Source: Patescibacteria group bacterium (GTDB taxonomy: Bacteria > Patescibacteriota > Patescibacteriia > 2-01-FULL-39-33). Taken from it: a stretch of 64,000 bases of DNA. The translations under genes were made by a program, and so were the position numbers. Positions 1-64,000 of the stretch are shown here, piece by piece. The stretch's first letter is position 1. Every line of letters starts with the position of its first letter. The stretch is taken from NCBI GenBank assembly GCA_041662745.1, contig JBAZRV010000004.1, forward strand, positions 6,315 through 70,314, given 5' to 3'. Under the pieces are notes generated by a model. That model saw nothing but the letters and a program-made list of their open reading frames with translations. It was not told where the DNA came from and ran no database searches.

Positions 1-168
1 TGTTGTAATTTAATACAAATAGCATAAAATTATTATCAAAAAACTCTAATTTTAGATAAAATTTACATTTTCCTCAATAACTATCGATTTTCAGCTCTTG
101 ACAAAATTTTGACGATATGCTATAATTACCTATTAAAATAGTTCATTAAAGCAGTGTAAATTAATATG

Positions 169-292
169 AGGCGAGCGCTTTGCAGGCCATAAATAATGGT
201 TTTCAGAGCGCTCGCCTCATTCCGGGGCAAAAGCCGCCAGTCCGAGCGATTCGGGCAAGTCAGCAGTACCAATCAAGAAAGGAAGGTATGCC
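169..292 (+). promoter_or_regulatory. Conserved 5' leader hairpin of DGR target gene A (GAGGCGAGCGCTTT...AGAGCGCTCGCCTCATTCCGGGGCAA). A paralogous leader precedes gene B at 1227-1290. A candidate -10 CTATAATTACC lies at about 120.
   Basis: A 14-bp stem followed by the conserved single-stranded tail TCATTCCGRGRCAA is present upstream of both paralogs. The stem sequences differ but the structure is kept, which looks like compensatory change. Confidence 0.35.
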
Positions 293-1066
293 ATGGGTAA
301 TCCCACGGTGAGCCGTACCCTGTCGGTACACAAGGAACACGAAGTATTATTGAAACTGGAAGCCGCCGGCCTCGATGACGATCTGGCCCAAAAAGTCATT
401 GACTCCAAAGACAACGACTTGGCCATGAAAGTCATCCGGCTGATTCAGAACGGCGGATTCGAAGCGACCACGAGCCAGAAACGCGCCCGCGAAATCATGG
501 GCACGAACATGTTCGGCGTCGAGGAAGCTATCCTCCATTTCGGCGTCAATCCCAGCAAAGCGCAACTGGCCGCTCTCTCCGAGATTCCGTTCTCCGAGGC
601 GGTACTCGCTCAATGCAAAGACACGCACGTTTTGGTGGCAATCTTCCCGCTGTCCATCCTGGAGATCCGCGGCAAGGTAAAGCGCGGTCTGTTCTACAGC
701 TACGAGGACTCCTGGTATAACAAACAGTCGTTCGCGAAAGACCGCGGCGAAGTGGGTTGGCAACTCGTGCGCAAAACGCCGGTTGACAACTCAACGGCGA
801 AGAACTGGACGGAACAGCAAGCGTTGCTGGGCAAGGAAGACGAGACGCCGACCGCCCAGGTTCTGGCCTACACCATCATCGGGCATTTCCTGGCCACAGG
901 CGAACGGCTGTTCGAAAAGATCTACGTCCGTACGTCCACTGTGGTTTTGGTCGGCGGCCGCGTCCACCTCGGCTTCTTCGATGCTGCCGGCCTCGGGGTC
1001 TACGGCCGCTGGGCTGACGATCGCCATGGCGCTCTGGCCGTCTCCTCCGCCCGGAAGTCCAACTGA
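293..1066 (+). CDS. DGR target protein A, 257 aa, of unknown fold. Its C-terminal 38 codons are the variable repeat VR1a.
   Basis: Complete ORF whose 3' end (940-1054) aligns with TR1 (2522-2636). Every mismatch falls at a TR adenine. It is a paralog of the 1370-2149 ORF, sharing the REIMGTNMFGVEEA...GWQLVRKTPV core. Confidence 0.75.
   Translation: MGNPTVSRTLSVHKEHEVLLKLEAAGLDDDLAQKVIDSKDNDLAMKVIRLIQNGGFEATTSQKRAREIMGTNMFGVEEAILHFGVNPSKAQLAALSEIPFSEAVLAQCKDTHVLVAIFPLSILEIRGKVKRGLFYSYEDSWYNKQSFAKDRGEVGWQLVRKTPVDNSTAKNWTEQQALLGKEDETPTAQVLAYTIIGHFLATGERLFEKIYVRTSTVVLVGGRVHLGFFDAAGLGVYGRWADDRHGALAVSSARKSN
940..1054 (+). repeat. DGR variable repeat VR1a
   Basis: 115-bp near-copy of TR1. Differences occur only where TR1 has A, for example TR AAC vs VR GGC/CAC/TTC. 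The 3' GC-rich end GGCCGTCTCCTCCGCCCGG is identical in TR1 and both VRs, consistent with an IMH-like element. Confidence 0.8.
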
Positions 1067-1078
1067 ACCTTGAATCTT

Positions 1079-1140
1079 TGAGGGCTTGACCCTCTTGATT
1101 CCTTGAGCCTTCGGCGCGAATTTTTTTCGTCGCCGAAGGC
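1079..1140 (+). promoter_or_regulatory. Hairpin pair downstream of VR1a: GAGGG-CTTGA-CCCTC and GCCTTCGGCG...CGCCGAAGGC. It may be a DGR-associated stem-loop and/or a terminator. The same pair recurs at 2162-2222 after VR1b.
   Basis: Inverted repeats read directly from the sequence. The same structure occurs after both VR-bearing genes. Confidence 0.4.
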
Positions 1141-1369
1141 TCACTTCTTTCCTACTATAACCATTGATAGTTTAATAATATTAGTAATTGTCCCTTAAAA
1201 TAAATGTGATAAAAAAATAGATTGAAATGAGCGTTTTGGATGCCAAAGAATTTTGGTTTCTAAAACGCTCGTCTCATTCCGAGACAAGACGTAACAACGG
1301 GATCGTATTCCCATTTCTAGTCGCCCCAAACAAAAAAAACAAGGGGCTAACAGAAAAGGAGCACATACC

Positions 1370-2149
1370 ATGAAGTGGACAGAAATCCTTGCAGGAGAAT
1401 TGCATGCAGCCGAGCAACGCCTCAGGGTCGCCTTGGGCGACAAGGCCAGCGAAGTTGTCGAGAAAATCAACAGCGATGCCGCTTTTGCGGACTCGGTCGC
1501 CGCGCAAATCATTATGATGGCGGGCGAGGCTGACAAAAGTTCCACCAGCTTGAACCCGCAATGGTTGCGCGCCCGCGAAATCATGGGCACGAATATGTTC
1601 GGCGTCGAAGAAGCCATGAAGCATTTCGGCGTCAATCCCAGCAAAGCACAGCTCGCCGCTCTCGCCGAGATTCCCTTCTCGGAGGCAGTGCTCGAACAGT
1701 GCAAGAACACGCATGTCCTGGTTGCGGTCTTTCCGCTGTCGATTCTCGACATCCGGAGCAAGGCCAATGTCAAGAAGCTGTTCTACGACCAGTCGTGGTA
1801 CAATGGCGAGTCCTTCGCCAAAAGCCGCGGCAAGATCGGCTGGCAACTCGTGCGCAAAACGCCGGTTAGCAACTCAACGTCAAAGAATTGGAGCGAACAG
1901 CAAGCTCTGATCAGTCAAGACGATGAAACGCCGACCGCCCAGGTTCTGGCCTACACCATCATCGGGCATTTCCTGGCCACGGGTGAACGGCTGTTCGAAC
2001 GCATTTACGTCCGTACATCGTCTGTGGGTTCGGGCGGCAGCCGCGTCCCCCTCGGCGACTTCGCTGCTGCCGGCCTCCGGGTCTACGGCAGCTGGGATGA
2101 CCATCGCGATGGCGATCTGGCCGTCTCCTCCGCCCGGAAGTCCAACTGA
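1370..2149 (+). CDS. DGR target protein B, 259 aa, a tandem paralog of target A. Its C-terminal VR1b spans 2023-2137.
   Basis: The core is about 80% identical to ORF 293-1066, with a divergent N-terminal 65 aa. The 3' 115 bp match TR1 with about 16 substitutions, all at TR adenines. Confidence 0.75.
   Translation: MKWTEILAGELHAAEQRLRVALGDKASEVVEKINSDAAFADSVAAQIIMMAGEADKSSTSLNPQWLRAREIMGTNMFGVEEAMKHFGVNPSKAQLAALAEIPFSEAVLEQCKNTHVLVAVFPLSILDIRSKANVKKLFYDQSWYNGESFAKSRGKIGWQLVRKTPVSNSTSKNWSEQQALISQDDETPTAQVLAYTIIGHFLATGERLFERIYVRTSSVGSGGSRVPLGDFAAAGLRVYGSWDDHRDGDLAVSSARKSN
2023..2137 (+). repeat. DGR variable repeat VR1b
   Basis: Same structure as VR1a. All mismatches against TR1 are at A positions: AAC-AAC-AAC in TR1 becomes TAC-GGC-AGC. 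Confidence 0.8.
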
Positions 2150-2521
2150 ACCTTGAATCTTTGAGGGCTTGACCCTCTTGATTCCTTGAGCCTTCGGCGC
2201 GAATTTTTTCGCAATGCCGGAGGCTTATTTTCTTTTTAAACTATTTTTTGCTATAATTATTTTGTTCGCTAATGCAGGCGCGGTTACGGCTTCGCCTCGC
2301 GGACAGCTCATCTTTTTGAGACGTCACCAGAGTATCGCCGTCCACGGATTGCGATAGCGTGTGATAAAAAGATTGAGATGGAACTTCTTGCCCGCTCTTA
2401 GTGGAGGTGATCTTACGCTATCTGCTCCCGAATAAAATACAGGAGAGAAAGGACATAGGCCTGTTTTTTAATAGGCAGTAAACCTTAATTTCCAGTGATC
2501 CTGGCGAGAGCTGGCAAATAA

Positions 2522-2636
2522 TGTGGATTCGGACGGCAACCGCGTCAACCTCGGCAACTTCGATGCTACCGGCCTCAAGGTCAACAACAACTGGGATGAC
2601 AATCGCAATGGCGATCTGGCCGTCTCCTCCGCCCGG
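2522..2636 (+). repeat. DGR template repeat TR1, the 3' remnant of a third copy of the target gene. It is noncoding and asparagine(AAC)-rich in the target reading frame.
   Basis: Translates as DSDGNRVNLGNFDATGLKVNNNWDDNRNGDLAVSSAR, with AAC codons at every position that varies in VR1a and VR1b. The upstream gene body is degraded and no start codon remains. A hairpin AACACCCTCCTG-TTAC-AGGAGGGTGTT follows at 2659-2686. Confidence 0.8.
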
Positions 2637-2700
2637 CACTTCCATCTTTTCTTACTAAAACACCCTCCTGTTACAGGAGGGTGTTTCCATTTATTATGGC

Positions 2701-3348
2701 CTACAATTCCTTAGTTGACTTAATCCAGCCGCCGAGCATTCGGCCGACTTCATCGACATCCTGTTGCAATGTCACGTACTTATTAGCCGCTAAGGATTTA
2801 GTTTCTTTCATCAGCCGCAAGAATATCCTGAGGAAATTCAGCTTTAAGCTGGCTTTTTGCAAAACCGGCAGCTTGTCTGTTTTGGACAGCTGGCTGGCCA
2901 GCAATATGCTTTCCAAAATATCCAACAGGACATTTTCACAGCGCTGCCACAAAGTGTAGCGGTCTTGCTTAGCCACGCTTTTCCTGAGGATATAAAATTG
3001 CTTGTAGAGATCATAGATTTTTTTAAAGATCGGTATGTCAAAATCTTCCATATAATTATGAAAATTTATAAAGATATTTATAATGAGATGATTTCCCTGG
3101 AGAATTTGTTTTCCGCCTGGGATAAGTTCAAGATTGGCAATTTTTGCTGGAGTTGGATTTTCCTGATCAATGCTATAATAATTATTATATGCGATTAAAA
3201 CTAAACGCCCATCATCACCCCTTAATATTTTTAAAAGACCCAACTCTTGGTCAAGAATAATCTGACCTACAAGATTAAATTCAGTTATTTCGAATGATAC
3301 AAATTCATCCATATAATTATAATTAATACCTGTATTGAATATTACCAA
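2701..3348 (-). CDS. avd: Avd-like four-helix-bundle protein (23S rRNA IVS protein family) with an in-frame 99-aa N-terminal extension. The Avd module probably starts at the internal Met (2701-3051).
   Basis: The C-terminal 116 aa (IFKKIYDLYKQFYILRKS...DEVGRMLGGWIKS) resemble the four-helix-bundle/Avd family. It is paralogous to ORF 52348-52869 (NEIGRMLGGWRKR). It lies convergent with and immediately downstream of TR1. Confidence 0.6.
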   Translation of the reverse strand: MVIFNTGINYNYMDEFVSFEITEFNLVGQIILDQELGLLKILRGDDGRLVLIAYNNYYSIDQENPTPAKIANLELIPGGKQILQGNHLIINIFINFHNYMEDFDIPIFKKIYDLYKQFYILRKSVAKQDRYTLWQRCENVLLDILESILLASQLSKTDKLPVLQKASLKLNFLRIFLRLMKETKSLAANKYVTLQQDVDEVGRMLGGWIKSTKEL

Positions 3349-3460
3349 AAAATCGCCATTTAGGCGATTTTATTTAGCTAACAAAATAATATACATATAC
3401 TATTTGAGTCGCCCCACCATCATAGGACGGTGAGTCGGCTCCGATACTTAGTTCTACTAC

Positions 3461-3562
3461 CGGTGTGTTTACAAAAAAATTCGAACCGATTTCACCCCCA
3501 AAAATTGATGAGCGGGCGGATTTCCTCCCCCAACCCCTCCATCCGCCCGCCCTTTCGGATTT
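3461..3562. repeat. Inverted repeat IR-A, left arm of a perfect 102-bp pair. The right arm is 5069-5174.
   Basis: An exact reverse-complement match of about 102 bp (GGTGTGTTTACAAAAAAATTCGAACCGATTTCACCCCCAAAAATTGATGAGCGGGCGGATTTCC...) flanks the HTH and 378-aa genes. Confidence 0.85.
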
Positions 3563-3569
3563 GCGATTT

Positions 3570-4706
3570 TCAGTTTTTCTTTGGCGACAAATTCTTTTTT
3601 TCTAGCATTCTTACCACCTTAAAATCCGTAGTGATTATTGGAATATTACTTGGTATGACATCTAATATTTCTTGTGGTATCTGCTCAATATCTTTGTTGA
3701 TAACAACCGCTACAAAATCTTTCGGTGATATATTACCAATTACTCCCATATCACCCTCACTATTTTCTAATGGCCCTAGAGTATGATGTTTGTTTGGGAC
3801 TTTAAATAAAATTGATAAATCATCCCAAAAGTATTTTTTCATCTCACCGGTTTGTTCATAATCGCTTTTTACTAACTCTGGTGGATAGGTTGAAATCATG
3901 TTGGTTCCAAAAAGTAAATCCGCCATATTCCTAAAGGGGTCATCATATATTTCGAAATCCTCTTTATTTTTAGGCTCCCATCGGCTTCTCCAATTTTCCT
4001 TTTTCAAACGTTCAAATGCAAACTTAGCTAGAGGTGAACTAAAAAAATATGTCTTTATAGACTGATACACCTTATCAGTTGTTTCTTTTTTTCTTTCATC
4101 TCTTATTTCTGGCGTAACCAATAACCAGTCTTGAGCGTAATCTTCTTGTATCGTTTCAATCAAGATATTTGAAAATTCATCGCTGTTTACCATTTCGTCG
4201 TAACTTATGCTATCTAAATTAGCTCCATCGTGAACCCTTTTGTCTAAAAAGATCGACATTGCGCGAATCATCGATTTGCCAAGCTTTCCCCGCTCATGTT
4301 GTACTTCTGGACCATAGCCACCAATAGGAAAATTAACAGCATAACCCTCTTTTTGTAATCGAATTTTCCGATGGCTCAAAATTCCTTGCCCAAAATAACT
4401 TTTTAATTTATTTAAAAGTTCCTCTATTCGCACAATATCTTTTTCATTACGATCTTCAGGCGCTGCATTCAACATCTTAATTAGTCCTCCTACGAATCTA
4501 TAGCCACTGTGCTGAGCAACCTTCCTATCGGAAATTAATTGTTTAATTTCTTCAATTAATATTCTCTCATTTTCTTCTCTTTCATTATTATTTAAATCAG
4601 GACTTTCTCCGCTCATTAGCCCATCAAAACCCGCCTCATTTTCAGTTGGATACTCAAGGCCTTGAATAAAATCTTCTTCTTGTTTTGGTTGCTCGAGTTT
4701 TGGCAT
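3570..4706 (-). CDS. Hypothetical protein, 378 aa, acidic, with no recognisable motifs. It is cargo of the IR-A cassette.
   Basis: Complete ORF directly downstream of the HTH gene, with a 5-bp gap between them. It has no RT or nuclease signature I can recognise. Confidence 0.5.
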   Translation of the reverse strand: MPKLEQPKQEEDFIQGLEYPTENEAGFDGLMSGESPDLNNNEREENERILIEEIKQLISDRKVAQHSGYRFVGGLIKMLNAAPEDRNEKDIVRIEELLNKLKSYFGQGILSHRKIRLQKEGYAVNFPIGGYGPEVQHERGKLGKSMIRAMSIFLDKRVHDGANLDSISYDEMVNSDEFSNILIETIQEDYAQDWLLVTPEIRDERKKETTDKVYQSIKTYFFSSPLAKFAFERLKKENWRSRWEPKNKEDFEIYDDPFRNMADLLFGTNMISTYPPELVKSDYEQTGEMKKYFWDDLSILFKVPNKHHTLGPLENSEGDMGVIGNISPKDFVAVVINKDIEQIPQEILDVIPSNIPIITTDFKVVRMLEKKNLSPKKN

Positions 4707-4711
4707 ATTTG

Positions 4712-4924
4712 TTATTTTATTAAATCATCAACCGTAACCCCTAACCCTTTGGCAATTTTTGCCATAGTTTCAATCGTGGGATTGGGCGTAGCCCCCGATT
4801 CAATTTTAATTATTACATTATAAGCAATATCAGCCCTTTTCGAAAGTCCATCTTGAGAAATACCTAGTTTATCTCGGCATTTTTTAATATTCCTGGCTAT
4901 TGTTGGCAATTCACTTTGTTTCAT
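4712..4924 (-). CDS. XRE-family helix-turn-helix transcriptional regulator, 70 aa
   Basis: ARNIKKCRDKLGISQDGLSKRADIAYNVIIKIESG is a typical HTH_XRE (Cro/C1) motif. It sits upstream of and is co-oriented with the 378-aa ORF. Confidence 0.7.
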   Translation of the reverse strand: MKQSELPTIARNIKKCRDKLGISQDGLSKRADIAYNVIIKIESGATPNPTIETMAKIAKGLGVTVDDLIK

Positions 4925-5068
4925 AGTATAATTATACTAGTATAGTAGTTAAACAAGTTTTACTACTATAACTTTATCAAAATTCATGGATTTTATCAAT
5001 AATTTTTTTAAGCCCGCTTTTGGCCAAAATGAAGTTCGAGCCGATATTTTTTCCAGGTTCTTTGGCGG

Positions 5069-5174
5069 TTTTCAATCCGAAAGGGCGGGCGGATGGAGGG
5101 GTTGGGGGAGGAAATCCGCCCGCTCATCAATTTTTGGGGGTGAAATCGGTTCGAATTTTTTTGTAAACACACCG
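5069..5174. repeat. Inverted repeat IR-A, right arm
   Basis: Reverse complement of 3461-3562. It abuts and overlaps by 3 nt the left arm of IR-B. Confidence 0.85.
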
Positions 5175-5258
5175 CCAATCGGTATTTGCCCAATTTTCGG
5201 GCAGAAGTTTCAGAATTCGCCAACCAGTTTTGGCCTGAAATTCAAATTTTTTGGCTTC
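5172..5258. repeat. Inverted repeat IR-B, left arm of a perfect 87-bp pair. The right arm is 6683-6769.
   Basis: CCGCCAATCGGTATTTGCCCAATTTTCGGGCAGAAGTTTCAGAATTCGCC...GGCTTC matches the reverse complement exactly at 6683-6769. Confidence 0.85.
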
Positions 5259-5320
5259 TGATTCTTAAAGAATTGCCAAAAGCGGGCTTTAAAAAAATTA
5301 TTAGTTTTAATCTTAAATAT

Positions 5321-6823
5321 ATGAAGTACTTTATTTACGCTCGCAAGTCCACTGACAGCGAAGAACGGCAGATCTTAAGCATTGAATCCCAGATTGCTGA
5401 GTTGTATGAATTTGCCGCCAAAGAAAAACTGGAAATCGCCGCTTCGCTGTGCGAAGCGAAAACCGCCAAAGAACCTGGCCGAACTGTGTTCGGAGAAATG
5501 CTGGATCGGATTTGCGCCGGCGAAGCCGGAGGAATTTTGGCTTGGCACCCGGATCGGCTGGCTAGAAATTCAATTGACGGAGGCAAAATCATTTATCTTT
5601 TGGACACAGGCCAGATCAAAGACCTAAAGTTTCCCACATTTTGGTTTGACAGCACACCGCAAGGAAAATTCATGATGAACATTGCCTTTGGCCAAAGCAA
5701 GTATTACATCGACAATTTAAGCGAGAATATACGGCGAGGCCATCGGGCTAAACTAAGAAAAGGGATTTGGCCAGTCTTTGCCCCGCTTGGCTATCTAAAT
5801 AATCACAGGACCAAAGGCATAGAATTAGACAGGGAAAGGGCGCCTTTGGTCAAAAAATGCTTTGAGCTATACGCTACGGGCGAATATACCCTCAAAGCCC
5901 TAAGAGATGTAATCAGCCAAGCGGGGCTAAGAAGCTACCGAGGCAATGTTCTGGCCGTGGCCTGTGTCCAAAGAATGCTCAAGAACTCGATCTACTATGG
6001 CCTATTCAAATTTAACGACGAATTGCATGAGGGAACGCACGAGCCGATTATTTCCAAGAAACTTTTTGATGAAGCTCAACAAGTAATGAGTAATCGAGGC
6101 AAGAAGAAACGAAAGCGAAAACACGAATTTGCTTTTTCTGGATTAATGAAATGTGGGGTCTGCGATTGCCTCATAACGGCGGAAAAACAAAAAGGCCATA
6201 ATTACTATCGTTGCACCAAGAAAAAACAAACCTGCGACGAAAAATGTCTGCGCGAAGAATTACTTGTTGAACAGATGAAAGAGATAATTCAAAAAGTTTC
6301 TTTGCCTGACGATTGGGCAAAAAATATGCTCGCCGAGATTGAGTTGGAACGAGAACAAGCAAGAAAAGACGGCATGATTTTTGGGCAAAAACTGGAAGTG
6401 AGAAAAACAGAAATCGAGCAAACCATGGAACGACTGCTTGATTTGTTTATTGAAGGCAAGCATATCGAGCCAGAGGAATATCACGCTAAAAAACAAAAAC
6501 TTCTCATCGAGAAGTGTGAGCTTAATCAACAAATCAAGGATTTTGCCCAAAAAGGAAATAATTGGCTCGAACCCATGAAAGAAATGATTTTAGCCAGCAG
6601 CCAAGCCAAAATTCTATTGTCGCGAGGCGACAATTCGCAAATCCGAGCATTTCTAAAAAATATCGGCTCGAACTTCATTTTGGAAGCCAAAAAATTTGAA
6701 TTTCAGGCCAAAACTGGTTGGCGAATTCTGAAACTTCTGCCCGAAAATTGGGCAAATACCGATTGGCGGAGAGAGAGGGATTCGAACCCTCGGTACGCCC
6801 ATAATAGACGTACAACGGTTTAG
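5321..6823 (+). CDS. Large serine recombinase: resolvase/invertase catalytic domain, recombinase domain and zinc ribbon. The C-terminus is encoded within IR-B and the tRNA-Ser 3' end.
   Basis: N-terminal YARKSTDSEERQILSIESQ...HPDRLARN is a serine-recombinase catalytic motif. CGVCDC...YYRCTKKK is a Zn ribbon. The ORF reads through the IR-B right arm into the tRNA. Confidence 0.8.
   Translation: MKYFIYARKSTDSEERQILSIESQIAELYEFAAKEKLEIAASLCEAKTAKEPGRTVFGEMLDRICAGEAGGILAWHPDRLARNSIDGGKIIYLLDTGQIKDLKFPTFWFDSTPQGKFMMNIAFGQSKYYIDNLSENIRRGHRAKLRKGIWPVFAPLGYLNNHRTKGIELDRERAPLVKKCFELYATGEYTLKALRDVISQAGLRSYRGNVLAVACVQRMLKNSIYYGLFKFNDELHEGTHEPIISKKLFDEAQQVMSNRGKKKRKRKHEFAFSGLMKCGVCDCLITAEKQKGHNYYRCTKKKQTCDEKCLREELLVEQMKEIIQKVSLPDDWAKNMLAEIELEREQARKDGMIFGQKLEVRKTEIEQTMERLLDLFIEGKHIEPEEYHAKKQKLLIEKCELNQQIKDFAQKGNNWLEPMKEMILASSQAKILLSRGDNSQIRAFLKNIGSNFILEAKKFEFQAKTGWRILKLLPENWANTDWRRERDSNPRYAHNRRTTV
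6683..6769. repeat. Inverted repeat IR-B, right arm. It overlaps the 3' end of tRNA-Ser by 6 nt.
   Basis: Exact reverse complement of 5172-5258. Confidence 0.85.
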
Positions 6824-6858
6824 CAAACCGCCGCCTTCAGCCACTCGGCCATCTCTCC
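6764..6858 (-). tRNA. tRNA-Ser (anticodon GCU) with a long variable arm
   Basis: The reverse complement reads GGAGAGATGGCCGAGTGGCTGAAGGCGGCGGTTTGCTAAACCG...GGGTTCGAATCCCTCTCTCTCCGCCA. The anticodon loop is TT-GCT-AA, and CCA is encoded. Confidence 0.8.
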
Positions 6859-6917
6859 AAACAACACGACTTGCTTATTCTATCATAAAACCATACTTAT
6901 TGTAAAGCCCTCCCGAA

Positions 6918-7577
6918 CTACGCAGCTAAGACAAAACCGCTAATTTCAGCAAATCCTGCGGTTTTTAATGTGTCGGCGCATTCACGTAAGGTTGAGCCGG
7001 TAGTCAAAACATCATCAACTAAGATTATCCTTTTACCCCAGTTATCGCTTAAACAATCCAAATTGACTTGAAATGCCCCAATTACATTCTGCTCCCTGTT
7101 TTCTTGCGTCTGGCCGACTTGCGGCTTATGATAAACGACTCGCCGAAGCAAATCCGGACAAACCAATAAAGAAGAATTGGTAGCGGCTAAAGCCCTGGCG
7201 ATTACTTCCGCCTGATTGAACCCCCGCCAGAGATACCGACGGCGATGCAAAGGCACCGGGACCAAAACGGCCGGAAGATCATCTGTTTGTACTGATATTT
7301 TTTCTTTCTTTATTAACTGATGAACAGTGCGGGACAAGTCAAAGGCAAAATTATATTTTAAAGCGGCAATAATCCTGTCAATAAGCGGCTGTTCATAATC
7401 AAATAAAGCCTTAACCTTGATAAAATTAGCGCCAACAGGCAGAATCAATTGCCTTTCCCTGCTTGGCAATGTTGCTAAGCATTTTTCACACAGCCACTCA
7501 CCTTCCTGATGGCAATTCAAACAATAACGCGGGAACAGCAAGTCAACGATTTGCTCTTTAAAACCGCTTATTGCCAT
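6918..7577 (-). CDS. comFC: ComF family protein (ComFC, phosphoribosyltransferase-like)
   Basis: An N-terminal CxxC...CxxC zinc finger is followed by the PRTase signature ILVDDVLTTGST. Confidence 0.75.
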   Translation of the reverse strand: MAISGFKEQIVDLLFPRYCLNCHQEGEWLCEKCLATLPSRERQLILPVGANFIKVKALFDYEQPLIDRIIAALKYNFAFDLSRTVHQLIKKEKISVQTDDLPAVLVPVPLHRRRYLWRGFNQAEVIARALAATNSSLLVCPDLLRRVVYHKPQVGQTQENREQNVIGAFQVNLDCLSDNWGKRIILVDDVLTTGSTLRECADTLKTAGFAEISGFVLAA

Positions 7578-8137
7578 TTAGCTTGGTTTACCAACCATTC
7601 CGTGCCCGATTTGATGAAATTAAGCTGTAAATTACGATAATAAACATTAGGCGTAATGCCATCGCCGCTGGTCTGTGAAACTTGAGTTTTCACTACTACC
7701 GTCGCCGAGTCTGTTTTGACGCTTTGCAAATCGGCAGAAAGCGCCTTAACCGAGTAACCGGAAAAACCGGCAGCGCCGATAACCGGAGATTGAGCTAAAG
7801 ACGCCTTATACATTGTCGGGGTCATTAACGATTCCAAATCCTTGATATTCTTTTGCGGTTCATCAGTGGAATAACTGCCATAACGTTCGGCAAAAGACAT
7901 GGCTAACTGCTTTAGTCCGATAGGATATTGGTTTTCCTGCTCCAATCGCTCCGGTGGCGTAGCCGGCAGACCGAAGGCGGCGGCGTTACCGCTCGTTTCT
8001 ACCTGCGGCGTAGATCCGGGCTGTTGATTTACCGGCGTTTTTTGCGGTCTGAAGACTAACCACAAAACTATAATTAATGCTACCGCTATGGCAACAGCCA
8101 AAATAATTAACACTACTCGTCGTCGATCTTCAAACAT
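7568..8137 (-). CDS. Hypothetical single-pass membrane protein, 189 aa. It may be a VirB8-like T4SS component.
   Basis: An N-terminal TM helix is followed by a 150-aa extracytoplasmic domain. It sits inside the T4SS-like operon. There is no sequence-level proof of VirB8. Confidence 0.3.
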   Translation of the reverse strand: MFEDRRRVVLIILAVAIAVALIIVLWLVFRPQKTPVNQQPGSTPQVETSGNAAAFGLPATPPERLEQENQYPIGLKQLAMSFAERYGSYSTDEPQKNIKDLESLMTPTMYKASLAQSPVIGAAGFSGYSVKALSADLQSVKTDSATVVVKTQVSQTSGDGITPNVYYRNLQLNFIKSGTEWLVNQAKWQ

Positions 8138-8181
8138 ATGGAAAATTAGATTATTTTATCTATAATAATAATTGAATATCG

Positions 8182-10086
8182 CTAATTGTTCTGCGATAGC
8201 ATTGCCTCAGCAAATTCCTTCTTGGCCGCTTCAATTTCCAACAACTGCCGCGGATCGGAAGTAATCAACTGATCTTCAGAATATGAGGCCACCACTTTAA
8301 CGGCCACGTGTTTGGCGCCGGCAAAGAAAATACCTTCGCCCACCGCGCTTTCCAACAACAAATATTTTTCTCCTTCAGTCAATAAAAAGGTCTTTTGCAC
8401 CAAATCAATGGCCGCCGGAGACTGCTTAAGCAATAATTGAAGGGCGGAATTATTGACAATGGCCTGGCCATAAGGAGAGGTCAAAAAATCATTAACATCC
8501 TGAGTGATGGTCGTAACGCCCAAATAATATTTGCGGCAACGTTTGACCAGAGCAAAAATGAATTTGGCTGAATCTTCGCGCTGCATCAGCCACCAAGCTT
8601 CATCTACCACTAAAATCCTCTTTTTCATTTCGGAACGGACAATATTCCAAATATAATTGACAATAGTATAGATTGCCAGCGGCTTAAGCTCATCTTCCAA
8701 ATCACGGACGGAAAAAACCACCAGCTGATTATTTAATTGGACGTTTGTCGGATGATTAAGCAGGCCGGAAAAAGTGCCTTCAGTATATTTTTTAAGGCGC
8801 AAAACAATACTGCTGCCGCCCTCCATACCTTCCAAAATATCCTGAAAATCCTGCATGATAGGCGGTTCCACCGAACGCAAATCAGCATCGGGAGTGATGT
8901 CTTTCTTGGCATAAGTTTCCAACAATGCGCGATCAATAATGGAATCCTCCTCCGGCGTAACATCGCCGATCATTAATCGCACTAACCCCTTAACGGTAAT
9001 AACGGCATTGCGGATAATATCTGCCGGTTTGGCGTCTTCACCGATAGCCCGAGGCAAGTCAAAGGGATTGATTTTGCCCTCAGAATTAAGCGAAATATCG
9101 ATGTAAGTGCCGCCAACGGCTTCACACAGGTGATTATACTCCCGTTCCGGATCAATAATGATCACATCGGTTCCAAACATCATGCTGCGCAAAACTTCCA
9201 ATTTGATCGTATATGACTTGCCGGCGCCGGAAGTGGCAAACACCACGGAATTGGCATTCTGCAAGGAGAAACGATCAAACAGGATTAAACTGTTATTGTG
9301 GCGGTTAATGCCATACAAGATGCCGTGATCGGAAGTCAAATCCGAGGATACGAACGGAAAAGAAGACGCGGCCGGCGAAGAGTTTAGATTGATATAGACT
9401 TGAAGTTCATCATACGCCATGGGCAAGGTAGAATTAAATCCTTGCTCAGCCTGATAAAACACTCGGCGAGAAAAAATCAGAGTGCCGCCGAAAAAGTTCT
9501 CAATGCGTTCCGAAGTTTTGTCCAATTCCTCCAATGTCTTGGCATATAAAGTCACATACAAAGAAAATTGAAAAAAATGCTCAATACCTTGAGTCAGATC
9601 ATCGCGCAATTTCTCCATATCGCGCAAAGCGGTTTCAGACAAAGGATCGCGGGGCGCTCCCTTTTCCGCCGCGCCGATAATCGTCGCTTCCAACACGCCG
9701 ACTTTTTTCTTTAATTGCTTCAAAATGACCGCGGCTTTAACCGGAAAAAAATACATGGCCATGTCCGCCTCAATATCCATATTGATAATCGGCGCAAACC
9801 AGCCGACGGCGATATAGCGAGGATATTCAAAAACAAAAATCGTCCGAATATAAAGCTCGCCCAACCTGATATGATCGGAATTAACCTCCAAGGCGGCCGG
9901 AGCAATCAAATCCCGGACAGAAACGACGCCGCGCCGATAAATTCTCTCCTCCTCCAACACTTCGCGCGCCGTTTGCAACTCCTTAACTTCCGCTTGTTTC
10001 TTCTGCTGTTGCGTTGGCGGCGGCGGCGGAGCATAACCGACTGAAGCCGGGGTTGTTTGCTTATTGATATCTTCTGGAGTAAACAT
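8182..10086 (-). CDS. virB4: VirB4/TrbE-family T4SS ATPase, C-terminal ATPase portion of a split gene
   Basis: Walker A VFATSGAGKSYT and Walker B ILVVDEAWWL are present, at a size and arrangement typical of VirB4. Confidence 0.75.
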   Translation of the reverse strand: MFTPEDINKQTTPASVGYAPPPPPTQQQKKQAEVKELQTAREVLEEERIYRRGVVSVRDLIAPAALEVNSDHIRLGELYIRTIFVFEYPRYIAVGWFAPIINMDIEADMAMYFFPVKAAVILKQLKKKVGVLEATIIGAAEKGAPRDPLSETALRDMEKLRDDLTQGIEHFFQFSLYVTLYAKTLEELDKTSERIENFFGGTLIFSRRVFYQAEQGFNSTLPMAYDELQVYINLNSSPAASSFPFVSSDLTSDHGILYGINRHNNSLILFDRFSLQNANSVVFATSGAGKSYTIKLEVLRSMMFGTDVIIIDPEREYNHLCEAVGGTYIDISLNSEGKINPFDLPRAIGEDAKPADIIRNAVITVKGLVRLMIGDVTPEEDSIIDRALLETYAKKDITPDADLRSVEPPIMQDFQDILEGMEGGSSIVLRLKKYTEGTFSGLLNHPTNVQLNNQLVVFSVRDLEDELKPLAIYTIVNYIWNIVRSEMKKRILVVDEAWWLMQREDSAKFIFALVKRCRKYYLGVTTITQDVNDFLTSPYGQAIVNNSALQLLLKQSPAAIDLVQKTFLLTEGEKYLLLESAVGEGIFFAGAKHVAVKVVASYSEDQLITSDPRQLLEIEAAKKEFAEAMLSQNN

Positions 10087-10090
10087 AAAG

Positions 10091-10774
10091 TTAAACGAAA
10101 TCCTCGGTTCTTAATTTGTTAACATCGACCAATTTCTCACTGCGGGAAACCGTCGGATTATAAGTATTATAAAAAACCTCAATTAACGACTGGGTGTCTA
10201 AAACTTGGGCTCGCAAACCGATACTGGCCAAACCCGTTAAAACTTTATCCACGATAGTCAACAGTTCCCGCTGTCTTTGCATGAATTGTTTCTGTCCCAA
10301 AGATAGGATCTTGGTCGGCGACAGAACATCACCGCCCCTTTGCCAGAAGCTCCTGGTTTTTGAACGGAAGGGTTCATAAGGAACTACGACCAAAAAACGC
10401 TTTGTCATAATATTTCCCAATTCTACCAATTCGGTGACATATTGCCGATACTCGGCCATTTGCATCTTTAATAAGTCATTGGTCTGTTTGACCTCGGCGT
10501 CTTTCAAAAATTCCAAATACGATTCCAAATCCAATTGCCGTGACTGGATAATGATCTGCAATGGCATATCCAAAGAATTCAAGAAACTGACATAACCGGA
10601 AATAATGGCGTTCTGTTCATCCTCGGACTTAAGCGCGAAATTAATTGAAGACACCAAAATCACCGATCGCAAAGTGCCGTTTTTCATAACAATGGTATCA
10701 TCCCTGATCTCCGCTATCTGTAAATATTTCTGAGTTGAGGGAGTGGCTTTTGTGGCTTGCCGATTTTTAGCCAT
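10091..10774 (-). CDS. VirB4 N-terminal domain protein, the split partner of 8182-10086. The ORF track extends the start to 10873.
   Basis: LQIAEIRDDTIVMKNGTLRSVILVSSINFALKSEDEQNAIISGYVSFLNSL matches the conserved start of the VirB4 N-terminal domain. Its stop lies 4 bp upstream of the ATPase ORF. Confidence 0.55.
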   Translation of the reverse strand: MAKNRQATKATPSTQKYLQIAEIRDDTIVMKNGTLRSVILVSSINFALKSEDEQNAIISGYVSFLNSLDMPLQIIIQSRQLDLESYLEFLKDAEVKQTNDLLKMQMAEYRQYVTELVELGNIMTKRFLVVVPYEPFRSKTRSFWQRGGDVLSPTKILSLGQKQFMQRQRELLTIVDKVLTGLASIGLRAQVLDTQSLIEVFYNTYNPTVSRSEKLVDVNKLRTEDFV

Positions 10775-10820
10775 AAGATAAAATCTTCTATTTATGGTCC
10801 ATCGGTTGACGGACTTATTC

Positions 10821-11270
10821 TTAACTTTGATTATTGATCCCATTCTCCCCTTGGTACACGCCTCCGGTATCAATGACCAAGGCGATTTCTGACAAGCGGG
10901 ACTTGCTGACGGGTTGACGCGCCGCCATTCTAACTGCCGGCTTTTCTTCTTTAGGCTTGGCCAAATCAGCCCTTATTTCATCTAAGGTAAAAAATTTACG
11001 CCAAACCTTGAGTTTAGGATTCTTTAAAGTTTGAAAAAAGTTAAGCAAAAATAAATGAAAGGGTTGGCCGTTTATCTTGGCAAAAGCGATAATCAGGGTT
11101 AGAGCCAAAACCGCCAAGCCGGAAACGGCGAATAAAGAAAAATCAAATATCCTATAAAAAATCACGATGATCAATCCGCCGACAATAAGTTCAATGAACT
11201 GACGGACGGAAACCGGTCCGATAATCTTATCTTCAACATCCAAAAATTGTGGCACTACCACCTGTTGCAT
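10821..11270 (-). CDS. PrgI/VirB3-like small T4SS membrane protein
   Basis: QFLDVEDKIIGPVSVRQFIELIVGGLIIVIFY followed by two TM helices resembles the PrgI family. Confidence 0.5.
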   Translation of the reverse strand: MQQVVVPQFLDVEDKIIGPVSVRQFIELIVGGLIIVIFYRIFDFSLFAVSGLAVLALTLIIAFAKINGQPFHLFLLNFFQTLKNPKLKVWRKFFTLDEIRADLAKPKEEKPAVRMAARQPVSKSRLSEIALVIDTGGVYQGENGINNQS

Positions 11271-11272
11271 AA

Positions 11273-12685
11273 TTAGTAGCGTAAATTGCGATTAAGTTCC
11301 ATAACGGCATGGAATTCGTCAAGCGACAAGGTCGGCTTGCCGGCGGTTAAGCGTTCTTTGATTACCATTTCTATATCTTTGCCCTCAGCCATGGCCGCTT
11401 GCCCCAACAAACGATAAAACTTACTGACTTCATTTTTGTGCCAAGCCGCTATGCCCTCAATTTTCTTGCCAAAATATTCTTTCTCCAACAAGTCAATTTT
11501 TTCTTTAAGCTTGGCTGTTACGACCTTCGGATCGGGAGACAGGCGTCGAAAATCAATCAAGGTCATATTCTCCAACTCCTCAATCGGTCCCATTAGTTTT
11601 TTATTGAACTTTACATCGTCCAAATTCGGTCGGCTGGTCGGTCGTGGCAGAGCCAAATTGCCAGCCAAAGTTTCTTTCGTTGCAAACGGCTGAGGTTGCG
11701 GCAAAGGCAAATCCTTAACTACCTTAAGTTTAACATCTTGCGCGCTTGGGGGCAATTGTGTTTCTTTTTTTATCGTCTTAGACAGAGGCGTTAAACCGAT
11801 TTTTTTCTCTAAAATTTCAGAATCATCGCGCGGTTTGACCATCAAATCATCAGGTATCCGGATTACCGGCAAACCGTCTTCCATTTCTATGGTCAGGGCG
11901 GAACTGTTAGCTTGCGGCTTAGCGGTAACCGTCATGACCGCTTCGTTTTCCCCGTCTTCCGTCAAATCATCCGGTGATTCTCCGGAGGCGGGCGCGGGAC
12001 TAACCGGCCCTGCTGGTCCGGCGGCAACCGCTTTAATGATCTTTAACATCCGATCAGCATCGGCTTCCGAAAAATCCATTCCCCCGACTTTGCGGCTCTT
12101 CATCAAGTTCTCCTTGGTTTCCATTTCGTCTCGAACATCTTTTAGCCGAGCGATAATAATTGAGCCCAAACGCTTAACCATTACCTCGTCAGCGGCCGGG
12201 TAACCGAATGACAAAACAATAGAAGTGGCGGCTTCAGTATAATCAATAGTCCTCGGCGACGCCTTGACTGCTTGAGTGTATTTTTTAATTTCCTCTTCAT
12301 CCTCGCGGGAAAAAGTTATAACGGTGGAATTCTTTGGTTTATTTAACGCTTCAGGCTGAAACTTTCTATCAACATCCATTAAAGAAGGAGCGACTGGGGC
12401 CTTCCCGGCCGGCCGGCCGTAATATCCGACTTCATTCACTACCTCCCTAACGCCGTTAGCTACCTGATGCGCCAAAAAATCATTAAAACCGTAATCGATT
12501 TTTAGTTTGTCCGCCAGGACATCGGTCGTCACTTCGCCCAAAAAAATACTGACCACTAAAGACGTGGATTTAATGCCGAATTTTTCATCCAAAGCATCCA
12601 GCTTATCCAATATCTCGTCCGTGGATAACTTATCCTTGACTGTCGGCGGCAATGATTTAAGTTTATTTAAATATTCTTGAGGCAT
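11273..12685 (-). CDS. Hypothetical protein, 470 aa, in the T4SS-like operon
   Basis: Complete ORF with a proline-rich linker. No motifs recognised. Confidence 0.4.
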   Translation of the reverse strand: MPQEYLNKLKSLPPTVKDKLSTDEILDKLDALDEKFGIKSTSLVVSIFLGEVTTDVLADKLKIDYGFNDFLAHQVANGVREVVNEVGYYGRPAGKAPVAPSLMDVDRKFQPEALNKPKNSTVITFSREDEEEIKKYTQAVKASPRTIDYTEAATSIVLSFGYPAADEVMVKRLGSIIIARLKDVRDEMETKENLMKSRKVGGMDFSEADADRMLKIIKAVAAGPAGPVSPAPASGESPDDLTEDGENEAVMTVTAKPQANSSALTIEMEDGLPVIRIPDDLMVKPRDDSEILEKKIGLTPLSKTIKKETQLPPSAQDVKLKVVKDLPLPQPQPFATKETLAGNLALPRPTSRPNLDDVKFNKKLMGPIEELENMTLIDFRRLSPDPKVVTAKLKEKIDLLEKEYFGKKIEGIAAWHKNEVSKFYRLLGQAAMAEGKDIEMVIKERLTAGKPTLSLDEFHAVMELNRNLRY

Positions 12686-12692
12686 AATAATT

Positions 12693-13217
12693 TTAATTTC
12701 CTGCTAACTGTTGGCTCTTTAGGTATTCGTCCAACTCCTGCCGGCTAACGCCCAATTCTTCCAACAGCAGACGGCGCTCCAAGCCGGAAATAGTTGACCA
12801 ATCATACCTGCTTAACATATCGCTCCGACTATTAACCGATTCAACCGGAGCAGGTATAACCGATACTGCCGAATCATTCTCAATTTCTCTGGAAGTGTCA
12901 TTATCCGCAGTTAAAAAATCCTTGGATTGCAACCCCTCAATAAAGGCGTCAATATCGCCAAGATCATCCTGAAAATCCCTAAAACGATTTTTGGCTATTT
13001 CCAAAGCCAAACGCCGCTTAGTGCCATTACTTTGGATAACTGCCTTTTGTAATGCCAACCAAAATTCATTCAAATCAATATCACCCCAAATAACTTGGCC
13101 GATTAAATCCATAACCGCATAAATCTCAGAATCAGATAACTGAAAAGAGCCAAGCCAAGGATTTAACTGCTTTAACTCGTTAATTGTGCCCAGTTCATTT
13201 ACCTGTTGGGTAACCAT
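12693..13217 (-). CDS. Hypothetical protein, 174 aa
   Basis: Complete ORF within the operon. Confidence 0.4.
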   Translation of the reverse strand: MVTQQVNELGTINELKQLNPWLGSFQLSDSEIYAVMDLIGQVIWGDIDLNEFWLALQKAVIQSNGTKRRLALEIAKNRFRDFQDDLGDIDAFIEGLQSKDFLTADNDTSREIENDSAVSVIPAPVESVNSRSDMLSRYDWSTISGLERRLLLEELGVSRQELDEYLKSQQLAGN

Positions 13218-13220
13218 ATT

Positions 13221-16200
13221 TTATATTTCCTCCTCAAAATTTCCACCCTTTTTACCGCCTTTAATCGCCCGGGCCTTTTTGTCCCAATCGGTCGGCTTAA
13301 ATTTCGGACGGTCTTCGTTAATATCCACAAAATAATTCTCATTCTGCTTCAAAAAATCTTCAATCGCATCATTTATTTTCTTTCTTTCTCCTACCCTACC
13401 GCTAACCTGATCGCCTCTCAATTCCAGCTGTCTCTGCATCAACGTATTAATTTCATTTTGCGATGTTGGATCTCTTTTTGCTCGCAGACTTGCCAAATTT
13501 TTCTCTATTTGCTCATCTTCGGATCTTAATTTTTTAGCTTGATCAATCAAATCCTTATATCCGATTTTCACCGGATCATTCTCCGCTTCGTCAAGAATCC
13601 TTTGTTTAACTCCTTTTATCAACTCATTATTATTGCCTCTTGCGCCAATTACCCGCAAAGTATTAACATCCATGCCGCGCGCCACCGCTTTCTGATCAAC
13701 GTCTGACAAACTGCCCCACTTGATTTTTTCCGCGTCTTCTGCCTTAAGCGATCCGATAACATTTGATTTATTTTCCGCATTAACTCGGTCAGAAATACCC
13801 TCAAAAGAACCCTTGGACAACACATATTTTTTTATCATTTCCTCGGCATCCCTCAGATTCTTTGATGCTTGGTCAACAGCCTGCTGAGCGGCGCCCCTAT
13901 TCTCCTCAGTGGCATCATTTAATCCTTTTCTAGCATCCGCCAATTCAGAGTTCAATCGGCTAAAATCATAAGGATCAACGCTGCTGCCATTGCCAATAAT
14001 CGCTTCTTTAAGAGCATTATCAATTTTATCTTTATGCTCCTTACTGCGATCACCGAATTTTTCCTGCAGCTCCTTGGGCGAAGCCAGATCGCCAAAATCA
14101 CGCATAAAGTCTGCTGTCATGCCATCAACATGCATATTCTCCAAAACCTTATTGCGATTTTCGCTGAAATATTTACGAGCCTTTTCTTTTTGTTCCGGAT
14201 CGCTGCGATCATAGGCTTTGGCCACGTCATATTTCGTTGATAAATATTCTTTACGCGAATCTTCATCATAAATAACCTTACCGCTGGCATCAGTAATATT
14301 ATTGCCCTGCGCATCTTTTTTAGCAAAAGACATATGAGAAACTCCAGACCAAATATCCTTCTTGATCTCTGAAGACATGGCCTTGTCTAATTTAGATAAA
14401 TCACCGGCACCATGCTTCATTAAGAACTTAGCCAACGTATCGTCAAATCCTCCGGCACTATCTTTTTTACCGCCTAATGCTTCATTAAGATTAGTTAAGG
14501 TGGCTGAATCCATACTGCCCATGATCTTGTTTAAGTCAATCTTATCGGTCTTAAGATCCGACTCCAGTTTTTCAAGATTAATCTTGCCCTCCTTGGCGTA
14601 CATGGTATTCATGGCCAAATTGGGATTATATTTTCTCAGATTATCATCAAATTCCTTACCTAATTCTGTTCCGGTCAAAGCGGTGCGCGCCTGATTAATC
14701 AAATCAATATTATTACGCTTTTTACTTTCATCAATTTCATCATCCCTAATTAGACCCTTCTTCATCAAGGTTTGAGTAGCGGCAATTTTTTCATATTTAG
14801 TACCGCCGGAAGCCAAATTACGCAATTGATTCTCATTCTTCTTATCAATCTTAGCTCCTCCCGCCACCGCCCTGATGCTTTCATTAAATCTTTTGGTCGT
14901 ACCCGCTTCCAGAGACGCCATTTTGCCGCCTAAAGCTTCGCGCGCAAAGGGTATATTCTTGCCACCGGCTTGATAAAGTCCAGAATATAACCTTTGTCTA
15001 ACGCCTAATCTATCGTCAACGGCCGTGCCGATTGCTCCCGGAGCTTTTTTAGCTGCGGTTTTAGCCAAATTAAGGCCGCTGAAACGTTTGCCCTGCTTAG
15101 TCAAAAATTTCATGCCCGCACCGGCCCAGGAACTGCCGGCCGTGCCGAGTTTTTGACCGATAATGAGAGAGCCGACGAGCAAACCGATCAGCAAACCGAA
15201 GTTAATTATTTTTTCTACCGTACCCATTTTTGACAAGGCAAGAACAGTGGACTCATTACTGGCGCTACTGGCGCTTAGTCCGGCGGCCGCAGTCCCTTCT
15301 TGTTGTAATGCCGCACTGCCGCCGACGCCGGTAGTCTGTAAATCATAAGAAATCGTATCATCAAAACGCCCGTCATTCCCAAGGTCTTTAAGCGTAGTCA
15401 AAGAGACATAAATAAAAAACATCATAGCCGGGCCAACGATCAAATATTTTACCAAATCGCCAAGAACCTGGCCGGTATATTTGCTAGCGGCCGGAAAGGC
15501 CAAGCCAAAAAAATATAAAGGCGATAAGACCACCAAAAACAGCATATAAACTATGCGGTACATCAAAACGGCGGTAATGCAAAAGATTACGACCAAAGCG
15601 ACAAAAGTAAAAATAGTCGCAAACAGCATAGCCGCAACCAAGTTCCAAGTGCTGAACCCGGTGTCAGTCAGCTGGTCAGCTACGCCGTTCAAAGACATTA
15701 AATCAGGCAAACCTAAAGCGTTTAAAATCACGTTATAGCCGGTGCTTTGCGCCAGTGGCGCGGCAAAAGTCAACATCAGAATCTGCGAGGCGTCAATCAT
15801 TAAGCCGAAAAACATCTTAGAAAAGTTTATCAGTATCGCCGCCACCAGAATCTTAGGCATCATAGTGCGGAAATCATAATTTTTCTGATGTAAAATCGTA
15901 CCGACCGCCGAGACTAAAAGCAAAATAATGAAAAAATTATTACAAACATCCCTGATAACGGTCCAACCGATAGTAACCACTTTGTGATTGGTAAAATTAT
16001 TGAAAGTGGCAACAGCCAGCATGGCTTTAGTAACCAAAATCAAAATCCAACCCAAGCCGTAAGTCAAACCATAAAGTATCCAAGTCAACATGCGGGCGAT
16101 GACGTCAGAAAGAGTGGATTGAGCCTCTGTCCTTCTCCCTGCAGTTGCTTGCGTTACAGATTCGCCAGATTCAGGATTAACTAAATTACCATTCTCATCG

Positions 16201-16463
16201 GCGGGCATAGCCGTATCTTCGCCTTTCCCGGCAGGATTTACTAAATAATATTCGGGCGGATTACCAAACTGCCAGACTTGATATTCTATGTTTTCACTGT
16301 CAGTCAGTCGTATTCTTTTATCTGTTAATTGTCCTCCACTTGTTATATAACTATTAGTATATGCATAAGAATAATTAGCAGAAATGCCTAAAACTCCGCC
16401 ACCTACTAAGGCGGCTAACAATAAAGTTACAATTATTCTTTTGTACTTTTGATAAAACATCAC
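13221..16463 (-). CDS. VirB6/TrbL-like polytopic membrane protein, 1080 aa, with a long charged C-terminal extension
   Basis: A signal/TM segment, a secreted 100-aa region, a cluster of at least 6 TM helices, then about 600 aa rich in K, D and E that looks coiled-coil. Confidence 0.45.
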   Translation of the reverse strand: MMFYQKYKRIIVTLLLAALVGGGVLGISANYSYAYTNSYITSGGQLTDKRIRLTDSENIEYQVWQFGNPPEYYLVNPAGKGEDTAMPADENGNLVNPESGESVTQATAGRRTEAQSTLSDVIARMLTWILYGLTYGLGWILILVTKAMLAVATFNNFTNHKVVTIGWTVIRDVCNNFFIILLLVSAVGTILHQKNYDFRTMMPKILVAAILINFSKMFFGLMIDASQILMLTFAAPLAQSTGYNVILNALGLPDLMSLNGVADQLTDTGFSTWNLVAAMLFATIFTFVALVVIFCITAVLMYRIVYMLFLVVLSPLYFFGLAFPAASKYTGQVLGDLVKYLIVGPAMMFFIYVSLTTLKDLGNDGRFDDTISYDLQTTGVGGSAALQQEGTAAAGLSASSASNESTVLALSKMGTVEKIINFGLLIGLLVGSLIIGQKLGTAGSSWAGAGMKFLTKQGKRFSGLNLAKTAAKKAPGAIGTAVDDRLGVRQRLYSGLYQAGGKNIPFAREALGGKMASLEAGTTKRFNESIRAVAGGAKIDKKNENQLRNLASGGTKYEKIAATQTLMKKGLIRDDEIDESKKRNNIDLINQARTALTGTELGKEFDDNLRKYNPNLAMNTMYAKEGKINLEKLESDLKTDKIDLNKIMGSMDSATLTNLNEALGGKKDSAGGFDDTLAKFLMKHGAGDLSKLDKAMSSEIKKDIWSGVSHMSFAKKDAQGNNITDASGKVIYDEDSRKEYLSTKYDVAKAYDRSDPEQKEKARKYFSENRNKVLENMHVDGMTADFMRDFGDLASPKELQEKFGDRSKEHKDKIDNALKEAIIGNGSSVDPYDFSRLNSELADARKGLNDATEENRGAAQQAVDQASKNLRDAEEMIKKYVLSKGSFEGISDRVNAENKSNVIGSLKAEDAEKIKWGSLSDVDQKAVARGMDVNTLRVIGARGNNNELIKGVKQRILDEAENDPVKIGYKDLIDQAKKLRSEDEQIEKNLASLRAKRDPTSQNEINTLMQRQLELRGDQVSGRVGERKKINDAIEDFLKQNENYFVDINEDRPKFKPTDWDKKARAIKGGKKGGNFEEEI

Positions 16464-16490
16464 AAAAATCTAATGAATAAAATGGATAAG

Positions 16491-19400
16491 TTAGTATCCG
16501 CAGTTGCCATAACGGTTGCAGAGACGAAAATTCAAGGACGGCGAAACATTCACCTGGGCCGCCTTATAAGGACGGGACGCATCTTCTTCGGTATTCAAGA
16601 AAGTCGGCGACTGGTCTTCTCCTCCCGCATACAGGGTCACATCGTACAAGCTCGCCTCAATCGGACTGCCGGCTTGCGCTGAATTGGTTACCACTCTTAA
16701 AACCACTCGATCGCCGATTCCCACTTTATCAGCCGGACCATCACAACTTTGATTCTGACAAACCTTAAAATAAACATCGCCGTCCGCGCCACAGGCATCC
16801 AAATAAGCCTTCCAATCGCTCGGATCAGCGCCAAATAATTGTTGCAACCAAGTCGGCTGTGTCTTATAAATATTCAACTTGATCGGACTAACCACGGGAA
16901 TTGACGCGGCATCAGCCGGTTTGACCGCTGATGTTGCCGGACAACTATTTGAACCGGAACCGTAAGAATCCTTAAAACACGGCACTAAGCGGAAAATGTC
17001 GCCGTAACGCAATTGCTTATCACTCTCGGCGTCATTAGGCGCATAAACCAAATCAAGAAAATACTCAATGCTACTGCTAACGGCATAGCCGGCAAAAGTG
17101 CTGGCATCAGCATTAAAATTAAAATTGCCCTTGCTTTCGCCCCGCTCATCATTGTATTCCCCTTCTTCTCCGGTTCCGGGAGCTCCGCCGCAACCGCCAC
17201 CCACCGTGTTTATCGCCATAAACGCCTTCCAGTCATAACTGTCATGGGCCAGCGTAATCAGACTGCCTTGGCCCAAAGGACAATCAATATCATCATCCAA
17301 TGACTTGGTTTCCGGACAAACGCCATCAGCGTAATCAATGGGAGCAACATCGGCCACGACATTGCCACAATCATCCGGACTGTAATTATCAGTATTGGGA
17401 TCAATGGCTTGTTCGCCGATATCGCAATAACCGTCGCCTATCTCTCGACAGCGGCGCCAACCGCCGGTATAAGTGGCGCAACATGTTTTCTGAGTGGAAT
17501 CAGTGGGGTCAATATTAAGATTGACCTCGTTTTCCGGCAACCAATAACAAGTGGCCGAGCAACAGGGGTTGCCACTGGAGCATTGTTGGCCCAAAGCCGA
17601 GCTGTAACTGGCCGGTTTGCATTCGGCCAAAGCATCCTGCTGTTCCGCATCATAAGTATCCCGCCTTAAGACAATCAAATCCTTAATCGTTATGGAATTA
17701 ACCGAAGCCCAATTATCCCGTACCGTTAATTTAATCGGCACGTGGAAAGCAGCGGGATTGGAAGTTGATCTTACCGGTTCTTGGCAAGCGCCTTTGGTCA
17801 AGTCGTCATTGTATTCTTCAACTGTTTCCGTGGTGCCATCGCCCAAAGGCAAGATGCCGACTTTTGTCTCGCATTCCCGTAAATTCTTATTGGCTAAGCT
17901 GTCATAGTTATAAAAATGATACAGATTAAAAGCGTTAGAGGAAGTGGGGCGGCTAGCCAGAGACAAGCCGGCGTAAGATGATACGTTGCCATCGCCCCAA
18001 TCAATATCATAAGAACGAATAGGCACCTGATCCGGATCAATCTTGGAATTAAAGCTTACTTTAACCGCGCCGATACTGTTAACAATAGTGGGGTTGACCT
18101 GGGCTAAAGTGAATTCCGGCCTAACCAAGCAGAATGACAAATAAGTATTGGCGGGACGGGAGTTATTGGGACAATACAACGTCGGCAAACTCCAAACCGA
18201 GTTATTAGAGCTGATGGCGCCGGAAATATCAGTATAATGCCCTATCAAGGGATCGCTGGATTTATCCGCCTGCCATTGCCATAAACTGTAAGAACGCCCG
18301 AATAATTGCAACAAGTCCGGCTTGCTGACGGAGAAATTGTCAACATAGTATAGGGAATTATCTGATTTCTGACCGGCGCGCGCTTGGTAGGGTGGCGCAC
18401 TGCCGCCGGGGAATTCATAAAAAATCGGTTGATTACCGCCGGAGTCGGGACGAGTATCCCATTCATTGGGGTATTGGCCGTTTTCCGGCGCCACCGTAGA
18501 GCCGAAAGGTTTGTAATCGGTAGCGTAATTGTAGCCGACGGCCGCATAAATGCGGCGATAAATCAGCTTTTTATCCCTCAAAATGCCGATTGCTCCGAAA
18601 TTCCTATCATTGACGCAAAAATATTTATAATTAATCCGACAATCATTTATGGCAATAGAGGGGGTATCTTTGGCAAAACTATGAACTTGAAAATAATTAT
18701 TATCCGCTGATTCTCCGATGGGACGAGAGTTATAAGCAATCTCGCAGTTCAGGGCATTAGCCTGATTAAGATAAGCGGTGCGTTGTCTTCCCTCCAAGGA
18801 TATACCTTCAGCGCAATATAATTTGCGCGTCGGATCATCGGGATCGTTGACTCCCTGACCATTATCAATGCCAATAAAATTCTGGCATAAATTCAAGGGA
18901 TAAAAACCTAATAAAGCGCCATCAGCATCATAGAGGCGACGGCTTTCAGCCAAACAATAAGCGGAACTGTAGAAACAGCCATCAGAAAACAACTCGGCAT
19001 TGCTTGGCGTAACAATGCCCACACCGGAAGGAATAGCATCTCCGGAAATTGAACTGTCTTTAACGCAATCTTTGCCCAAATAATCCAAATATTGCGAACC
19101 GGACGATAAACGACTGGCCCAAGCTTTGTTCTCATTGCCGGAATTAACCACTTGAACCAACTTGTAGCAATACTCCACCACCTGTTTGCCGGCAAAATTA
19201 CCCACAACGGCTATACCGCCCATTTTATCGCCCATGCCGGCCGGCTTATTGAAATCCAAGAACTTGGCAAACCCCAGAACATCTCCGGTTACTGCGGGAT
19301 TGGGGTCGGTCAGATCCTTGCCGAACTCCGAATCTTCATCAGTAATAATCCTTAAGCCGAAAGTGGAAATTCCCAAGTCTACACCGGCCGCCTGGATAAG

Positions 19401-22400
19401 CATGCCAGCCAAATTGCCCAAAACTCCTCCGGAAGTGTCAAACTTCTTAGCGGTATGCCAAGGCAGTTCAACATGCAAGACAATATTAACCGGAACAAAA
19501 CTCAATAGCTGTCCGTAACCGGCGACAGCCACCGCCCCCCAACCGCCCCAAGAATCTTCATCAGCCAAGTTAAGCGAATTGGGAGCAAAAACTATGTCCA
19601 GCAAATTGCCCAGACTGCCGAAAATAGAATTGAAAAATTGACTAATGCCTGACCAAGTATTGGTCCAGAAACTGGAAGTTTGTCCTTCACAATCTTCAGT
19701 TGAACCCCTGCAACCTCCATAAAGGTCATTCAAAGATTGATTTTGCTGAGAAATCGTTTGCGCCACTCCGACTGCTCCGGCTGAAGCGCCGCTGTCAACA
19801 AACACTTTGGCGCATTTATTGGTGCCGGGATTAGAGCAGTGGACTGAGTCTTCACAATTCGCGATACCGCCGGTACAAGAACACGGCTCAGCCGTTGTCT
19901 CGCAAAAATAAGTATAATCGCTGATCGGCTTGGCGTACTTTTCGGCTAAGTCTGCAGTAATACAATTATTATTGGAAGAGAAAGCTTCTGTGGAGTTAAC
20001 GCAATTGGCAGTATTAACGACGCTCTGACAAGTGCTATTGGCATTGTCTTCCGGATTATCGCACGAGCAAGGCTTTAATCCTCCGCCAGATGAGTCATTA
20101 AGCGTGGCTAAAACGGAATATTCGCAAACCCTGCCACTGGGATTGCTTTGCACCCAGGATTGCACTTCCTCTTGAGCCGGAGTGGTCACGGAGCTTGTGT
20201 CCGAAACGGTAATTAACCCGTTGCCGGCCGGAACATAACAAATAGGCAAAGGAATGATGCCTAACGGTTTGGCGCAAACTAAATTCTTCCACATGCCGAC
20301 TGACAGGGCTCCGCCAAACAGGGTGTGACTGGCCGTATCGCCGATAGCGATAAAAATGCCGTCAAATTGGAATTTATAAATAAACGGATAACGGAAGAGC
20401 GGCGACCAAGTCGGACTGATTCTAAACGAGGTAGCTTTGGTTTGTTTGGCATTAGTGTCAAATTTCAACGCCTCCATGCCGGAATCATTCACGCCTTCGC
20501 CGAACAAGCCGAAATTACTCGTGTATTGCGACACGTCAAGAACCATAGTTCTCTTTTCCAAGCAATAATACAAAGGATAGCGCTCGCTGTAATAACCGGA
20601 AAAATCGCTTAAAGTCTCACCGCGAATGGAATCAACCGGCCACCATTGCAAACACTGCTGATTATTGGCCGGGTCCGGCGTCAAACAATAGCCGTATTGG
20701 CCATAAAAATAATTATTACCGTCATTATACTTGCAAGCCGGAGCATTCAGGCTGGGATAAACGCGACAAGTGCGATCAACATAGCCATTGGCGCTGGATT
20801 TAAGCAACGGCTTAAGATTGACGTTATCCCACAAGGTATAACCGCCGAGTTTGGAGTTATCTATGCCTTTGCTGCCGTCGGGATTCATATTGAATAAGGC
20901 GAGTTGCACTCCGGAAACATTGTCTCCCGTACGGAAATGCACTATTACCTGCCTCCAGGGCAAGCCGGTAGGAATCTGCATTATCTCGCCTTTGACCCAG
21001 TCGCCTTCATAAACCCCGCCATCAACAATGGCTAAGCCGGGACGCGGCTGACTCTTGGAATTAAGAAAGCGCAAACGCAATTCCGCATAAGGCAAGCGAC
21101 CGCCGGAACCCGGACCTTGTAAATCCTTGGTATGAACCCAGGCGGACAAAAAATATTCCTGATTGGGCAGTATATCAACCGACTCGGAAATAACGCCCCA
21201 ACCCGAATTAACTTTTAAATAACCTACGCCATCTTTGGCCTTGGCGCCGTCACGGCTGATATTGACATAGCTTGATTGCCAATTCCTGTAGACGATATCA
21301 GGATTGCCGCTGGCGCAATCAGAATTGCTGGCGCAATAATAAACGGCCAAACGCCAGCCCAACGGCTGAGTCGTAGCGCCGAAAGTCTCTTCAAAATTAC
21401 CATTAACCACATTAGACGACTGGCCGACTTGCGTCATGGCATCAAAAGAATAATAGCCAACGCGTGAAAAACCGGATTTATTGGCATCCAACGAGGGAGA
21501 ATAGTCATCGTTGCTAACAGCATCATTAGTCAGATAATTATTGCAAATACCGTTATCGCCCAAAGAATTGCAAGCGCTGACCTCCAAGCAAGAATCCTGA
21601 TCGCTGAAAAAATACGGAGCTAAAGTGGATGACTGCCCCTCTTCTTTCTTCTCAAAAGTAGAGCAAGTCAGCCAATTGGCGCAGGCGCGGTTGGGTTGCG
21701 ATTTCAAAATAACATTAGCGTCTTTGGGTTTGCCTTCAGCGGTCGCGGCTGTCGGCGGAACCGAGCGGGATAAACCGTTAATGCCTTGCGGATAATTATT
21801 ATCCCGAGTCAAACGGCTGGAAAAAGCCAACGAGGTGGTGGCGCTATTAATCAGATTGCTGTAATCAAGCTGACTGCGATCATTGAATAAAACACAGCCT
21901 TTATGATAATCAACTTGACCGTTGCAATCGCCGCCGCTAACCTTGGAATTCAAAATATAAGAAACGCTGGCCAAGCCCACTTTATCCCTGACTAAATCTA
22001 TCGGTGATCCGTCTTTGGTCTTGAAAGCCACGCGACAAGTCAATGATTTGGGGTTATCCACGGCTAAATAAAGATAATGGCCAAAATTATCGGAGAGATT
22101 ATTACTTACGTTTTGGACATCGCTGCAAATTATATCGCCGACTTGCAGATTGTCGGACAGGACATACAAAATATTTTTCTTAATAGACACATCTGCGCAG
22201 ACATCCTTGCCCTCACAGCGTTGCGGGATAAGATTGGACGCTAAATTTTCTAATGGATCAATATATTCGCTGCAACCGGATTGTTCGGCTGAACAGGACC
22301 CGACCCAGCCGCTGTAAGCCGGATCAGACGATTCTTGCAGAGTCACTGAGTTGATCGGGCCGAGCGGTTGCAATTTGTCCGTCGCCGCCTTATAGCTTAA

Positions 22401-25400
22401 GCCCAGCGTTTGCTGGTAAGTGGTAGGACAAGTCTCGGTGGTGCCGGATTTAACCCATTTATCCAAATTATTGGTATTATCAGCGGAAGTAAACTGGCAA
22501 ACCTTGCCGTGCGGATCCTTGAAGTAAGCCAAGGTGTTATTCCCGACCCACTCTTCGCACCATAAATTTTCGGCTGAGCATAGATCAGTGGAATAACGAT
22601 CCGGATCGTTTTTAATATAGATATCCCGATAACCGGTAATCTCATCCCATTTGTCTATCAAAGGCAAACCATAGCGAGTGCAACCCTTATCATTCTTGGC
22701 GCAGGCATATTTATCGTCATTGACCAAATAAACCAAGGTATCAGTTGCCACAAAAATATCATCATGATTAACGCTATTGGCGATATTAAACGATTGCGCC
22801 TGAGGCGCGCTGGAATTAAAGGTATCAATCAAGGCCTCGCAACCGGCCGCTTCGGGGCGACACAAGGAAGCAAAGGATCTTAAGTAAGCTGTTTTATTCT
22901 TACGATCCGAGTAACCGGCGCAACCCAGCATTTCTCCGACGGAGCAACGTCCGGACTGGGTATCCTGGCAAACACCCTCAGCTTTGGCCTTGCTGCCGTC
23001 AGGATCATCCAATTTATTGTCGCAAGAAAGCGGAGTGAACCAAGAATTTTCTATGGCGTAAACTTGGTTAGTGATTTCCTTAAGAATAACATTATCCAAA
23101 TAAACGATCTGGCCGTTGGGCATGGAAAATTCCAAGTAATTGCCGTCGCCCGGTTCCCAGGTTACGAATAACGGCCCCAGTTCATAACGCTTCCAGTCTG
23201 CCGTCAACTGCGTCCGCGGACTGATTAGATTTTCTCCGAATAAACGGCTGGCAGAAAAATAATTATTGCCGGCGGCGGCAGAGTTGTCATTCCAATTAAC
23301 ACCGCTCTTTTCGGCAAATCTGATATTGTCAAAATAATAAGAAGCATTGCCTTTAGCCCAGAATGACAGGGTATAGGCCTTGCCCTTGTTAATTGTTATC
23401 GGATAATGAATGGTGGAATTATCAACCTTATTAGATAAAGAATTACCGCCGGGGAAGGTTGACTCGGAAGAAATGAATAAGCCGTTTTTGCCGCCATTGG
23501 CATCCTCCCATAAATCCAAAGCGGTGCTGCTGGCGGTAAAATTAACCACGCTAATGGCATTTTTGACGTTATTACCCCGGTTGCCGGTGTAAGCGCGGCA
23601 GCCCTGAGCGGCGGCAGGACAAGTTTTTCCCTGTCCGGGGATAGCCATATAAATACATTCACTGCTATCATTCCACCAACCGCTATGGCTTTCGCAATTG
23701 GCCTTGGCCTCGGTAAACGAGGTTTCGGTCATGGTGCGGCGATACGGGTGGCAATTATCGGAAACGGAAACAGTGCGGGATAATAAACGATAATGAATAT
23801 TGCCGTTTACATCATACAATTCGCGGCAATCCGGGTTGCTAACCATATCATCCTTGGTACAGACGCCAAAATCATAACGATCGCGATCCGCACCGCGAGC
23901 GCTCGTTGGATCATTGCAAACGGCATTGCCCGAAGCGTTATAAGCCAAATTAACGCAAGGAGCGCTGCCATTGCCAACGCCGGCCGTTTCTGGGTCGCTG
24001 GCGATCTGTGATTTCTTTAAGCTGAACGCCACCAGCTGGTAACCGGTGATATCGGAACCCTCCCAAGTATAATAAGCGCCGTCATCAACCGATGGTTTCT
24101 GGCAGGCCTGGATTTGACTATAATATTCTTTCTGCTCCCCGCCCTGGCCGGCAACGTCAAGATTGGTGAATTCATCGCAACCGGCATAACTGGCAGAACA
24201 AGTCTTGAGTTTGTTGTCGGCGATGAACTGCCTGAAAGCTTGATTGATAAAACTGGTCTCTTCTTGATTGTATAACTGATAGCCGGCGCATTCCTTAGGA
24301 CAAGCATCAAAATCCTGCGCCACACCCGGTATTGACGGGTCACCATTAAGGGGGCGATATAATTCACAACCGACTTCTTGCGGCGTACAAACACCGGAAT
24401 ACAGGGCGCAATTGGCATTCTTATTCTTTAAGACGCCAGTTAGCTCCTGTTGATTTTGGGGCCATTGCAAGCCGGCAAGATCCGGATAAGCATCATAACA
24501 ACTAAAGTAACTGGGGGCCTTCTTAAGGTAAGCCACTTGTTCAATCGGCCGGGTTGAAGGATTATAATCGCTATAATTACTGGGATAAGTAGCATTAAAA
24601 GAAATCGCCTCAACCTTGGCATTATCAATAATCGCCTCCTGGCCGGCCGATCCGGTGGAGAACCACAATTCCAGTTTAGCGGCGTTATCCGGCGCCTTAA
24701 ATTTACAGAAAAACCGACTGGAAGTGGCAAAGGAAGTCGGAGTAAACTTCAAAGCCAATGTTTGCGGGACACTGCCATCCTTGTCTCTGGCCCAGTCGCA
24801 AGTCGCCGAAGAAGTGGCTACCTGCAAAACGGCTCCGGCCTTGGATTTGAATCTCAAAAAAGTCTCAATCGGAACTGCCTGGTCAACGGAAGCTTGATAA
24901 CCGTCAATAGCCAAAAAATAATATTGGCCGGGAGTAACTTGGATTGCCTTATTAACATTAGCGCTATCCAAACCACTTAAATAGCCGATCTTGGCTCTGG
25001 TGTTATCTGCCAAGGTCAGATTGCTCCAATCATATAAAGTGCCGTCAAAGCCGCCGTTAATGACAACATTACCGCCCAAATTTGATTTAGTGCGGATGAA
25101 TTGGCTGCAGCCGTCGCTTAAAGACGAGCAAGTCTGAGCATCACGATCAAAATACATTTCAGTTGCGCCCTCGCGCGAAGAAACAAGGACTGATACGGCG
25201 CCGACGCCGCAAGCAGTACTGATGGGATAAAATTCAAAATCATCAAGATATAAATCGGCGTAAACCCCGGCAGGATTGCGCGCCACCAAAATCACCCGTT
25301 CATTGTCGCCGGAATTAAAATTCAAATTAGCTTCGCGCCAACCGGAGGAACCGCTGGTCAATTGCAAATTATTCAATAAGGAAGGCCATAATGAGCTGTC

Positions 25401-28109
25401 TTGATCAAAAGACGTAAAGTCTTTGCTATCGGCCCGCACTTCCACATTAACATTGCCGTTAATAGACCCTTTATAATAAAATCTAACATTATAATTGGTG
25501 TTCTTCTCTACCGGTATAGCCGGCTCGTAACTGATCAGATCGGCCGGAGCATAAAGCGTCTTAATAAAAAGCGCGGCGGCGCCACTGTGTTTTTCGGTGG
25601 TAACGCGAAGATGGCGATTGTTGTTGTCAATAAACGCCAAAGTCCAAGAAGCGGCTTTCCAGCTTTCCTGGCTGTTAAGCAACGCTTCCAAACCGAGATT
25701 CGGCTTGTTTATCACTTCGGCAGTATAGACATCGGGGAATAATTTAGCGTCATTGCATAACCGCAATTGGCAAGACACGCCATTGTCCGGAACATTGCAG
25801 AAAGGATTCTGAGGGATATAACTGGCCTGATCTGCGGCTTCGGAATACTGGAAACTGCAATAATTGCCGCCGGTAGTCTGATGGAAAACGCAACCTTTGC
25901 CCGTGACATCCAATTTACACATGTCCGAGGAGCAGGGCGAAGCCAATCGCAAACGCGAATTGGCGCTGACTTGATGGCCGGCCTGCACCCACCAATCCTT
26001 ATCGCTTCTGTTGAAAGTTATTATTTGATTGATAGTCTCAGGCGGAGCAAGTTGCGTACCGCTGCCCAAATTAGTCCAAGTCTGACTGGACGGATTGTAA
26101 TTGATGGCATACCAACGACAACCGGCCACTTGCGCATTGCAATTTCTAAAATCCAAGGTATTGGTTAAATAAGAAGAGGCATTGCCGGCGCGCGAAGCGT
26201 AGGTCTGGCAGGAATTGACTCTGGCCGGACAAGTCTTCCCCAAATCCCAAACGCGACGCTCTTCATTGCAATAGCCATAAGCCAAGCAAGCGCCGTTCTC
26301 ATCCTCTTGCAGACATTGTTGCTCGTCGGAACAGTATTCCAAGCGGCCGATGGTTCCGCTTTGATCGTCTTTATTCAGATTAAGAGCGCCGTAACCTTGG
26401 CGGCGACAACTGGTTTCATACGCTTTCAGCGTCCAGTAAGGGTCAACCATCCCCTTAAAGTTATTGGTGGTGCAACCGTTTTTGCCTATGCCTTCATAAC
26501 AATTGATCAATTCGCCCAGAGTATATTCGCGATTACTGTTAGAATTCTTAATAAAATTAGCGGCTTCTTCCCAACCCACCGGTACGATGCGGTATTGGCG
26601 TAAAACCAAAATAGAACGGTAAGGAATGGCTGTCTGCAAGGAGTTGGACTGTTCTGATCGAGGAGAAAAAACCCGGTTCTTGATTTGATCAGGCAGATCA
26701 ATCACATAGGTTTTGCTTTTAACCGCTTGGGCCAAAGAATCATCCATGACGCAGTCCATTGGTCCGGGATTAGTTTTGGCTGAGTCATCGCAAGAAGAAA
26801 GCTCAACTATTAAATCAACCTTCCCGCCTTGCTGGCCCTGGCTGCCGGAAATGGCGTTATTTATTCTTTCTTCAGCCCCCTTAGTGCCTTCAGTAATTAT
26901 CGGACTGGCCGAAGGATTAAACAAAGCGGTCAAGGCGCCGGAAAGTATGCTGGAACCTTGACTGGCCAGAGAATTGGAACTACCGCCGGATGAACCGCCG
27001 GATGATGATTGCGTCAAAGAAAACAAGCCCTCTTTTAATAACCCTAACGATTCGGCTACGACCGTATCCATGAATTCAAACGGCACAGCCATAGCTGTTT
27101 CCGTCCAAGTAATAGCGTATTGCGAGTTGCCTTTTTTCAACATGGCATCAGCCATCATTTCATGAAGCATGGTGCCGGGAGTAAGGATTTTACCATTAAA
27201 GGTTGCCTTGCTCAGCCAACCCTGATTGGTGCTGGCTTCATAAGTTTTGGCTTTGATCTGCTGATTAACCGCCGCATCGCGCAAATCCAAAGCTAACAAT
27301 GAAGCGGTGATATCATTTTCTCCGGGGCGCAAGGCCAAGGTGTACTCTAAGGGAAAATTTAGATTAGTTACGGCCTCTTGCCAATTGGTCATGATTTCGG
27401 AAAAAGTACACCTGACACGGGGAGTCGTCTGGCCTAATTGAATATTAATCAATAGCCGTACCTGCAAATCAGGCTGGCAGATATCCACGCCGTAATGCTG
27501 GCTGAAGTTATCAATAAAATCACCCAAAGCCGAGTCGGCGGCATTAAGCAGATAGGCATTCCATCCTTCGGTAATATAGGCCGGCTTCTGACCCTTAAGC
27601 GCGGTAAAAGCGATCTTGGTGGCTTCACGCGTCACGCTTCTAAGCAAGGTATCCAAGGCTTTAGAGGCGGAACTACTCAGGGCGGATAAAAATTTCCTCC
27701 GCCTTTCATCGTTCTTCACTTTTCTAATTTCTGACTTCAAATCGGCTTCAATTTGGTCTCCCGTGCTGGCATCGGAAATATACTTATTACAAACGGTCTG
27801 AGCTTCAGTTAAAGCGCTAAGTTTGGCGCCGCATTCAAATGCCGTACAAGGTATGGCCAATGCTGCTGTTTTCAATTCTTGGCACATTGCTAAAGCTGTC
27901 TTGGCAGGAACACCGGCTTCCGCTTCAGCTTCCGCTTCAGCTAAATCTATTTTTGATTGAGCTAATTGTTCATCAAAAGCCGCCTGGGGATCAACTTGAG
28001 CTAAGACATTTAAAGGGTAAAGAATCCACAAGCAACAAAAAACTACTCCCAATAAAACCATCGGGCCATAAAATCTTACACGATTATACTTATTCAGATT
28101 TAAAAGCAT
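16491..28109 (-). CDS. Giant cysteine-rich secreted or surface protein, 3872 aa, probably an adhesin or effector of the T4SS-like system
   Basis: A single 11.6-kb ORF with an N-terminal signal/TM segment (MVLLGVVFCCLWILYPLNVLAQV). It has very many Cys residues and repeated lectin/CBM-like segments (NGNFEE...GW...). No stop codon occurs across 11.6 kb. Confidence 0.7.
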   Translation of the reverse strand: MLLNLNKYNRVRFYGPMVLLGVVFCCLWILYPLNVLAQVDPQAAFDEQLAQSKIDLAEAEAEAEAGVPAKTALAMCQELKTAALAIPCTAFECGAKLSALTEAQTVCNKYISDASTGDQIEADLKSEIRKVKNDERRRKFLSALSSSASKALDTLLRSVTREATKIAFTALKGQKPAYITEGWNAYLLNAADSALGDFIDNFSQHYGVDICQPDLQVRLLINIQLGQTTPRVRCTFSEIMTNWQEAVTNLNFPLEYTLALRPGENDITASLLALDLRDAAVNQQIKAKTYEASTNQGWLSKATFNGKILTPGTMLHEMMADAMLKKGNSQYAITWTETAMAVPFEFMDTVVAESLGLLKEGLFSLTQSSSGGSSGGSSNSLASQGSSILSGALTALFNPSASPIITEGTKGAEERINNAISGSQGQQGGKVDLIVELSSCDDSAKTNPGPMDCVMDDSLAQAVKSKTYVIDLPDQIKNRVFSPRSEQSNSLQTAIPYRSILVLRQYRIVPVGWEEAANFIKNSNSNREYTLGELINCYEGIGKNGCTTNNFKGMVDPYWTLKAYETSCRRQGYGALNLNKDDQSGTIGRLEYCSDEQQCLQEDENGACLAYGYCNEERRVWDLGKTCPARVNSCQTYASRAGNASSYLTNTLDFRNCNAQVAGCRWYAINYNPSSQTWTNLGSGTQLAPPETINQIITFNRSDKDWWVQAGHQVSANSRLRLASPCSSDMCKLDVTGKGCVFHQTTGGNYCSFQYSEAADQASYIPQNPFCNVPDNGVSCQLRLCNDAKLFPDVYTAEVINKPNLGLEALLNSQESWKAASWTLAFIDNNNRHLRVTTEKHSGAAALFIKTLYAPADLISYEPAIPVEKNTNYNVRFYYKGSINGNVNVEVRADSKDFTSFDQDSSLWPSLLNNLQLTSGSSGWREANLNFNSGDNERVILVARNPAGVYADLYLDDFEFYPISTACGVGAVSVLVSSREGATEMYFDRDAQTCSSLSDGCSQFIRTKSNLGGNVVINGGFDGTLYDWSNLTLADNTRAKIGYLSGLDSANVNKAIQVTPGQYYFLAIDGYQASVDQAVPIETFLRFKSKAGAVLQVATSSATCDWARDKDGSVPQTLALKFTPTSFATSSRFFCKFKAPDNAAKLELWFSTGSAGQEAIIDNAKVEAISFNATYPSNYSDYNPSTRPIEQVAYLKKAPSYFSCYDAYPDLAGLQWPQNQQELTGVLKNKNANCALYSGVCTPQEVGCELYRPLNGDPSIPGVAQDFDACPKECAGYQLYNQEETSFINQAFRQFIADNKLKTCSASYAGCDEFTNLDVAGQGGEQKEYYSQIQACQKPSVDDGAYYTWEGSDITGYQLVAFSLKKSQIASDPETAGVGNGSAPCVNLAYNASGNAVCNDPTSARGADRDRYDFGVCTKDDMVSNPDCRELYDVNGNIHYRLLSRTVSVSDNCHPYRRTMTETSFTEAKANCESHSGWWNDSSECIYMAIPGQGKTCPAAAQGCRAYTGNRGNNVKNAISVVNFTASSTALDLWEDANGGKNGLFISSESTFPGGNSLSNKVDNSTIHYPITINKGKAYTLSFWAKGNASYYFDNIRFAEKSGVNWNDNSAAAGNNYFSASRLFGENLISPRTQLTADWKRYELGPLFVTWEPGDGNYLEFSMPNGQIVYLDNVILKEITNQVYAIENSWFTPLSCDNKLDDPDGSKAKAEGVCQDTQSGRCSVGEMLGCAGYSDRKNKTAYLRSFASLCRPEAAGCEALIDTFNSSAPQAQSFNIANSVNHDDIFVATDTLVYLVNDDKYACAKNDKGCTRYGLPLIDKWDEITGYRDIYIKNDPDRYSTDLCSAENLWCEEWVGNNTLAYFKDPHGKVCQFTSADNTNNLDKWVKSGTTETCPTTYQQTLGLSYKAATDKLQPLGPINSVTLQESSDPAYSGWVGSCSAEQSGCSEYIDPLENLASNLIPQRCEGKDVCADVSIKKNILYVLSDNLQVGDIICSDVQNVSNNLSDNFGHYLYLAVDNPKSLTCRVAFKTKDGSPIDLVRDKVGLASVSYILNSKVSGGDCNGQVDYHKGCVLFNDRSQLDYSNLINSATTSLAFSSRLTRDNNYPQGINGLSRSVPPTAATAEGKPKDANVILKSQPNRACANWLTCSTFEKKEEGQSSTLAPYFFSDQDSCLEVSACNSLGDNGICNNYLTNDAVSNDDYSPSLDANKSGFSRVGYYSFDAMTQVGQSSNVVNGNFEETFGATTQPLGWRLAVYYCASNSDCASGNPDIVYRNWQSSYVNISRDGAKAKDGVGYLKVNSGWGVISESVDILPNQEYFLSAWVHTKDLQGPGSGGRLPYAELRLRFLNSKSQPRPGLAIVDGGVYEGDWVKGEIMQIPTGLPWRQVIVHFRTGDNVSGVQLALFNMNPDGSKGIDNSKLGGYTLWDNVNLKPLLKSSANGYVDRTCRVYPSLNAPACKYNDGNNYFYGQYGYCLTPDPANNQQCLQWWPVDSIRGETLSDFSGYYSERYPLYYCLEKRTMVLDVSQYTSNFGLFGEGVNDSGMEALKFDTNAKQTKATSFRISPTWSPLFRYPFIYKFQFDGIFIAIGDTASHTLFGGALSVGMWKNLVCAKPLGIIPLPICYVPAGNGLITVSDTSSVTTPAQEEVQSWVQSNPSGRVCEYSVLATLNDSSGGGLKPCSCDNPEDNANSTCQSVVNTANCVNSTEAFSSNNNCITADLAEKYAKPISDYTYFCETTAEPCSCTGGIANCEDSVHCSNPGTNKCAKVFVDSGASAGAVGVAQTISQQNQSLNDLYGGCRGSTEDCEGQTSSFWTNTWSGISQFFNSIFGSLGNLLDIVFAPNSLNLADEDSWGGWGAVAVAGYGQLLSFVPVNIVLHVELPWHTAKKFDTSGGVLGNLAGMLIQAAGVDLGISTFGLRIITDEDSEFGKDLTDPNPAVTGDVLGFAKFLDFNKPAGMGDKMGGIAVVGNFAGKQVVEYCYKLVQVVNSGNENKAWASRLSSGSQYLDYLGKDCVKDSSISGDAIPSGVGIVTPSNAELFSDGCFYSSAYCLAESRRLYDADGALLGFYPLNLCQNFIGIDNGQGVNDPDDPTRKLYCAEGISLEGRQRTAYLNQANALNCEIAYNSRPIGESADNNYFQVHSFAKDTPSIAINDCRINYKYFCVNDRNFGAIGILRDKKLIYRRIYAAVGYNYATDYKPFGSTVAPENGQYPNEWDTRPDSGGNQPIFYEFPGGSAPPYQARAGQKSDNSLYYVDNFSVSKPDLLQLFGRSYSLWQWQADKSSDPLIGHYTDISGAISSNNSVWSLPTLYCPNNSRPANTYLSFCLVRPEFTLAQVNPTIVNSIGAVKVSFNSKIDPDQVPIRSYDIDWGDGNVSSYAGLSLASRPTSSNAFNLYHFYNYDSLANKNLRECETKVGILPLGDGTTETVEEYNDDLTKGACQEPVRSTSNPAAFHVPIKLTVRDNWASVNSITIKDLIVLRRDTYDAEQQDALAECKPASYSSALGQQCSSGNPCCSATCYWLPENEVNLNIDPTDSTQKTCCATYTGGWRRCREIGDGYCDIGEQAIDPNTDNYSPDDCGNVVADVAPIDYADGVCPETKSLDDDIDCPLGQGSLITLAHDSYDWKAFMAINTVGGGCGGAPGTGEEGEYNDERGESKGNFNFNADASTFAGYAVSSSIEYFLDLVYAPNDAESDKQLRYGDIFRLVPCFKDSYGSGSNSCPATSAVKPADAASIPVVSPIKLNIYKTQPTWLQQLFGADPSDWKAYLDACGADGDVYFKVCQNQSCDGPADKVGIGDRVVLRVVTNSAQAGSPIEASLYDVTLYAGGEDQSPTFLNTEEDASRPYKAAQVNVSPSLNFRLCNRYGNCGY

Positions 28110-28116
28110 AATTATT

Positions 28117-29163
28117 TTAAGTTGAAGTTGCTGTTGAAGAAACTATGCGCTTTTCTAATTGGCTGATGAACACCTGTTTCAATTCATCATCGCCAATGGT
28201 GTCCAAAATAACGCTATCACCGCCGGATTTAATCAGGATCTGCCTGATTTGCGCGCCGGACAGCTGTTTAAAATCAGCCATAGTGGTAACGCCGAATGAC
28301 TCCAAATTAACATTGGCCCAACCGCTCGTAGCGGTAGCTAAAGCATCAACGGTCAAATCTGTTTGGTTAACTAAAGCATCATCAACGCCCAAATCTCCGC
28401 CAATGGCGTAAGAAGAAAAAACTGTCGGATCAATCAGGCCGTATTGCTGCAATTGTTGCGCCATAGTCGGATTATTCTGCAAATATTGAGCAAAAGTCTG
28501 CATTAATTCATCATCGGTGGTATCGGCCAGATCCTGATCGCTAATGCCGCTGCTTTTTAGCATCTGTCTGATAATATCCGGAGTCAAAGCCGAATAATTG
28601 TTGGTCTGGCCGGCAGTTGCCGTTAGGGGCGCCGAATCAGTGGAACCGGATGGCAAGACGCCGGTATCGGAAGGGCTGGCAGTAGAATCCATGGTAGGCA
28701 ATCCCGTACATTTTTGGCCTTGCGGACAGTTCGGATCAGTCCCCCTATCCACCTCAATTTTATCGTTAAGGCCGTCGGAATCGCTGTCTTTAAGATAGGG
28801 ACTGGTATGATAAACGCTTAATTCAAGATTATCAGCCAGGCCATCGGCGTCGGTATCGCGGGTCATCATGTCCCTTATTTGCGCTTGTTGCAAAGCTAAC
28901 CTCTCCGCGCGGGATTTATTACCGGCCTTAACTATATCTTGAAAAGGATTTTGGCTGGCGAAAAAAAACTGCCAAAAACCAAAAACAAGGGCCATTAACC
29001 CGATTGCCGCGATTAAAACTGTATGCATTTTTTCCTTGCCGGTAAGCGATTTACCTAAGCTTGAGTCATTGCCTGAAGCGGGGGTATCGCCCACTTCCAG
29101 ATTCTTCAAGTAATCAGCTTCTTTATCTTCACTTATCGGCCGGGGTTGTTCACTACCTTCCAT
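28117..29163 (-). CDS. Membrane-anchored protein with thrombospondin-type-3-like Ca-binding repeats, 348 aa
   Basis: A TM helix (LIAAIGLMALVFGFWQFFF) is followed by the DTDADGLAD and DSDSDGLND repeats. Confidence 0.45.
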   Translation of the reverse strand: MEGSEQPRPISEDKEADYLKNLEVGDTPASGNDSSLGKSLTGKEKMHTVLIAAIGLMALVFGFWQFFFASQNPFQDIVKAGNKSRAERLALQQAQIRDMMTRDTDADGLADNLELSVYHTSPYLKDSDSDGLNDKIEVDRGTDPNCPQGQKCTGLPTMDSTASPSDTGVLPSGSTDSAPLTATAGQTNNYSALTPDIIRQMLKSSGISDQDLADTTDDELMQTFAQYLQNNPTMAQQLQQYGLIDPTVFSSYAIGGDLGVDDALVNQTDLTVDALATATSGWANVNLESFGVTTMADFKQLSGAQIRQILIKSGGDSVILDTIGDDELKQVFISQLEKRIVSSTATST

Positions 29164-29318
29164 TAGAGGTGTGGATAAGTTATGTATTAATTATACCACA
29201 AAATCGTTTTCGTAAAAAGATTTATACTAGAACATTTAAAGAATGAATAAATCAAGGAAACGAAAAAACAACAATCACCCGTTTTGTTGCCTTACTGTTT
29301 GAGCATTATCTCGTTTGG

Positions 29319-30119
29319 TTATTTGATTGCTTCCGCCAATTCAAGCCAGTCATCAACGCTTAAATCTTGGGCGCGGATTTTCTCATCCAATCCCAGTCCG
29401 ATCAAAATTGAACGCACCTGCTTTTCCGGCAAAGGCAATCCCCCGGCTAAGTTATTCTTCATTTGTTTTCTTTTGGCGGCGAAACCGATGCGCGCCAAAC
29501 GAAAAACCTGTTTAGCTTGAGCCGGCGTTTGTCGCTTTAATTTTATCCGGACCACCGCCGAATCCACTGCCGGCACGGGCCAGAAACATCCGCGGCCGAC
29601 TTCAAACAATATTTGCGGTTCGCCAAAAAGCTGAGCCGATAAACTTAATAAAGACATTTCTCCCGGCTTGGCTATCAGCCTTTTCGCCACTTCTTTCTGC
29701 AACATCAGGATCATTTCCGTCGGCTTTGGCCCGGTTTCCAAAAATAACCTCAAAAATGCCGCCGTAATGGAGTATGGCAAATTGGCAACGATACGATAAG
29801 AAAAATCCGTAAATCCTTCAGCCGCCAAATTGACCCGCAGGATATCGCCGGCAATCAAATCAACTTGAGGAAAATTAGTTTTTATATAAGAAATAATCTT
29901 CTGATCTAACTCTACTGCGACCAGGTTGTCAGTGGCTTTGGCCAACTCTTCGGTCAGAACGCCCAAGCCCGGCCCAACCTCTAAAATTCTTTCTTTCGGC
30001 TTAATGGCGGCGGCGGCGATGATTTTTTTAACAATATTGGCATCAATTAAAAAATTCTGCCCCTTGGATTTGGACGGCTTGATATCATACTGCCGGCACA
30101 AAGATTTAACATCAATCAT
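29319..30119 (-). CDS. rsmA: 16S rRNA (adenine1518/1519-N6)-dimethyltransferase
   Basis: KGQNFLIDANIVKKI...ILEVGPGLGVLTEEL is a KsgA signature. The start is chosen at the internal Met abutting the MFS stop. Confidence 0.8.
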   Translation of the reverse strand: MIDVKSLCRQYDIKPSKSKGQNFLIDANIVKKIIAAAAIKPKERILEVGPGLGVLTEELAKATDNLVAVELDQKIISYIKTNFPQVDLIAGDILRVNLAAEGFTDFSYRIVANLPYSITAAFLRLFLETGPKPTEMILMLQKEVAKRLIAKPGEMSLLSLSAQLFGEPQILFEVGRGCFWPVPAVDSAVVRIKLKRQTPAQAKQVFRLARIGFAAKRKQMKNNLAGGLPLPEKQVRSILIGLGLDEKIRAQDLSVDDWLELAEAIK

Positions 30120-31303
30120 AAACGATAAAACAAATAGAATAAAGTAAACATCGCGCCGACAATAAACATCGTATTCCAGCCCGGCGCCACCAATTGCAGG
30201 GCCAGGAAACAAATAATCATGGCCGCTATCTTGCCTAAAACCAAAGTCATCTCAAAAAACACAATGGAGTTCATCACCGAACCGTCCCTGGCATCCTTAT
30301 AAACAAAAGCGGTAATCGGCACGGCCAAAGAATCCTTGGAGATGCGGGAAAAAACATCCAAAAGCAACACTCCCCAGGGCAAGCGCGTTACTAACTTAAG
30401 CAACCAGCTAAAAAAATAAAAGACGATGCCGTAGCCTAAAATTTGCTGGCGAGGACTTTTGTCCGTCCAACGGCCGATAAACAATAAAACAACCAAAGAA
30501 ATCAAAGTTGAAATCGCTGAGAAAATGCCAAGATTAAGATAGGTGCCGACTACCAAAAAAACAAAAATCGGCCAAATCGTCAAAATTATCCATTCCTCGC
30601 CAAAACCCAAATTAGCCCAAAGCCTAAGCCGGTTTTCTTTGGCAAAAATACGCTTAAAAGCTTCGCGATAGCTGAACGGCTTAGGATCAAACTTCTCCTT
30701 GGTAATCAGCATGGGGACATTAGAAACCAGGATGAGTATGGCGGTAACTACAAACAACACTTTAAAACCATAAAATTGCACGATCAAACCGCCAACTAAA
30801 GGAGAGATAACATAAACAATATTCAAAATAACGTACAAATTGCTGATTGCCCTGCCCTGTTCGCCGTCGGAAGAGAATTTGGCAAAATTGGAATGGTAAG
30901 ACGGCCAATAAAGCGCTTTAAAAATAATATAGGGTATGGTCGCCAGCCAAACCGCCGGCGCAAAACGATTGGCGGAAAACAACAAAAAATACATTAACAC
31001 GATGAAGGGCGTAGACAAAGCAATGGAATTTTCATAGCCGAAACGACGGGCAAATTTGGCGCCGAAAGGCACCAGGAAAAAGTACGGGATATAAACCAAG
31101 AGATAAAAAAAGATAATTAACTCTAATGTCTTCTGCAAGTTATGGGTCTGTGAGAAAAAAATATACAAAAATACCGGTTCAAAAATACTGACCATGCAAG
31201 CGGCGAAATCCAAAATAATGGAAGAAGCGTAAAGTTCCTTCACCTGGCGGGTCAACCGATGGGCAAAAAATGATGACAGGACGTTGAGCGGATTACGGCT
31301 CAT
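30116..31303 (-). CDS. MFS-type transporter
   Basis: About 12 predicted TM helices across 395 aa. Confidence 0.5.
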   Translation of the reverse strand: MSRNPLNVLSSFFAHRLTRQVKELYASSIILDFAACMVSIFEPVFLYIFFSQTHNLQKTLELIIFFYLLVYIPYFFLVPFGAKFARRFGYENSIALSTPFIVLMYFLLFSANRFAPAVWLATIPYIIFKALYWPSYHSNFAKFSSDGEQGRAISNLYVILNIVYVISPLVGGLIVQFYGFKVLFVVTAILILVSNVPMLITKEKFDPKPFSYREAFKRIFAKENRLRLWANLGFGEEWIILTIWPIFVFLVVGTYLNLGIFSAISTLISLVVLLFIGRWTDKSPRQQILGYGIVFYFFSWLLKLVTRLPWGVLLLDVFSRISKDSLAVPITAFVYKDARDGSVMNSIVFFEMTLVLGKIAAMIICFLALQLVAPGWNTMFIVGAMFTLFYLFYRL

Positions 31304-32307
31304 GATCTTCTGATTAGTTTATAAAAAAAATATAATAACGGATTGACAATCAAGTCATAAGCTCCGACATATTGAGTTAAAGGACGCTGAGGGGCGAAGC
31401 CGACTTTGAATCTGGTTACGCCGGGCCAACGGTCGGGATCGGCGCCGAAAAAATCATAATATTTGCAACCGCGATTCTGCGCTTCTTTGATCATTTCCCA
31501 TTGCAACAAATACGGCGCCATTTTTTCTCGGGCCTCATAAGCTGAAGCGCCGTGCAAGTAATAGCACCAATCGCCATAAAACGCCATAATGGCGGCGGCC
31601 ACGGCTTGGCCTTCGGCTCGAGCAAAAACTAATGTTATTTCCGGCCGTTCCAGCATTCTGCGATAATAATTTTCCGAGTGCGCGGCAATATTATCGCGTT
31701 TGGCCGTTTGTTTCATTAAGGCCATAAACTCGCCTAAGTCTTCCTGCGGTTTGGCGCCGGTTGCTATTTTTATGCCATGCTTCTGCGCCACTTTTATATT
31801 GTAACGCGTCTTGGGCTTCATGGCCTTAAGCAAATTCTCTGCGGCTTCGGTTAAATCCAAAACCAAAGTGCTGCGCGGCTGGACTTGTCCGCCAAACCTT
31901 AATTTATTAGCCGCCAAGACATCCGCCTCTTCCCAGGCCGGGTCCATTCTGATAAAAATCGCTTTTTCCGTTTCGGCTAATTCTTTCAAGCCCGATAAAA
32001 CATTGGCAAAAATTTGCGGCTTAAGGCCGGTCGTCTGTCCGACTGCTAAGCAAGCTTTAGCTTCTATTATCGGCCCCCGAGGCAGATAAAAATAATTAAA
32101 ACCGCCGGGCAATGGCTGGCGGACAACCAAAGCCACGGCCCTGATTTCAGTCCCGTCCATCCAGGCCAAACGCCAAATTTTTCGGCCGTAAGATTGTTGG
32201 AATTCTCCCCAACCCCAGGATTGCAATAAACCGCCGTCACCGGCGTTGGCTGAGACGAATTTTTCCCAAGAATTACGATTGAGATTGAAATTTTTTTCTA
32301 ATTTCAT
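31300..32307 (-). CDS. FemAB-family peptidoglycan interpeptide-bridge aminoacyltransferase
   Basis: The pattern resembles the FemAB family (WGWGEF...YFYLPRGP). Confidence 0.5.
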   Translation of the reverse strand: MKLEKNFNLNRNSWEKFVSANAGDGGLLQSWGWGEFQQSYGRKIWRLAWMDGTEIRAVALVVRQPLPGGFNYFYLPRGPIIEAKACLAVGQTTGLKPQIFANVLSGLKELAETEKAIFIRMDPAWEEADVLAANKLRFGGQVQPRSTLVLDLTEAAENLLKAMKPKTRYNIKVAQKHGIKIATGAKPQEDLGEFMALMKQTAKRDNIAAHSENYYRRMLERPEITLVFARAEGQAVAAAIMAFYGDWCYYLHGASAYEAREKMAPYLLQWEMIKEAQNRGCKYYDFFGADPDRWPGVTRFKVGFAPQRPLTQYVGAYDLIVNPLLYFFYKLIRRS

Positions 32308-32438
32308 TACTTATATAATAACATAAAAATTAAAAAGCTGCGAAACGCAGCCGAATATAAAATCATTTTGTCTTGACAAAGCGACTAAAAATGTTATATG
32401 ATGTTGTTTTGTCCCTAAATAACTGCTACCATATTAAT

Positions 32439-33803
32439 ATGTCTGATAAATTACCGCGAGTAGCGATCGTTGGACGGGCCAACGTCGGCAAATCAACTTT
32501 ATTTAATCGCCTGATTGAACAGAATAAGGCGTTAGTTTCTTCTATTGCCGGCACCACGCGCGACCGCAACATTGGCGTAGCCGAGTGGCGCGGTATCAAA
32601 TTCACCCTGGTTGACACCGGCGGCTTGGATGTGGATTTGATTGAGGGGGCGCCGGAAGAAATCGCGCTCGGTATCATTAAGCAGGCCCGACAAGCCATCA
32701 AAACCGCCAAGGTAATCGTCTTTGTCGTTGACTTAAAAACCGGCATCCTAACCTCGGACAGGGAATTAGCCAAAGCCCTGCTTCAACAGGGTCTGCGCTC
32801 AAAAATCCTGGTGGTCGGCAATAAGGCGGAAACAGCCCGCTACGAGAAACATTCAGCGGGTGTGGAAAAATTAGGCCTGGGCGAGCCATTATTTGTTTCT
32901 GCCGCTTCCGGTTCCGGCACCGGCGACCTGTTGGATGAAATTGTTAAAAAACTTCCGCCGCAAAAAATCGCCAAGCCGGATGAACGAAAACCGATCCGCG
33001 TCGCTTTATTGGGCAAACCCAATGTCGGCAAATCTTCTTTGCTCAATTCCATTTTGGGCGAAGAAAGAGTCATTGTCAGTCCTCTGCCCCACACTACCCG
33101 CGAAGCGCACGATACTGAATTTGAATACCATGATCACAAATTCGTCATCATTGACACTGCCGGATTGCGAAAAAAGGCCAGGGTAGAAGGCGGACTGGAA
33201 AGAAAATCGGTTGATAAATCGCTTAAAGCGCTGGCCGAATGCGATGTGGCCGTCCTGGTTACCGAAGCGGACAAAAAAATAGACGTGCAGGATAAAAAAA
33301 TAACCCAGGCCATCTTAGAGTCCGGCAAATCGGTGATTATCGTAGCCAATAAATGGGATCTGATCGGCGACAAGGACACGGCGACAATTGATAAATTCGT
33401 GGATTACTATCATTTGTCTTTTCCTTACCTGTGGTGGGCGCCCTTGATTTTCGTTTCCGCCAAAGAACACCTGCGCAGCAAAAAAATCTTGGATGTCATC
33501 CTGGAAATAATCGCCTCGCGCTCCGTGGAGATTTCCGATTCGCGCCTGGATAAATTTTTAAAATCCAAAATCAAACAACATCGGCCGAGCCGCGGCAAAG
33601 GATTGAAAAACCCCTACATCTACAGCATTCGCCAAAGCGGAGTCAACCCGCCGCGCTTTATTATCAATGTCAACGACCCGGCAACTCTGCACTTCTCTTA
33701 TTTGCGCTTCCTGCAAAATAACTTGCGCGACACCTTCAAAATCATCGGCACGCCGATTCAAATTGAAATGAGAAAGTGGCAGGGCGGCAAAATTAAAAGT
33801 TAA
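32439..33803 (+). CDS. der: GTPase Der (EngA) with two GTP-binding domains and a KH-like domain
   Basis: Two G1 motifs: GRANVGKST and GKPNVGKSS. Confidence 0.85.
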   Translation: MSDKLPRVAIVGRANVGKSTLFNRLIEQNKALVSSIAGTTRDRNIGVAEWRGIKFTLVDTGGLDVDLIEGAPEEIALGIIKQARQAIKTAKVIVFVVDLKTGILTSDRELAKALLQQGLRSKILVVGNKAETARYEKHSAGVEKLGLGEPLFVSAASGSGTGDLLDEIVKKLPPQKIAKPDERKPIRVALLGKPNVGKSSLLNSILGEERVIVSPLPHTTREAHDTEFEYHDHKFVIIDTAGLRKKARVEGGLERKSVDKSLKALAECDVAVLVTEADKKIDVQDKKITQAILESGKSVIIVANKWDLIGDKDTATIDKFVDYYHLSFPYLWWAPLIFVSAKEHLRSKKILDVILEIIASRSVEISDSRLDKFLKSKIKQHRPSRGKGLKNPYIYSIRQSGVNPPRFIINVNDPATLHFSYLRFLQNNLRDTFKIIGTPIQIEMRKWQGGKIKS

Positions 33804-33832
33804 TTGATGCTATCGCCTCTTACCAATTATTT

Positions 33833-34399
33833 ATGAAACTAATAGTCGGCCTGGGCAATCCCGGCAAAAAATACGAGTCTACCTGGCATAATCTGGGCTG
33901 GTTGGCTGTTGAAAATTTTCGACAGTTAACGGATCTGCCGAAACTGAAAAAATCAACCAAATTCCAAGCGGAAATCAGCGCCGGTGAGATCAATGGCGAA
34001 AAGGCCGTCTTGGCCCGGCCGCTGACCTACATGAATAATTCCGGAATCAGCGTGAGCGCTCTGGCCAAATTCTATAAAATAAAAATTGAAGACATTATCG
34101 TTATCCACGATGATAAAGACTTAGCTTTGGGCCGGTTGCGCTTATCGCAAGACTCTTCAGCCGGAGGCCATAACGGCGTCAAATCAATCATTGAACGCTT
34201 AGGCGGCCAGAAATTCTTGCGCGTCCGCTTAGGCGTCAAAACGCCGCTTCTGGACCGAGTTTCCACCGCCGATTATGTCTTGATGAAATGGGCTAAAGAT
34301 GAAAAAACGGCGGTTAAAGAACAAACAAAAAAAGCCGCGACTGCGACTCTAAGCATTCTTACCGACGGCTTAACCAAAGCGATGAATCAATATAATTAA
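33833..34399 (+). CDS. pth: Peptidyl-tRNA hydrolase
   Basis: MKLIVGLGNPGKKYESTWHNLGW. Confidence 0.85.
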   Translation: MKLIVGLGNPGKKYESTWHNLGWLAVENFRQLTDLPKLKKSTKFQAEISAGEINGEKAVLARPLTYMNNSGISVSALAKFYKIKIEDIIVIHDDKDLALGRLRLSQDSSAGGHNGVKSIIERLGGQKFLRVRLGVKTPLLDRVSTADYVLMKWAKDEKTAVKEQTKKAATATLSILTDGLTKAMNQYN

Positions 34400-34622
34400 A
34401 TGACGGCCATGATACTGTCTGCCAATAAGCGAGAATTATCAGGAGGGGGACAATAATCGCTAGTTAACAGACAGGATTATAACCGTCATTCGCTGTTTTG
34501 GGCCCAAATAACGGCCAACTGTTTTACGACCCCATCTTAACAAATAACTCCGAACCCGTCAAGGCTTTGGGGTAAAAATTAATAAGCCGTTATTTTTTTA
34601 ATTTTAACTTTCTTTATCAGCC

Positions 34623-35711
34623 ATGATTAACGCGCCCTATTTAATAGCTCTGTCACAAATAAGCTTCTTAGGCCCCTCGCGCCTAAAACGGCTGATTGAA
34701 TTCTTCCCCGATCTTAAGGACGCCTGGATCGCCAAATTCCCTGAACTTTTAGCCGCGGGATTTAACGAAAAGGAAGCGACGGATATAATTTTAAAACGCC
34801 AAGAAATAAATCCGGAACAGGAGCTAAAACAATTAGAACGGGCCGGCATTAAATTCATAACCTCTGCTGAGGCCAATTACCCAAGGCTTCTGAAGGAAAT
34901 TTATAATGCTCCGCCGCTGCTATACTATCGCGGTAATATTGAGTGCCTTGGCGCCTCTTGCTTGGGCGTGGTCGGCGCCAGAAAACATACGGCCTATGGC
35001 CAGCAAGCGACAGAAAAAATAGTCGCCGGCATTGCTCAGGCCGGAATCACGGTGATCTCCGGCTTAGCCTTGGGAATTGACGCTTTGGCGCATAAAATAA
35101 CTTTAGATCAAGGAGGACTGACAGCGGCCGTATTGGGATCGGATTTAAGCTGGGATAATATCGGACCTAAAGCCAACTTTCATTTAGCTGAAAAAATCTT
35201 GGCCTCCGCCGGCTGTTTGGTTTCGGAGTTTCCTTTGGGCGTCAGCGCCAACCGCACAACCTTTCCTCAACGCAACCGCCTGATTTCCGGCTTGTCTTCC
35301 GGCGTATTGGTTATTGAAGCGGGCGAAAGTTCCGGCTCGCTGATTACCGCCAATTACGCCTTGGAACAAAACCGCGACGTTTTTGCCGTGCCCGGAAGCA
35401 TCTTCAGTCCCTGTTCCGCGGGCACCAACAATCTAATCAAAAAGGGAGCCAAATCAATAACTGAACCCGCTGAAATAATTGAGGAGTACGGCTGGCAAAA
35501 ATTGCCTAAAATAACAGTAATCGCCCCGGAAAACAAACCGACTGAAGCGGAAAAAGAAATCCTGGAATACCTCTCGGCTGAACCGCTCCACCTTGACAAA
35601 ATCGTCCAAGTGTGTAATATTAGGGTTAATACTCTCTCATCCTTGCTTATGATAATGTCAATAAAAGGACTAGTGAAAGACCTTGGCGGGGGTAATTATA
35701 TCAGGATATAG
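34623..35711 (+). CDS. dprA: DNA processing protein DprA (Smf)
   Basis: Rossmann-like core GVVGARKHTAYG...GLALGIDALAHK. Confidence 0.8.
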   Translation: MINAPYLIALSQISFLGPSRLKRLIEFFPDLKDAWIAKFPELLAAGFNEKEATDIILKRQEINPEQELKQLERAGIKFITSAEANYPRLLKEIYNAPPLLYYRGNIECLGASCLGVVGARKHTAYGQQATEKIVAGIAQAGITVISGLALGIDALAHKITLDQGGLTAAVLGSDLSWDNIGPKANFHLAEKILASAGCLVSEFPLGVSANRTTFPQRNRLISGLSSGVLVIEAGESSGSLITANYALEQNRDVFAVPGSIFSPCSAGTNNLIKKGAKSITEPAEIIEEYGWQKLPKITVIAPENKPTEAEKEILEYLSAEPLHLDKIVQVCNIRVNTLSSLLMIMSIKGLVKDLGGGNYIRI

Positions 35712-35836
35712 GTTATGAATTCCGTAAAGCCGAAAATTAAAAAATTATTTTTAATGACTCCGGGCCTTAATGACTTTCTAAACTTATAATTTTTATCTTT
35801 TAACTTAATCAATCCGCGCCACCATTAATTTCTCTT

Positions 35837-38023
35837 ATGCCTCATAAACTTCTCATCGTTGAGTCCCCGGCCAAAGCCAAAACCATTGCCAAGTATCTGA
35901 ATAACGAATACACGGTCAAGGCCTCGGTCGGACACATTCGCGATCTGCCGAAATCAAATAAAAACGCCATTGATATCAAGGGCGGATTCGTGCCGCATTA
36001 CGAGGTTGTTCCCGGCAAAGAAAAAATTGTCAGCGAATTGAAAAGCTTGGCGCATAAAGCCGACGAAGTGGTATTGGCTACCGATCCGGACCGCGAAGGA
36101 GAAGCGATCGCCTGGCATATCAAGGAGGCTATCGGCTTAAAGCACCCCAAAAGAATCGTCTTTCATGAGATTACCAAAGAAGCCGTACAGGAAGCCATCA
36201 AGCACCCGCGCGAGATTGACGAGAACCTAAAAGAGGCGCAAGAGGCGCGCCGCGTCCTTGATCGCTTGTTCGGTTACGATCTCAGCGCCCTAATCTGGCA
36301 AAAAGTCCGCTACGGCTTATCCGCCGGCCGCGTGCAATCCCCGGCTCTGCGTATCCTAACGGAAAAAGAAAAAGAAATCCGCGCTTTCGTGCCGGAAACC
36401 TATTTTGTTTTGGAAGCTGATTTTGAAACGCCGCAAAATGACAAGCTAAAATTCAAATGCAGCGAACAGCCCAAAACAGCCGAGGACTCGGAAGACATCC
36501 TGGCTAAAGCCAAAAAAGCGGATTGGCAAGTCAAAGCCGTGGAAGAAAACGAGGCCACCCGCCGCGCCAAAGCGCCGTTTACCACCTCAACATTGCAACA
36601 ATCATCCTCTTCGCGCCTGGGCTATTCGCCCAGCCAGACCATGCGTTTGGCGCAGAAACTCTACGAAGCCGGCCATATTACTTACATGCGTACCGATTCC
36701 ACCACTTTGAGCGGCCAGGCCATGAAAGAAATCAATAGTTTTATTATAGAAAAATTCGGCAAGGAATACGCTAAACCGCAAAAATTCTTAGCTAAAAGCA
36801 AAAACGCGCAAGAAGCGCACGAGGCTGTCCGTCCGACGCATTTTTCGGTCACCGAAGCCGGACATACGCCGCAAGAGAAGCGACTCTATCAATTGATTTG
36901 GCAAAGGACTGTCGCCTGCCAAATGGCCGACGCCAAAACCCTGAAAACCAAAGCTATTGCCAGCGCTAAAAACGAAACGGAAATGCCGGAATTTGTCGCC
37001 GAAGGCAGCCGTATTACTTTTGCCGGCTGGCTGAAGGCCGATCCCAAGGCCCGAGGCGAAGAAGTGGAATTGCCCAAAATGACCGCCGGCGAAAAATTAA
37101 AGCTGTTGGATATCCTGGCCGAAGAAAAGCAAACCGAACCGCCGCATCGCTACACCGAGGCCGGCTTAGTCAAGGAATTGGAAAAACGCGGCATCGGCCG
37201 TCCTTCCACCTATGCCTCCATTATTGACACCGTTATCAAGCGCGGTTACGTCACCAAAGAGCAAAAATCGCTCAAGGTAACCGAGATCGGCGAACTGGTT
37301 GATGATTTTCTGGAAAAATATTTCGGCGATTATATCTCCGACACTTTTACCGCGGAAATGGAAAATCAACTGGATGAAATCGCCCGAGGCCAGGACACTT
37401 ACATCAAAACCTTGAAAGATTTTTACGGCCCCTTTACTGAAGCGGTCAAGAGCAAAAAGTCCATTCCCAAGATTACCGACTTAGGCGATGCGCCGGCCGA
37501 TATCAAATGCCCGGAATGCGGAGCAAAAATGAAAATCAAACTGGGACGCGGCGGCAAATTCTATTCCTGCGAACGGTTCCCCGATTGCCAGGGCGCCTTG
37601 ACTATGGAGGGAAAAGTATTGGAACCGCCCAAAGATACGGGTGAAATCTGCCCCAAATGCGGCAAAGGCAAACTGATTGAACGCGAAGGCAAATACGGCA
37701 AATTCATCGCTTGCTCCAATTATCCCAAATGCAAATTCATCAAAAAAGACGAGGCAGCCGAAGCGGAACGAATGAAGGCCGCCGATACCGGCGTGCAATG
37801 CCCGGAATGCAAAAAAGGCACGATGATAGAAAAACGCGGACGCTACGGAGTTTTCTACGGTTGCAGCAATTATCCCGACTGCAAAAACATCGTCAAAGCC
37901 AAGCCCACGGGCGAACTCTGCCCGCAATGCGGTAAACTGATGATGGCGGGAACCAAAACGATCCCCGAAAGGTGCTCGGACAAGAACTGCCCCAACCATA
38001 ATCCGCAAAAACTCAAAAAATAA
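35837..38023 (+). CDS. topA: DNA topoisomerase I with a C-terminal tandem Zn-ribbon
   Basis: A TOPRIM N-terminus (LLIVESPAKAKTI) and at least four C4 zinc ribbons at the C-terminus. Confidence 0.9.
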   Translation: MPHKLLIVESPAKAKTIAKYLNNEYTVKASVGHIRDLPKSNKNAIDIKGGFVPHYEVVPGKEKIVSELKSLAHKADEVVLATDPDREGEAIAWHIKEAIGLKHPKRIVFHEITKEAVQEAIKHPREIDENLKEAQEARRVLDRLFGYDLSALIWQKVRYGLSAGRVQSPALRILTEKEKEIRAFVPETYFVLEADFETPQNDKLKFKCSEQPKTAEDSEDILAKAKKADWQVKAVEENEATRRAKAPFTTSTLQQSSSSRLGYSPSQTMRLAQKLYEAGHITYMRTDSTTLSGQAMKEINSFIIEKFGKEYAKPQKFLAKSKNAQEAHEAVRPTHFSVTEAGHTPQEKRLYQLIWQRTVACQMADAKTLKTKAIASAKNETEMPEFVAEGSRITFAGWLKADPKARGEEVELPKMTAGEKLKLLDILAEEKQTEPPHRYTEAGLVKELEKRGIGRPSTYASIIDTVIKRGYVTKEQKSLKVTEIGELVDDFLEKYFGDYISDTFTAEMENQLDEIARGQDTYIKTLKDFYGPFTEAVKSKKSIPKITDLGDAPADIKCPECGAKMKIKLGRGGKFYSCERFPDCQGALTMEGKVLEPPKDTGEICPKCGKGKLIEREGKYGKFIACSNYPKCKFIKKDEAAEAERMKAADTGVQCPECKKGTMIEKRGRYGVFYGCSNYPDCKNIVKAKPTGELCPQCGKLMMAGTKTIPERCSDKNCPNHNPQKLKK

Positions 38024-38057
38024 TATTTGTTACGTAGCCTGCTACGTAGCAAGCAGA

Positions 38058-38083
38058 ATCCCGCCGGACGGCGGGATTTTTTA
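38058..38083 (+). terminator. Rho-independent terminator after topA
   Basis: ATCCCGCCGGACGGCGGGAT followed by TTTTTT. Confidence 0.7.
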
Positions 38084-38250
38084 AAAAAGACGCGCCAAAA
38101 TTTAAGGCGACTTTACCTAATTTATGGAATACGTACTATCATCACCTTGGGGATGACGATGAATAAAAGCTCATTTTAGGTGATTATTTACAATCGCCAA
38201 TACCCGTTAGACAGCCGACTATTTATTGTTTATAATAAGTCTACACCAAT

Positions 38251-39714
38251 ATGGCCATTCTTAATCCGCAAAAAGAGTTTGATAAACTGCTAAAAACCGT
38301 TCAAGAAAAACAAATCGGCGGGGATTTGGATATGTTAAAGCTGGCTTATGATTTCGCCTTTGAGGCCCATAAAGGACAAGTGCGCGCCTCCGGCAATCCT
38401 TACATTATCCATCCGCTGGCAACCGCCCAAAAATTAGCGGAGATGAATTTTGATTTGACGACGATTATTGCCGGCCTGCTTCATGACGTTCCCGAAGATA
38501 CCGAGGTGACGCTTTCAGAAATAGAAAAAAATTTCGGCCCGGAAGTCTCCCGATTGGTTGAGGGCATCACCAAATTGGGCAAACTCAAATACCGCGGCAT
38601 GGAACGCTACGCCGAGAATCTGCGCAAGATGTTCGTAGCCATGTCTGACGACATCAGGGTCATCCTGATCAAATTCGCCGATCGGTTGCATAACCTGAAG
38701 ACCTTGGACGCTCTGCCGCCGGACAAACGCTTCCGCATCGCCAAAGAAACCCTGGAAATTTACGCGCCGATTGCCGATCGCCTGGCGATCGGACAAATCA
38801 AAGGCGAATTGGAGGATCTGTCTTTCCCTTATGTTTATCCTGAAGACTACAAATGGATTACTGCGATCATTCCGCGCGAATACAAAATCAAAGAAAAATA
38901 CTTGCAAGAGGTCAAAGACAAGGTTAGGAAAAAATTAGCGGAAGAGGGCATCACGATTGATGAGATTTCCATTCAGGGCCGTACCAAGCATCTTTACTCG
39001 CTGTACAAGAAACTTTTACGGCCGCATATTAATCGCGACCTGTCCAAAATCTACGATCTGATCGCTTTGCGTTTGATTGTGCCGACAGTTACCGATTGTT
39101 ACAGCGCTTTGGGAGTCCTGCACAGCATTTACCGACCCATGCCCGGACGCATCAAGGATTACATCGCCAATCCCAAACCCAACGGCTACCAATCATTGCA
39201 CACCACCGTCTTCACTGATGACGGAGAAATCGTAGAATTCCAAATCCGCACCAGAAAAATGCACGAGCAGGCTGAATACGGAATCGCCGCTCACTGGAGT
39301 TACAAAGAAAGCGGGGGCAAAACCGCGAACACTAATTTAAAATGGCTGAACGAACTGGTGGAGTGGCAAAAAAAGGTCAAAGATAACGATCAATTCCTGC
39401 AAACCGTCAAACTGGATGTCTTTCAAAACCGCATTTTCGTTTTCACGCCTCACGGCGATGTCATTGATTTGCCGGAAGGCGCTACGCCGGTTGATTTTGC
39501 TTATCACGTCCACAGCTCCCTGGGCGACAAATGCGTCGGCGCCAGGGTCAATGACCAATTGGTCAGCTTGGGGCATCAGCTCAAATCCGGCGATATCGTA
39601 GAAATCATTACCGACAAAAACCGCAAAACCCCCAACGCCGACTGGATGGAAACAGTCAAGACCTCCATGGCCAAAGGCAAAATCAGGGCGGCCATCAATA
39701 AGCTAAAAAAATAA
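38251..39714 (+). CDS. rel: Bifunctional (p)ppGpp synthetase/hydrolase (HD + RelA/SpoT + TGS domains), short form
   Basis: An HD motif (HDVPED), synthetase domain and TGS domain are present. At 487 aa there is no room for the usual C-terminal regulatory domains (ACT/RRM). Confidence 0.8.
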   Translation: MAILNPQKEFDKLLKTVQEKQIGGDLDMLKLAYDFAFEAHKGQVRASGNPYIIHPLATAQKLAEMNFDLTTIIAGLLHDVPEDTEVTLSEIEKNFGPEVSRLVEGITKLGKLKYRGMERYAENLRKMFVAMSDDIRVILIKFADRLHNLKTLDALPPDKRFRIAKETLEIYAPIADRLAIGQIKGELEDLSFPYVYPEDYKWITAIIPREYKIKEKYLQEVKDKVRKKLAEEGITIDEISIQGRTKHLYSLYKKLLRPHINRDLSKIYDLIALRLIVPTVTDCYSALGVLHSIYRPMPGRIKDYIANPKPNGYQSLHTTVFTDDGEIVEFQIRTRKMHEQAEYGIAAHWSYKESGGKTANTNLKWLNELVEWQKKVKDNDQFLQTVKLDVFQNRIFVFTPHGDVIDLPEGATPVDFAYHVHSSLGDKCVGARVNDQLVSLGHQLKSGDIVEIITDKNRKTPNADWMETVKTSMAKGKIRAAINKLKK

Positions 39715-39766
39715 AAGACCGCGGAAGCGGCCTTTTATGATATTGAAATCTTTTATGCCATTAAAA

Positions 39767-40648
39767 TCAAGAGATCTTGTTGACCAAGCTGCGCAATTCT
39801 TCATTGGAAAAAAATTTAATGGTGATCTGGCCCACCCCGCCGTGGCGCCTAATCTCTACCTTGGTGCCCAAAGCCGAAGCCACATCTTCCTCCATTTGCT
39901 TTGCCTCCGGATCAAATGATATTTTGCGCAAATTCCTCTTGACGACAATCACCTTCGCCGCTCTTTCGGCTTCGCGCACGCTCATCTTGTTCTCCAATAT
40001 TCGCTGTAAGCCGTCAAATTGCTCGTCTTGAGGCAGGCCGGCCAAGGTGCGCGCATGCCCTTCGGACAAACGGCCGTCAACGATCGCTTCTTTGACTTCC
40101 GGTATCAGATTCAACAAACGCAAACTGTTAGCCACCGCTGAAGTGCTTTTGCCGACTTTTTTGGCCAACTCCACCCGGCTGAGATTAAATTCATCCTCTA
40201 ATTTCTTATAGGCCATGGCCACCTCCAACGAATTCAAATCTTCGCGTTGCAAGTTCTCAATCAAAGCCAGCTCCATTTTCTTCTGTTCGCTTACCTCCCT
40301 GATGATTGACGGCACGGTTTTTAATCCGGCCAGCTTGGCGGCTTTAAGGCGGCGTTCGCCGGCAATCAGTTCGTAATCATCGCCCTTCTTGGTTACGATC
40401 AACGGTTGGATGATACCATGTTCCCTGATGGACTCGGCTAAATCGTTTAAAGCATCAACATCAAAGCTTTGCCGCGGTTGATGCGGATTAGGCAGTATTT
40501 TCTCTACCAGCAACTGATTGATTCGCTCGTGGCTTTCAATCACCTCTTTAATTGTCGGATCAATCAAGCCGATGTTATTGTCGATCTTTTTGCCGGCGGG
40601 TATGAGCGAACCCAAGCCGCGGCCTAAGCCGGAAGGACGGGTGGACAT
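39767..40648 (-). CDS. parB: ParB/Spo0J partition protein
   Basis: GLGRGLGSLIP motif and an HTH. Confidence 0.85.
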   Translation of the reverse strand: MSTRPSGLGRGLGSLIPAGKKIDNNIGLIDPTIKEVIESHERINQLLVEKILPNPHQPRQSFDVDALNDLAESIREHGIIQPLIVTKKGDDYELIAGERRLKAAKLAGLKTVPSIIREVSEQKKMELALIENLQREDLNSLEVAMAYKKLEDEFNLSRVELAKKVGKSTSAVANSLRLLNLIPEVKEAIVDGRLSEGHARTLAGLPQDEQFDGLQRILENKMSVREAERAAKVIVVKRNLRKISFDPEAKQMEEDVASALGTKVEIRRHGGVGQITIKFFSNEELRSLVNKIS

Positions 40649-40654
40649 ATATAT

Positions 40655-40990
40655 TTTTATTTTATTTTATATTGTCATTCCCGCGTACCTTGCCTACCGA
40701 CAGGCAGGGGCGGGAATCCAGGTTTTCTTGTCGTCCTGATCGTAATGAGGGATCTAAAGTTAAATTCAAATTTATTTCTGATACCTTTCTCTATGAGAAA
40801 GGTATCTCCAAAGAGTCGCGAGCGAAGCATAAATCATGGCCTCTTGTCATTCTGAGCAAAGCGAAGAATCTCAGGTTTAAACTTTAGATCCTTCGTTTTC
40901 GCTCCCGCCTCGCTTCCGCTTCACTCGGGATGACGAAAAGGAAACTGAATCTAATTCTTGAATTCTCTGGTCGTTCCCGCATAAAGTCGC
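40655..40990. repeat. Cluster of MITE-like palindromic elements in the parB-parA spacer
   Basis: GTCATTCCCGCG...GGCGGGAATCCAGGTT at about 40676-40726. GTCATTCTGAGCAAAGCGAAGAATCTCAGGTTT at about 40826-40860. An inverted partner CCTTCGTTTTCGCTCCCGCCTCGCTTCCGCTTCACTCGGGATGAC at about 40883-40932. The family also has a copy at 51886-51925. Confidence 0.6.
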
Positions 40991-41037
40991 GCAAGATTTT
41001 GTTATGCTCGCACATTGGAAACAAATTTGAAACAACT

Positions 41038-41805
41038 TCAATTATTCTCGGTCAAATACACAAATTCGCGCGCCAAACGCTCGTAAGCCTTAGCGCCCTT
41101 GGACTTGGGATCATAGCTCAAGATGGTTTTGCCATGGCTCGGCGCCTCCGACAAACGCACGCTGCGCGGAATGACCGTACGGAAAATCTGGTTGGGAAAA
41201 TAATTGTACAGCTCGCTCAGCACATCATTGGCCAGTTTGAAACGGCTGTCATACATGGTTAGGACTACGCCTAAGATATCCAATTCCGGTTTGAGATTTT
41301 CGCGGATCAAGCCGATGGTATCAACCAATTGGCCCAATCCCTCCAAGGCAAAATATTCCGCCTGCACCGGAATCATCAATTTATCAGCGGCGGTCAAGCC
41401 GTTTAAGGTCAGAAGTCCCAAAGAAGGGGGGCAATCTATGATGATATAATCGTAGTTGTTTTTGACCTCCAATAGATTATCATACAAGCGGAATTCGCGG
41501 CGATCCAAATTGACAAACTCCACATTGGCGCCGGCCAGCGAGGTGGTGGAAGGAGCCAAATGATAATTATCATGGCCGGTCTCTACGGCCACATCGGAGA
41601 AAGAATACGGCCCGGTCAAAACTTCATACACGCCGCGGTCTAAATTTTTGGCCACGCCCAAATGCGAAGTGGCATTGGATTGAGGATCAAGATCAACCAA
41701 AAGCACGCGTTTGCCCAAATGGCTTAAAAACGCGGCTAAATTAACGGAGGTGGTGGTCTTTCCGACTCCGCCTTTTTGATTGACAACGGAAATTACTTGT
41801 CCCAT
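41038..41805 (-). CDS. parA: ParA/Soj partition ATPase
   Basis: NQKGGVGKTTT deviant Walker A motif. Confidence 0.85.
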   Translation of the reverse strand: MGQVISVVNQKGGVGKTTTSVNLAAFLSHLGKRVLLVDLDPQSNATSHLGVAKNLDRGVYEVLTGPYSFSDVAVETGHDNYHLAPSTTSLAGANVEFVNLDRREFRLYDNLLEVKNNYDYIIIDCPPSLGLLTLNGLTAADKLMIPVQAEYFALEGLGQLVDTIGLIRENLKPELDILGVVLTMYDSRFKLANDVLSELYNYFPNQIFRTVIPRSVRLSEAPSHGKTILSYDPKSKGAKAYERLAREFVYLTENN

Positions 41806-41890
41806 AACGGATTAATTATAACATAAAATTATCAACGAAGCAAAATCAAACAAAAATAAAAGCCAGCCTAACGCTGACGTTTCATTTCAG

Positions 41891-41962
<72 letters not shown>

Positions 41963-42425
41963 AAAACATGGCATATGGCTAATGGCATATAACTTATGGT
42001 TTAATTATTAACTATAAGCTATGTGCCATTTGCTATGCGCTATCTGTTGACTGGCTCGGTTGTGAACCAGCCAATATCAAGTATTATAAGGTATTTTGAG
42101 GAATTTGTCAAAGGCCGGTTTGAGGCCTCTTGGTCTAGGGGAAAATGCGACAAATGCGACAGTACTTTGGCACTTCCAATTTTATAATTCTGAAGGGTTA
42201 AATGAGACAAATGAGACACCTATAGTGTGTTTTGAAAATAGTATCAAAAGCACGTTTTATGTTTAATTTTAGATTAAAATTTGATGAGACAGCCCGATGA
42301 TGATTGTCTCATTTGCTAAATGCGATTTTTGCCAGCTCTTGACAGAATTTGAGCTTACATTTATGATTAAACATCTAGTTGTATTTGCGCTACTACCAAA
42401 TTATTTGTTATAATATAGTCAACCT

Positions 42426-42962
42426 ATGAATATTCCCCTAGTAAAATTAAAAGCAATCCTTTTGTACTTCGGGACATTTACTGAACAACGTTTTCTCGGC
42501 AAGGTAAAACTCATGAAGTTATTCTACTTCTTGGATTTTATGCATGTCAAAAAATTCGGTTCTCCGGTAACTTACGATAATTATATCAAACTAGAGCATG
42601 GGCCCATTCCCTCTGCAATAAAGAACATGGTAGACACTGCGGAGGATGATGTGGATAATTCAGTCTTGTCTGATACTATAAAAATTGAAATGGCTGACGG
42701 AGAAGGAATCCATAGAATTGTCGCTCTAAGAAAGTTCACTGAAAATGACAAAAAATATTTCACGCCGACAGAAATTAATATACTGGAAACCGTAGTAGAA
42801 AGATTTGGTAGCAAGAATACGAAGTTCATCGAAGACGCCTCTCACAATGAAGCCCCCTGGAAAGAGACTTCATTTATGGATTCAATTCCGTATTGGCTGG
42901 CTACGCATGATAATGACTGCCAGGTAAGCAGGGAGGAAATTGAGTTAATGTTGTCAATCTAG
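42426..42962 (+). CDS. Panacea-domain (DUF4065, SocA-like) protein, a putative antitoxin
   Basis: KLMKLFYFLDFMHVKKFGSPVTYDNYIKLEHGPIPS matches the DUF4065/Panacea core. Confidence 0.55.
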   Translation: MNIPLVKLKAILLYFGTFTEQRFLGKVKLMKLFYFLDFMHVKKFGSPVTYDNYIKLEHGPIPSAIKNMVDTAEDDVDNSVLSDTIKIEMADGEGIHRIVALRKFTENDKKYFTPTEINILETVVERFGSKNTKFIEDASHNEAPWKETSFMDSIPYWLATHDNDCQVSREEIELMLSI

Positions 42963-42966
42963 CCAT

Positions 42967-43359
42967 ATGGATGCTTTACTATTCGGCGATATATTTAGAT
43001 TTAGGGAGGAAGAATATGTCTACCTGGCTTCAGGCGACGGAGTCGATTTTGCGGCCAGAATCCTCAATACTTTTAATACCAACCAAATAGTGGAGTTGGA
43101 TAACCGAAAGGCAATGGGCCATGGCGCAAACAGGACTAATAGCAATCCGCTTTATTGCTATGTTATTTTGCAGACGGATGAATATAAGAATCAAGCAGCG
43201 CACTTCAAGGATAGCCAATATGATTCCGGCCGGCTAATGTTCGAAAAAACCGGTTCGTTATGCGCTGAAGACCAACAGGAAATCAAGAAGAAAATAATTG
43301 ATCCAGCCAGTCCGATCCCATTGGGTCTTAGAGATATAATTTTAAACATGGATATATAG
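42967..43359 (+). CDS. Hypothetical 130-aa protein, a candidate toxin partner of the Panacea-domain protein
   Basis: It starts 4 bp after the Panacea ORF stop and is co-oriented with it. No recognised domain. Confidence 0.4.
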   Translation: MDALLFGDIFRFREEEYVYLASGDGVDFAARILNTFNTNQIVELDNRKAMGHGANRTNSNPLYCYVILQTDEYKNQAAHFKDSQYDSGRLMFEKTGSLCAEDQQEIKKKIIDPASPIPLGLRDIILNMDI

Positions 43360-43458
43360 AAACAGATAAAAAAAGACATCCTGCGAGGGATGTTTTTTGA
43401 TTAATTGACCGATAGTTAGCCATCATATATAATTAAGCTATCACCATGAAAGAAACCC

Positions 43459-43674
43459 TTATGCAGATCCGTCTGCCTCGGGGGTTTTTTCTTTTTGGCC
43501 GATAAACAGGTAAATATAGGCGGCTTGGAATTTTTGGCTGAGCCAGCCGTGGAATTTTTTGTAATCAATGGCAAATCCCAGCTCCTGGGCGCTGCGGTAA
43601 AGGTTATTGCCGTCGATGTAAATGTTGATTTTGGACATGAGATTATGATATCGGGCTATAAACATGACAATCAA
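43459..43674 (-). pseudogene. N-terminal fragment of a NYN/LabA-like domain gene
   Basis: INIYIDGNNLYRSAQ...YIYLFIG aligns with the N-terminus of the full NYN protein at 50866-51402 (AFIDSNNLYQS...FLFIGF). The fragment breaks off after 71 aa. Confidence 0.5.
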
Positions 43675-43680
43675 ACTAAT

Positions 43681-45690
43681 TTATTTAACTTTAAATTCCC
43701 TAGCTTGTTCTTTTTCTGTCCTTTGCCATTTTTCAAATTCAACTGGAATACCATTTTCTCTCCAAAACTCAGCCCAATCTTTATACGCCTCAATTAGATA
43801 GGGAAATCTTCCAATTTTTCTTGCTGCACTCCTTGCATAACCATCGCTTAAATAAAAATCTCTAACCAACTTTTTTTGTGACGCCACGATTTCGCCAACA
43901 TCCACGGAGGATTCAATTGTCGGCGCCTCTTGGTCTAACACCTCCCATTCATCCCATCCCTCGCTTATCAATTCATCAAGTGTTTTATCAGTATCAATAA
44001 TTTCACCATTAGCATCATTATATTTTAATTTTGCAGTCCTTCCTAGAGCTGTTTCTGGGTATGGCGTTTCTGGGGCGACTCTTATATGATCAATTTCTAA
44101 AAATCTCTCTCTTTCTCCATCTCTTAATCCAAATCTTTCTGCAACTAAATCAGATAGCTCTGTTGCCGTATAAGTATTGGCATTTTCTCCCTCTTGTGAC
44201 GATTCAGCTTGTCTATCAAAAATAAATTCCACTGCCTGGCGGAGAAGTTCATAATCAGAAAAAAGCTGTTTTGGAATCTCCAGTTCTAACAATACTCTTG
44301 CCTTTTGCTCGAATAATTCGTCCTGGTTTTCTCTGCCCCAAACAAAATATCCTCTAGTAAACATTCCAAGGTCGCTTGATCGTTTTAATGACCAAACAGC
44401 ATTAGTATATTTTTTTATACCCTCCTGCATTAACTTCTCTCTATCAGCTTCTCCAGTCGGCCTTTTAAGGTTAACCACGTCAATGGGATTAAATGCTTCT
44501 ATTCCTATTCCAATTTTAGAACAACCAGATTTTTTCATAAGCTCCAAAACCTTCTCCGCTTTTCCGCTTACTATTTCCTTTTCGTCGAAAGCTCTTGCCA
44601 GACAAAACCAGTGCACCAATTCTTTATCCTCATCGCTGAATACGCCACTTTTAATCATTTTCAAGCATAGGTCTTCGACATGCTGAATATTTTCGTTAAA
44701 AGTCAAATCTGCAAAATATACAAAATTTGTCCTATATTCAGGATCATCATGATATTTCTTTATTTCAGTGACTATCGATTTCGGATCCCTATACTTTACT
44801 GGCGTTCTATACCTACCACTGCCAGTATCCTCGCCCCAAACCATGGGAGAACTGCAAAACTCACAATTACCTGGGCAACCGCGACAGGAAGAAATCTGAA
44901 TTTCACCTCTTATCTCCTTATGAGAAGGAAAACTACCAAATTGAGTACAGTCTACACTTGAAGGCACCTCCTTAACACCTTCAACCACCCCGTCATTATT
45001 TTTGACGGGAACAACGATCCTCCTATACGCTTCAGGCAATACTTCGAGTTCCTTGTTGGTCATCCTTTTTCTCGGTCTGAATTCATTTACGGCCCCATCC
45101 TCTCTATAAATAATTCCCTCAACTCCAGAAAAATCAGCTTGCCCTTCTTCAACTTTTTTCGCTAATTCTAAAATAGTTTCCTCACCCTCTCCAATAACAA
45201 AAAAATCGACTAAACTAATATTGTCTCCTAATTCTTTTTTCAATTCCTCTTCCCAGGCATTATATTTTTTACTTAAATAAACTTTATCTTTCATGGCAGA
45301 TATATGATAGCCGCCGATTACAATCTTTATTTCTGGATCAGCTTCTTTAATTTTTTTAGCGATCTGCAATGCGCGGTTAAACAGCGGAGTAATAGCACTA
45401 ATTCCAACCATCATACAATCTCCCTGCCTTTTAATGACTTCAGCAATATCTTCGTCAGTTATGTTTATGGGTTCTTCGCCCTCGGGAGTTCCGTCTAACG
45501 CAATCTCGATGTGTTTTCTTTTTACTGGCCTTTGATGAATTAGAGAAACATCAAAACCTCCTCGATCTTTCAAAAATCCTCCTAGTGTTTCTATGGCATA
45601 TGGAGGAGCCTGATTGCCCCTTTTTGCTGGTTCTGGTGTAAAATTCATGCCACCTATGGGCTCAATTAAAATAACTCTTGATTTTGGCAT
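43681..45690 (-). CDS. B12-binding-domain radical SAM protein with a 200-aa C-terminal extension
   Basis: An N-terminal B12-binding-like region is followed by CPGNCEFC (CxxxCxxC). The C-terminal 200 aa has no match I can recognise. Confidence 0.65.
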   Translation of the reverse strand: MPKSRVILIEPIGGMNFTPEPAKRGNQAPPYAIETLGGFLKDRGGFDVSLIHQRPVKRKHIEIALDGTPEGEEPINITDEDIAEVIKRQGDCMMVGISAITPLFNRALQIAKKIKEADPEIKIVIGGYHISAMKDKVYLSKKYNAWEEELKKELGDNISLVDFFVIGEGEETILELAKKVEEGQADFSGVEGIIYREDGAVNEFRPRKRMTNKELEVLPEAYRRIVVPVKNNDGVVEGVKEVPSSVDCTQFGSFPSHKEIRGEIQISSCRGCPGNCEFCSSPMVWGEDTGSGRYRTPVKYRDPKSIVTEIKKYHDDPEYRTNFVYFADLTFNENIQHVEDLCLKMIKSGVFSDEDKELVHWFCLARAFDEKEIVSGKAEKVLELMKKSGCSKIGIGIEAFNPIDVVNLKRPTGEADREKLMQEGIKKYTNAVWSLKRSSDLGMFTRGYFVWGRENQDELFEQKARVLLELEIPKQLFSDYELLRQAVEFIFDRQAESSQEGENANTYTATELSDLVAERFGLRDGERERFLEIDHIRVAPETPYPETALGRTAKLKYNDANGEIIDTDKTLDELISEGWDEWEVLDQEAPTIESSVDVGEIVASQKKLVRDFYLSDGYARSAARKIGRFPYLIEAYKDWAEFWRENGIPVEFEKWQRTEKEQAREFKVK

Positions 45691-45888
45691 ATGAGAAATT
45701 AACTATTATTTCCTATATTTTACTACCTTTTAAGTCCTATTGCAAACTTAAAACTTATCAACTCTTTACCTACTCCAACCATCCTGGACTCCTCAAGAGG
45801 GTTGCGTCATCAATGTCCATAGTAATAACCAAAAACTATAGACAACAACCAAAAATCAAGGGTTTCAAGTGATTTTCAAGGCGATTTA

Positions 45889-47151
45889 GTGCCACTTAAG
45901 TACTGCCTTTATGCCAGAAAATCGACCGAGGCCGATGACAAGCAAGTGTTATCCATCGAATCCCAAGTCAAAGAGATGCTGGCTCTGGCTAGCAAGGATT
46001 CCTTAGATGTAGTAGAAATCAAGCGGGAAGCCCACTCATCTAAGGATGTTGGCCAAAGGCCGATTTACAACGAAATGATTTCTGAAATCAGAGCGGGCAA
46101 GTTTAACGGCATTCTGACCTGGGCGCCGGATCGGCTCAGCCGCAATGCCGGAGATTTGGGCTCAGTTGTGGATTTGATGGATCAGAAACTACTTTTGGAA
46201 ATCAGGACGTATGGCCAGAAGTTCAGCAATAATCCCAATGAGAAATTCCTGTTAATGATTTTAGGCAGCCAAGCCAAGCTGGAAAATGACAATAAAGCGA
46301 TTAACATTAAAAGAGGACTCCGAACCAGGTGCGAAATGGGCTGGCGGCCGGGCGTGGCTCCGACCGGATACTTAAATGAAAAACACGCCGACAAAAAGTG
46401 CCAATCCCGATTAGATCCCAAGAGAGCTGTCATTATCAAAAATATGTTCGAGAAATCGGCTAATGATAATTGGAGTGGCCGAAAAATCTACAGATGGCTT
46501 CGCGAGATTGACTTTAGAACTAAGACCGGCAAGCGATTAGTTTTGGCCAATGTCTATCTGATTTTAAGAAATCCATATTACTACGGTGAATTTGAATTCC
46601 CGGTGGGTAGTGGTAATTGGTACAGTGGCAAACATACGCCGATTATCACTAAGGAACTATTCGACAAAACGCAATTAGCCCTTAACGACCACAATCTACC
46701 TAAGACCGAGAGCAAGGAATTCGCCTTCACTAAACTAATTAAATGCGGCTATTGCGGTTCGGGCATTTCGGCTGATGAGAAATTCAAGAAGCTTAAAAAC
46801 GGCGGCACTAACCGCCATGTCTATTATTTTTGCTCCAAGGCCAGAAATATAGATTGCAAAAATCAACCGATTAATGAAACCAACTTAATCACTGAACTGG
46901 CCGGCTTAATCGATCGGATCAGCTTGGATGAACTGGGCGTCCAGCAGAAAATTGAGGATGAATTCAAAAGATACAACAAATTCAGAATCAGCGTGCTGGG
47001 TAAAAAGAATGAGGAATGCAATAGCGAAGTGGACATCAAGAATTTCGTCAAATACCTACTTAAAGACGGCACGATTCTGGAAAAACGAGAATTGCTTGCT
47101 TGCCTTAAAAGCAGATTGATCCTAAAAGACAGGCAAATCAGTTTGGAATAA
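45889..47151 (+). CDS. Large serine recombinase, 420 aa
   Basis: YARKSTEADDKQVLSIESQ...APDRLSRN catalytic motif and a C-terminal CGYCG...YYFCSK Zn ribbon. Confidence 0.8.
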   Translation: MPLKYCLYARKSTEADDKQVLSIESQVKEMLALASKDSLDVVEIKREAHSSKDVGQRPIYNEMISEIRAGKFNGILTWAPDRLSRNAGDLGSVVDLMDQKLLLEIRTYGQKFSNNPNEKFLLMILGSQAKLENDNKAINIKRGLRTRCEMGWRPGVAPTGYLNEKHADKKCQSRLDPKRAVIIKNMFEKSANDNWSGRKIYRWLREIDFRTKTGKRLVLANVYLILRNPYYYGEFEFPVGSGNWYSGKHTPIITKELFDKTQLALNDHNLPKTESKEFAFTKLIKCGYCGSGISADEKFKKLKNGGTNRHVYYFCSKARNIDCKNQPINETNLITELAGLIDRISLDELGVQQKIEDEFKRYNKFRISVLGKKNEECNSEVDIKNFVKYLLKDGTILEKRELLACLKSRLILKDRQISLE

Positions 47152-47164
47152 ATCTAAAACTAAA

Positions 47165-47192
47165 AATACCGCGGAAAAACCGCGGTATTTTG
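47165..47192 (+). terminator. Rho-independent terminator after the recombinase gene
   Basis: AATACCGCGGAAAAACCGCGGTATTTT. Confidence 0.65.
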
Positions 47193-47241
47193 TGGCTAAA
47201 TCAGTGATACCTCTCGGTCATTTGACTTAGCATAAGCGTGT

Positions 47242-47314
47242 TGCGGGGGGCGGATTCGAACCGCCGACCTCTTGGTTATGAGCCAAGCGAGCTGCCGGAC
47301 TGCTCTACCCCGCG
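47242..47314 (-). tRNA. Initiator tRNA-fMet (CAU)
   Basis: The reverse complement reads CGCGGGGTAGAGCAG...GGCTCATAACCAAG...GGTTCGAATCCGCCCCCCGCA, with the C1:A72 mismatch typical of bacterial initiator tRNA. Confidence 0.8.
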
Positions 47315-47359
47315 ATAATATTTTATTTTCCCTCTCTCCTTAAAAAGATGAGACTGGTG

Positions 47360-47441
47360 TGCCCGAGGAGAGACTCGAACTCTCACATATTGCTATACAC
47401 GATTTTGAGTCGTGCGCGTCTACCAGTTCCGCCACTCGGGC
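47360..47441 (-). tRNA. tRNA-Leu (CAA)
   Basis: The reverse complement reads GCCCGAGTGGCGGAACTGGTAGACGCGCACGACTCAAAATCGTG, followed by a long variable arm and GAGAGTTCGAGTCTCTCCTCGGGCA. Confidence 0.8.
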
Positions 47442-47446
47442 CTGAG

Positions 47447-47685
47447 TTATAACAAACTTTTTAACCATTCTTTACCACAACCTGACTTTAAATATTTTTC
47501 TCTTTGTCTTGCATCTATTCTCGTACTATACTTTTCTGTTATAATCATTTTAAATGGTCGATAAAATCTTGTTGTCCTCTCTCGTCCATTATTGTGGCGA
47601 CTAAATCTGTCATCAAAATCAGAGGTTTGACCGACATAAATATAATTATGTTTTATACTTTGCAAGGCATAAACAGTATACTCCA
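47447..47685 (-). CDS. GIY-YIG nuclease-superfamily protein (YhbQ/UPF0213-like), about 79 aa from the internal Met
   Basis: MEYTVYALQSIKHNYIYVGQTSDFDDRFSRHNNG...REKYLKSGCGKEW. The ORF-track start at 47749 lies inside the tRNA-derived sequence. Confidence 0.6.
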
Positions 47686-47699
47686 TAAGAAAAATATTT

Positions 47700-47755
47700 A
47701 AAGTCGTGCGCGCCTGCCTGCCGGCAGGCAGGTCTACCAGTTCCGCCACTCGGGC
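47700..47755 (-). other. Duplicated 5' half of tRNA-Leu (pseudo-tRNA or att-like remnant) carrying a 19-nt palindromic insertion
   Basis: The reverse complement reads GCCCGAGTGGCGGAACTGGTAGAC[CTGCCTGCCGGCAGGCAGG]CGCGCACGACTT. Outside the insertion it is identical to tRNA-Leu positions 1-37, and it ends inside the anticodon loop. Confidence 0.7.
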
Positions 47756-47883
47756 AATTTAGACTTTATTTATTTTATACTATTTTTTGAAAATTGTCAA
47801 ATATTTCAGAGTTTGATATAATTAAAACATTGTAAATCTGCCTATTTGAGCCTATTGTCATTCAAATAGCAGACCAAAACCAT

Positions 47884-48369
47884 ATGTTTATAACCGTACA
47901 TGCGGCCGCTTCAGCCGTTATCGGCAAGGAAATCGCCAACCCCTTTATTGCCTTCATTATCAGTTTTATCCTGCATTTTATTTTTGATATCATCCCGCAC
48001 GGCGATCGCGATTACTGCAAAAGATTTTTCGGCCTGCAATTCAAGCGCCTGAACGAGGAAGAAAAATTCAAATCCATGGCCTTATACAGTTTGATTGATA
48101 CCGTGGTTCTGGTTTTTTTCTTGCTCTTTTTATTTAAGAACTTCACTTGGGCCAAGGACGACAGTGTTATCTGGGCGATTATCGGCGGCATTATTCCCGA
48201 TTTTATCGTAGCGCTTTATATGCTGACCAAGTCCCGCTGGCTCAAAGGCTTTTTCATTTTCCATCATGAAAACCATAGCTTGATCAAACGCGATTTTCCG
48301 CTTTACGCCGGCATGATTTTCCAAATCGTAATTCTTTTTGGCCTGATCTCCTTGCTTTACCTGCTGTAA
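47884..48369 (+). CDS. Membrane-bound metal-dependent hydrolase-like protein (DUF457-like)
   Basis: Four TM helices and the H...D..PH pattern. Confidence 0.35.
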   Translation: MFITVHAAASAVIGKEIANPFIAFIISFILHFIFDIIPHGDRDYCKRFFGLQFKRLNEEEKFKSMALYSLIDTVVLVFFLLFLFKNFTWAKDDSVIWAIIGGIIPDFIVALYMLTKSRWLKGFFIFHHENHSLIKRDFPLYAGMIFQIVILFGLISLLYLL

Positions 48370-49463
48370 CTTTCCAATAATTCCCTTGTTTGCCGCGCGC
48401 ATTTGTCCCAAGTGAATTCTTGGGATTTTTGTTTTCCTTTTTCCGCCAGTTGCCGTCTAAGGTTTTCGTCAGTAACCGCCTTTTTAATCGCTAAACCTAT
48501 CTCTTCTTCTTGCAGGGGATTCACATAAAGCACGGCTTCACCGCCGATTTCCGGCAAAGAACCGGCATTAGAGGTTACAACCGGCACGCCGCAGGCCAGC
48601 GCTTCCGCCACCGGCAAGCCGAACCCTTCATACAGGCTCGGAAAGACAAAAACCTCGGCGTGACTTAACAACTCGCGCTTTCTGGCTGCCGTAACATAGC
48701 CCAAGTACTTTATTGCTTCTTCTTGCAACTCGGCATTAGCTTGTCTTAATCCTTTGAATATCTCCTTATTCTTCCAGCCGTCTTTTCCGGCCAAGATTAA
48801 TTTAAAATCGCGCGCCGCCGGTTCTTCCTGTTTAAATTTTTTAAACGCTCCGATCAATCGGATCAGATTTTTTCGCGGTTCAATGGTACCCAAATATAAA
48901 ATATACTTCTCCTTGTTTTTTTGCCGATTTATTCCCCTGTCCGCCACACCCTCATAGATTACCTCGATCTTTTCCGGCGCAATGCCGAATAATTTGATAA
49001 TATCCTGTTTGGTGCTGTTAGAAACGGCGATAATTTTATCCGCTCGCCTTAACGATCGCGGCACCAGATAGCGCCGATCAAAGTTAATCAACCGATCGGG
49101 AAATAACTCCGGATAAAGATAAACTGCCAAATCATGGATTGTTACCACGGCTCGGCCGCCATAGCCCAAGGGAATGATATTGGCGGGAAACAGGCAAACG
49201 TCAAGCTTCTGCCGATTAATGAGCCGACCGACCGCCAATTGGGAATAAAAAAACGGCAAATAACGGCGATAACGCGACAAGGACAAATGCTTTATTTCAT
49301 AATCGCCCATTACTATCTCCGACGGCAACTTTTCACCTTCATTTAAAAACAGGACATAATGATTATGCCTGTCTTGGATTAATAAATTTTTAACCACTTG
49401 TCTGCCATACTCCCCGATTCCCGCCGAGGCGGCCAGAGTCCGGCAATCAATTCCGATTCTCAT
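48357..49463 (-). CDS. Glycosyltransferase family 4 (GT1 group)
   Basis: EGFGLPVAEALACGVPVV motif. Confidence 0.75.
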   Translation of the reverse strand: MRIGIDCRTLAASAGIGEYGRQVVKNLLIQDRHNHYVLFLNEGEKLPSEIVMGDYEIKHLSLSRYRRYLPFFYSQLAVGRLINRQKLDVCLFPANIIPLGYGGRAVVTIHDLAVYLYPELFPDRLINFDRRYLVPRSLRRADKIIAVSNSTKQDIIKLFGIAPEKIEVIYEGVADRGINRQKNKEKYILYLGTIEPRKNLIRLIGAFKKFKQEEPAARDFKLILAGKDGWKNKEIFKGLRQANAELQEEAIKYLGYVTAARKRELLSHAEVFVFPSLYEGFGLPVAEALACGVPVVTSNAGSLPEIGGEAVLYVNPLQEEEIGLAIKKAVTDENLRRQLAEKGKQKSQEFTWDKCARQTRELLESYSR

Positions 49464-49466
49464 AGG

Positions 49467-50729
49467 CTATTTGATTAGGCGTCGCAGTTTATCGGCATTC
49501 AAACCCGGTCCGATCAGGGCCAAATTGGCCCGATTAAAATCAAAAATATCCTTAGCCGTCTGTTGCACTTCCTTGGCTGATACCGCGAAAATCTTTTTTA
49601 ATTTCTGTTCCGGCGTCATCAACGGTTTATTCATCAGTTCTTGATTGACGTAAAACTGGGCAATAGACATGGAATCTTCCAAATCCAAAGCGGTTTTGCC
49701 GGCAATGAATTCTTTGGCCCGATTCAGTTCCTCGGCGGTCACGCCGCCAGCCAAAATATTTTTGATTTCCAAAATTATCGTTTCTAAGGCCAACTCCAGT
49801 CGCGCCTTATCCAAGCCCGCCTGAATCACCAAAGATCCGGCATCCTCATACAAATTAGGCCAAGAACGGATAAAATAGGCCAGGCCTTTTTGTTCCCGTA
49901 TATTGATAGACAAACGCGAACTCATGTTGCCTCCCAAAATAATCGCCAAAAGATTCAAAGCATAAACGCGCTTGTCATAAGTGGGAAAAGCGTTAAAACC
50001 CAAAGCCAACTGCACCTGTTCCGTTGCCTTGTTTTTGATTTTTATCCTGGGTTTCTGTTGTCTGACGACCGATCGCCTGATGGCTGATTTCTTGCCCTTG
50101 GGCAAAGAAAACTTAGCCGAGATATCCTTGATCTGCTTGTCGCTGAATTTTCCGGCCAAGCCGATAACGACATTGGCGCCGTTATAATAATTACGCTTGT
50201 AAGCCAGGAGTTTCTTCCTGTCCAACCCCTTGACCGTTTCCTTGCTGCCGGCGATCATGTGGCCCAATTGTCCGCCATCAAACATCAGTTCCTCCAGCAT
50301 TTCTTCCACATGCATCAAGGGATTGTCTTCATACATATTGATCTCTTCTGTAATCACGCCCTTTTCCTTTTCCAGCTCAACAGCATCAAATTTAGAGTTA
50401 ATAACCATGTCCGACAGCATGTCAATCGCCAGCGGCAAATGCCGAGCATCGGATTTGATATAATAGCCGGTCATATCCTTGCCGGTAAAAGCGTTGTATT
50501 CCGCGCCGATGCCGTCTAACTCTTTGGCTAAATCCAAGGTTGTCGGGCGTTTGTTCGTGCCCTTGAACATCATATGCTCAATAAAATGGGAACTGCCGTA
50601 AATTGACGGCGATTCCTGACGGCTACCCACCTTGAACAGGACCAATAAGCTGGCGGTCTGCGTATCATGAAGCGGAGCCGTAATCAACCTAATGCCGTTT
50701 TTTAAGGTTTGTTTTTTATACATAATCAT
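49467..50729 (-). CDS. M16-family zinc peptidase (insulinase-like)
   Basis: HFIEHMMFKGT, the inverted HxxEH zinc-binding motif. Confidence 0.75.
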   Translation of the reverse strand: MIMYKKQTLKNGIRLITAPLHDTQTASLLVLFKVGSRQESPSIYGSSHFIEHMMFKGTNKRPTTLDLAKELDGIGAEYNAFTGKDMTGYYIKSDARHLPLAIDMLSDMVINSKFDAVELEKEKGVITEEINMYEDNPLMHVEEMLEELMFDGGQLGHMIAGSKETVKGLDRKKLLAYKRNYYNGANVVIGLAGKFSDKQIKDISAKFSLPKGKKSAIRRSVVRQQKPRIKIKNKATEQVQLALGFNAFPTYDKRVYALNLLAIILGGNMSSRLSINIREQKGLAYFIRSWPNLYEDAGSLVIQAGLDKARLELALETIILEIKNILAGGVTAEELNRAKEFIAGKTALDLEDSMSIAQFYVNQELMNKPLMTPEQKLKKIFAVSAKEVQQTAKDIFDFNRANLALIGPGLNADKLRRLIK

Positions 50730-50865
50730 TATTTTTGTTAAATTTACAGGGCATTTTAATACTTTCGCTATTTTCCTATTGACAAATAATACGGATATGC
50801 TATAATTACGATAGAATCACGACGAGAAAGGTTCTCTAAGGGTTTCGTCCCGACGAGAGCCTTTT

Positions 50866-51402
50866 TCATTTGTGTTTATTTTTATACTCCAACTTACCTT
50901 TCAAAACATTCAAAAAAATCAAGATATTATTTGCCGGAGAACTTAAGCGATCCAAAAGACAAGAATAATTATTTTGATTCGGAATTAACACTCTCTTGAG
51001 TTTTGCGTTATTGATCAGATATTCTACCAAACAATAAAAATCACCATCACCGGAGACAATAATGGCCTTGTCATAATTAGAGTGTTCAATCATAGTATGC
51101 AATACCAATTCGGCATCTACATTACCCTTAACCGTACCATCGGCTAATTCCAGCGTCGGTTTAAACACGCAAATATAGCCATACTCCTGTAATTTTGTAT
51201 ACATCGCTTGATTGCCGGGTTTAAAGCCAATGAACAGGAAGGCCTTTTCAATGCCATATTTATCCTTAAGATAAACCCTGAATCTTCTATAATCAAGTTG
51301 CCAGCCGGAATAAATTTTCCGGTCTTTTTTATAAATGTCTTTTGACAAGCTTTGATATAAATTATTGCTGTCAATAAAAGCGTAATTTTTTTCTTGCGGC
51401 AT
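50866..51402 (-). CDS. NYN (LabA-like) domain protein
   Basis: YAFIDSNNLY...IIVSGDGDF, an NYN/PIN-like core. Confidence 0.55.
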   Translation of the reverse strand: MPQEKNYAFIDSNNLYQSLSKDIYKKDRKIYSGWQLDYRRFRVYLKDKYGIEKAFLFIGFKPGNQAMYTKLQEYGYICVFKPTLELADGTVKGNVDAELVLHTMIEHSNYDKAIIVSGDGDFYCLVEYLINNAKLKRVLIPNQNNYSCLLDRLSSPANNILIFLNVLKGKLEYKNKHK

Positions 51403-51422
51403 ATTATTTTATATAGATAATC

Positions 51423-52481
51423 TTAGCAAGTATAAGCCAAATTAGCAATTTTTCGTTGTAACTTATAGCTCTGGCCGTGACTCAATAAACCCAAATATGA
51501 ATTTATGGTCTCCAAACTATGGTTTCCTCTCACTCGCCTGAACATTCTTCTTTTACTCGTCGTCCGAAACACCCGATGGTCAAAAAAAGTCACCCAGCCA
51601 AGAAAGTCCAAACCGGAGTTCAGGGTTTTAATGAATAACTTATCAGGATGAAGCATCAGCTTCATTTTATCTCTCAAATATTCATCAATTATTGGAATAA
51701 TATTTTCCAAATATTCTTTATCGTCAGCCATAATCACGAAATCATCGGCATAACGGATATAATGCTTGACTTGCAATTTATGTTTGACGAATTGATCAAA
51801 CTTGTTCATGTAAATATTAACCAAGAGTTGTGAGGTCAGATTGCCTAATGGCAGACCCCTACCACCGCCATTATTCCCACTCTCCCTCTTGTCATTCCCG
51901 CGGAGACGGGAATCCAGGTTATCTTCAATATTATCAAAACTGTCAATTACTTCATCCAATAATCCTAAAATACTTTTATCCGGGATATACTCGGCCAGAA
52001 TCTCTTTCAATATCCTATGGTCAATATTGGCAAAAAATTTCCTGATGTCACCCTTCAAAATCCAGCAAGTGCGGGTATTATTTTTGCTGGCGGCATAAGC
52101 GAATTCCCTGAACCGAGCCAGGGCCTTGTGCGTGCCCTTGCCCAGTCGGCAAGAATAGGAATCGGCAATGAAAGTCCGATCAAAAAACGGATACAAAATC
52201 CGATAAATCGCATGGTGAACCAATCTATCGCGGACAGACGCCTTATGAATTTGCCGCGGTTTGGGATCGCAGATCTTAAAGGCCTGGTAGCCGCCGTGGC
52301 GATAAACACCGGTTGCCAAATACCGATGCAATGCGATAAGATTATCCATGAGGCGCAATTGGAATTCCTGCGCGTCTTTTCTGCCCCTTTTGCCCCTGAC
52401 AAATTCCTGCCAAGCCAATAATAAATTATCAAGACAAATAATATCTTCAAAAGTATGGCTCAATTTGATTTTCCCGTTCAT
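51423..52481 (-). CDS. Diversity-generating retroelement (DGR) reverse transcriptase. It contains an in-frame MITE-like insertion.
   Basis: YADD box (YIRYADDFVIM). Motif 4 is LGNLTSQ, the DGR-type I/LGxxxSQ rather than the group II QGxxxSP. SYSCRLGKGTHKAL motif. There is no room for intron domains V/VI. TR, avd and VR are adjacent. RBS AAAGGA precedes the ATG at 52481. Confidence 0.75.
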   Translation of the reverse strand: MNGKIKLSHTFEDIICLDNLLLAWQEFVRGKRGRKDAQEFQLRLMDNLIALHRYLATGVYRHGGYQAFKICDPKPRQIHKASVRDRLVHHAIYRILYPFFDRTFIADSYSCRLGKGTHKALARFREFAYAASKNNTRTCWILKGDIRKFFANIDHRILKEILAEYIPDKSILGLLDEVIDSFDNIEDNLDSRLRGNDKRESGNNGGGRGLPLGNLTSQLLVNIYMNKFDQFVKHKLQVKHYIRYADDFVIMADDKEYLENIIPIIDEYLRDKMKLMLHPDKLFIKTLNSGLDFLGWVTFFDHRVFRTTSKRRMFRRVRGNHSLETINSYLGLLSHGQSYKLQRKIANLAYTC

Positions 52482-52869
52482 AATAATTCCTTTAATTACC
52501 CCCCCCCCGACGGAAGATTTATCAATCATCAAAAAACTCGTTGAGACCTTTAAGCTCTGGCACGGCTATGTAAAGCATTTCCCCAAAACCTCCCGCTATT
52601 CGTTGGGCGGAAAAATAGACGGCCTGTTTTCTGATCTGATTGAATCGGCATACACCGCCGGCTATCTGCCCCAAACGGAAAAACTGCCGTTCATAGAAAA
52701 ATCCATCGACAAACTGAATTTGCTTAATTTTTTTATGCAAATCGCCTGGGAGCTGAAGGCGTTTGACAACAACAAATACAAAAATATTTCCTTATTGCTT
52801 AATGAAATCGGCCGAATGCTGGGCGGCTGGCGCAAACGGATAAAAAAAGAAACTTCCGCCCCAAAATAA
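52348..52869 (+). CDS. avd: Avd-like four-helix-bundle protein. The functional start is probably near 52515; no ATG is in frame there, so a non-canonical start or frameshift is possible.
   Basis: The C-terminal 115 aa (IKKLVETFKLWHGY...NEIGRMLGGWRKRIKK) resemble the four-helix-bundle/Avd family. It is located between the RT and TR2. Confidence 0.55.
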   Translation: MRRNWNSCASFLPLLPLTNSCQANNKLSRQIISSKVWLNLIFPFIIIPLITPPPTEDLSIIKKLVETFKLWHGYVKHFPKTSRYSLGGKIDGLFSDLIESAYTAGYLPQTEKLPFIEKSIDKLNLLNFFMQIAWELKAFDNNKYKNISLLLNEIGRMLGGWRKRIKKETSAPK

Positions 52870-52889
52870 CCGGGCGGAAGAATGGAGAG

Positions 52890-53020
52890 ATTTGCGGAAA
52901 CAAACGCGAAACGGTTGTCGCTATTGTAGAAATTGTCAGGCCTGCCATTGTTGGCATTAAGCCACGGCTCATCGTCATTACGTTTGACGTTGAACACATT
53001 CGGGTTGCCGTCCGAGTCGG
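52890..53020 (-). repeat. DGR template repeat TR2
   Basis: 131 bp, about 80% identical to 53352-53482. In the target frame it encodes NDDEPWLNANNGRPDNFYNSDNRFAFVSAN, rich in AAC codons. About 25 mismatches to the VR, all at TR adenines on the minus strand. Confidence 0.85.
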
Positions 53021-53342
53021 TTAAATGTCCAAAACGCCGCCAAAACCACCGCCCCTTGATCCGCCGGCTGACGGACTCTCGGGACTGAATCTTATCCGTG
53101 AGCTAAACTCACTTAGCGCCTTAGACCAAGTATCTTCATTTTTAGCAATTATAATTGATACTGGCAAAAGGCGTGCCCGTTGCCACTCCGCAAATTATAA
53201 TTGCAGAATTCGATCATCCGAAGCCGTAACCGCAGATATGTCAATCTACTATCCTAAATATATTTTAACAAACAAAAATAAAAATAAAAAGGAATTAAGG
53301 GTTTAAGGATTAAAGAATAACAATACTTAAGATTTTAAGGAT

Positions 53343-55238
53343 TTAAGTGTTACTTGCGGAAACAAACGCGAAACGGCTGACGCCATAGTAGAAACGGCCA
53401 GGCCCGCCACAGTAGGCACCAAGCCACGGCTCACCGCCACTACGCTCGACGTCGAACACACTCGGGTCGCCGCCCGAGCCGGAAATTGGTTCCATACCGA
53501 TTAAAATCCATTCGCCCAGCGGTTGGTCAGTATATTGTAAACGAAGCTGGGGGCCGGTTTCCGGCGGGCAGAATTCTAAGCCGAGTTTCTTGGCTTGTTC
53601 GTAAATATCCTTGAGCTTGGCGCCGCCTTTGAAACCCAAATCCGCAACAGCCAAGATAATTAACTTTTCTTTGGTTTCTTTTTTGGCCACGGCAAATTCC
53701 GGCTTGCCCATTATGTCTTTGGCCCAATCACTGGTCTGCCCGCCTTTTTTCTCTATGGCTTTAATGAAATCATCTTTGGTTTTTAGTCCGGTGCCCAGTT
53801 CAATGGTTTTCTGTTTGATTCGGCCCTCGGGGAATTCAGTGTAAATATGTTCCAGGTTTGAGGGCAATAGTTTGAAGATGTTGAGGAATAATTCGCCGAC
53901 ATAGACCTTAATGTCTTTTTCTTGTTTAAGCGCTTGCTCTAATTCCTGTTTGTTGTGGATAATCTGGCTCGGTTTGCAGTCAAAAATTACGAGCATGTCG
54001 GCATTCTTGTCCCGTTGACCCCGCAGTTCTTTGATGCGCGGATCTTTCTGGTAGCCAAAGCCCTCAATCGGCGAATTTATTTCGTAAAGGAAGATGAGAT
54101 CTTCTTTGTCTAATGACTTACCTTGCCGGATTTTCTTATCCAGAGCGGTTAAGCGGCTCATGTCCTGCGATTTCTTCTCGTAGCTCTCATGTCCGGGCAG
54201 AGTTCTGGCTTTATCTTGGGCGATATCCACTAAAGCCGGTTCAAGATTTTGTTCCGCATTAATACCCCCAATTTCAGCTATTTGATCATTCTGCATTCTG
54301 ATGGCGATGCGGGGAATCTTAGGTTGGCCTTGATCATTATTGCTGTAATACACATAAAAATCGCCTTCTTTTAATTGCGCCTGGGCCGTGCTTTCTCCGG
54401 CCGTGCACCAGCCCGTGCCGTGGCCTTGGAGTGACTGGCATAGTTTTTGGTAGTCGTCGCCTTGATCGTATTTGACCCATTGGCCCTGGATATTTTCCTT
54501 TTGCTCTTGGCTGGCGGGGGTAACTTTTTCAATGGCATAGGCGTAAAGCTTGGCGAAATTGGCGCCTTCCAGTATTTTGCCCAGTTCTGCATTGATTGGC
54601 GAAGACGCGTTATCCACACCATGCCGTTTATTGACAATATCCAAAACCAAAGCCAAGGCCTCGCGGTTAAGATCGGGAAAAACGCCCCGAGTGAATTGGC
54701 TGCGTTTTTTGAATTCGTGCTTCTGCTTATCAAATTCAGCCAGGCCAGTCACGGAACGAAGGGCAAAATACTTGAGCCAAGTCGGATACATGGCATCTTC
54801 CGACGACAGGTAATCAAACCAGTTGCTTAAGCCGGCCTCCTGGTCTTTGACCGCGGATTCCAAAATCTGCTCCTGCATTTCCCGGGTTACTTCAATATCG
54901 CCATGGCCTTGTTCGCGGGCGACGCGCTTGTCCAAATCAAAAAAATTACCCGGTAAATCGTCAATGGTTTTATGGCGCAAGGGAATGGCCGAATCTAGGA
55001 TTTTATTCTTAAGGTAATCCAACCTGAATTCCCTAAGATTTTGGCCCTTGAGATATTCCTCTTCCGGCGTAGAAAAAATTTCCTCCAAACGATCCAGGTA
55101 AGTGCCAAGTCGGCCTTCCGGAGTATTAGCGACTTTTTCGCCGACACGGATTTTTTTGCGCGCTGAAGCAGACGCCACTTCTGGAGTTTTTTGCAGATCT
55201 TCAAATTTATTATGGAGAAAACGTTCTGGGGAGGGCAT
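53343..55238 (-). CDS. DGR target protein, 631 aa, with a C-terminal C-type-lectin/FGE-like variable domain and no signal peptide
   Basis: Complete ORF. The last 45 codons are the VR. The C-terminal ...GxxRxxxGxSRFAFV pattern is typical of DGR CLec-fold targets. Confidence 0.7.
   Translation of the reverse strand: MPSPERFLHNKFEDLQKTPEVASASARKKIRVGEKVANTPEGRLGTYLDRLEEIFSTPEEEYLKGQNLREFRLDYLKNKILDSAIPLRHKTIDDLPGNFFDLDKRVAREQGHGDIEVTREMQEQILESAVKDQEAGLSNWFDYLSSEDAMYPTWLKYFALRSVTGLAEFDKQKHEFKKRSQFTRGVFPDLNREALALVLDIVNKRHGVDNASSPINAELGKILEGANFAKLYAYAIEKVTPASQEQKENIQGQWVKYDQGDDYQKLCQSLQGHGTGWCTAGESTAQAQLKEGDFYVYYSNNDQGQPKIPRIAIRMQNDQIAEIGGINAEQNLEPALVDIAQDKARTLPGHESYEKKSQDMSRLTALDKKIRQGKSLDKEDLIFLYEINSPIEGFGYQKDPRIKELRGQRDKNADMLVIFDCKPSQIIHNKQELEQALKQEKDIKVYVGELFLNIFKLLPSNLEHIYTEFPEGRIKQKTIELGTGLKTKDDFIKAIEKKGGQTSDWAKDIMGKPEFAVAKKETKEKLIILAVADLGFKGGAKLKDIYEQAKKLGLEFCPPETGPQLRLQYTDQPLGEWILIGMEPISGSGGDPSVFDVERSGGEPWLGAYCGGPGRFYYGVSRFAFVSASNT
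53352..53482 (-). repeat. DGR variable repeat VR2 at the 3' end of the 631-aa target gene
   Basis: Encodes SGGEPWLGAYCGGPGRFYYGVSRFAFVSAS. Every difference from TR2 is at an adenine-templated position. The 3' 23 nt (TTGCGGAAACAAACGCGAAACGG on the plus strand) are identical in TR and VR, consistent with an IMH. Confidence 0.85.
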
Positions 55239-55244
55239 ACGGAT

Positions 55245-56624
55245 TTAACTAATTTTCTCTTTAACCCACTCCTTCAACTCCTCTACTTTAATAAGTTCTT
55301 GCTTCATGGTGTCGCGGTTACGGACAGTAACAGTACCTTTTTCCAAAGTGTCAAAATCAACCGTAATGCAGTAAGGCGTGCCGATTTCATCCTGCCGGCG
55401 ATAGCGTTTGCCCACATTGCCGTTATCGTCAAACTCGCATTTGAATTCGCTTTTCAGGCTAGCAAAAATCTCCCGCGCCTTGGCCACCAATTCCGACTTA
55501 TTCTTAAGCAAGGGAAAAATCGCCACCTTAACCGGCGCGATCCTGGCCGGAAACTTCAACACCACGCGGACATCATCGCCTTCAAGTTTTTCTTCGGTAT
55601 AAGCGGCAGAGAGAGCTACGAGCACTGAGCGATCCAAACCGAAAGTCGGTTCCAAAACATGAGGCAAATATTTCCGGCCGGCCTGCTGATCAAAATATTC
55701 CAAATTAGTGCCGGAAAATTTCTGATGCTGACTCAAGTCAAAATCACCGCGATGCGCCAGCCCGAACAACTCGGCGAAACCAAAAGGAAAGTTATATTCA
55801 ATGTCCACGGTTTTGCGGGAGTAATGCGACAATTTCTCTTTGGGATGCTCGTAATGCTTCAAATCCTCTTTTTTGGCTCCCAGCTCAAGAGCAAATTCCT
55901 CCTGAGCCTTCAGCCACCCCTTGAACAACGGTTCCCATCTCTCTTCGGGAGAAATAAAATATTCTATTTCCATCTGCTCAAATTCGCGCACGCGAAAGAT
56001 AAAATTACGCGCCACAATCTCATTGCGAAAGGCCTTGCCTATTTGGCCGATGCCAAACGGCACCTTCACTCGGCAAGAATCAACCACATTCTTAAAGTCG
56101 GAAAAGATTGCGCCGGCCGTTTCCGGACGCAAGTAAACCGGCTCATCAATGCCGTTCATTTCCGTCTTAAACATCATATTGAAAAATCGGGCTTCGGTCC
56201 AATCTTTCTTGCCGCAATTGGGACAGTTGATCTTTTCTTGGATGACCTTGGTCATTTCCTCCAGCTTGCCCTCTAAATCCTCCCCCAGGACTTCGCTGAT
56301 TAAATTATCGGCCCGATAACGCATCTGGCAATTCTTGCAATCAACCATAGCGTCGTTAAAACCGCTCAAATGGCCGGACGCCTCCCAAAGCTTGGGGTGC
56401 AGCAGGATGGGCCCGTCAATACCCACCATATCCTCGCGTTCGGTAATAAATATTTTCCACCACAAAGCCTTAATGTTATTCTTAAGTTCCACGCCGTATG
56501 GCCCATAGGAGTAAGCGTTGGAAAAACCGCCGTAAATTTCGCACGCCGGAAAAATAAATCCCTTGCGCTTGCATAAAGACACGATTTTCTCCATTTTGTC
56601 GTTCTGTTGCTGTTTATTAGCCAT
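55245..56624 (-). CDS. glyQS: Glycine--tRNA ligase (alpha2 dimeric type)
   Basis: MEKIVSLCKRKGFIFPACEIYGG...YGPYGVELKNNIK matches the GlyQS N-terminus. The length fits. Confidence 0.8.
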   Translation of the reverse strand: MANKQQQNDKMEKIVSLCKRKGFIFPACEIYGGFSNAYSYGPYGVELKNNIKALWWKIFITEREDMVGIDGPILLHPKLWEASGHLSGFNDAMVDCKNCQMRYRADNLISEVLGEDLEGKLEEMTKVIQEKINCPNCGKKDWTEARFFNMMFKTEMNGIDEPVYLRPETAGAIFSDFKNVVDSCRVKVPFGIGQIGKAFRNEIVARNFIFRVREFEQMEIEYFISPEERWEPLFKGWLKAQEEFALELGAKKEDLKHYEHPKEKLSHYSRKTVDIEYNFPFGFAELFGLAHRGDFDLSQHQKFSGTNLEYFDQQAGRKYLPHVLEPTFGLDRSVLVALSAAYTEEKLEGDDVRVVLKFPARIAPVKVAIFPLLKNKSELVAKAREIFASLKSEFKCEFDDNGNVGKRYRRQDEIGTPYCITVDFDTLEKGTVTVRNRDTMKQELIKVEELKEWVKEKIS

Positions 56625-56724
56625 AAAAAAATTATTTCGTAACTTACCCTGTTAAATCGGGTAAAACCAAAGCGCTAATCGCGCCCCTTAACCTGGTAAA
56701 TCTTAACTAAAATCGCCGGTTTAG

Positions 56725-57330
56725 TCAAAAACCGGCTCGATCAGTTCCCCCGGCCACCCGGCCTCGCCGTTTCATAAGGTTATACTTGATCAACCACTCT
56801 ATTTTGCGGGTTATAATTTCATCATCAATCTTCGCCAAGATTGTCTGGCCTACCAAATCCACCGGTGCCTGATAAACCGCTTGAGCGGCCGGAATAAAAG
56901 TATAATTCAAAAAATACTTGGAACAATAAACCAACAAATAAGAGTTGCGCGGCATAAAACTGATGATTAATCCGACTCCTACCGCCGCCGTTACCGTCGC
57001 CAAAGCCGCCTCGCCGGCCAAGTGCCGCCAAAAAAAACTTTTCTTGCTAACCGGCTTCACGCGCCTGGTCTGCACCCAAACCGAGGGACGCGTTGGCAGA
57101 TGATTCTCCAATTCTTTGTCCAGATGCTGATGAAGGCCGGACAAAAACTCGGCCAAACGCTTGGGTTCGGCATACCATTCTTCACCGACTTTAAAAGCTT
57201 TGAGTTTGCCTTTTACCGCCAAATTCACCAAATACTGCCGGCGAACATTAAACTTTTTAGCGGCCTCCGACAGAGCCACTAATTCGGTCTGCAATGAATC
57301 AGTTAACTGTTGTTTTAATTCTTCAGTCAT
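56725..57330 (-). CDS. HTH (excisionase/MerR-like) DNA-binding protein with a C-terminal TM segment
   Basis: ELVALSEAAKKFNVRRQYLVNLAVKGKLKAFKVGEEWY looks like an HTH_17. A C-terminal hydrophobic helix follows. Confidence 0.4.
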   Translation of the reverse strand: MTEELKQQLTDSLQTELVALSEAAKKFNVRRQYLVNLAVKGKLKAFKVGEEWYAEPKRLAEFLSGLHQHLDKELENHLPTRPSVWVQTRRVKPVSKKSFFWRHLAGEAALATVTAAVGVGLIISFMPRNSYLLVYCSKYFLNYTFIPAAQAVYQAPVDLVGQTILAKIDDEIITRKIEWLIKYNLMKRRGRVAGGTDRAGF

Positions 57331-57407
57331 GGCTGTATTATAGCATAAACAATCCGACGCTGACAAAACAAAAAGCCGCCCGGCAAGGGACGGCTTAAAC
57401 ACAAAAA

Positions 57408-57950
57408 TTATTTGGTTGCTGTTTTTTGATCGCTGATGTATTTGCTGATAGCCTGAACCACGCGCGAATCCTTCTTCAGTTTTTCTGTTAAGAGAATCAT
57501 GTCGCGGTTGATAACCATGCGATCGGAGGGCCCGTGGATTTCATTGCCTAATTTTATCAGGGTTAACTCCTGTTGCGATTGATCGCTGGCAGCGGTGGCG
57601 CTCTGTTGGGTTTGTTGCAACGGCTTGGTAACAACCTGCAGATAATAAATATCGGTCAGGGTCAAAGTCTTTCTGCCGACGGCGGTAACTTTGCCGAAGT
57701 AAACTTGACCGTTGCCTAAGAAGACCGCTTGCCAATCGGCTGACGAGACATGAGCAATGGGATCGCCGCCTAAAAGCGAACCGCCCCAACGCATAACCGC
57801 CCCGACCGCCAGAACCGCGATAATCAAAACAATGAGAATGCTGATGATTGATTTCCAAACGCCTCTTTTTCTGCGTCCGGCCATCGGCATTTCTGAGGGC
57901 AGACCCGCCTCAGGCATATCATCCATAGAACGAAATTTTGCGTAAGCCAT
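57408..57950 (-). CDS. Hypothetical single-pass membrane protein
   Basis: Complete ORF with one N-terminal TM helix. Confidence 0.4.
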   Translation of the reverse strand: MAYAKFRSMDDMPEAGLPSEMPMAGRRKRGVWKSIISILIVLIIAVLAVGAVMRWGGSLLGGDPIAHVSSADWQAVFLGNGQVYFGKVTAVGRKTLTLTDIYYLQVVTKPLQQTQQSATAASDQSQQELTLIKLGNEIHGPSDRMVINRDMILLTEKLKKDSRVVQAISKYISDQKTATK

Positions 57951-58059
57951 GTTATTTTCTCCTCAATGCGGCAAAATGGAGCCGCTTTAATTATTTATTA
58001 TTTGATTAACTATAATCAGTATAGCAAAAATCTTAGCTCAATCAAACTTAAACCGAATG

Positions 58060-59097
58060 TTATTTGATTCTCCGATGCTCCAGGTAATCACCCAAGCCCA
58101 CGCCGATCGCCGTGGCTACCGGTACGGATAGTATGATACCCATTAATCCGCTTAATTTGAAGCCGATCATCATGACGATGATAGTAATGACCGGATTAAG
58201 TCCGATCGCCTTGCGCATGATTTGCGGAGTAATAAAATAATTTTCTGCCTGCTGGACAATGATAAATAAAATCAAAACCGCTAATCCTAGCCAAGGCGAC
58301 TGGGTAAAACCGATAAACACCGCCGGGACGCCGGCCATGAAGGGGCCGAGGTAAGGAATGATTTCGGTTAGGCCGGCGATAAGCGCCAACACCCAGGCAT
58401 ACTTTACCCCCAAAACCAATAATCCGACTAAAGACATGATAAAAATAATCAAACACAACAGAAGCTGGCCGCGCAACCATAAGCCGATCTTCTCCTGCAT
58501 GCGATCAATGAGATGATCAAAATAATCGCGGTGCTTGGCGGGCAAAAGATTTCGAGCCACTGTTTTCATTTGCCGATCATAAACCGCCAGATAGAAAGTC
58601 ATGACCAGTATCACCAATAAGGAAAAAATTCCGCCAATAAAAGAAACAAGTCCGCCGACTAAGTTTGTCGCCAACGAGGTCAAGCCGGCCTGCATGGCCG
58701 ATAAAGCGTCTTCAATATTCTGCTTCAAGCCGTGGCTTTGAGAAAATGACTCTACATTACTCCAGCCGGAAGAAATATTCTGCCAATAAGTCGGAAAATC
58801 ATCGGATAAATTTTTGATTTCCGAACTGATGGGATTAACCAACAACAAGAAGGCCATAAACACTGCCCATAATCCGATCAAATAAATTATCAGGATCCCC
58901 AAAGAGCGCGGGACTTTATTTTTGGCAAACCAATCAACCCAGGGCTTGATGGCGGAAGCCAAGATTAAAGAAACGAAAACCATTAATAGAATATCGCGGA
59001 TATAAAATAGCAAAAGCAATGCCAAACAGACGACCGCTATTTTTAATAATGTGGACAGTTTAAAATCAATGCTGATTTTTTTGTTGCTGACTGGCAT
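58060..59097 (-). CDS. AI-2E family transporter (UPF0118/PerM-like)
   Basis: Polytopic membrane protein with the AI-2E-like pattern. Confidence 0.55.
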   Translation of the reverse strand: MPVSNKKISIDFKLSTLLKIAVVCLALLLLFYIRDILLMVFVSLILASAIKPWVDWFAKNKVPRSLGILIIYLIGLWAVFMAFLLLVNPISSEIKNLSDDFPTYWQNISSGWSNVESFSQSHGLKQNIEDALSAMQAGLTSLATNLVGGLVSFIGGIFSLLVILVMTFYLAVYDRQMKTVARNLLPAKHRDYFDHLIDRMQEKIGLWLRGQLLLCLIIFIMSLVGLLVLGVKYAWVLALIAGLTEIIPYLGPFMAGVPAVFIGFTQSPWLGLAVLILFIIVQQAENYFITPQIMRKAIGLNPVITIIVMMIGFKLSGLMGIILSVPVATAIGVGLGDYLEHRRIK

Positions 59098-59171
59098 GGG
59101 CGGGGTTGTAATATCCCTTGAATATATTATACTATGAAAGTACCAAGAGTGCAAAATTAATTATTTTAAAT

Positions 59172-59621
59172 ATGTCGGTGATCATCAAAAATAAAGAAGG
59201 ATTGTTCGGCTATGAGATTATTGACACTTGGCGGGCCGGGGTTGTTTTATCCGGACCGGAAGTCAAGGCGGTAAAGTTAGGGCAAATCAGCTTAAGGGGC
59301 AGTTTTGTTCAAATTGACAATAAAAACGAAGTTTGGTTGGTCAACTGCCATATTAGCCCTTACAAGCCGGCCAAAGGGCACCAAACCGGCTATAATCCCG
59401 ATAAAAGACGGAAACTTCTCTTAAATAAGAAGGAAATTGCCTCAATTATAGGCAAAAAAGCCCAAAAGGGGTTGACAATTATCCCCATTTCAGTATATAC
59501 TTATAAAAGATTAATCAAGGTGGAAATCGGACTGGCCCGCAGCCGAACCAAGTTGGACAAGCGAGAAGTCATCAAGAAACGCGAGCAAGAACGGGAAATT
59601 AGCAGAACGTTAAAAAAATAA
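59172..59621 (+). CDS. smpB: SsrA-binding protein SmpB
   Basis: GYEIIDTWRAGVVLSGPEVKAVK...VNCHISPY. Confidence 0.85.
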   Translation: MSVIIKNKEGLFGYEIIDTWRAGVVLSGPEVKAVKLGQISLRGSFVQIDNKNEVWLVNCHISPYKPAKGHQTGYNPDKRRKLLLNKKEIASIIGKKAQKGLTIIPISVYTYKRLIKVEIGLARSRTKLDKREVIKKREQEREISRTLKK

Positions 59622-60130
59622 ACTAAGTCAAAAGACTTTAGATTTAATTTTGGGGATGTTTTGCTTTGATAGAGATAATGTTTTCCTATTAGCAAACCGA
59701 GCATGACGGCAAACTCGTTAATCCGCCGTCACAGGCAAAATGCCAAAAACATCTTAGCTAAGGTCCAATCTGCTTTTAGCAGCCTGGCTTTGGCTCCTGT
59801 TCTCGCTTAATATCGAGAACCATCGCCGCGCCCATTCCCGGTAAGCGCCAAGCGGTGTTATATTATCGGGATCGCCAATGGCGTCGCCAGAGCGCTTTTG
59901 GTCAAACTTTTCTGGACCGCTTAAGAATTTTTTGCCGCTTTTTCAGTTCTTAAGTCAAAATTTAAAACGGCTAAGTTTGTATCACTTTAGGGGATAATTT
60001 ATTTCTAGACAGGGGCTCATTACCCCTCATCTCCACATACACAGCATATGGCTTATGGCATATGGCTTATGACAGTTTCTTCTGCTATTTGCTATATGCT
60101 ATATGCTATGTGCTATAAGCTAACAATACC

Positions 60131-60700
60131 ATGCGTAAATCATTCAGAGGACACCATCAAAAACCGGAAGGCCCCAAAGAATTCCGCATCAACGAAAAAA
60201 TCTTTTCTCCGGAACTGATGATCATTGATGAAAACGGAGCCAATCTCGGAGCCATGAGCCGCGACCGAGCGCTTAGCGAAGCGCGCGAACGCGAACTTGA
60301 TTTGGTTGAAGTTTCACCCAAAGCCAATCCGCCCATAGCAAAATTCATGGACTATGGCAGTTTCAAGTATCAACGGGAAAAACAAGAACGAAAGGCTAAG
60401 GCCAAACAAAAAACCACCGAAACCAAAACGGTCAAGATTTCACCGCGCATCGGCCAGCACGATCTGGAAGTCAGAGCGTCACAAGCCGCCGGGTTCCTAA
60501 CCGCCGGCGACAAAGTCAAGATAGAACTGCAGCTTCGCGGCCGGGAAAACCAGCATACCGACTTAGCCAAAGAGAATATCCGCGAACTGATTGAAGCCAT
60601 CAAAATAAAACTGATTGGGGAAAAGGAAGATCGGCCGATCAAAATTGAATCCGATATCACCAAGCAGGGCGGACGATTATCCATGACGATTACCTTGTAA
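60131..60700 (+). CDS. infC: Translation initiation factor IF-3. The start codon is uncertain and may be non-AUG.
   Basis: KEFRINEKIFSPELMIIDENGANLGAMSRDRALSEARERELDLVEVSPKANPPIAKFMDYG. Confidence 0.85.
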   Translation: MRKSFRGHHQKPEGPKEFRINEKIFSPELMIIDENGANLGAMSRDRALSEARERELDLVEVSPKANPPIAKFMDYGSFKYQREKQERKAKAKQKTTETKTVKISPRIGQHDLEVRASQAAGFLTAGDKVKIELQLRGRENQHTDLAKENIRELIEAIKIKLIGEKEDRPIKIESDITKQGGRLSMTITL

Positions 60701-60797
60701 GGAATAACCAATAATCAAGCTACAATAATCAAATAATAAAAATTCAATTGGATATTTTTTTGGAAATTGAAAATTGGAAATTGAAAATTATTTTTAT

Positions 60798-60998
60798 ATG
60801 CCTAAAATCAAGAGCAAGCAATCTATCGCTAAAAGATTTAAGATCACCAAAAAGAAAAAGGTCATTAAGCGCTCTACCGGCCAGGATCATTTCAATGCCA
60901 GAGAAACCGGCAAGGCCAAGCGCGCCAAAAGATCAGACATCTCCCTAAAAGACAAACAGACAGCGGCGAACATCCGCCGACTTTTGCCGTATAATTAA
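60798..60998 (+). CDS. rpmI: 50S ribosomal protein L35
   Basis: MPKIKSKQSIAKRFKITKKKKVIKRSTG. Confidence 0.85.
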   Translation: MPKIKSKQSIAKRFKITKKKKVIKRSTGQDHFNARETGKAKRAKRSDISLKDKQTAANIRRLLPYN

Positions 60999-61110
60999 TT
61001 AATAACTAACAGTCCGCAAAGCCAAAGGCCTGAAAAGTCCAAAGTTTAAAAATATTATTTTCAACTTTCAACCTTACAGGCTTTAGAGGCTTTCAACTTT
61101 ATATTACCAT

Positions 61111-61455
61111 ATGCCTAGAGTAAAACGCGGCGTCATGCATGCCAAAAGACGAAAAAACCTATTAAAAACCACCAAGGGTTTTGAACGTGGCCGCAAAAAA
61201 TTAATCAAACTGGCCAAAACCGCCTCCCTTAAAGCCGGAGCTAACGCTTTGCGCGACAGACGCGCCAAGAAACGCACGACTCGCGCCCTCTGGCAAATCC
61301 AACTTAACGCGGCTGTCCGGGAACACGGCTTGTCTTATTCCAAATTCATCGCCGGCCTCAAGAAAGCCAAGATTGACCTGGATCGCAAGGTGCTGGCTCA
61401 ACTGGCCCAGAAAAAACCTAAGATTTTTGCCAAGATTGTAGAAAAAGTTAAATAA
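61111..61455 (+). CDS. rplT: 50S ribosomal protein L20
   Basis: MPRVKRGVMHAKRRKNLLKTTKGF. Confidence 0.9.
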   Translation: MPRVKRGVMHAKRRKNLLKTTKGFERGRKKLIKLAKTASLKAGANALRDRRAKKRTTRALWQIQLNAAVREHGLSYSKFIAGLKKAKIDLDRKVLAQLAQKKPKIFAKIVEKVK

Positions 61456-61463
61456 AAAAATAA

Positions 61464-61497
61464 GTCGCTCCGATATTGTATCGGGGCGATTTTTTTA
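61464..61497 (+). terminator. Rho-independent terminator after rplT
   Basis: GTCGCTCCGATATTGTATCGGGGCGAT followed by TTTTTTT. Confidence 0.7.
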
Positions 61498-61765
61498 TTT
61501 TACTGTTTTTGGACTAAACTAAGCCGAATAATATAAAATTATTATCTAATTTTAGACAAAAATATCCATCTTGACATTCCTCAAATAATACTATATAATA
61601 CCAGCACAACTTAAACCTTTCCCATTCCCTTTTACGGGGCTCTTAAGCGCAAAACGATTTATCTCGCGACTTAAGAAAAGGCAGATAACCACGATTCTTT
61701 AGGGATCCCGGGCTTGCCTTGGGATTTTTTTAAACGGCAAAATATTAATATAATTAATCCATACT

Positions 61766-62239
61766 ATGAACAATTACGAATTGCTCTACATCATCCCCAA
61801 CCAGTACACTGATGATGAGGCCGCCAAGATCAAAGCCAAAATAGATGACATGCTTAAGGGCTTTGGCGCCATTATCGGACTGGAAGAAAACTTAGGCAAG
61901 AAAAAATTAGCCTATCCCATCAACCGCGTTGCCCATGGCTATTATTTACTAAACGAGTTTGAACTGGAAGACGCCGCCAAAATCAAAGAAATTAACAATT
62001 TCCTGCGCTTGGACAAAGAAATCCTGCGCGCGCAAATCGTCAGCAAAAAAAAGCTGACTCCCAAAGAAATTGAAAAACAAAAAAAGCGCGAGCAAGCGGC
62101 GGAAGCCAGACGCGCCGCCGGCGAAAAAAACGAGGAAAAAGCCAAACCGGCAGAAGCCAAAAAAGAAAGCAAGAAGGTGGACATTAAGAATTTGGACGAA
62201 AAATTGGATGAGATTTTAAAAACCGACGATTTAGTGTAA
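61766..62239 (+). CDS. rpsF: 30S ribosomal protein S6 with a K/E-rich C-terminal tail
   Basis: MNNYELLYIIPNQYTDDEAAKI. Confidence 0.85.
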   Translation: MNNYELLYIIPNQYTDDEAAKIKAKIDDMLKGFGAIIGLEENLGKKKLAYPINRVAHGYYLLNEFELEDAAKIKEINNFLRLDKEILRAQIVSKKKLTPKEIEKQKKREQAAEARRAAGEKNEEKAKPAEAKKESKKVDIKNLDEKLDEILKTDDLV

Positions 62240-62359
62240 ACTTATACCAGTTGATTAGTGATTAGCAGTTAGTTAGTAGTTGAATTAAACTATCAACTGA
62301 TAACTGGCTGAATTAAACTATCAACTGACAACTATTTAACTAACAACTAACTAAATAGT

Positions 62360-62836
62360 ATGAACCTAAACAAAGCCATTATCATTGGCAATCTCACCGC
62401 CAATCCCGAAGTCAAAAAAACCGCTTCGGGCCAAACCATTGCCAATTTCTCCATCGCCACCAACCGCGTCTGGACCAACCAGCAAGGCGTCAAACAAGAG
62501 CAAGCTGAATTTCATTCTATTGTCGCTTTCGGGCGTCTGGCTGAAATCGTCGGCCAATACCTGGCCAAAGGCCGCTTATGCATGGTAGAGGGTCGCATCC
62601 AAACCCGCAACTGGGTGGATACCAACAACGTCAAGCATTGGAAAACGGAGATTGTCGCCGAAAACATCCAGCTGGGACCGCGCAGCGCCGCTTCCGCTAA
62701 CGGCAGTTACAACCAAGAGAGACCCGGCAATTCCGGCTATGACGCCGCTCCGGCTTACGAGGTTGAACAAGTAACCGCCGCTCCCGTTGCCAACGACAAT
62801 GAAGAAGAAATAAAAGTTGAAGACATTCCCTTCTAA
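62360..62836 (+). CDS. ssb: Single-stranded DNA-binding protein
   Basis: An OB fold (IIGNLTANPEVKKTASGQTIANFSIATN) and the C-terminal DIPF tail. Confidence 0.85.
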   Translation: MNLNKAIIIGNLTANPEVKKTASGQTIANFSIATNRVWTNQQGVKQEQAEFHSIVAFGRLAEIVGQYLAKGRLCMVEGRIQTRNWVDTNNVKHWKTEIVAENIQLGPRSAASANGSYNQERPGNSGYDAAPAYEVEQVTAAPVANDNEEEIKVEDIPF

Positions 62837-62927
62837 ATAAAAACAGACAAAAATTCTAAAATCCTTAAAGCTGAGGCCGTCATGATGCTATGAATCTTGG
62901 GCTTCGGACTTTACAGGTTATAACACT

Positions 62928-63170
62928 ATGATCCAAAATAAAAAAACCACCGGCGCCGCAACGCCGCAGAAGCGCTATTGCCATTTTTGCGTCCACAACG
63001 TCCGCGACATTGATTACAAAAACATCAATTTGTTGCGCCGTTTCATCTCTTCTTATTCCAAAATCGTACCGCGCAAAAGAAGCGGTGTCTGCGCTTTCCA
63101 TCAACGCAAGTTGGCTAACGCCATCAAACGCGCCAGAATCATGGCCTTGTTGCCATTTGTTACAAAATAA
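62928..63170 (+). CDS. rpsR: 30S ribosomal protein S18
   Basis: KKRYCHFCVHNVRDIDYKNINLLRRFIS. Confidence 0.85.
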   Translation: MIQNKKTTGAATPQKRYCHFCVHNVRDIDYKNINLLRRFISSYSKIVPRKRSGVCAFHQRKLANAIKRARIMALLPFVTK

Positions 63171-63236
63171 GTTAATTAGTTATTAGTTAGTAGTTTAACT
63201 ATCAACTAACAACTAAAAACTATCTACTGAACCCCT

Positions 63237-63806
63237 ATGTCAATTTCCACCTTAAACGATATTAAAAAAGGCGTGAGCGTTATTTATAATGGCGAGCCCT
63301 ATGTCGTCGTTGAAGCCAATTTCGTCAGAATGCAACAACGCAAACCGGTCATGCAAACCAAACTGCGCAACCTGCTTAACGGCAAGGTAGCCGAATACAG
63401 TTTCCATCAGGGCGAACGAGTTGATGAAGCCGATATGACCAGAAAAAAAGTAGATTATTTGTATAACGACGGCACCAGCTATTACTTCATGTCACAGGAC
63501 GATTTTGAACAATTCGCCTTGTCCGGGGACAGCCTGAGCGATAAAATCGGCTATTTGAAAGAGGGCGACAAAGTAGACGCCCTGTACTGGAACAACAATC
63601 CCGTGTCCGTTTCCCTGCCGCCCAAAGTTGAGTTCAAGGTTATTTCCGCTCCGGAAGGCGTCAAAGGCAACTCGGCTCAAGGCCGCGTCACCAAAACCGC
63701 CGAAATAGAAACCGGCCTCTCCGTCCAAGTCCCCTTATTCGTCAAAGAAGGCGACATAATCAGAATCAGCACCGATACCGGCGAATACGTGGAGCGAGTC
63801 AACTAA
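63237..63806 (+). CDS. efp: Elongation factor P
   Basis: KKGVSVIYNGEPYVVVEANFVRMQQRKPVMQTKLRNLLNGK. Confidence 0.85.
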   Translation: MSISTLNDIKKGVSVIYNGEPYVVVEANFVRMQQRKPVMQTKLRNLLNGKVAEYSFHQGERVDEADMTRKKVDYLYNDGTSYYFMSQDDFEQFALSGDSLSDKIGYLKEGDKVDALYWNNNPVSVSLPPKVEFKVISAPEGVKGNSAQGRVTKTAEIETGLSVQVPLFVKEGDIIRISTDTGEYVERVN

Positions 63807-63827
63807 TTTAAAAATACTTAAAAAAAC

Positions 63828-63857
63828 AACCCCGAGATAATCGGGGCTGTTTTTTTA
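63828..63857 (+). terminator. Rho-independent terminator after efp
   Basis: CCCCGAGATAATCGGGG followed by TTTTTTT. Confidence 0.7.
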
Positions 63858-63862
63858 TAACT

Positions 63863-64000
63863 TCATTCTTTCATCGCCGGTTCGTCTTCATAGCCGTCGT
63901 TACCGGCCGGCGGCGGGGCAATACCCGCCTGCTCAGCTTCCCTGAGCTTTTTCACTTCTTCCAAAATCTGCTTCCTGATTATGGCTATCAGCTTGGGATT
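63863..64000 (-). CDS. 3' end (45 codons) of a minus-strand gene that continues past the window edge. Product unknown.
   Basis: Open frame from the window edge to TGA at 63863-63865: ...IRKQILEEVKKLREAEQAGIAPPPAGNDGYEDEPAMKE*. Confidence 0.3.
   Translation of the reverse strand, partial: NPKLIAIIRKQILEEVKKLREAEQAGIAPPPAGNDGYEDEPAMKE

What the first reader, a model, noticed from the sequence alone, without database searches (positions are those of the whole stretch)
293..3348. Second DGR locus with two tandem paralogous targets sharing one TR and an Avd, but no adjacent RT
Two tandem paralogous genes, 293-1066 and 1370-2149, each end in a 115-bp VR (940-1054 and 2023-2137). Both VRs are templated by one TR at 2522-2636, which is the 3' remnant of a degraded third gene copy. 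About 16 substitutions separate each VR from the TR, and all fall at TR adenines. The TR AAC-AAC-AAC triplet becomes TAC-GGC-AGC in one VR and TAC-GGC-CGC in the other. An Avd-like gene follows on the opposite strand, the same TR-then-reversed-avd layout seen at locus 2. No RT lies between this avd and the window start. The only RT in 64 kb is 48 kb away at locus 2. TR1 and TR2 both begin with TCGGACGGCAACC, which suggests one RT may serve both TRs in trans. Alternatively the cognate RT lies just upstream of the window, or was displaced by the IR-flanked cassette inserted at 3461.
Basis: partly seen in the sequence, partly recalled or inferred. Interest (0 to 1): 0.85.

Follow-up and report, generated by a model that had tools for sequence, protein, structure and literature searches.

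The report
DGR cassette with truncated reverse transcriptase
This is a protein-hypermutation cassette (two target genes, one template, one helper gene) in a Patescibacteria genome; its own reverse transcriptase gene has been cut down to 27 codons by a rearrangement, so the variable regions are most likely frozen relics rather than evidence that a distant enzyme serves two templates.

Summary
The sequence observation holds. VR1a (940-1054) and VR1b (2023-2137) both match TR 2522-2636. VR1a has 20 mismatches and VR1b has 16; 35 of the 36 fall at TR adenines (P about 1e-15 and 1e-13). A bAvd gene (2701-3051, minus strand) follows.

Six bases beyond the avd start codon, on the plus strand, lie the first 27 codons of the cognate RT (3058-3140). 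They are 93% identical to the intact 349-aa RT of closely related contigs. Homology to those contigs stops exactly at 3140|3141, where unrelated DNA leads into a recombinase/tRNA-Ser island.

So locus 1 is a normal Patescibacteria-type DGR (target, structured leader RNA, TR, reversed avd, RT) that lost its RT. No RT lies in the 6.4 kb upstream of the window.

The 13-mer shared by TR1 and TR2 is a family-wide coding feature and is not evidence for a shared RT. Both TRs are preceded by homologous structured leader RNAs, but these belong to two RNA sub-families that track the RT/Avd sub-families (RTs 43% identical, Avds 36%). Trans service by RT2 is neither excluded nor supported (about 0.15).

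RT-disrupted DGR loci have been described before. Interest is modest.

The parts
98..126 (+). Perfect sigma-70-like promoter (TTGACA-17-TATAAT, TG extended) upstream of target 1. A 5'UTR hairpin follows at 166-220.
293..1066 (+). Target gene 1 (257 aa, WC668_03235). No Pfam domain.
940..1054 (+). VR1a. It has 20 mismatches to the TR, 19 of them at TR adenines. The GC-rich, A-free 3' end (IMH-like) is at 1036-1054.
1080..1142 (+). Post-VR hairpin GAGGG-CTTGA-CCCTC (1080-1094), then a terminator-like hairpin (1105-1142). Related loci keep both hairpins at this place, with different stem sequences.
1370..2149 (+). Target gene 2 (259 aa, WC668_03240), a paralogue of target 1.
2023..2137 (+). VR1b. 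It has 16 mismatches to the TR, all at TR adenines. The IMH-like 3' end is at 2119-2137.
2163..2226 (+). Post-VR hairpin (2163-2177) and terminator-like hairpin (2188-2226).
2249..2257 (+). TGCTATAAT, an extended -10-like element just upstream of the leader RNA. That this is the promoter of the leader-TR RNA is inferred.
2267..2518 (+). Structured leader RNA immediately 5' of the TR: 11 helices, 62 pairs. It matches the family covariance model R1 at 200 bits, E 4e-55.
2522..2636 (+). Template repeat TR1 (25 A in 115 nt). It is 115/115 identical to the TR of the RT-bearing relative L091. The IMH*-like end is at 2618-2636.
2640..2686 (+). TR-downstream elements. TTCCATCT (2640-2647) is complementary to the leader segment AGATGGAA (2376-2383). 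A stem-loop follows at 2658-2686 (13 pairs counted), whose sequence differs but whose stem is kept in related loci. It is a candidate Avd-binding stem-loop and also a bidirectional terminator.
   Evidence: literature
2701..3051 (-). avd1 (116 aa, bAvd PF22296). The ORF is intact and 97% identical to the Avd of L011.
3058..3140 (+). Stub of the cognate RT gene: ATG plus the first 27 codons (MKIYKDIYNEMISLENLFSAWDKFKIG). The ORF then reads 19 unrelated codons to a stop at 3198.
3141..3460 (.). Unrelated AT-rich DNA (32% GC) joined to the RT stub at 3140|3141. No match was found outside the RT-less contigs.
3461..6858 (.). Context of the truncation. Two abutting segments are each bounded by perfect inverted repeats: 3461-3561/5074-5174 (101 nt) and 5172-5258/6683-6769 (87 nt). 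They carry a 378-aa ORF, an HTH protein and a large serine recombinase, and end at tRNA-Ser 6764-6858.
51423..55238 (-). Locus 2, the only complete DGR in the window and the candidate trans donor. On the minus strand: target 53343-55238, VR2 53354-53482, leader RNA 53026-53246, TR2 52892-53020, RT2 51423-52481. avd2 lies on the plus strand at about 52516-52869.

Best explanation
Locus 1 is an ordinary chromosomal DGR of the Patescibacteria type that has lost its enzyme.

The intact layout, seen in dozens of relatives, is: target gene(s) ending in a VR; a post-VR hairpin and terminator; a promoter; a ~250-nt structured leader RNA; the TR; a stem-loop; avd on the opposite strand; and the RT gene, which starts 3-13 nt beyond the avd start codon on the target strand.

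In working relatives the mechanism is inferred from the Bordetella phage model. The leader-TR RNA is bound by RT-Avd and copied into cDNA with misincorporation opposite adenines. The cDNA then replaces VR1a or VR1b.

In this genome a rearrangement joined codon 27 of the RT gene (3140) to unrelated DNA that leads into a recombinase/tRNA-Ser island. This removed more than 320 codons, including all catalytic motifs.

The adenine-specific VR/TR differences were therefore written by the cognate RT before the truncation. The cassette is now an orphan. Its promoter, leader, TR, IMH-like ends, hairpins and avd are still intact, which fits a recent loss. Its two VRs are most likely frozen.

Shown: the truncation, the intact state in close relatives, and the integrity of all the other parts. 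Inferred: that diversification has stopped.
For: The RT stub:
- Window 3058-3138 translates to the first 27 residues of the L011 RT at 92.6% identity (E 4.5e-11) and matches L006 (MKIYK..ISLENLF.AWDKFK).
- It sits in the syntenic place and strand of all intact relatives.

The breakpoint:
- Three related contigs (L011, L012, L091; 93-94% nt identity) align up to exactly 3140 and then continue into a full RT, while the window becomes unrelated.
- No RT remnant occurs elsewhere in the window except RT2, and none in the 6.36 kb upstream.
- The junction is present in the 137-kb NCBI MAG contig, in JGI contig L010 and in ENA contig L093.

The rest is intact:
- A-bias of the VR/TR mismatches.
- bAvd ORF.
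- Leader at 200 bits.
- TR 115/115 identical to L091, while the flanks are 94-97% identical.

Activity in RT-bearing relatives: with the same TR, VR1b differs among L090, L091 and L092 almost only at A sites (proteins). The window's VRs, in contrast, are identical in three assemblies.

RT loss recurs in the family:
- L012 has a frameshift.
- L023 is truncated at about residue 142.
- L068 is truncated at the C-terminus (292 aa).
- 14 of 15 RT genes carrying a (GA)n tract are out of frame.

Precedent: RT-disrupted DGR loci coexisting with intact variants in a population have been reported (PMC10907252).
Against: - No read-level data were available, so 'frozen' is inferred and not shown.
- The three assemblies with identical VRs may derive from one sample.
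- The perfect conservation of TR1, the intact avd ORF and the intact leader would also be expected if the cassette were still used.
- A second RT-less cassette ('HapB': a different 288-aa target and its own TR, 15/15 mismatches at A) is joined to a right arm that is 100% identical from about 2725 on, through avd, the RT stub and the island, in the same sample. RT-less cassettes may therefore be maintained or spreading.
- Only 64 kb of the window plus 6.4 kb upstream of the 137-kb contig were examined, and none of the other contigs of the MAG.
Confidence: 0.7

Rival explanations
1. Trans-complementation. RT2 of locus 2, 48 kb away, together with Avd2 or the surviving Avd1, binds the leader-TR1 RNA and keeps diversifying VR1a and VR1b. 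One RT would then serve two different TRs.
For: - RT2 is an intact ORF with RVT_1 and a YADD motif, and locus 2 shows 23/23 A-specific VR/TR mismatches.
- A covariance model built only from locus-1-type leaders of other genomes finds the region just upstream of TR2 (53026-53246, minus strand) full length at 49 bits, E 1.6e-12. The two template RNAs therefore share one fold, including an identical 12-nt loop in the first hairpin.
- avd1, the leader and TR1 are undamaged.
- In the Bordetella system avd, TR and brt work when supplied in trans from a plasmid, and remote targets are known (PMC5758913).
- Trans activity between DGR loci has been argued for Thiohalocapsa (PMC10907252).
Against: - The RT of L011, the closest intact stand-in for the lost cognate RT, is only 43.5% identical to RT2, and Avd1 is only 36% identical to Avd2.
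- Leader RNAs fall into two classes that follow the protein sub-family. Avd1-type loci score 120-269 bits full length. RT2-type loci score 28-62 bits (39 of 80 genomes). That is the pattern expected if RNA and proteins co-evolve.
- A sequence-only profile of locus-1 leaders does not detect the locus-2 leader at all.
- In the Bordetella RNP many specific RNA-protein contacts are essential (bioRxiv 10.1101/2023.10.23.563531).
- The published trans cases concern VRs that match the TR of the donor locus. Here VR1a and VR1b match only TR1.
- No VR polymorphism was seen for the RT-less haplotype.
Confidence: 0.15
2. The cassette is served by a cognate-type RT that lies somewhere not examined: further upstream than 6.4 kb, in the remaining ~67 kb of the contig, or on another contig of the genome (for example a second cassette of the same sub-family).
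For: - Patescibacteria genomes often carry several DGRs. Three GTDB contigs or genomes each gave two RT2-type loci in one scan, and L032 has two leaders and two RT matches.
- A second cassette of the same sub-family (HapB) exists in the same sample.
Against: - The cognate RT's position is known, and there it is a stub.
- HapB carries the same stub, and its target protein is not among the NCBI MAG's proteins.
- The intact-RT contig L011 belongs to a different MAG (Ca. Buchananbacteria, WCT26 locus tags).
- No RT in window 1-51000 or in L001.
Confidence: 0.07
3. Assembly artefact. The 3140|3141 junction is a chimeric join between strains or loci, and the real genome has a continuous RT gene.
For: - The sample holds several mosaic haplotypes of this region: L010, L011 and L093 switch similarity around 2722-2740.
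- Contigs break at the TR and inside the inverted repeat.
Against: - The same junction occurs in three assemblies made with different pipelines (NCBI MAG, JGI, ENA).
- In the alignments the window and the RT-bearing contigs agree up to 3140 and are unrelated from 3141 on, so no shared stretch spans the junction that could mislead an assembler.
- The 137-kb contig runs through it.
Confidence: 0.03

Closest known systems
Bordetella phage BPP-1 DGR (mtd-avd-TR-brt), the mechanistic prototype
   Same: - A TR copied into a VR at the 3' end of a target gene with adenine-specific changes.
- An Avd helper of the bAvd family.
- A GC-rich IMH-like end shared by VR and TR, followed by divergence.
- A hairpin downstream of the VR.
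- A stem-loop just 3' of the TR, and pairing between sequences upstream and downstream of the TR (literature).
   Different: - The gene order is target-TR-avd(reversed)-RT.
- The RNA 5' of the TR is a dedicated ~250-nt non-coding structured leader rather than the avd coding sequence.
- There are two tandem targets.
- The host is a chromosome of a Patescibacteria bacterium, not a phage.
- The RT is truncated here.
Patescibacteria (CPR) DGRs: 'DGR clade 2' of Roux et al. 2021 (PMC8144416)
   Same: - Cellular DGRs restricted to Patescibacteria, with targets that have no recognisable transmembrane or conserved domain.
- The window's target family has 1160 database relatives, nearly all unnamed Patescibacteria proteins without Pfam domains.
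- More than 80 related loci share the layout.
   Different: This copy has only a 27-codon RT stub. I did not place the RT in that paper's tree, so assignment to 'clade 2' rests on host and target properties only.
Incomplete or RT-disrupted DGR loci of Thiohalocapsa PB-PSB1 (Dore et al. 2024, PMC10907252)
   Same: A genome with several DGR loci, some lacking a working RT. Variants with an intact RT coexist in the population. The authors concluded that the diversity either predates the disruption or arises in cells with intact loci.
   Different: There, the loci argued to work in trans have VRs that match the TR of a complete DGR elsewhere. Here the orphan has its own private TR, so trans service would need a heterologous RT to accept a foreign template RNA.

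Membership tests
Diversity-generating retroelement (DGR) | A TR/VR repeat pair whose differences fall almost only at TR adenines | tested here: met
   35 of 36 differences are at A, and A makes up 25 of 115 TR positions; P 1.4e-15 and 1.4e-13.
Diversity-generating retroelement (DGR) | The VR lies at the 3' end of a protein-coding target gene | tested here: met
   VR1a ends 12 nt before the stop codon of 293-1066. VR1b ends 12 nt before the stop codon of 1370-2149.
Diversity-generating retroelement (DGR) | A DGR-type reverse transcriptase gene in the cassette | tested here: not met
   Only codons 1-27 remain (3058-3140); all RT motifs are gone. Close relatives have the full 349-aa gene at this place.
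Diversity-generating retroelement (DGR) | An accessory protein (Avd) | tested here: met
   PF22296 bAvd, E 1.4e-17, above the curated cut-off (64.6 vs 40 bits), for 2701-3051 on the minus strand.
Diversity-generating retroelement (DGR) | IMH at the VR end, IMH* at the TR end, and a hairpin after the VR but not at that place after the TR | tested here: met
   An identical GC-rich 19-mer (GGCCGTCTCCTCCGCCCGG) ends both VRs and the TR. The sequences diverge directly after it. The hairpin GAGGG-CTTGA-CCCTC follows both VRs, and relatives have a hairpin of different sequence at the same place. Function was not tested.
Diversity-generating retroelement (DGR) | Ongoing adenine-restricted VR variation in the population | not testable with these tools
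   No reads were available. The window haplotype has identical VRs in three assemblies. RT-bearing relatives with the same TR show different VR1b sequences.
Diversity-generating retroelement (DGR) | The variable region sits in a C-type-lectin-like (or Ig-like) ligand-binding fold | tested here: inconclusive
   The AlphaFold2 model has mean pLDDT 52.8, and about 30 over the VR domain. No Pfam hit above cut-off and no PDB sequence-profile hit.
DGR locus served in trans by a distal complete DGR | The VR matches the TR of the distal complete DGR at all non-adenine positions | tested here: not met
   VR1a and VR1b match TR1 only. TR2 shares just the first 13 nt and scattered codons with TR1.
DGR locus served in trans by a distal complete DGR | The template RNA carries the recognition elements of the distal RT-Avd | tested here: inconclusive
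   The overall leader fold is the same. However, TR1's leader scores 200 bits against its own class, while locus 2 and 39 RT2-type relatives score 28-62 bits. Which elements are recognised is unknown.
Any Rfam family (for the leader RNA) | A match at the gathering score | tested here: not met
   No Rfam family matches 2140-2720 at the gathering score; only noise appears at E up to 1.

The most novel reading that the evidence does not exclude
A heterologous RT is shared between DGR sub-families. RT2 (43% identical to the L011 RT, the closest intact stand-in for the lost cognate) would recognise the common leader-RNA fold and keep one or two orphan TR cassettes mutagenic (the window's, and perhaps 'HapB'). 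A genome could then discard redundant RT genes while keeping private templates.
Probability: 0.15. Interest if true: 0.7.

Novelty: new member of a known kind. Interest (0 to 1): 0.35.

Why it matters
The locus itself is a degenerate member of a known class.

Its value is as a natural experiment. The same TR (115/115 identical) sits next to a truncated RT in one lineage and next to an intact RT in close relatives from the same sample series, and a second complete DGR of another sub-family lies on the same contig. Read-level analysis of those metagenomes could therefore measure two things:
- What a DGR contributes to target variation.
- Whether a heterologous RT can rescue an orphan template.

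The work also exposed two family-wide features that bear on how these elements are built and controlled:
- A ~250-nt structured leader RNA directly 5' of the TR, supported by covariation and absent from Rfam.
- A (GA)n tract that puts many RT genes out of frame.

Tried and rejected
- Target relatives in viral contigs: none.
- Target fold: the AlphaFold2 model built from a 50-sequence alignment is too poor to search with (pLDDT 52.8). A profile search against PDB sequences gave nothing. Pfam gave only a sub-threshold Pdc1_Ge1 hit.
- Relatives of the 378-aa island protein in GTDB genomes: none.
- The island 3141-6860 against phage records: only the tRNA matches.
- The segment 3141-3460 has no match in any fetched locus apart from the RT-less contigs, so the donor of the DNA that replaced the RT was not identified.
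- A sequence-only nhmmer profile of the leader did not find locus 2. The covariance model did.
- Rfam: no family for the leader.
It was reached through a homology search instead.
- Rejected: the single non-adenine difference in VR1a as a sign of decay, because RT-bearing relatives show the same level.
- Rejected: high GC of the targets as a sign of foreign origin, because it is a property of the whole family.
- Rejected: the 15-mer GCGGTTACGGCTTCG shared by the two loci as a sign of co-adaptation. It is mostly the conserved loop of leader hairpin P1.


Full report
**Observation.** The repeat family 940-1054 / 2023-2137 / 2522-2636 is real.
- VR1a differs from the TR at 20 positions: 19 at TR adenines, plus one C>T at 2530.
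- VR1b differs at 16 positions, all at adenines.
- The TR has 25 A in 115 nt, so the chance probabilities are 1.4e-15 and 1.4e-13.
- Similarity between the TR and the genes stops at the VR 5' edge and, on the 3' side, right after a shared GC-rich 19-mer.
- The two target genes are paralogues: 77.6% identical over ~195 C-terminal residues, with unrelated N-termini.
- The gene on the opposite strand is a bAvd (PF22296, E 1.4e-17). Its true extent is 2701-3051 (116 aa), as in relatives.

In related genomes the layout is target, about 540 nt containing the TR, avd on the opposite strand, and then an RT of 349 aa on the target strand starting a few bases beyond the avd start codon (L006, L008, L009; survey of 84 loci).
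- In the window the same place holds ATG 3058 followed by MKIYKDIYNEMISLENLFSAWDKFKIG. This is the N-terminus of that RT: 92.6% identical to L011 over 27 residues, E 4.5e-11.
- After codon 27 the reading frame runs into 19 unrelated codons and a stop.
- Contigs L011, L012 and L091 are 93-94% identical to the window at the DNA level. They align up to exactly 3140 and then continue as RT genes, while the window continues with unrelated 32%-GC DNA.
- L011 belongs to another MAG (Ca. Buchananbacteria). The window is from NCBI MAG 'Patescibacteria group bacterium', locus tags WC668_03235 and WC668_03240.
- The junction is present in three assemblies.
- No other RT remnant exists in the window.
- The 6.36 kb upstream of the window (L001 and L002, both 100% identical to the window start) holds tRNA-Ser, two DNA methylases and terminase-like genes but no RT.
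- The cognate RT was therefore not upstream. It was next to avd and has been truncated.

**Right-hand context.**
- 3141-3460 has no relatives among anything fetched.
- Then come two abutting segments bounded by perfect inverted repeats of 101 and 87 nt. They carry a 378-aa ORF, an HTH protein and a large serine recombinase whose 3' end abuts tRNA-Ser.
- The upstream side is also mobile-element-like.
- The truncated cassette thus sits in an island of mobile-type genes, whereas the intact relative L011 is followed by purA and other housekeeping genes.
- I could not identify the event beyond the breakpoint.

**The rest of the cassette is intact.**
- Between the terminator of target 2 and the TR lies a ~250-nt RNA element that is conserved in the whole family.
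- An alignment of 28 relatives, which excludes the window, gives 62 base pairs in 11 helices. Of these, 41 pairs show compensatory double changes.
- 97.4% of cells are paired, against 38-48% when the partners are slid, and 0 of 500 shuffles reach the observed values.
- The covariance model finds the window's copy at 2267-2518 (200 bits). It also finds a copy in every family locus with enough upstream DNA, including many not used to build it (120-269 bits full length).
- A leader segment is complementary to the sequence just 3' of the TR (AGATGGAA/TTCCATCT in the window; GGATAGAG/CTCTATCC, with variants, in relatives). A stem-loop of variable sequence follows it.
- These recall the upstream-downstream duplex and the Avd-binding stem-loop described for the Bordetella DGR RNP (bioRxiv 10.1101/2023.10.23.563531). 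That correspondence is an inference.
- TR1 is 115/115 identical to the TR of the RT-bearing relative L091. The leader is 96.7% identical, avd 93.7% and the target-2 scaffold 95.6%.

**Is it still active?**
- In RT-bearing relatives with this same TR, VR1b differs between contigs from different samples almost only at adenine sites. One copy even carries an AAG>TAG stop.
- The window haplotype has identical VRs in the MAG and in JGI and ENA contigs. These may come from one sample, so this is weak evidence.
- One non-adenine difference per VR is also seen in RT-bearing relatives, so it is not a sign of decay.

**Trans service by RT2.**
- Locus 2 is a complete DGR with 23/23 adenine-specific differences.
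The motif encodes SDGN of the scaffold and is found at the TR start in most relatives.
- A better argument emerged. The model built from locus-1-type leaders finds the region just 5' of TR2 full length at 49 bits, E 1.6e-12. The two template RNAs are therefore homologous in fold.
- However, 80 genomes with RT2-type RTs (58-69% identical to RT2) give 28-62 bits at the equivalent place in 39 cases, against 120-269 bits for Avd1-type loci.
- A sequence-only profile misses locus 2 altogether.
- The RTs are 43.5% identical and the Avds 36%.
- RNA and proteins thus diverge together, which argues for matched partners.
- Published trans cases involve targets that match the donor's TR, not a foreign TR.
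- I put trans service at about 0.15.

**A complication.**
- In the same sample, a contig (L093, with L097) carries a different 288-aa target with its own TR (113 nt, 15/15 differences at adenines) and a leader of mosaic identity. It is joined to an avd, RT stub and island that are 100% identical to the window from about 2725 to 5150.
- Its target protein is not among the NCBI MAG's proteins.
- Either the RT-less right arm exists twice in one genome, or it has recombined onto another cassette in a second strain. The mosaic pattern around 2722-2740 shows recombination among these haplotypes. This is unresolved.

**Comparison and novelty.**
- The locus works like a DGR and meets the TR/VR, target, Avd and IMH criteria, but not the RT criterion.
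- It belongs with the Patescibacteria DGRs, whose targets lack known domains (PMC8144416).
- RT-disrupted DGR loci with intact variants in the same population have been described (PMC10907252).
- It is therefore a new, degenerate member of a known kind. The interpretation that made it look exciting is not supported.
- The target fold remains unknown.

Noticed in passing
window 2267-2518 and 53026-53246 (minus strand); loci L004-L093 and L099-L174: A ~250-nt structured RNA lies directly 5' of the TR in Patescibacteria DGRs. It has 62 pairs, 41 of them with compensatory changes, and no Rfam match. It occurs in two score classes that follow the RT/Avd sub-family (120-269 vs 28-62 bits). I found no description of it in the papers searched; the published RNA survey looked at only 40 nt upstream of TRs.
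   Followed up: yes
RT genes of L037, L038, L039, L042, L046, L052-L057, L062, L072, L078, L089, at about nt 550-560 of the ORF: 15 of 60 related RT genes carry a (GA)6-16 tract just before motif 4 (GxPIGNLTSQ). In 14 of the 15, the catalytic half is in another frame than the N-terminal half, whereas 41 of 45 genes without the tract are in frame. Tract length differs between otherwise near-identical loci (L037 vs L062). This looks like simple-sequence phase variation (ON/OFF) of a DGR RT, or recoding.
   Followed up: partly
window 51423-52481 (RT2), residues around DNLDSRLRGNDKRESGNNGGGRG: RT2 has an in-frame insertion of about 17 aa at the same site where relatives carry the (GA)n tract. Its DNA contains a small palindrome (ATTCCCG..CGGGAAT).
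   Followed up: no
L093/L096 (ENA ERZ27249449 k141_916926) and L097 (JGI Ga0172379_10090636): A second RT-less cassette ('HapB'). It has a different 288-aa target with its own TR (15/15 A-specific differences), joined to an avd, RT stub and island that are 100% identical to window ~2725-5150. Whether this is a second copy or a recombinant strain is unresolved.
   Followed up: partly
window 3461-3561/5074-5174 and 5172-5258/6683-6769; also 3563-3594/5408-5439: Two abutting segments are each bounded by perfect inverted repeats (101 and 87 nt). One holds a 378-aa ORF plus an HTH protein. The other holds a large serine recombinase whose 3' end overlaps tRNA-Ser. Contigs of two other assemblies end inside the second 101-nt arm. 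These may be invertible segments or nested element remnants; this is unexplained.
   Followed up: partly
L001 1-6360 (upstream of the window) and window 6764-6858: The cassette lies between two tRNA-Ser genes, each abutted by the 3' end of a serine recombinase ORF. Upstream are ParB-like/N6_N4 methylases and terminase small- and large-subunit-like genes. This suggests a prophage-like or integrative island around the DGR.
   Followed up: partly
window 293-2149 and the target genes of L006-L071: Target genes of this family are 10-19 GC points richer than their avd, RT and flanking DNA in every locus checked (window: 58% vs 43-45%).
   Followed up: partly
L091 1093-1207 (JGI Ga0172381_10068089): In an RT-bearing relative the assembled VR1b carries AAG>TAG at a TR adenine, which truncates the target protein. 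This is a nonsense product of adenine mutagenesis fixed in the consensus.
   Followed up: no
window 166-220 and ~1225-1290; L093 (reverse complement) ~355-415: All three target genes are preceded by a similar long 5'UTR hairpin (ATGAGGCGAGCGC ... GCGCTCGCCTCAT) downstream of a strong promoter. It may be a cis-regulatory element.
   Followed up: no
window 29068-29232 (minus strand): A weak third match to the leader-RNA model (14 bits, rough E 0.011), in an intergenic region with no TR or avd nearby. It is probably chance.
   Followed up: no
L012 (Ga0172371_10089183), L023, L068: Other relatives have damaged RT genes: a frameshift at residue 53, a truncation at about residue 142, and a C-terminal truncation at 292 aa. 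RT decay is recurrent in this family.
   Followed up: partly

What the first reader, a model, noticed from the sequence alone, without database searches (positions are those of the whole stretch)
3461..6858. Two contiguous perfect inverted-repeat cassettes carrying a large serine recombinase, abutting tRNA-Ser
IR-B (87 bp, 100% identical arms) encloses only a 500-aa large serine recombinase. The recombinase C-terminal codons are encoded by the right IR arm and by the last 6 nt of tRNA-Ser. IR-A (102 bp, 100% identical arms) lies immediately next to it, sharing 3 nt, and encloses an XRE HTH gene plus a 378-aa protein of unknown function. Perfect long IRs around a recombinase are not the usual layout for large serine recombinase integrative elements, which use short att sites. 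They are more like invertible segments (invertons) or a new IS-like element. The pair sits where the RT of DGR locus 1 would be expected, and next to a tRNA, so it may mark an integrated mobile element that also carries DGR locus 1.
Basis: partly seen in the sequence, partly recalled or inferred. Interest (0 to 1): 0.8.

Follow-up and report, generated by a model that had tools for sequence, protein, structure and literature searches.

The report
tRNA-Ser integrative element with inverted internal att site
The two perfect inverted repeats are real and mark a 3.3-kb mobile element inserted at the end of a tRNA-Ser gene; it belongs to a large, apparently undescribed family, found in many bacterial phyla, that carries an inverted copy of its own attachment site between the recombinase gene and a regulator-plus-cargo module.

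Summary
IR-A (3461-3561 / 5074-5174, 101 nt) and IR-B (5172-5258 / 6683-6769, 87 nt) are both perfect and share 3 nt. They are not an assembly artefact and not MITEs.

Window 3461-6769 is a small integrative element at the 3' end of tRNA-Ser(GCT). It carries a large serine recombinase (LSR), an XRE regulator and one orphan cargo gene. The same layout recurs in more than 30 independent loci from Patescibacteria, Gammaproteobacteria, Kiritimatiellia, Dehalococcoidales and others, nearly always abutting a tRNA-Ser gene.

The outer arms are the element's half of attL and attR. The abutting inner arms are an inverted copy of the circle junction (attP). The crossover core (CGG) lies inside the LSR ORF, so integration replaces the last ~15 native codons with antisense tRNA.

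Arms are 98-100% identical within an element but ~74% identical between elements, which indicates concerted evolution. Both orientations of each module occur in the family. LSR-less derivatives and tandem arrays exist.

The DGR is outside the element, and its RT lies 45 kb away.

Shown: the anatomy, the target and the family. Inferred: that module inversion acts as a switch for the recombinase.

The parts
3461..3561 (.). Arm P, the outer arm of IR-A and the element-side half of attL. It starts at the core CGG (3461-3463). In the LSR frame it encodes the native LSR tail RCVYKKIRTDFTPKN* (3461-3508). It then carries a GC-rich hairpin (3512-3550).
3563..3594 (.). Segment q. It is the 94% reverse complement of LSR codons at 5408-5439 and overlaps the stop of the 378-aa ORF in a different reading frame.
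   Evidence: conserved in relatives
3570..4706 (-). The 378-aa cargo ORF, an orphan with no family match.
4712..4924 (-). XRE/HTH_3 regulator. It is conserved in the family next to the centre and diverges from the LSR gene.
5003..5073 (.). Segments r (5003-5024), A (5024-5052) and B (5053-5073). Segment r is the inverted twin of r' and looks like a promoter for XRE. A and B are reverse complements of LSR pieces 6655-6683 and 5458-5478.
5074..5258 (.). The centre: arm P' (5074-5174) abutting arm D (5172-5258) at the core CCG (5172-5174). This is an inverted copy of the circle junction, i.e. of attP.
5275..5296 (+). Segment r', overlapping a promoter-like site (TTGCCA-17-AATTAT, 5273-5301) 20 nt upstream of the LSR ATG.
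5321..6823 (+). Large serine recombinase, 500 aa. The last 18 codons are antisense tRNA-Ser.
6683..6769 (.). Arm D', the outer arm of IR-B. It encodes LSR residues about 455-483 and is the element-side half of attR. It ends at the core CGG (6767-6769).
6764..6858 (-). tRNA-Ser(GCT), the integration target. Its terminal CCA is supplied by arm D'.

Best explanation
Window 3461-6769 is a 3.3-kb site-specific integrative element. Its large serine recombinase inserted it at the 3' end of tRNA-Ser(GCT), with the crossover inside CGG at the discriminator end of the acceptor stem.

The element has three att-type sites:
- attL: host flank | P, at 3461.
- attR: D' | tRNA, at 6769.
- An internal site P' | D, at 5172-5174, which is the exact reverse complement of the junction D' | P that the excised circle would have.

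The two 'cassettes' follow directly from this. IR-A pairs the P half of attL with the P' half of the internal site and encloses XRE and the cargo gene. IR-B pairs the D half of the internal site with the D' half of attR and encloses the LSR.

Because the core lies 15 codons before the native stop of the LSR gene, integration swaps the conserved native tail (RC[AVL][FY][EK][KN]IRT[DE]F...) for an antisense-tRNA tail.

Inferred steps:
- The LSR recombines D' | P with the tRNA-Ser end by the usual attP x attB chemistry.
- The long identical arms let each module invert, either by LSR action at the cores or by homologous recombination between the arms.
- Flipping the LSR module would move the gene from a tail-swapped position convergent with the tRNA to a native-tailed position downstream of, and co-oriented with, the tRNA.
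- In that co-oriented state the short repeats r/r', B/B' and A/A' become direct repeats, and deletion between them yields LSR-less derivatives.
For: Anatomy and boundaries:
- Self-comparison of 30 genome loci shows the same IR-B at -150..-66 versus +1362..+1448 relative to the LSR ATG. IR-A (101-117 nt) always abuts it by 3-9 nt, around cassettes of 0.8-5.1 kb.
- The junction alignment shows the centre equals the D' end plus the P start in every locus, and the smallest shared core is CGG.
- In L012 the distal arm lies 24 nt from the next tRNA gene of a tRNA-Ser cluster.

Target:
- A tRNA-Ser gene (GCT, GGA, CGA, TGA or ACT) lies on the opposite strand with its 3' end at +1444 in 15 of 19 loci scanned.

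Consistency with LSR chemistry:
- ATTCGAAC lies 15 nt from the core in P and 10 nt from it in the tRNA. This matches the 5-bp attP/attB offset of the DBD2 motif (PMC11722253).

Tail swap:
- Among 120 homologue clusters, 64 have antisense-tRNA tails and 12 have P-encoded tails.
- P keeps an open frame, and variation is concentrated at third codon positions (entropy 0.89 versus 0.38 and 0.24).

Concerted evolution:
- Arms are 98-100% identical within most elements, against a median of 73-75% between elements.

Orientation variants:
- L064 and L101 have the order tRNA, then D, then the LSR gene, all co-oriented. They fall in two different clades.
- L118 has XRE, cargo and LSR co-directional.
- 46 LSR-less 'mini' loci and 5 truncated loci are exactly the deletions expected between r'/r and B'/B' when these repeats are direct.
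- Tandem arrays occur in L037 and L039.

Not an artefact:
- L001, L002, L115, and L004 at 92% identity, all reproduce the structure.
Against: - No read-level or contig-level evidence shows both orientations in this strain. L115 resolves IR-B in the window's orientation only.
- Canonical LSRs do not recombine attP with attL or attR, so LSR-catalysed inversion would be non-canonical.
- The D-side half-site shows no recognisable dyad symmetry with the P side (my reading).
- No circular form and no empty site for this insertion were found.
- No RDF candidate has been identified.
- Orientation differences between lineages could be rare accidents of homologous recombination rather than a regulated switch.
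- Most P-tailed LSRs that I inspected read into a neighbouring element's arm in a tandem array. The codon-like pattern in P rests on only 18 related variants and a partly constraining search pattern.
Confidence: 0.6

Rival explanations
1. It is the same integrative element, but the internal inverted att copy and the short repeats are only a relic of an ancestral inverted duplication, namely a second, disrupted LSR copy. Gene conversion keeps the arms identical. Inversions are rare, RecA-driven and without function.
For: - The fragments r, q, B and A are pieces of the LSR gene and its upstream region.
- Read as a circle, cassette A reproduces the order R-(L1)-q'-(palindrome)-B'-A'-R of the truncated LSR remnants in L060 and L086.
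- Concerted evolution is what gene conversion between inverted repeats produces.
- The standard orientation dominates among the genome and metagenome loci examined: 15 loci with the LSR reading into the tRNA against 2 full-length flipped ones, L064 and L101.
Against: - The architecture, including its exact inner arm boundaries, is retained from Patescibacteria to a Deltaproteobacteria relative at 50% aa identity. Such persistence is hard to explain without selection.
- Elements with decayed arms are a minority: L004, L015, L018, L035.
Confidence: 0.25
2. IR-B is an autonomous IS-like transposon with 87-bp terminal inverted repeats whose transposase is the LSR. IR-A is a separate non-autonomous, MITE-like cassette that happens to sit beside it.
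For: - The recombinase is exactly enclosed by perfect terminal repeats.
- Many homologues sit on 1.6-1.9 kb contigs, about the size of the IR-B cassette.
Against: - The arms are single-copy in the window.
- The LSR cassette is never seen without P' on one side and tRNA-Ser, or another element's P arm, on the other.
- A distal P arm is present wherever enough upstream DNA exists.
- Tandem arrays repeat the whole A+B unit.
- The short contigs are explained by assembly-graph breaks at 87-117-nt inverted repeats.
- There are no target-site duplications.
Confidence: 0.05
3. It is an assembly or amplification artefact, such as a chimeric fold-back, that created the inverted duplications.
For: The arms are perfectly identical, and a 256-bp stretch (5003-5258) is built entirely of reverse-complement copies of other local sequence.
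Against: The same mosaic is present in independent assemblies made with different assemblers and from different samples, and at 92-96% sequence divergence. It is also present in more than 30 loci from unrelated taxa, including inside a 691-kb contig.
Confidence: 0.01
4. It is the lysogeny module (integrase plus repressor) of a prophage, either a remnant or part of a larger phage that includes the DGR.
For: - The LSR matches phrog_95 integrase.
- In L004 the module lies next to phage lysis and tail genes.
- DGRs are often carried by phages.
Against: - The family boundaries enclose only 2.7-7 kb holding the LSR, XRE and one to a few cargo genes.
- No relative was found in IMG/VR, either by protein or by a conserved 23-mer.
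- Flanks differ between loci.
- The DGR flank is not shared by relatives.
Confidence: 0.05

Closest known systems
Large serine integrases of phages and integrative elements (phiC31, Bxb1, A118/LI, SPbeta SprA)
   Same: - The domain order is the same: resolvase catalytic domain with Ser10 in YARKST, then recombinase domain, then zinc ribbon with a coiled-coil region.
- Insertion is site-specific with a tiny shared core.
- A motif lies 5 nt further from the core on the element side than on the host side.
   Different: - The att core lies inside the integrase ORF.
- The element keeps a second, inverted attP between the integrase and the regulator.
- The arms are 87-170 nt of identical sequence rather than sites of about 50 bp.
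- No RDF is evident.
- The target is the 3' end of any tRNA-Ser isoacceptor, across several phyla.
- Sequence similarity to solved integrases is weak (E about 1e-7).
LSR transposons Tn4451 (TnpX) and Tn5397 (TndX) (from my own knowledge)
   Same: They are small to medium elements moved by a single large serine recombinase through a circular intermediate, with no separate directionality factor reported as essential.
   Different: Those elements insert at many GA-containing sites that resemble their joint, and they have no internal inverted joint. This family is tRNA-Ser specific and has the tripartite att layout.
Hin/Gin/Cin invertible segments (small serine invertases; from my own knowledge)
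   Same: A serine recombinase gene is enclosed by inverted repeats (as hin is inside the H segment), and two orientation states exist.
   Different: Invertases are small, use 26-bp hix/gix sites plus a Fis enhancer, and are not mobile integrative elements. Here, inversion has been shown only between lineages.
Integration-dependent switches in which att lies inside a gene: mycobacteriophage BPs/Brujita (PMC4557955, PMC3694055), and SSV1-type integrases (own knowledge)
   Same: Integration changes the C-terminus of an element-encoded protein because attP lies within its coding sequence.
   Different: Those systems use tyrosine integrases, and in BPs it is the repressor that is truncated. Here the serine integrase itself is altered, and an inverted spare copy of the site is retained.
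Yeast 2-micron plasmid FLP/FRT inverted repeats (own knowledge)
   Same: In its inferred circular form, the element would be a small circle split into two unique halves by a pair of inverted recombination-site repeats, with the recombinase in one half.
   Different: The 2-micron plasmid uses a tyrosine recombinase, replicates as a plasmid, and uses inversion for copy-number amplification. Nothing here indicates a replication origin.
Tycheposons and other small tRNA-targeting cargo islands (bioRxiv 10.1101/2020.12.28.424599)
   Same: They are compact elements at tRNA genes that carry variable cargo and form tandem arrays.
   Different: They come from a different recombinase lineage and hosts, and no internal inverted att copy has been described for them.

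Membership tests
Large serine recombinase (integrase) family | An N-terminal resolvase catalytic domain with the nucleophilic serine, followed by a recombinase domain and a zinc-ribbon domain. | tested here: met
   PF00239 (2e-16), PF07508 (3e-14) and PF13408 (6e-7), above the curated cut-offs. Motif YARKSTDSE at residues 6-14. phrog_95 integrase, 7e-73. A118 integrase recombinase and zinc-ribbon domains, 1.7e-7.
Large serine recombinase (integrase) family | attP and attB half-sites whose outer (DBD2) motif is offset by about 5 bp. | tested here: met
   ATTCGAAC starts 15 nt after CGG in arm P and 10 nt after CGG in the tRNA, on one half-site only. The rule is quoted from PMC11722253. The D-side and host-side halves show no recognisable motif.
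Large serine recombinase (integrase) family | Catalysis of attP x attB recombination, with directionality set by an RDF. | not testable with these tools
tRNA-targeting integrative element / genomic island | The same recombinase lineage is found repeatedly at the same tRNA position, with unrelated flanks beyond the element. | tested here: met
   tRNA-Ser 3' end at +1444 in 15 of 19 loci. Flanks differ and the core CGG is shared. In L012 the distal arm is 24 nt from the next tRNA gene.
tRNA-targeting integrative element / genomic island | An empty site or an excised circle is observed. | tested here: not met
   Look-ups with the flanking ComF-like and bAvd proteins returned only occupied sites. 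No circular contig was identified.
Inverton (phase-variable invertible segment) | A segment bounded by inverted repeats. | tested here: met
Inverton (phase-variable invertible segment) | Both orientations are present within one population. | tested here: inconclusive
   Both orientations exist between lineages. In the window's own strain, L115 shows one orientation for IR-B, and contigs simply break at IR-A. No reads were available.
Insertion sequence / MITE | Multiple copies at unrelated sites, terminal inverted repeats at the element ends, and target-site duplication. | tested here: not met
   The arms are single-copy in the window. The element's ends (P and D') are not inverted repeats of each other. 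Insertion is site-specific.
Diversity-generating retroelement (as carrier of this cassette) | RT, TR, VR and Avd lie within the same mobile unit. | tested here: not met
   bAvd (2701-3348), TR and VR lie outside the left boundary at 3461. The RT with YADD and LGNLTSQ motifs is at 51426-52565. Relatives of the element have no DGR flank.

The most novel reading that the evidence does not exclude
The internal inverted att copy and the long identical arms form a self-contained two-state switch that replaces a recombination directionality factor.

Inverting the LSR module would toggle the integrase between two forms. In one it is 'parked': tail-swapped and opposed by convergent tRNA transcription. 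In the other it is native-tailed and driven by read-through from the tRNA. This would decide whether the element stays integrated, excises, or captures and exchanges cargo modules.

The same design would allow one recombinase lineage to colonise the 3' end of tRNA-Ser in many bacterial phyla.
Probability: 0.25. Interest if true: 0.85.

Novelty: new variant of a known kind. Interest (0 to 1): 0.68.

Why it matters
If the family-level picture holds, this is a very widespread class of minimal mobile elements. The protein search returned 7,898 proteins at E <= 1e-20 and was capped at 8,000 candidates. Close relatives (65-81% aa identity among the best hits, 72-97% among the genome loci, apart from one Deltaproteobacteria locus at 50%) occur from Patescibacteria to Gammaproteobacteria, Nitrospira, Kiritimatiellia and Dehalococcoidales.

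Each element delivers one or a few cargo genes to the 3' end of tRNA-Ser. The cargo seen includes restriction-modification systems, a UvrA/mad3-like ATPase, methyltransferases and orphan genes.

Three features are unusual for serine integrases and bear on how directionality and integrase expression can be controlled without an RDF:
- The att core lies inside the integrase ORF.
- A second, inverted attP is kept inside the element.
- The 90-170-nt arms evolve in concert.

An integrase that recognises a target conserved in essentially all bacteria would also interest people building broad-host-range integration tools.

For this window specifically, the result removes a false lead: the cassette is not part of the DGR and does not explain the missing RT.

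Tried and rejected
- **Assembly or MDA artefact:** rejected, because independent and diverged assemblies reproduce the mosaic.
- **MITE or multicopy repeat:** rejected; the arms occur once per pair in 64 kb.
- **Structured RNA:** the only Rfam matches here are the tRNA and its antisense look-alike, Plastid-psbI-rps4 at 6767-6823. The centre folds well as RNA (z = -5.6), but that follows trivially from its inverted repeats.
- **Phage origin:** no relatives in IMG/VR, either by protein patterns or by a conserved 23-mer.
- **Function of the 378-aa protein:**
  - No Pfam or PHROG hit, and only a marginal PADLOC hit (HerA, E = 7.7e-4, 16 bits).
  - Only 3 database relatives, two of which share just the N-terminus.
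  - Single-sequence AlphaFold gave pLDDT 43, so no fold search was run.
- **Empty site or alternative isomer of this strain:** look-ups with the ComF-like and bAvd neighbours gave only the occupied, standard arrangement.
- **Exact LSR protein look-up:** not on record.
- **Literature:** five full-text searches found no description of this architecture.
- **Crossover inside the T-loop TTCGAA:** I considered this and rejected it, because the tRNA acceptor 3' strand is host-specific and intact at every junction.
- **Origin of the short fragments q, B and A:** I could not derive a convincing single-event origin. The best reading is that they are remnants of a second, disrupted LSR copy.


Full report
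**1. The observation**

The repeat finder reports two perfect inverted repeats:
- IR-A: 3461-3561 / 5074-5174, 101 nt.
- IR-B: 5172-5258 / 6683-6769, 87 nt.

Their inner arms overlap by 3 nt (5172-5174). A perfect inverted repeat of this length is expected about 1e-43 times in 64 kb, and neither arm sequence occurs anywhere else in the window.

IR-B encloses one gene, a 500-aa large serine recombinase (LSR). Its ATG is at 5321, and it has Resolvase, Recombinase and zinc-ribbon domains. IR-A encloses an XRE HTH gene (4712-4924, minus) and a 378-aa ORF (3570-4706, minus). tRNA-Ser(GCT) occupies 6764-6858 on the minus strand.

Two points need correcting or adding:
- The LSR ORF runs 60 nt into the tRNA on the antisense strand (stop at 6821-6823), not 6 nt.
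- Region 5003-5258 is entirely a patchwork of reverse-complement copies of nearby sequence. Besides the two big arms there are four short segments:
  - r: 5003-5024, matching 5275-5296.
  - A: 5024-5052, matching 6655-6683.
  - B: 5053-5073, matching 5458-5478.
  - q: 3563-3594, matching 5408-5439.

**2. It is not an artefact**

Exact-protein look-ups retrieved independent assemblies:
- L001 (ENA, MEGAHIT) is 96% identical overall, colinear with window 5150-2130, and has both IR-A arms 100% identical to the window's.
- L002 and L115 (JGI sample 3300014208) are 99.9-100% identical and together cover 7689-2649 in the window's arrangement.
- A 92%-identical element in another Patescibacteria genome (L004/L005) has the same repeats in the same places, but they are imperfect there: 94% for IR-A and 86% for IR-B.

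**3. It is a family**

The LSR has thousands of homologues. The search returned 7,898 proteins at E <= 1e-20 and was capped at 8,000 candidates. The best-listed hits are 65-81% identical, from MAGs assigned to Patescibacteria, Nitrospira, Brocadia, Saganbacteria and others.

A scan of one genome per species returned 30 loci. One of them lies inside a 691-kb gammaproteobacterial contig.

Self-comparison of these loci shows a fixed geometry relative to the LSR ATG:
- IR-B at -150..-66 versus +1362..+1448.
- IR-A (101-117 nt) with its inner arm overlapping the IR-B arm by 3-9 nt.
- A at -308..-281 versus +1334..+1361.
- B at -280..-261 versus +137..+156.
- r at -340..-310 versus -51..-15.
- q beside the distal arm versus +84..+119.

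Even a Deltaproteobacteria relative at 50% aa identity (L032) has a perfect 95-nt repeat around its LSR. The distal IR-A arm is present wherever enough upstream sequence exists, and the cassettes range from 0.8 to 5.1 kb.

**4. Target and boundaries**

In 15 of 19 loci scanned, a tRNA-Ser gene lies on the opposite strand with its 3' end at +1444. The anticodons seen are GCT, GGA, CGA, TGA and ACT.

Aligning the three junctions of each element gives the key result. The centre, read on the LSR strand, is always the end of D' followed by the start of P:
- Centre: ...aacTGGCGG|TGTGCGTTCGAAAAAATTCGAAC...
- Right junction: the same D' end followed by antisense tRNA, ...TGGCGG|AGAGGGAGGGATTCGAACCC.
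- Left junction: unrelated flank followed by the same P start.

The smallest block shared by all three sites is CGG, and that is exactly the 3 nt shared by the two repeats in the window.

The structure is therefore attL (flank|P), an inverted attP (P'|D), and attR (D'|tRNA). The element is 3461-6769.

In L012 the distal arm lies 24 nt from the next gene of a tRNA-Ser cluster, which fixes the left boundary.

Arm P mimics the tRNA half-site. ATTCGAAC (the T-loop) sits 15 nt from the core in P and 10 nt from it in the tRNA. This is the 5-bp offset that distinguishes P-type from B-type half-sites of serine integrases (PMC11722253). I could not recognise a matching motif on the D side or on the host-flank side.

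The other tRNAs in the window do not encode CCA. The CCA after tRNA-Ser comes from the element.

**5. The att core is inside the integrase gene**

Read in the LSR frame, arm P encodes RCVYKKIRTDFTPKN*. Across the family the consensus is RC[AVL][FY][EK][KN]IRT[DE]F... Variation is concentrated at third codon positions (mean entropy 0.89, against 0.38 and 0.24 at positions 1 and 2). This figure rests on 18 variants and a partly constraining search pattern.

Among the 120 best homologue clusters, 64 end in antisense-tRNA tails (...NWRRGRDSNPR...) and 12 end in P-encoded tails.

The circular form, or an array neighbour, therefore gives the integrase its native C-terminus, and integration at the tRNA replaces it. 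The nearest precedents are systems in which att lies inside a gene: mycobacteriophage BPs (PMC4557955, PMC3694055), and SSV1 (from my own knowledge).

**6. Contents**

XRE is conserved next to the centre. The gene or genes beyond it vary:
- orphan proteins (the window, L004, L006, L012);
- a UvrA/mad3-like ABC ATPase;
- a SAM methyltransferase;
- HD plus DUF1653;
- DUF7670;
- TaqI-like or MjaI-like restriction enzymes, with a methylase.

The window's 378-aa protein has no informative relatives, and its AlphaFold model was unusable.

Segments r and r' carry the same promoter-like sequence, TTG(C/G)CC-17-AATTAT, facing XRE and the LSR respectively. This is based for r' and on my own reading for r. 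It gives the r/r' repeat a simple explanation as twin divergent promoters.

**7. Dynamics**

*Concerted evolution.* Arms are 98-100% identical within most elements, but the median identity between elements is only 73-75%. The arms therefore evolve in concert.

*Scan for the opposite LSR orientation.* I searched metagenome contigs for a pattern that can match only if the LSR module lies in the opposite orientation: tRNA T-loop ... CCGCCA, then arm D, then r'. It hit 75 contigs, and 69 of them have a tRNA-Ser at the match.
- L064 and L101 carry full LSR genes co-oriented with and downstream of the tRNA. In a neighbour-joining tree they fall in two different clades among standard elements.
- L050, L060, L080, L086 and L094 keep only LSR codons 1-57 (1-75 in L080), fused at B' to A'-r.
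- 46 contigs are LSR-less 'minis' with the order tRNA | D-g-r-XRE-cargo. Where the contig is long enough, a single P' arm closes the mini 0.85-7 kb downstream.

These are exactly the deletions expected between B'/B' and r'/r, which are direct repeats only when the LSR module is flipped relative to the XRE module.

*Other arrangements.*
- L118 has XRE, cargo and LSR co-directional, so the other module can also be found flipped.
- Tandem arrays occur: two elements head to tail in L037, and an element plus a second LSR element next to tRNA-Ser in L039. There the upstream LSR reads into its neighbour's P arm.

Both modules have therefore changed orientation repeatedly in the history of the family. 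I have no evidence that they do so within the window's own population.

**8. Mechanism: what is shown and what is inferred**

Shown by sequence comparison:
- the boundaries, the target and the core;
- the internal inverted att copy;
- the tail swap;
- concerted evolution of the arms;
- the existence of orientation isomers, deletion derivatives and arrays.

Inferred:
- The LSR integrates the element by D'|P x tRNA-Ser recombination.
- The identical arms permit module inversion. The aligned cores are compatible, so LSR-catalysed inversion is chemically possible. However, canonical integrases do not pair attP with attL or attR, so homologous recombination between the 87-117-nt arms is at least as likely and would also explain the homogenisation.
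- Inversion of the LSR module would switch the integrase between a tail-swapped copy facing the tRNA and a native-tailed copy downstream of the tRNA.

The main rival is that the internal site and the short fragments are a tolerated relic of an ancestral inverted duplication of the LSR 3' end. In support of that rival, cassette A read as a circle has the same fragment order as the truncated LSR remnants.

**9.

The DGR pieces lie outside the element: two paralogous target genes (293-1066 and 1370-2149), a TR around 2522-2636, and bAvd (2701-3348). No relative of the element has them as a flank. The only RT in the window, with YADD and LGNLTSQ motifs, is at 51426-52565. The element therefore neither carries DGR locus 1 nor replaces its RT.

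It is not an IS. It is single-copy and site-specific, and its two ends are not inverted repeats of each other.

The many 1.6-1.9-kb LSR contigs in databases are what assemblers produce when 87-117-nt inverted repeats break the graph.

**10. Novelty**

Five full-text searches found no description of an LSR element with an internal inverted attP, of tRNA-Ser-specific LSR mini-elements, or of this family. The library is incomplete, so prior description cannot be excluded.

I rate it a new variant of a known kind: a serine-integrase integrative element with an architecture not described before.

Noticed in passing
window 293-3348 and 51426-52565: DGR locus 1 has two paralogous target genes (293-1066 and 1370-2149; 82-88% identical repeats with 1083-nt spacing), a third repeat copy at 2522-2636 (probably the TR) and a bAvd gene on the opposite strand (2701-3348), but no adjacent RT. 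The only RT-like ORF (YADD, LGNLTSQ) is 45 kb away, at 51426-52565 (minus). The target/TR region has 55-60% GC against about 40-45% for its surroundings.
   Followed up: partly
window 6764-6769, 41890, 47240, 47359: The other three tRNA genes in the window do not encode the 3' CCA. tRNA-Ser(GCT) appears to, but those bases belong to arm D' of the element.
   Followed up: yes
window 6767-6823 (+): The Rfam match to 'Plastid-psbI-rps4 3'UTR' (64.6 bits, just under its gathering score of 68) is the antisense strand of tRNA-Ser. It is a look-alike of plastid trnS, not a real element.
   Followed up: yes
window 3510-3552 and 5083-5125: Each P arm carries a conserved GC-rich hairpin (GCGGGCGGAT ... 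ATCCGCCCGC) whose loop is C-rich on one strand and G-rich on the other (GGGCGGGCGGATGGAGGGGTTGGGGGAGG). It may be a bidirectional terminator or insulator, and it has G-quadruplex potential. Relatives (L036, L037, L118) have the same feature.
   Followed up: no
window 5440-5458: Inside the LSR gene, segments q' and B' flank a small palindrome (CGCTTCGC-TGT-GCGAAGCG). In cassette A the same two segments flank the P arms. Both q' and B' contain CCGCCAAAGAA. The meaning is unknown; they may be remnants of a second LSR copy or a pseudo-att site.
   Followed up: partly
L040-L114 (metagenome contigs): There are dozens of LSR-less elements at tRNA-Ser consisting only of arm D, the r promoter-like box, XRE, cargo and arm P'. 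They look like non-autonomous relatives that a full element could mobilise in trans.
   Followed up: partly
L037 3051-3220 / 6391-6560; L039; L117: Tandem arrays of different family members occur at one tRNA-Ser. In L037 the repeat spans the whole att (170 nt, 100% identical). Cargo includes complete restriction-modification pairs (an MjaI-like enzyme plus an N6/N4 methylase in L117; a TaqI-like enzyme in L036).
   Followed up: partly
L004 11470-21470: In one Patescibacteria genome the element sits directly beside phage-like lysis and tail genes (amidase, LysM, SU10 adaptor, BppU_N, beta-helix). Its LSR reads into a degenerate P-like sequence, which suggests that a prophage shares the same attachment lineage.
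   Followed up: no
window 8182-12685 and 16491-28109: Downstream of the tRNA lie a TraG/VirB4-like P-loop ATPase (634 aa) with small membrane-protein neighbours, and further on a 3,872-aa ORF. These were not examined.
   Followed up: no

Follow-up and report, generated by a model that had tools for sequence, protein, structure and literature searches.

The segment from 3461 to 6769 of the window, by which we mean the whole 64,000-nt stretch of DNA that was analysed, is best explained, with a probability that we put at roughly 0.6, as a 3.3-kb integrative element residing at the 3' end of a tRNA-Ser(GCT) gene, the 378-aa payload protein of which would consist of a leader attached to a swappable body, with cassettes of this kind being exchanged between elements. 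Patescibacteria (CPR) have tiny genomes and live on other microbes, and few mobile elements or effectors have been characterised from them. The element is minimal in size for one driven by a serine recombinase, appears to have moved between CPR lineages as well as between tRNA-Ser isoacceptors, and has an unusual layout in the form of an inverted duplicate attP, while the conserved N-terminal tag found on unrelated proteins offers a testable entry to how these bacteria address their accessory proteins. Literature searches on CPR mobile elements and polymorphic toxins turned up no account of the element or of the leader. The value of what follows lies in hypotheses and sequence handles rather than in a demonstrated mechanism.

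Integration site and duplicated attachment sites

Measured between the outer ends of its arms A and B', the element is 3,309 bp long, and these limits coincide with the breakpoints of its identity to a related element in a Ca. Buchananbacteria MAG (L007) and to another locus, L009. Its GC content is 39.4%, as compared with 44.7% for the window. The target of integration, the gene for tRNA-Ser(GCT) (6764..6858, − strand; detected by ARAGORN, 60 bits in Rfam), is located on one side, the recombinase gene is located inside, and the element restores the 3' end of the tRNA, the CCA end being supplied by arm B', where it comes after a CCG core; this is the arrangement of a tRNA-integrating element. 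Arm A, on the attL side (3461..3561), is a perfect inverted copy of 5074-5174, neither end of which can be extended, and its outer end, the CGG at 3461-3463, forms the junction between element and chromosome. The sequence-only reading had described these repeats as perfect, 102 bp long and next to a recombinase; they are indeed perfect and lie beside a large serine recombinase, but their length is 101 nt. A repeat of this length has an expected frequency by chance of effectively zero, and its 39-nt core gave no matches in 100 shuffles.

A second perfect inverted repeat of 87 nt is formed by arm B' on the attR side (6683..6769) together with 5172-5258, and flanks the recombinase on both sides. 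Between the two lies an intact attP-like site (5074..5258, + strand), composed of arm A' (5074-5174) and arm B (5172-5258), which overlap in the core CCG at 5172-5174, and this internal site is inverted in orientation relative to the split copies at the ends of the element. Because of this internal copy, the 101-nt repeat flanks the half with the HTH and cargo genes and the 87-nt repeat flanks the recombinase half. With a slash marking the point of joining, the attR junction reads tRNA...CTCTCTCCG/CCAATCGG, the attL junction GTAAACACACCG/GTAGTAGAAC, and the intact, inverted attP junction in the middle of the element GTAAACACACCG/CCAATCGG; as judged by the junction sequences, attL, attR and the internal attP share this CCG core both in the window and in L007. 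The crossover is inferred to fall within the CCG, which comprises the last two acceptor-stem bases and the discriminator of the tRNA-Ser(GCT).

The recombinase gene (5321..6823, + strand, 500 aa) has an open reading frame that passes through arm B' into the tRNA gene. Large serine recombinases (LSRs) combine a resolvase catalytic domain, a recombinase domain and a zinc ribbon in one protein of about 450-600 aa, and all three are present here above their cut-offs (PF00239 Resolvase, 2e-16; PF07508 Recombinase, 3e-14; PF13408 Zn_ribbon_recom, 6e-7), with a match to the integrase family phrog_95 (7e-73) spanning residues 1-460. The N-terminus, YARKSTDSEERQ, includes the expected Ser. Identity to phage serine integrases is 24-28%, and the scores fall far under the NCBIfam cut-offs for XisF and Ccr. 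LSRs recombine attP with attB by a 2-nt crossover that yields the hybrid products attL and attR, and recombine attL with attR together with a directionality factor. In the proposed mechanism, the LSR would have inserted a circular form, carrying two inverted copies of attP, by an attP x attB crossover in the CCG; the empty attB would then have been ...CTCTCTCCG/GTAGTAGAAC, which may also be written ...CCCTCTCTCTCCG/GTAGTAGAACTAAG. Neither such an empty site nor an excised circle was seen. The C-terminus predicted for the recombinase after flipping or excision (...NTDWRCVYKKIRTDFTPKN) had no match in a protein collection from which the observed LSR is likewise absent.

The element of L007 has an identical layout but is located at a different isoacceptor gene, tRNA-Ser(GGA), with 92% identity over 2.2 kb and an intact recombinase of 503 aa. 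The conservation between the two is graded: the non-coding att and intergenic regions are 98-100% identical, the recombinase about 92%, the HTH gene about 90%, and the leader about 80%. One site in arm A and one in arm B differ between the window and L007, each being altered in both copies, and such concerted evolution makes homologous recombination between the arms plausible. This process would keep the arms identical and would also flip the halves of the element, without amounting to a dedicated invertase switch. The proposal of the sequence-only reading that the cargo, next to a recombinase, was moved horizontally is well supported, by the attL/attR/attP logic of the element at a tRNA-Ser 3' end, by the L007 element with its unrelated body, and by the GC content of the cargo gene of 34.9% against the 44.7% of the window. 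The element is present in a related strain too (L022, an ENA contig with 96% identity).

In the repeat map, 4998..5073 is made up of three short inverted copies, one directly after another, of pieces of the recombinase locus: 4998-5024 is a copy of the recombinase upstream region 5275-5302, 5024-5052 of the recombinase codons at 6655-6683, and 5053-5073 of those at 5458-5478. The same three pieces are present in L007, where the third is 20 nt long instead of 21. Inverted fragments of the recombinase gene sit at both ends of the cargo segment, and a simple two-attP model leaves them unaccounted for. One-step inversions between pairs of these short fragments were modelled, with a simple element or a tandem pair as the starting point, and none derives the whole architecture; an inversion between the two 28-nt copies of the upstream region does turn a tandem array of the "autonomous plus satellite" kind into the inverted attP that is observed, yet leaves a 50-nt D'-C' piece and the 32-nt block E' described below unexplained. 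At gathering and E-value thresholds no Rfam family was found for the repeat arms or for the hairpin that arm A contains, and the predicted RNA fold of the arm has a stability not significantly above that of shuffles (z = -1.4).

The HTH-cargo operon, the leader and the cassette limits

A two-gene unit had been claimed for this region, and its coordinates are confirmed: an XRE/HTH_3 gene (4712..4924, − strand) is followed after 5 nt (4707-4711) by the 378-aa acidic cargo ORF (3570..4706, − strand), so that the HTH gene lies upstream. The HTH protein has 70 aa and consists of the HTH domain only (PF01381 at residues 13-68, 8e-14, with 51.9 bits where the cut-off is 23), which places it in the XRE/HTH_3 family. 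Matches to repressors, antitoxins and C proteins are generic (HipB-like, 6e-8; PADLOC Control_protein, 4e-9, and capH, 3e-8; also NCBIfam RstR), and all of them fall far below the curated cut-offs. Abutting its start codon, at 4924..4970, are palindromes (TAGTATAATTATACTA, TATACTAGTATA and TATAGTAGT-N12-ACTACTATA), which from their sequence are candidate operators and which are the same in L007 except for one base in the N12 spacer. They overlap promoter-like hexamers on both strands, namely TTGGCA-18-TATAAT on the + strand (4903-4932, 11/12) and a site on the − strand at 4952-4925, and these sites too are conserved in L007, although the number of promoter-like sites in the region is not above that of shuffles (10 vs 6.7 +/- 2.7). 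The 70-aa protein would be the element's own regulator, acting on the palindromes next to its start codon; of the promoter-like hexamers that these overlap, one set would serve the operon of the HTH gene itself, the transcript of which is probably leaderless, and the other belongs to a promoter-like site that faces the recombinase.

The cargo protein is acidic (pI 5.09 for the whole and 4.05 for the first 45 residues) and divides into a leader (residues 1-38, about 4593-4706) and a body (residues about 40-370), which is modelled as a helical domain plus an alpha/beta domain. In agreement with the earlier statement that it has no recognisable enzymatic motif, no family was found in Pfam, NCBIfam or PHROGs, and the search of PADLOC returned only a weak and partial match to HerA (7.7e-4, 16.4 bits) over residues 172-257, which comprise 85 helical residues. 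There was no sequence match to the body in the PDB, none to the cargo by tblastn in GenBank phages and PLSDB plasmids, and none to the C-terminal sub-alignment of the body among viral contigs. Twelve representatives with conserved motifs make up the body family; an exhaustive search of 1.84 billion representatives returned 19 proteins with E<=0.001, the match lying in the body for about 12 of them, and word-index protein searches with the body and leader alignments gave almost no matches. A single-sequence AF2 model (pLDDT 43) was discarded and replaced by one built from the 12-sequence alignment (pLDDT 79.8, pTM 0.78). The Foldseek comparison of this model, which had been proposed as a check, gave no match in the PDB (best E about 1) and none below E = 0.15 in BFVD, and the family is thereby added to those confidently modelled without a structural match in either collection. 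Local matches to the ADP-ribosyltransferases DarT (7omu) and CteC (8ux2), with probabilities of 0.07-0.11 over 53-60 columns, were rejected as evidence. Given that the sequence, domain and structure searches all came back without a match, to call the protein an effector is a guess.

The leader is conserved and acidic, with the consensus EDFxQGL[DE]YPxExEAGF[DE]GLxSG, and is disordered in the AF2 model (pLDDT < 50 for residues 1-37). It was found in 11 proteins (the cargo of the window, P0002-4, P0013, P0015, P0018-21 and an ORF of L010), about as many as are known, mostly on short contigs; 15 of its residues are invariant. These 11 proteins carry eight unrelated body types, which hhalign aligns by the leader alone, and a domain search of all leader proteins returned no domain matches. 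Over ten loci the mean pS of the leader is 0.61 as opposed to a pN of 0.14, which indicates at the sequence level that it is under purifying selection. Replacement of the body is seen in L007, where the HTH protein differs at only a few residues and the body is nevertheless unrelated; homology ends after cargo codon 42 and returns 15 nt ahead of the stop codon. At five loci the leader gene lies downstream of a tRNA gene in the same orientation, either directly after it, as in L003 and L021 (tRNA-Ser) and L016 (tRNA-Gln), or separated from it by the recombinase segment, as in the window and in L007.

The 3' limit of the exchanged unit is marked by two features. The 32-nt block E' (3563..3594, − strand), which is 94% identical to the recombinase codons at 5408-5439, overlaps the stop codon of the cargo gene and is where the cargo cassette ends on its 3' side, a boundary that is conserved; it also follows the leader genes in L007, L003, L005 and L009, an E'-like stretch was noted by eye in L016, and a direct E'-A' repeat is present at the L009 locus. 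In the window, E' and arm A come directly after the cargo, with no further gene. Inside arm A lies the core of a hairpin (3512..3550, − strand), consisting of GCGGGCGGAT, a 19-nt G-rich mirror-repeat loop and ATCCGCCCGC, which folds with a 12-bp stem and has a twin at 5085-5123 (+ strand); these are the two exact copies in the window, with none in shuffles. Related copies are located 3' of the leader genes in L005 and L016 and as an inverted pair in L018, with one compensatory change in the stem, and the pattern had no match among viral contigs. Leader and body would constitute a cassette whose 5' limit is the leader and whose 3' limit is the conserved 32-nt block plus the hairpin, and such leader-body cassettes may be exchanged between elements.

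As to what the leader does, inspection of its sequence ruled out a Sec, Tat or pilin signal. A double-glycine peptide, of the kind processed by C39 peptidases, was likewise rejected: its consensus calls for an amphipathic peptide that ends in GG, GA or GS and has E at position -8 and hydrophobic residues at -4, -7, -12 and -15, whereas in the leader the final pair is SG (S at -2), Gly occupies position -8 and Glu position -12, Pro20 is present and disorder is predicted. A stand-alone C39 peptidase was seen near L009, probably by coincidence. Neither the search of viral contigs nor tblastn against GenBank phages matched the leader. Our best guess is that the cargo is a tagged, exchangeable effector, in which a conserved host machine for export, targeting or turnover would recognise the leader as a short linear motif and the bodies would be accessory effector proteins. 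A bolder version, which is speculative and which we consider rather doubtful, holds that the leader could be a previously unrecognised Patescibacteria targeting signal (for export, host delivery or regulated turnover) marking polymorphic effectors, whose cassettes, running from leader to hairpin, would be carried about by minimal serine-recombinase elements homing to tRNA 3' ends, with the design of two inverted attP sites letting the circle integrate or flip in either sense. If this were true, the leader would provide a sequence handle for the effector repertoire of these episymbiotic bacteria.

Alternative explanations

The same repeats could be read as an invertible switch: the 1.5-kb segment with the HTH and cargo genes, the recombinase segment or both would be flipped by the LSR or by homologous recombination, and expression would be toggled. 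A flip would, for example, determine if transcripts reading through from the tRNA gene enter the recombinase in the sense or the antisense direction, and in a flipped cargo segment the predicted junction would run from the chromosome into A and then into D'-C' (GAAAACCGCC...) in place of E. Two perfect pairs of inverted repeats flanking both halves beside a recombinase gene, and evolving in concert between two genomes, are in line with a switch, as are the inverted pair of hairpin motifs in L018, which flanks a leader gene and a 244-aa gene, and the G-rich loop, whose placement with respect to the genes in L018 is the opposite of that in the window. However, the window, the JGI contig (L008/L023) and the ENA contig of the 96% related strain, the three informative contigs in a comparison of assemblies only (n=3), share one orientation, and the opposite one was seen in none of them. 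Each operon appears to carry its promoter-like sites and operators along within the segment that would flip, for which reason a flip would alter little in their expression, and in the recombinase only the last 14-18 codons would be altered. The repeats are moreover fully explained by a duplicated attP, of which they are the halves, the outer copies having been split by integration, and canonical LSRs are not known to pair attP with attL or attR; the invertases described so far are small enzymes, of the serine or the tyrosine type, that use short sites. We regard a dedicated switch as improbable, and the orientation-controlled function suggested by the sequence-only reading finds no backing in the three assemblies. 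That the repeats are chimeric or fold-back joins made by the assembler is extremely improbable: assembly does at times create long, perfect inverted repeats in MAG contigs, and several short contigs do end inside the repeats, but the architecture recurs with its own co-varying substitutions in a MAG of a different lineage, the JGI and ENA assemblies reproduce the left junction, and the junctions follow attL/attR/attP logic with a common CCG core.

Two further explanations concern the payload. A toxin-antitoxin, abortive-infection or defence module, which had also been put forward from the letters of the DNA, would make the HTH protein an antitoxin or controller and the 378-aa protein a toxic effector, serving either to stabilise the element or to kill cells that are infected. 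The tight coupling of the genes on a mobile element and the generic antitoxin and C-protein matches of the HTH protein would fit, and small nuclease-type genes do precede other leader genes (GIY-YIG in L003, NYN in L009), while L010 lies beside ORFs whose translations, read by eye, resemble a reverse transcriptase and a nuclease. The module is nevertheless unlikely, and the earlier claim was not sustained: apart from HerA, PADLOC returned nothing credible for the cargo, the HTH matches score far under the curated cut-offs, no toxin domain could be recognised, and the 70-aa HTH protein leaves no room for a toxin-binding domain. In L007 a near-identical HTH protein is paired with an unrelated body, and other leader genes lack any HTH; an HTH that stays constant while the bodies change is not the cognate neutraliser of the body. 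The body may, on the other hand, be an ordinary cell-envelope or other metabolic protein of Patescibacteria that the element picked up, with no special role for the leader. An enzyme is suggested by the conserved polar residues H66, S111, K114, Q136, N269, S272, T309 and R366, the body relatives other than the window protein carry different N-termini, and the distant homolog P0011 (28-31% identical) is encoded between ABC-2 permease and ABC ATPase genes, next to glycosyltransferases, in a cluster of cell-envelope genes. The clear housekeeping homolog outside mobile contexts that, according to the sequence-only reading, would count against its own view is approached weakly by this one protein; P0011 is the sole homolog with an informative non-mobile context, the remaining ones being on contigs of 1-2 kb. 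The body family is also tiny and patchy, which is not a housekeeping pattern, and a leader under strong purifying selection on eight unrelated bodies is hard to square with the absence of a role, so that we regard capture of an ordinary enzyme as highly doubtful.

Likeness to known systems

An integrative element with an exchangeable, leader-tagged cargo has its nearest counterparts among the tycheposons and other small elements of streamlined genomes that target tRNA genes, in which a site-specific recombinase likewise puts a small cargo-carrying element into a tRNA gene, the cargo is modular and the host has a small genome without classical transfer machinery. The recombinase of tycheposons is a large serine recombinase in a minority of cases (27/937), and tandem repeat junctions have been reported for them (Hackl et al., bioRxiv 10.1101/2020.12.28.424599). 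The direct E'-A' repeat at L009 is comparable to these junctions. The present element differs in being much smaller (3.3 kb) and without replication genes, in being known from sequence alone, in its internal inverted second attP, in its cargo of a single leader-tagged protein, and in its host, Patescibacteria rather than marine cyanobacteria. With phiC31, Bxb1, the Ccr enzymes of SCCmec and XisF the recombinase shares the Resolvase, Recombinase and zinc-ribbon domains, the abutment of its gene on an att site and a very short core, here CCG, common to attP and the predicted attB; unlike phage serine integrases, to which it is only distantly related, it targets the extreme 3' end of a tRNA, and, unlike in other LSR elements, attP is duplicated in inverted orientation and no directionality factor was identified.

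The HTH protein resembles phage repressors and the C proteins of restriction-modification systems as a small HTH_3 protein directly upstream of, and probably co-transcribed with, the next gene, with palindromes over its own promoter-like region, but here the matches are generic and below cut-offs, the operators are inferred, and, in distinction from C proteins, neither a methyltransferase nor an endonuclease lies beside the gene. Polymorphic toxins and effectors, as well as the internal proteins of phage T4, which share a capsid-targeting sequence, similarly place a short conserved N-terminal module on many unrelated C-terminal bodies; in both cases, as here, the genes lie on mobile DNA and whole bodies are replaced between near-identical backbones. 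The present protein differs in having neither a known trafficking or toxin domain nor an immunity gene downstream of it, and its leader has only about 38 residues, is disordered and matches no phage or viral contig. Integrons rely on IntI, a tyrosine integrase, on an attI site and on cassettes that terminate in attC; the enzyme here is a serine recombinase, and the recurring 3' module of E' plus hairpin is only loosely analogous. The repeats differ from those of the yeast 2-micron plasmid in being integrase attachment sites and not of the FRT type, and no replication function accompanies them; as in that plasmid and in plastid inverted repeats, however, the predicted circle would alternate two unique segments with two inverted repeats of about 188 bp, which are identical to each other and evolve in concert.

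The integrative element and its duplicated attachment site

The window carries a large serine recombinase (LSR) element integrated at the 3' end of a tRNA-Ser gene, with an inverted duplicate of its attP site. The LSR gene (5321-6823, + strand), which encodes Resolvase, Recombinase and Zn_ribbon_recom domains (phrog_95 integrase, 7e-73) and whose product shares 24-28% identity with phage serine integrases, adjoins the cassette, next to which the sequence-only reading had placed a recombinase; it lies on the right, and its ORF reads into the tRNA-Ser(GCT) gene (6764-6858, - strand). The inverted repeat which that reading had placed around the cassette is indeed perfect, with a length of 101 nt rather than 102 (arm A, 3461-3561; arm A', 5074-5174), and a further perfect inverted repeat, 87 nt long, flanks the LSR gene (arm B, 5172-5258; arm B', 6683-6769), with arms A' and B being adjacent and overlapping by CCG. 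In the tRNA orientation, the attR junction joins tRNA...CCCTCTCTCTCCG to CCAATCGGTATTTG, the mid-element junction joins GTAAACACACCG to CCAATCGGTATTTG, an intact attP-like A'-B site in inverted orientation, and the attL junction joins GTAAACACACCG to GTAGTAGAAC. Judged from the sequence, this pattern is the signature of integration via a crossover within a core of 2-3 nt at the extreme tRNA end, comprising the last two acceptor-stem bases and the discriminator; a short core is typical of LSRs. The signature therefore delimits the element to 3461-6769 (3,309 bp), the 101-nt and 87-nt repeats being the two halves of a duplicated attP site, of which one additional, inverted copy lies within the element. 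In the proposed mechanism, the LSR would integrate a circle bearing two inverted attP copies via either copy, and homologous recombination would keep the arms identical and could flip the halves.

The element recurs, 92% identical over 2.2 kb, in a Ca. Buchananbacteria MAG contig (JAUSEE010000001; loci L001/L007), where both pairs of repeats, the internal attP site and the LSR (503 aa, intact) are present and the insertion is at tRNA-Ser(GGA), in a chromosomal flank unlike that of the window. This second occurrence indicates that the architecture is real, has been transmitted as such and has moved between lineages and isoacceptors. Identity between window and L007 is 98-100% in the att and intergenic DNA, about 92% in the LSR, about 90% in the HTH gene, about 80% in the leader (the conserved N-terminal ~38 residues of the cargo) and 98% and above in arm A and the E' block preceding it; the cargo bodies are unrelated. 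Arm A and arm B each contain one position that is not the same in the two genomes, and at both positions the two copies within each genome share the same base; this is concerted evolution and implies recombination between the arms. The cassette had been read as either invertible or mobile cargo; the latter is supported by an LSR element at a tRNA-Ser 3' end with an exchangeable payload, and against the former, a single orientation was found, and the opposite one was not, among the window, the JGI contig L008/L023 and an ENA contig of a 96% related strain (L022).

The LSR ORF crosses attR into the tRNA gene both here (5321-6823) and in L001 (6028-7447), so that tRNA sequence makes up its last 17-18 codons, and these are not the same in the two genomes; the tail predicted for the excised or flipped form is CVYKKIRTDFTPKN, neither form was found in the protein collection, and the gene is missing from public gene calls for L001.

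The ends of the cargo segment hold short inverted copies of four separate LSR-locus pieces: three contiguous snippets at 4998-5073 and, at the opposite end, E', a 32-nt block (3563-3594) 94% identical to LSR codons at 5408-5439. All are found in L007, where one snippet is 1 base shorter, and they look like what is left of another LSR copy that was opened at a small palindrome (5440-5457). In locus L009, from the metagenome shared with the window, two directly oriented E'-A' units look like a tandem array; an inversion between the two 28-nt copies of the upstream region would turn such a tandem arrangement ("autonomous plus satellite") into the inverted attP seen here. No one step accounts for every piece of the layout.

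A conserved leader on exchangeable bodies

The HTH gene (4712-4924, - strand; 70 aa) and the cargo gene (4706-3570, - strand; 378 aa), separated by 5 nt, lie as the sequence-only reading had placed them, and the cargo protein is acidic, as claimed (pI 5.09 overall and 4.05 over residues 1-45). Its gene has a GC content of 34.9%, vs 44.7% for the window. The protein had been described as having no recognizable enzymatic motif; no match to it was found in Pfam, NCBIfam or PHROG. A word-index database search with the cargo returned only four relatives, three of which match just the first ~45 residues, and an exhaustive search across 1.84 billion representatives returned 19 matches with a clean split: about a dozen match the body (P0005-P0012, P0014, P0016, P0017; 24-35% identity in the alignment) and seven the N-terminus only.

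The leader consensus, MPEKFxQPKxxQEDFTQGLDYPTENEAGFDGLMSGENPD, has 15 invariant residues and is found on eleven proteins with eight unrelated types of body, in whose profile-profile comparison the leader aligns and nothing else does. Over a 27-codon core at ten loci, pS is 0.61 and pN 0.14; the leader is therefore conserved as a peptide and not as a DNA site, a conservation at the protein level that the codon comparison shows. Residues 1-37 of the cargo are disordered in the AF2 model, and the leader may be a short linear motif recognized by a conserved cellular machine; the bodies may be accessory effectors.

The payload is exchangeable, since in the comparison with L007 cargo homology ends after codon 42 and restarts 15 nt ahead of the stop codon, which is provided by E', read in a frame other than that of the LSR. 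Arm A, which comes next, contains a hairpin (GCGGGCGGAT, 19-nt G-rich mirror-repeat loop, ATCCGCCCGC; 3512-3550, with a second copy at 5085-5123). E' and/or the hairpin also stand 3' of leader genes in L003, L005 (hairpin 3059-3099), L009 and L016 (1378-1418), and in L018 an inverted hairpin pair (148-187, 1967-2001) flanks the leader gene and a 244-aa gene. In diverged loci the hairpin keeps a 10-12-bp GC stem, in which one change is compensatory, and a conserved G-rich mirror-repeat loop (GGAGGGGT(T/G)(G/T)GGGGAGGA) with two Shine-Dalgarno-like GGAGG runs; no Rfam family matched it, and a terminator, a protein site or a G-quadruplex are candidate roles. At five loci leader genes lie downstream of tRNA genes in the same orientation, directly after tRNA-Ser in L003 and L021 and after tRNA-Gln in L016; the recombinase segment intervenes in the other two, the window and L007.

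The window's body is one of a small protein family in which the motifs [CA]xH, GIxSxxK, NLISSxPP, ILFKxP...T, DLGIAN, FxAVVI and IPxNLPxIT..FxVIRMP are conserved; its conserved H, S..K, N, S, T and R residues suggest that it is an enzyme. The AF2 model built from the family alignment (pLDDT 79.8, pTM 0.78) has a helical domain and a small alpha/beta domain; the Foldseek check that had been proposed returned no match below E ~1 in PDB or 0.15 in BFVD, nor did a profile search of PDB sequences give any; a new fold is not claimed. Two faint Foldseek matches to ADP-ribosyltransferase were not counted as evidence. No relatives of cargo or leader were found among phages, plasmids and viral contigs. 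One body homolog, P0011 (367 aa), lies with an unannotated 134-aa gene between ABC-2 permease and ABC ATPase genes (L012, 5615-8901), adjoined by glycosyltransferases, a context that would fit either the insertion of two genes into a polysaccharide-export operon or a genuine envelope function. The alternative bodies P0002 (L007, 6001-6969), P0019 and P0021 share a motif resembling the phosphoribosyltransferase PRPP-binding loop (ILVFDEMGFGMS; LIVTEFVHAGGTL), unconfirmed by Pfam.

The probable regulator and likeness to known systems

The HTH protein is a plain HTH_3 domain (PF01381, 8e-14). Palindromes at 4924-4970, identical in L007 except for one spacer base, adjoin its start codon and overlap two promoter-like sites, a strong one on the + strand that faces the LSR (TTGGCA-18-TATAAT, 11/12) and a weaker one on the - strand, whose spacing would imply a leaderless HTH mRNA. 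Promoter-like sites overall are not enriched vs shuffles, so the regulatory reading of these sites is an inference. Transcription of the LSR from the + strand site (4903-4932) would give a 5' UTR with complementarity to the upstream region of the gene, two of its coding stretches and its 3' end (arm B vs B'); no covariation supports this pairing.

The defence or addiction module that the sequence-only reading envisaged is not shown. The sole PADLOC match of the cargo protein, to HerA, is partial, scores 16 bits and was not credited. As to addiction, nearly the same HTH accompanies unrelated bodies and is absent from other leader genes. What precedes the leader gene varies: an HTH gene in the window, L007 and L005, and GIY-YIG, NYN and TrmB-like regulator genes in L003, L009 and L010, respectively. 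On its distribution, the HTH protein is therefore taken to regulate the element, not to be a cognate antitoxin, and it may repress its own operon and possibly the LSR too. The closest analogues of the element are the tycheposons, tRNA-targeting cargo elements of streamlined genomes, a minority of which have an LSR and for which tandem repeat junctions have been reported (Hackl et al., bioRxiv 10.1101/2020.12.28.424599). The element is also near LSR elements in general, and a leader with a variable body resembles polymorphic effector families and the T4 internal proteins with their common targeting sequence. On the membership tests, though, it belongs with neither: the leader proteins carry no known trafficking or toxin domain and have no immunity gene. 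Further membership tests demonstrated neither an invertible switch, toxin-antitoxin system, defence system, integron cassette nor double-glycine substrate. We found no description of the element or the leader in the literature; the finding draws its interest from the tag shared by the leader proteins and from the unusual layout with two attP sites, and not from an established function.

A stand-alone C39 peptidase-domain protein (L009, 3218-3730; PF03412, 1.2e-15) is encoded about 1.1 kb past the end of the related element, preceded by two ArsP-type permease genes; its proximity is probably coincidental, because the leader misfits the double-glycine consensus.

Neighbouring loci

Directly left of the element lies a diversity-generating-retroelement (DGR) target locus (293-3348) with two paralogous target genes (293-1066 and 1370-2149, both +), whose 3' ends (940-1054, 2023-2137) match a non-coding template repeat (2522-2636), from which they differ almost only at template adenines, and a bAvd-like gene (2701-3348, -; PF22296, 1.4e-17). 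No reverse transcriptase lies beside it. A second, complete DGR stands 48 kb away (51423-55238), with a reverse transcriptase (about 51423-52565, -; RVT_1 4.5e-24, motif IRYADD), a template repeat (52892-53020) and a 631-aa gene (53343-55238, -) that carries the variable repeat (53354-53482) at its 3' end. Every difference between the repeats is at a template A of the minus strand, and this DGR may act in trans for the first locus, at 0.3-3.3 kb. Within an ORF at 52348-52869, positions 52802-52830 match the 3' end of the bAvd gene, and an NYN-domain gene (50869-51408) adjoins the reverse transcriptase. Right of the tRNA lie genes for a ComF-like phosphoribosyltransferase (6918-7577), a VirB4/TraG-type P-loop ATPase (8182-10086) and very large ORFs of 1082 aa and 3883 aa (16494-28142), and a tmRNA is located at 59652-60038.
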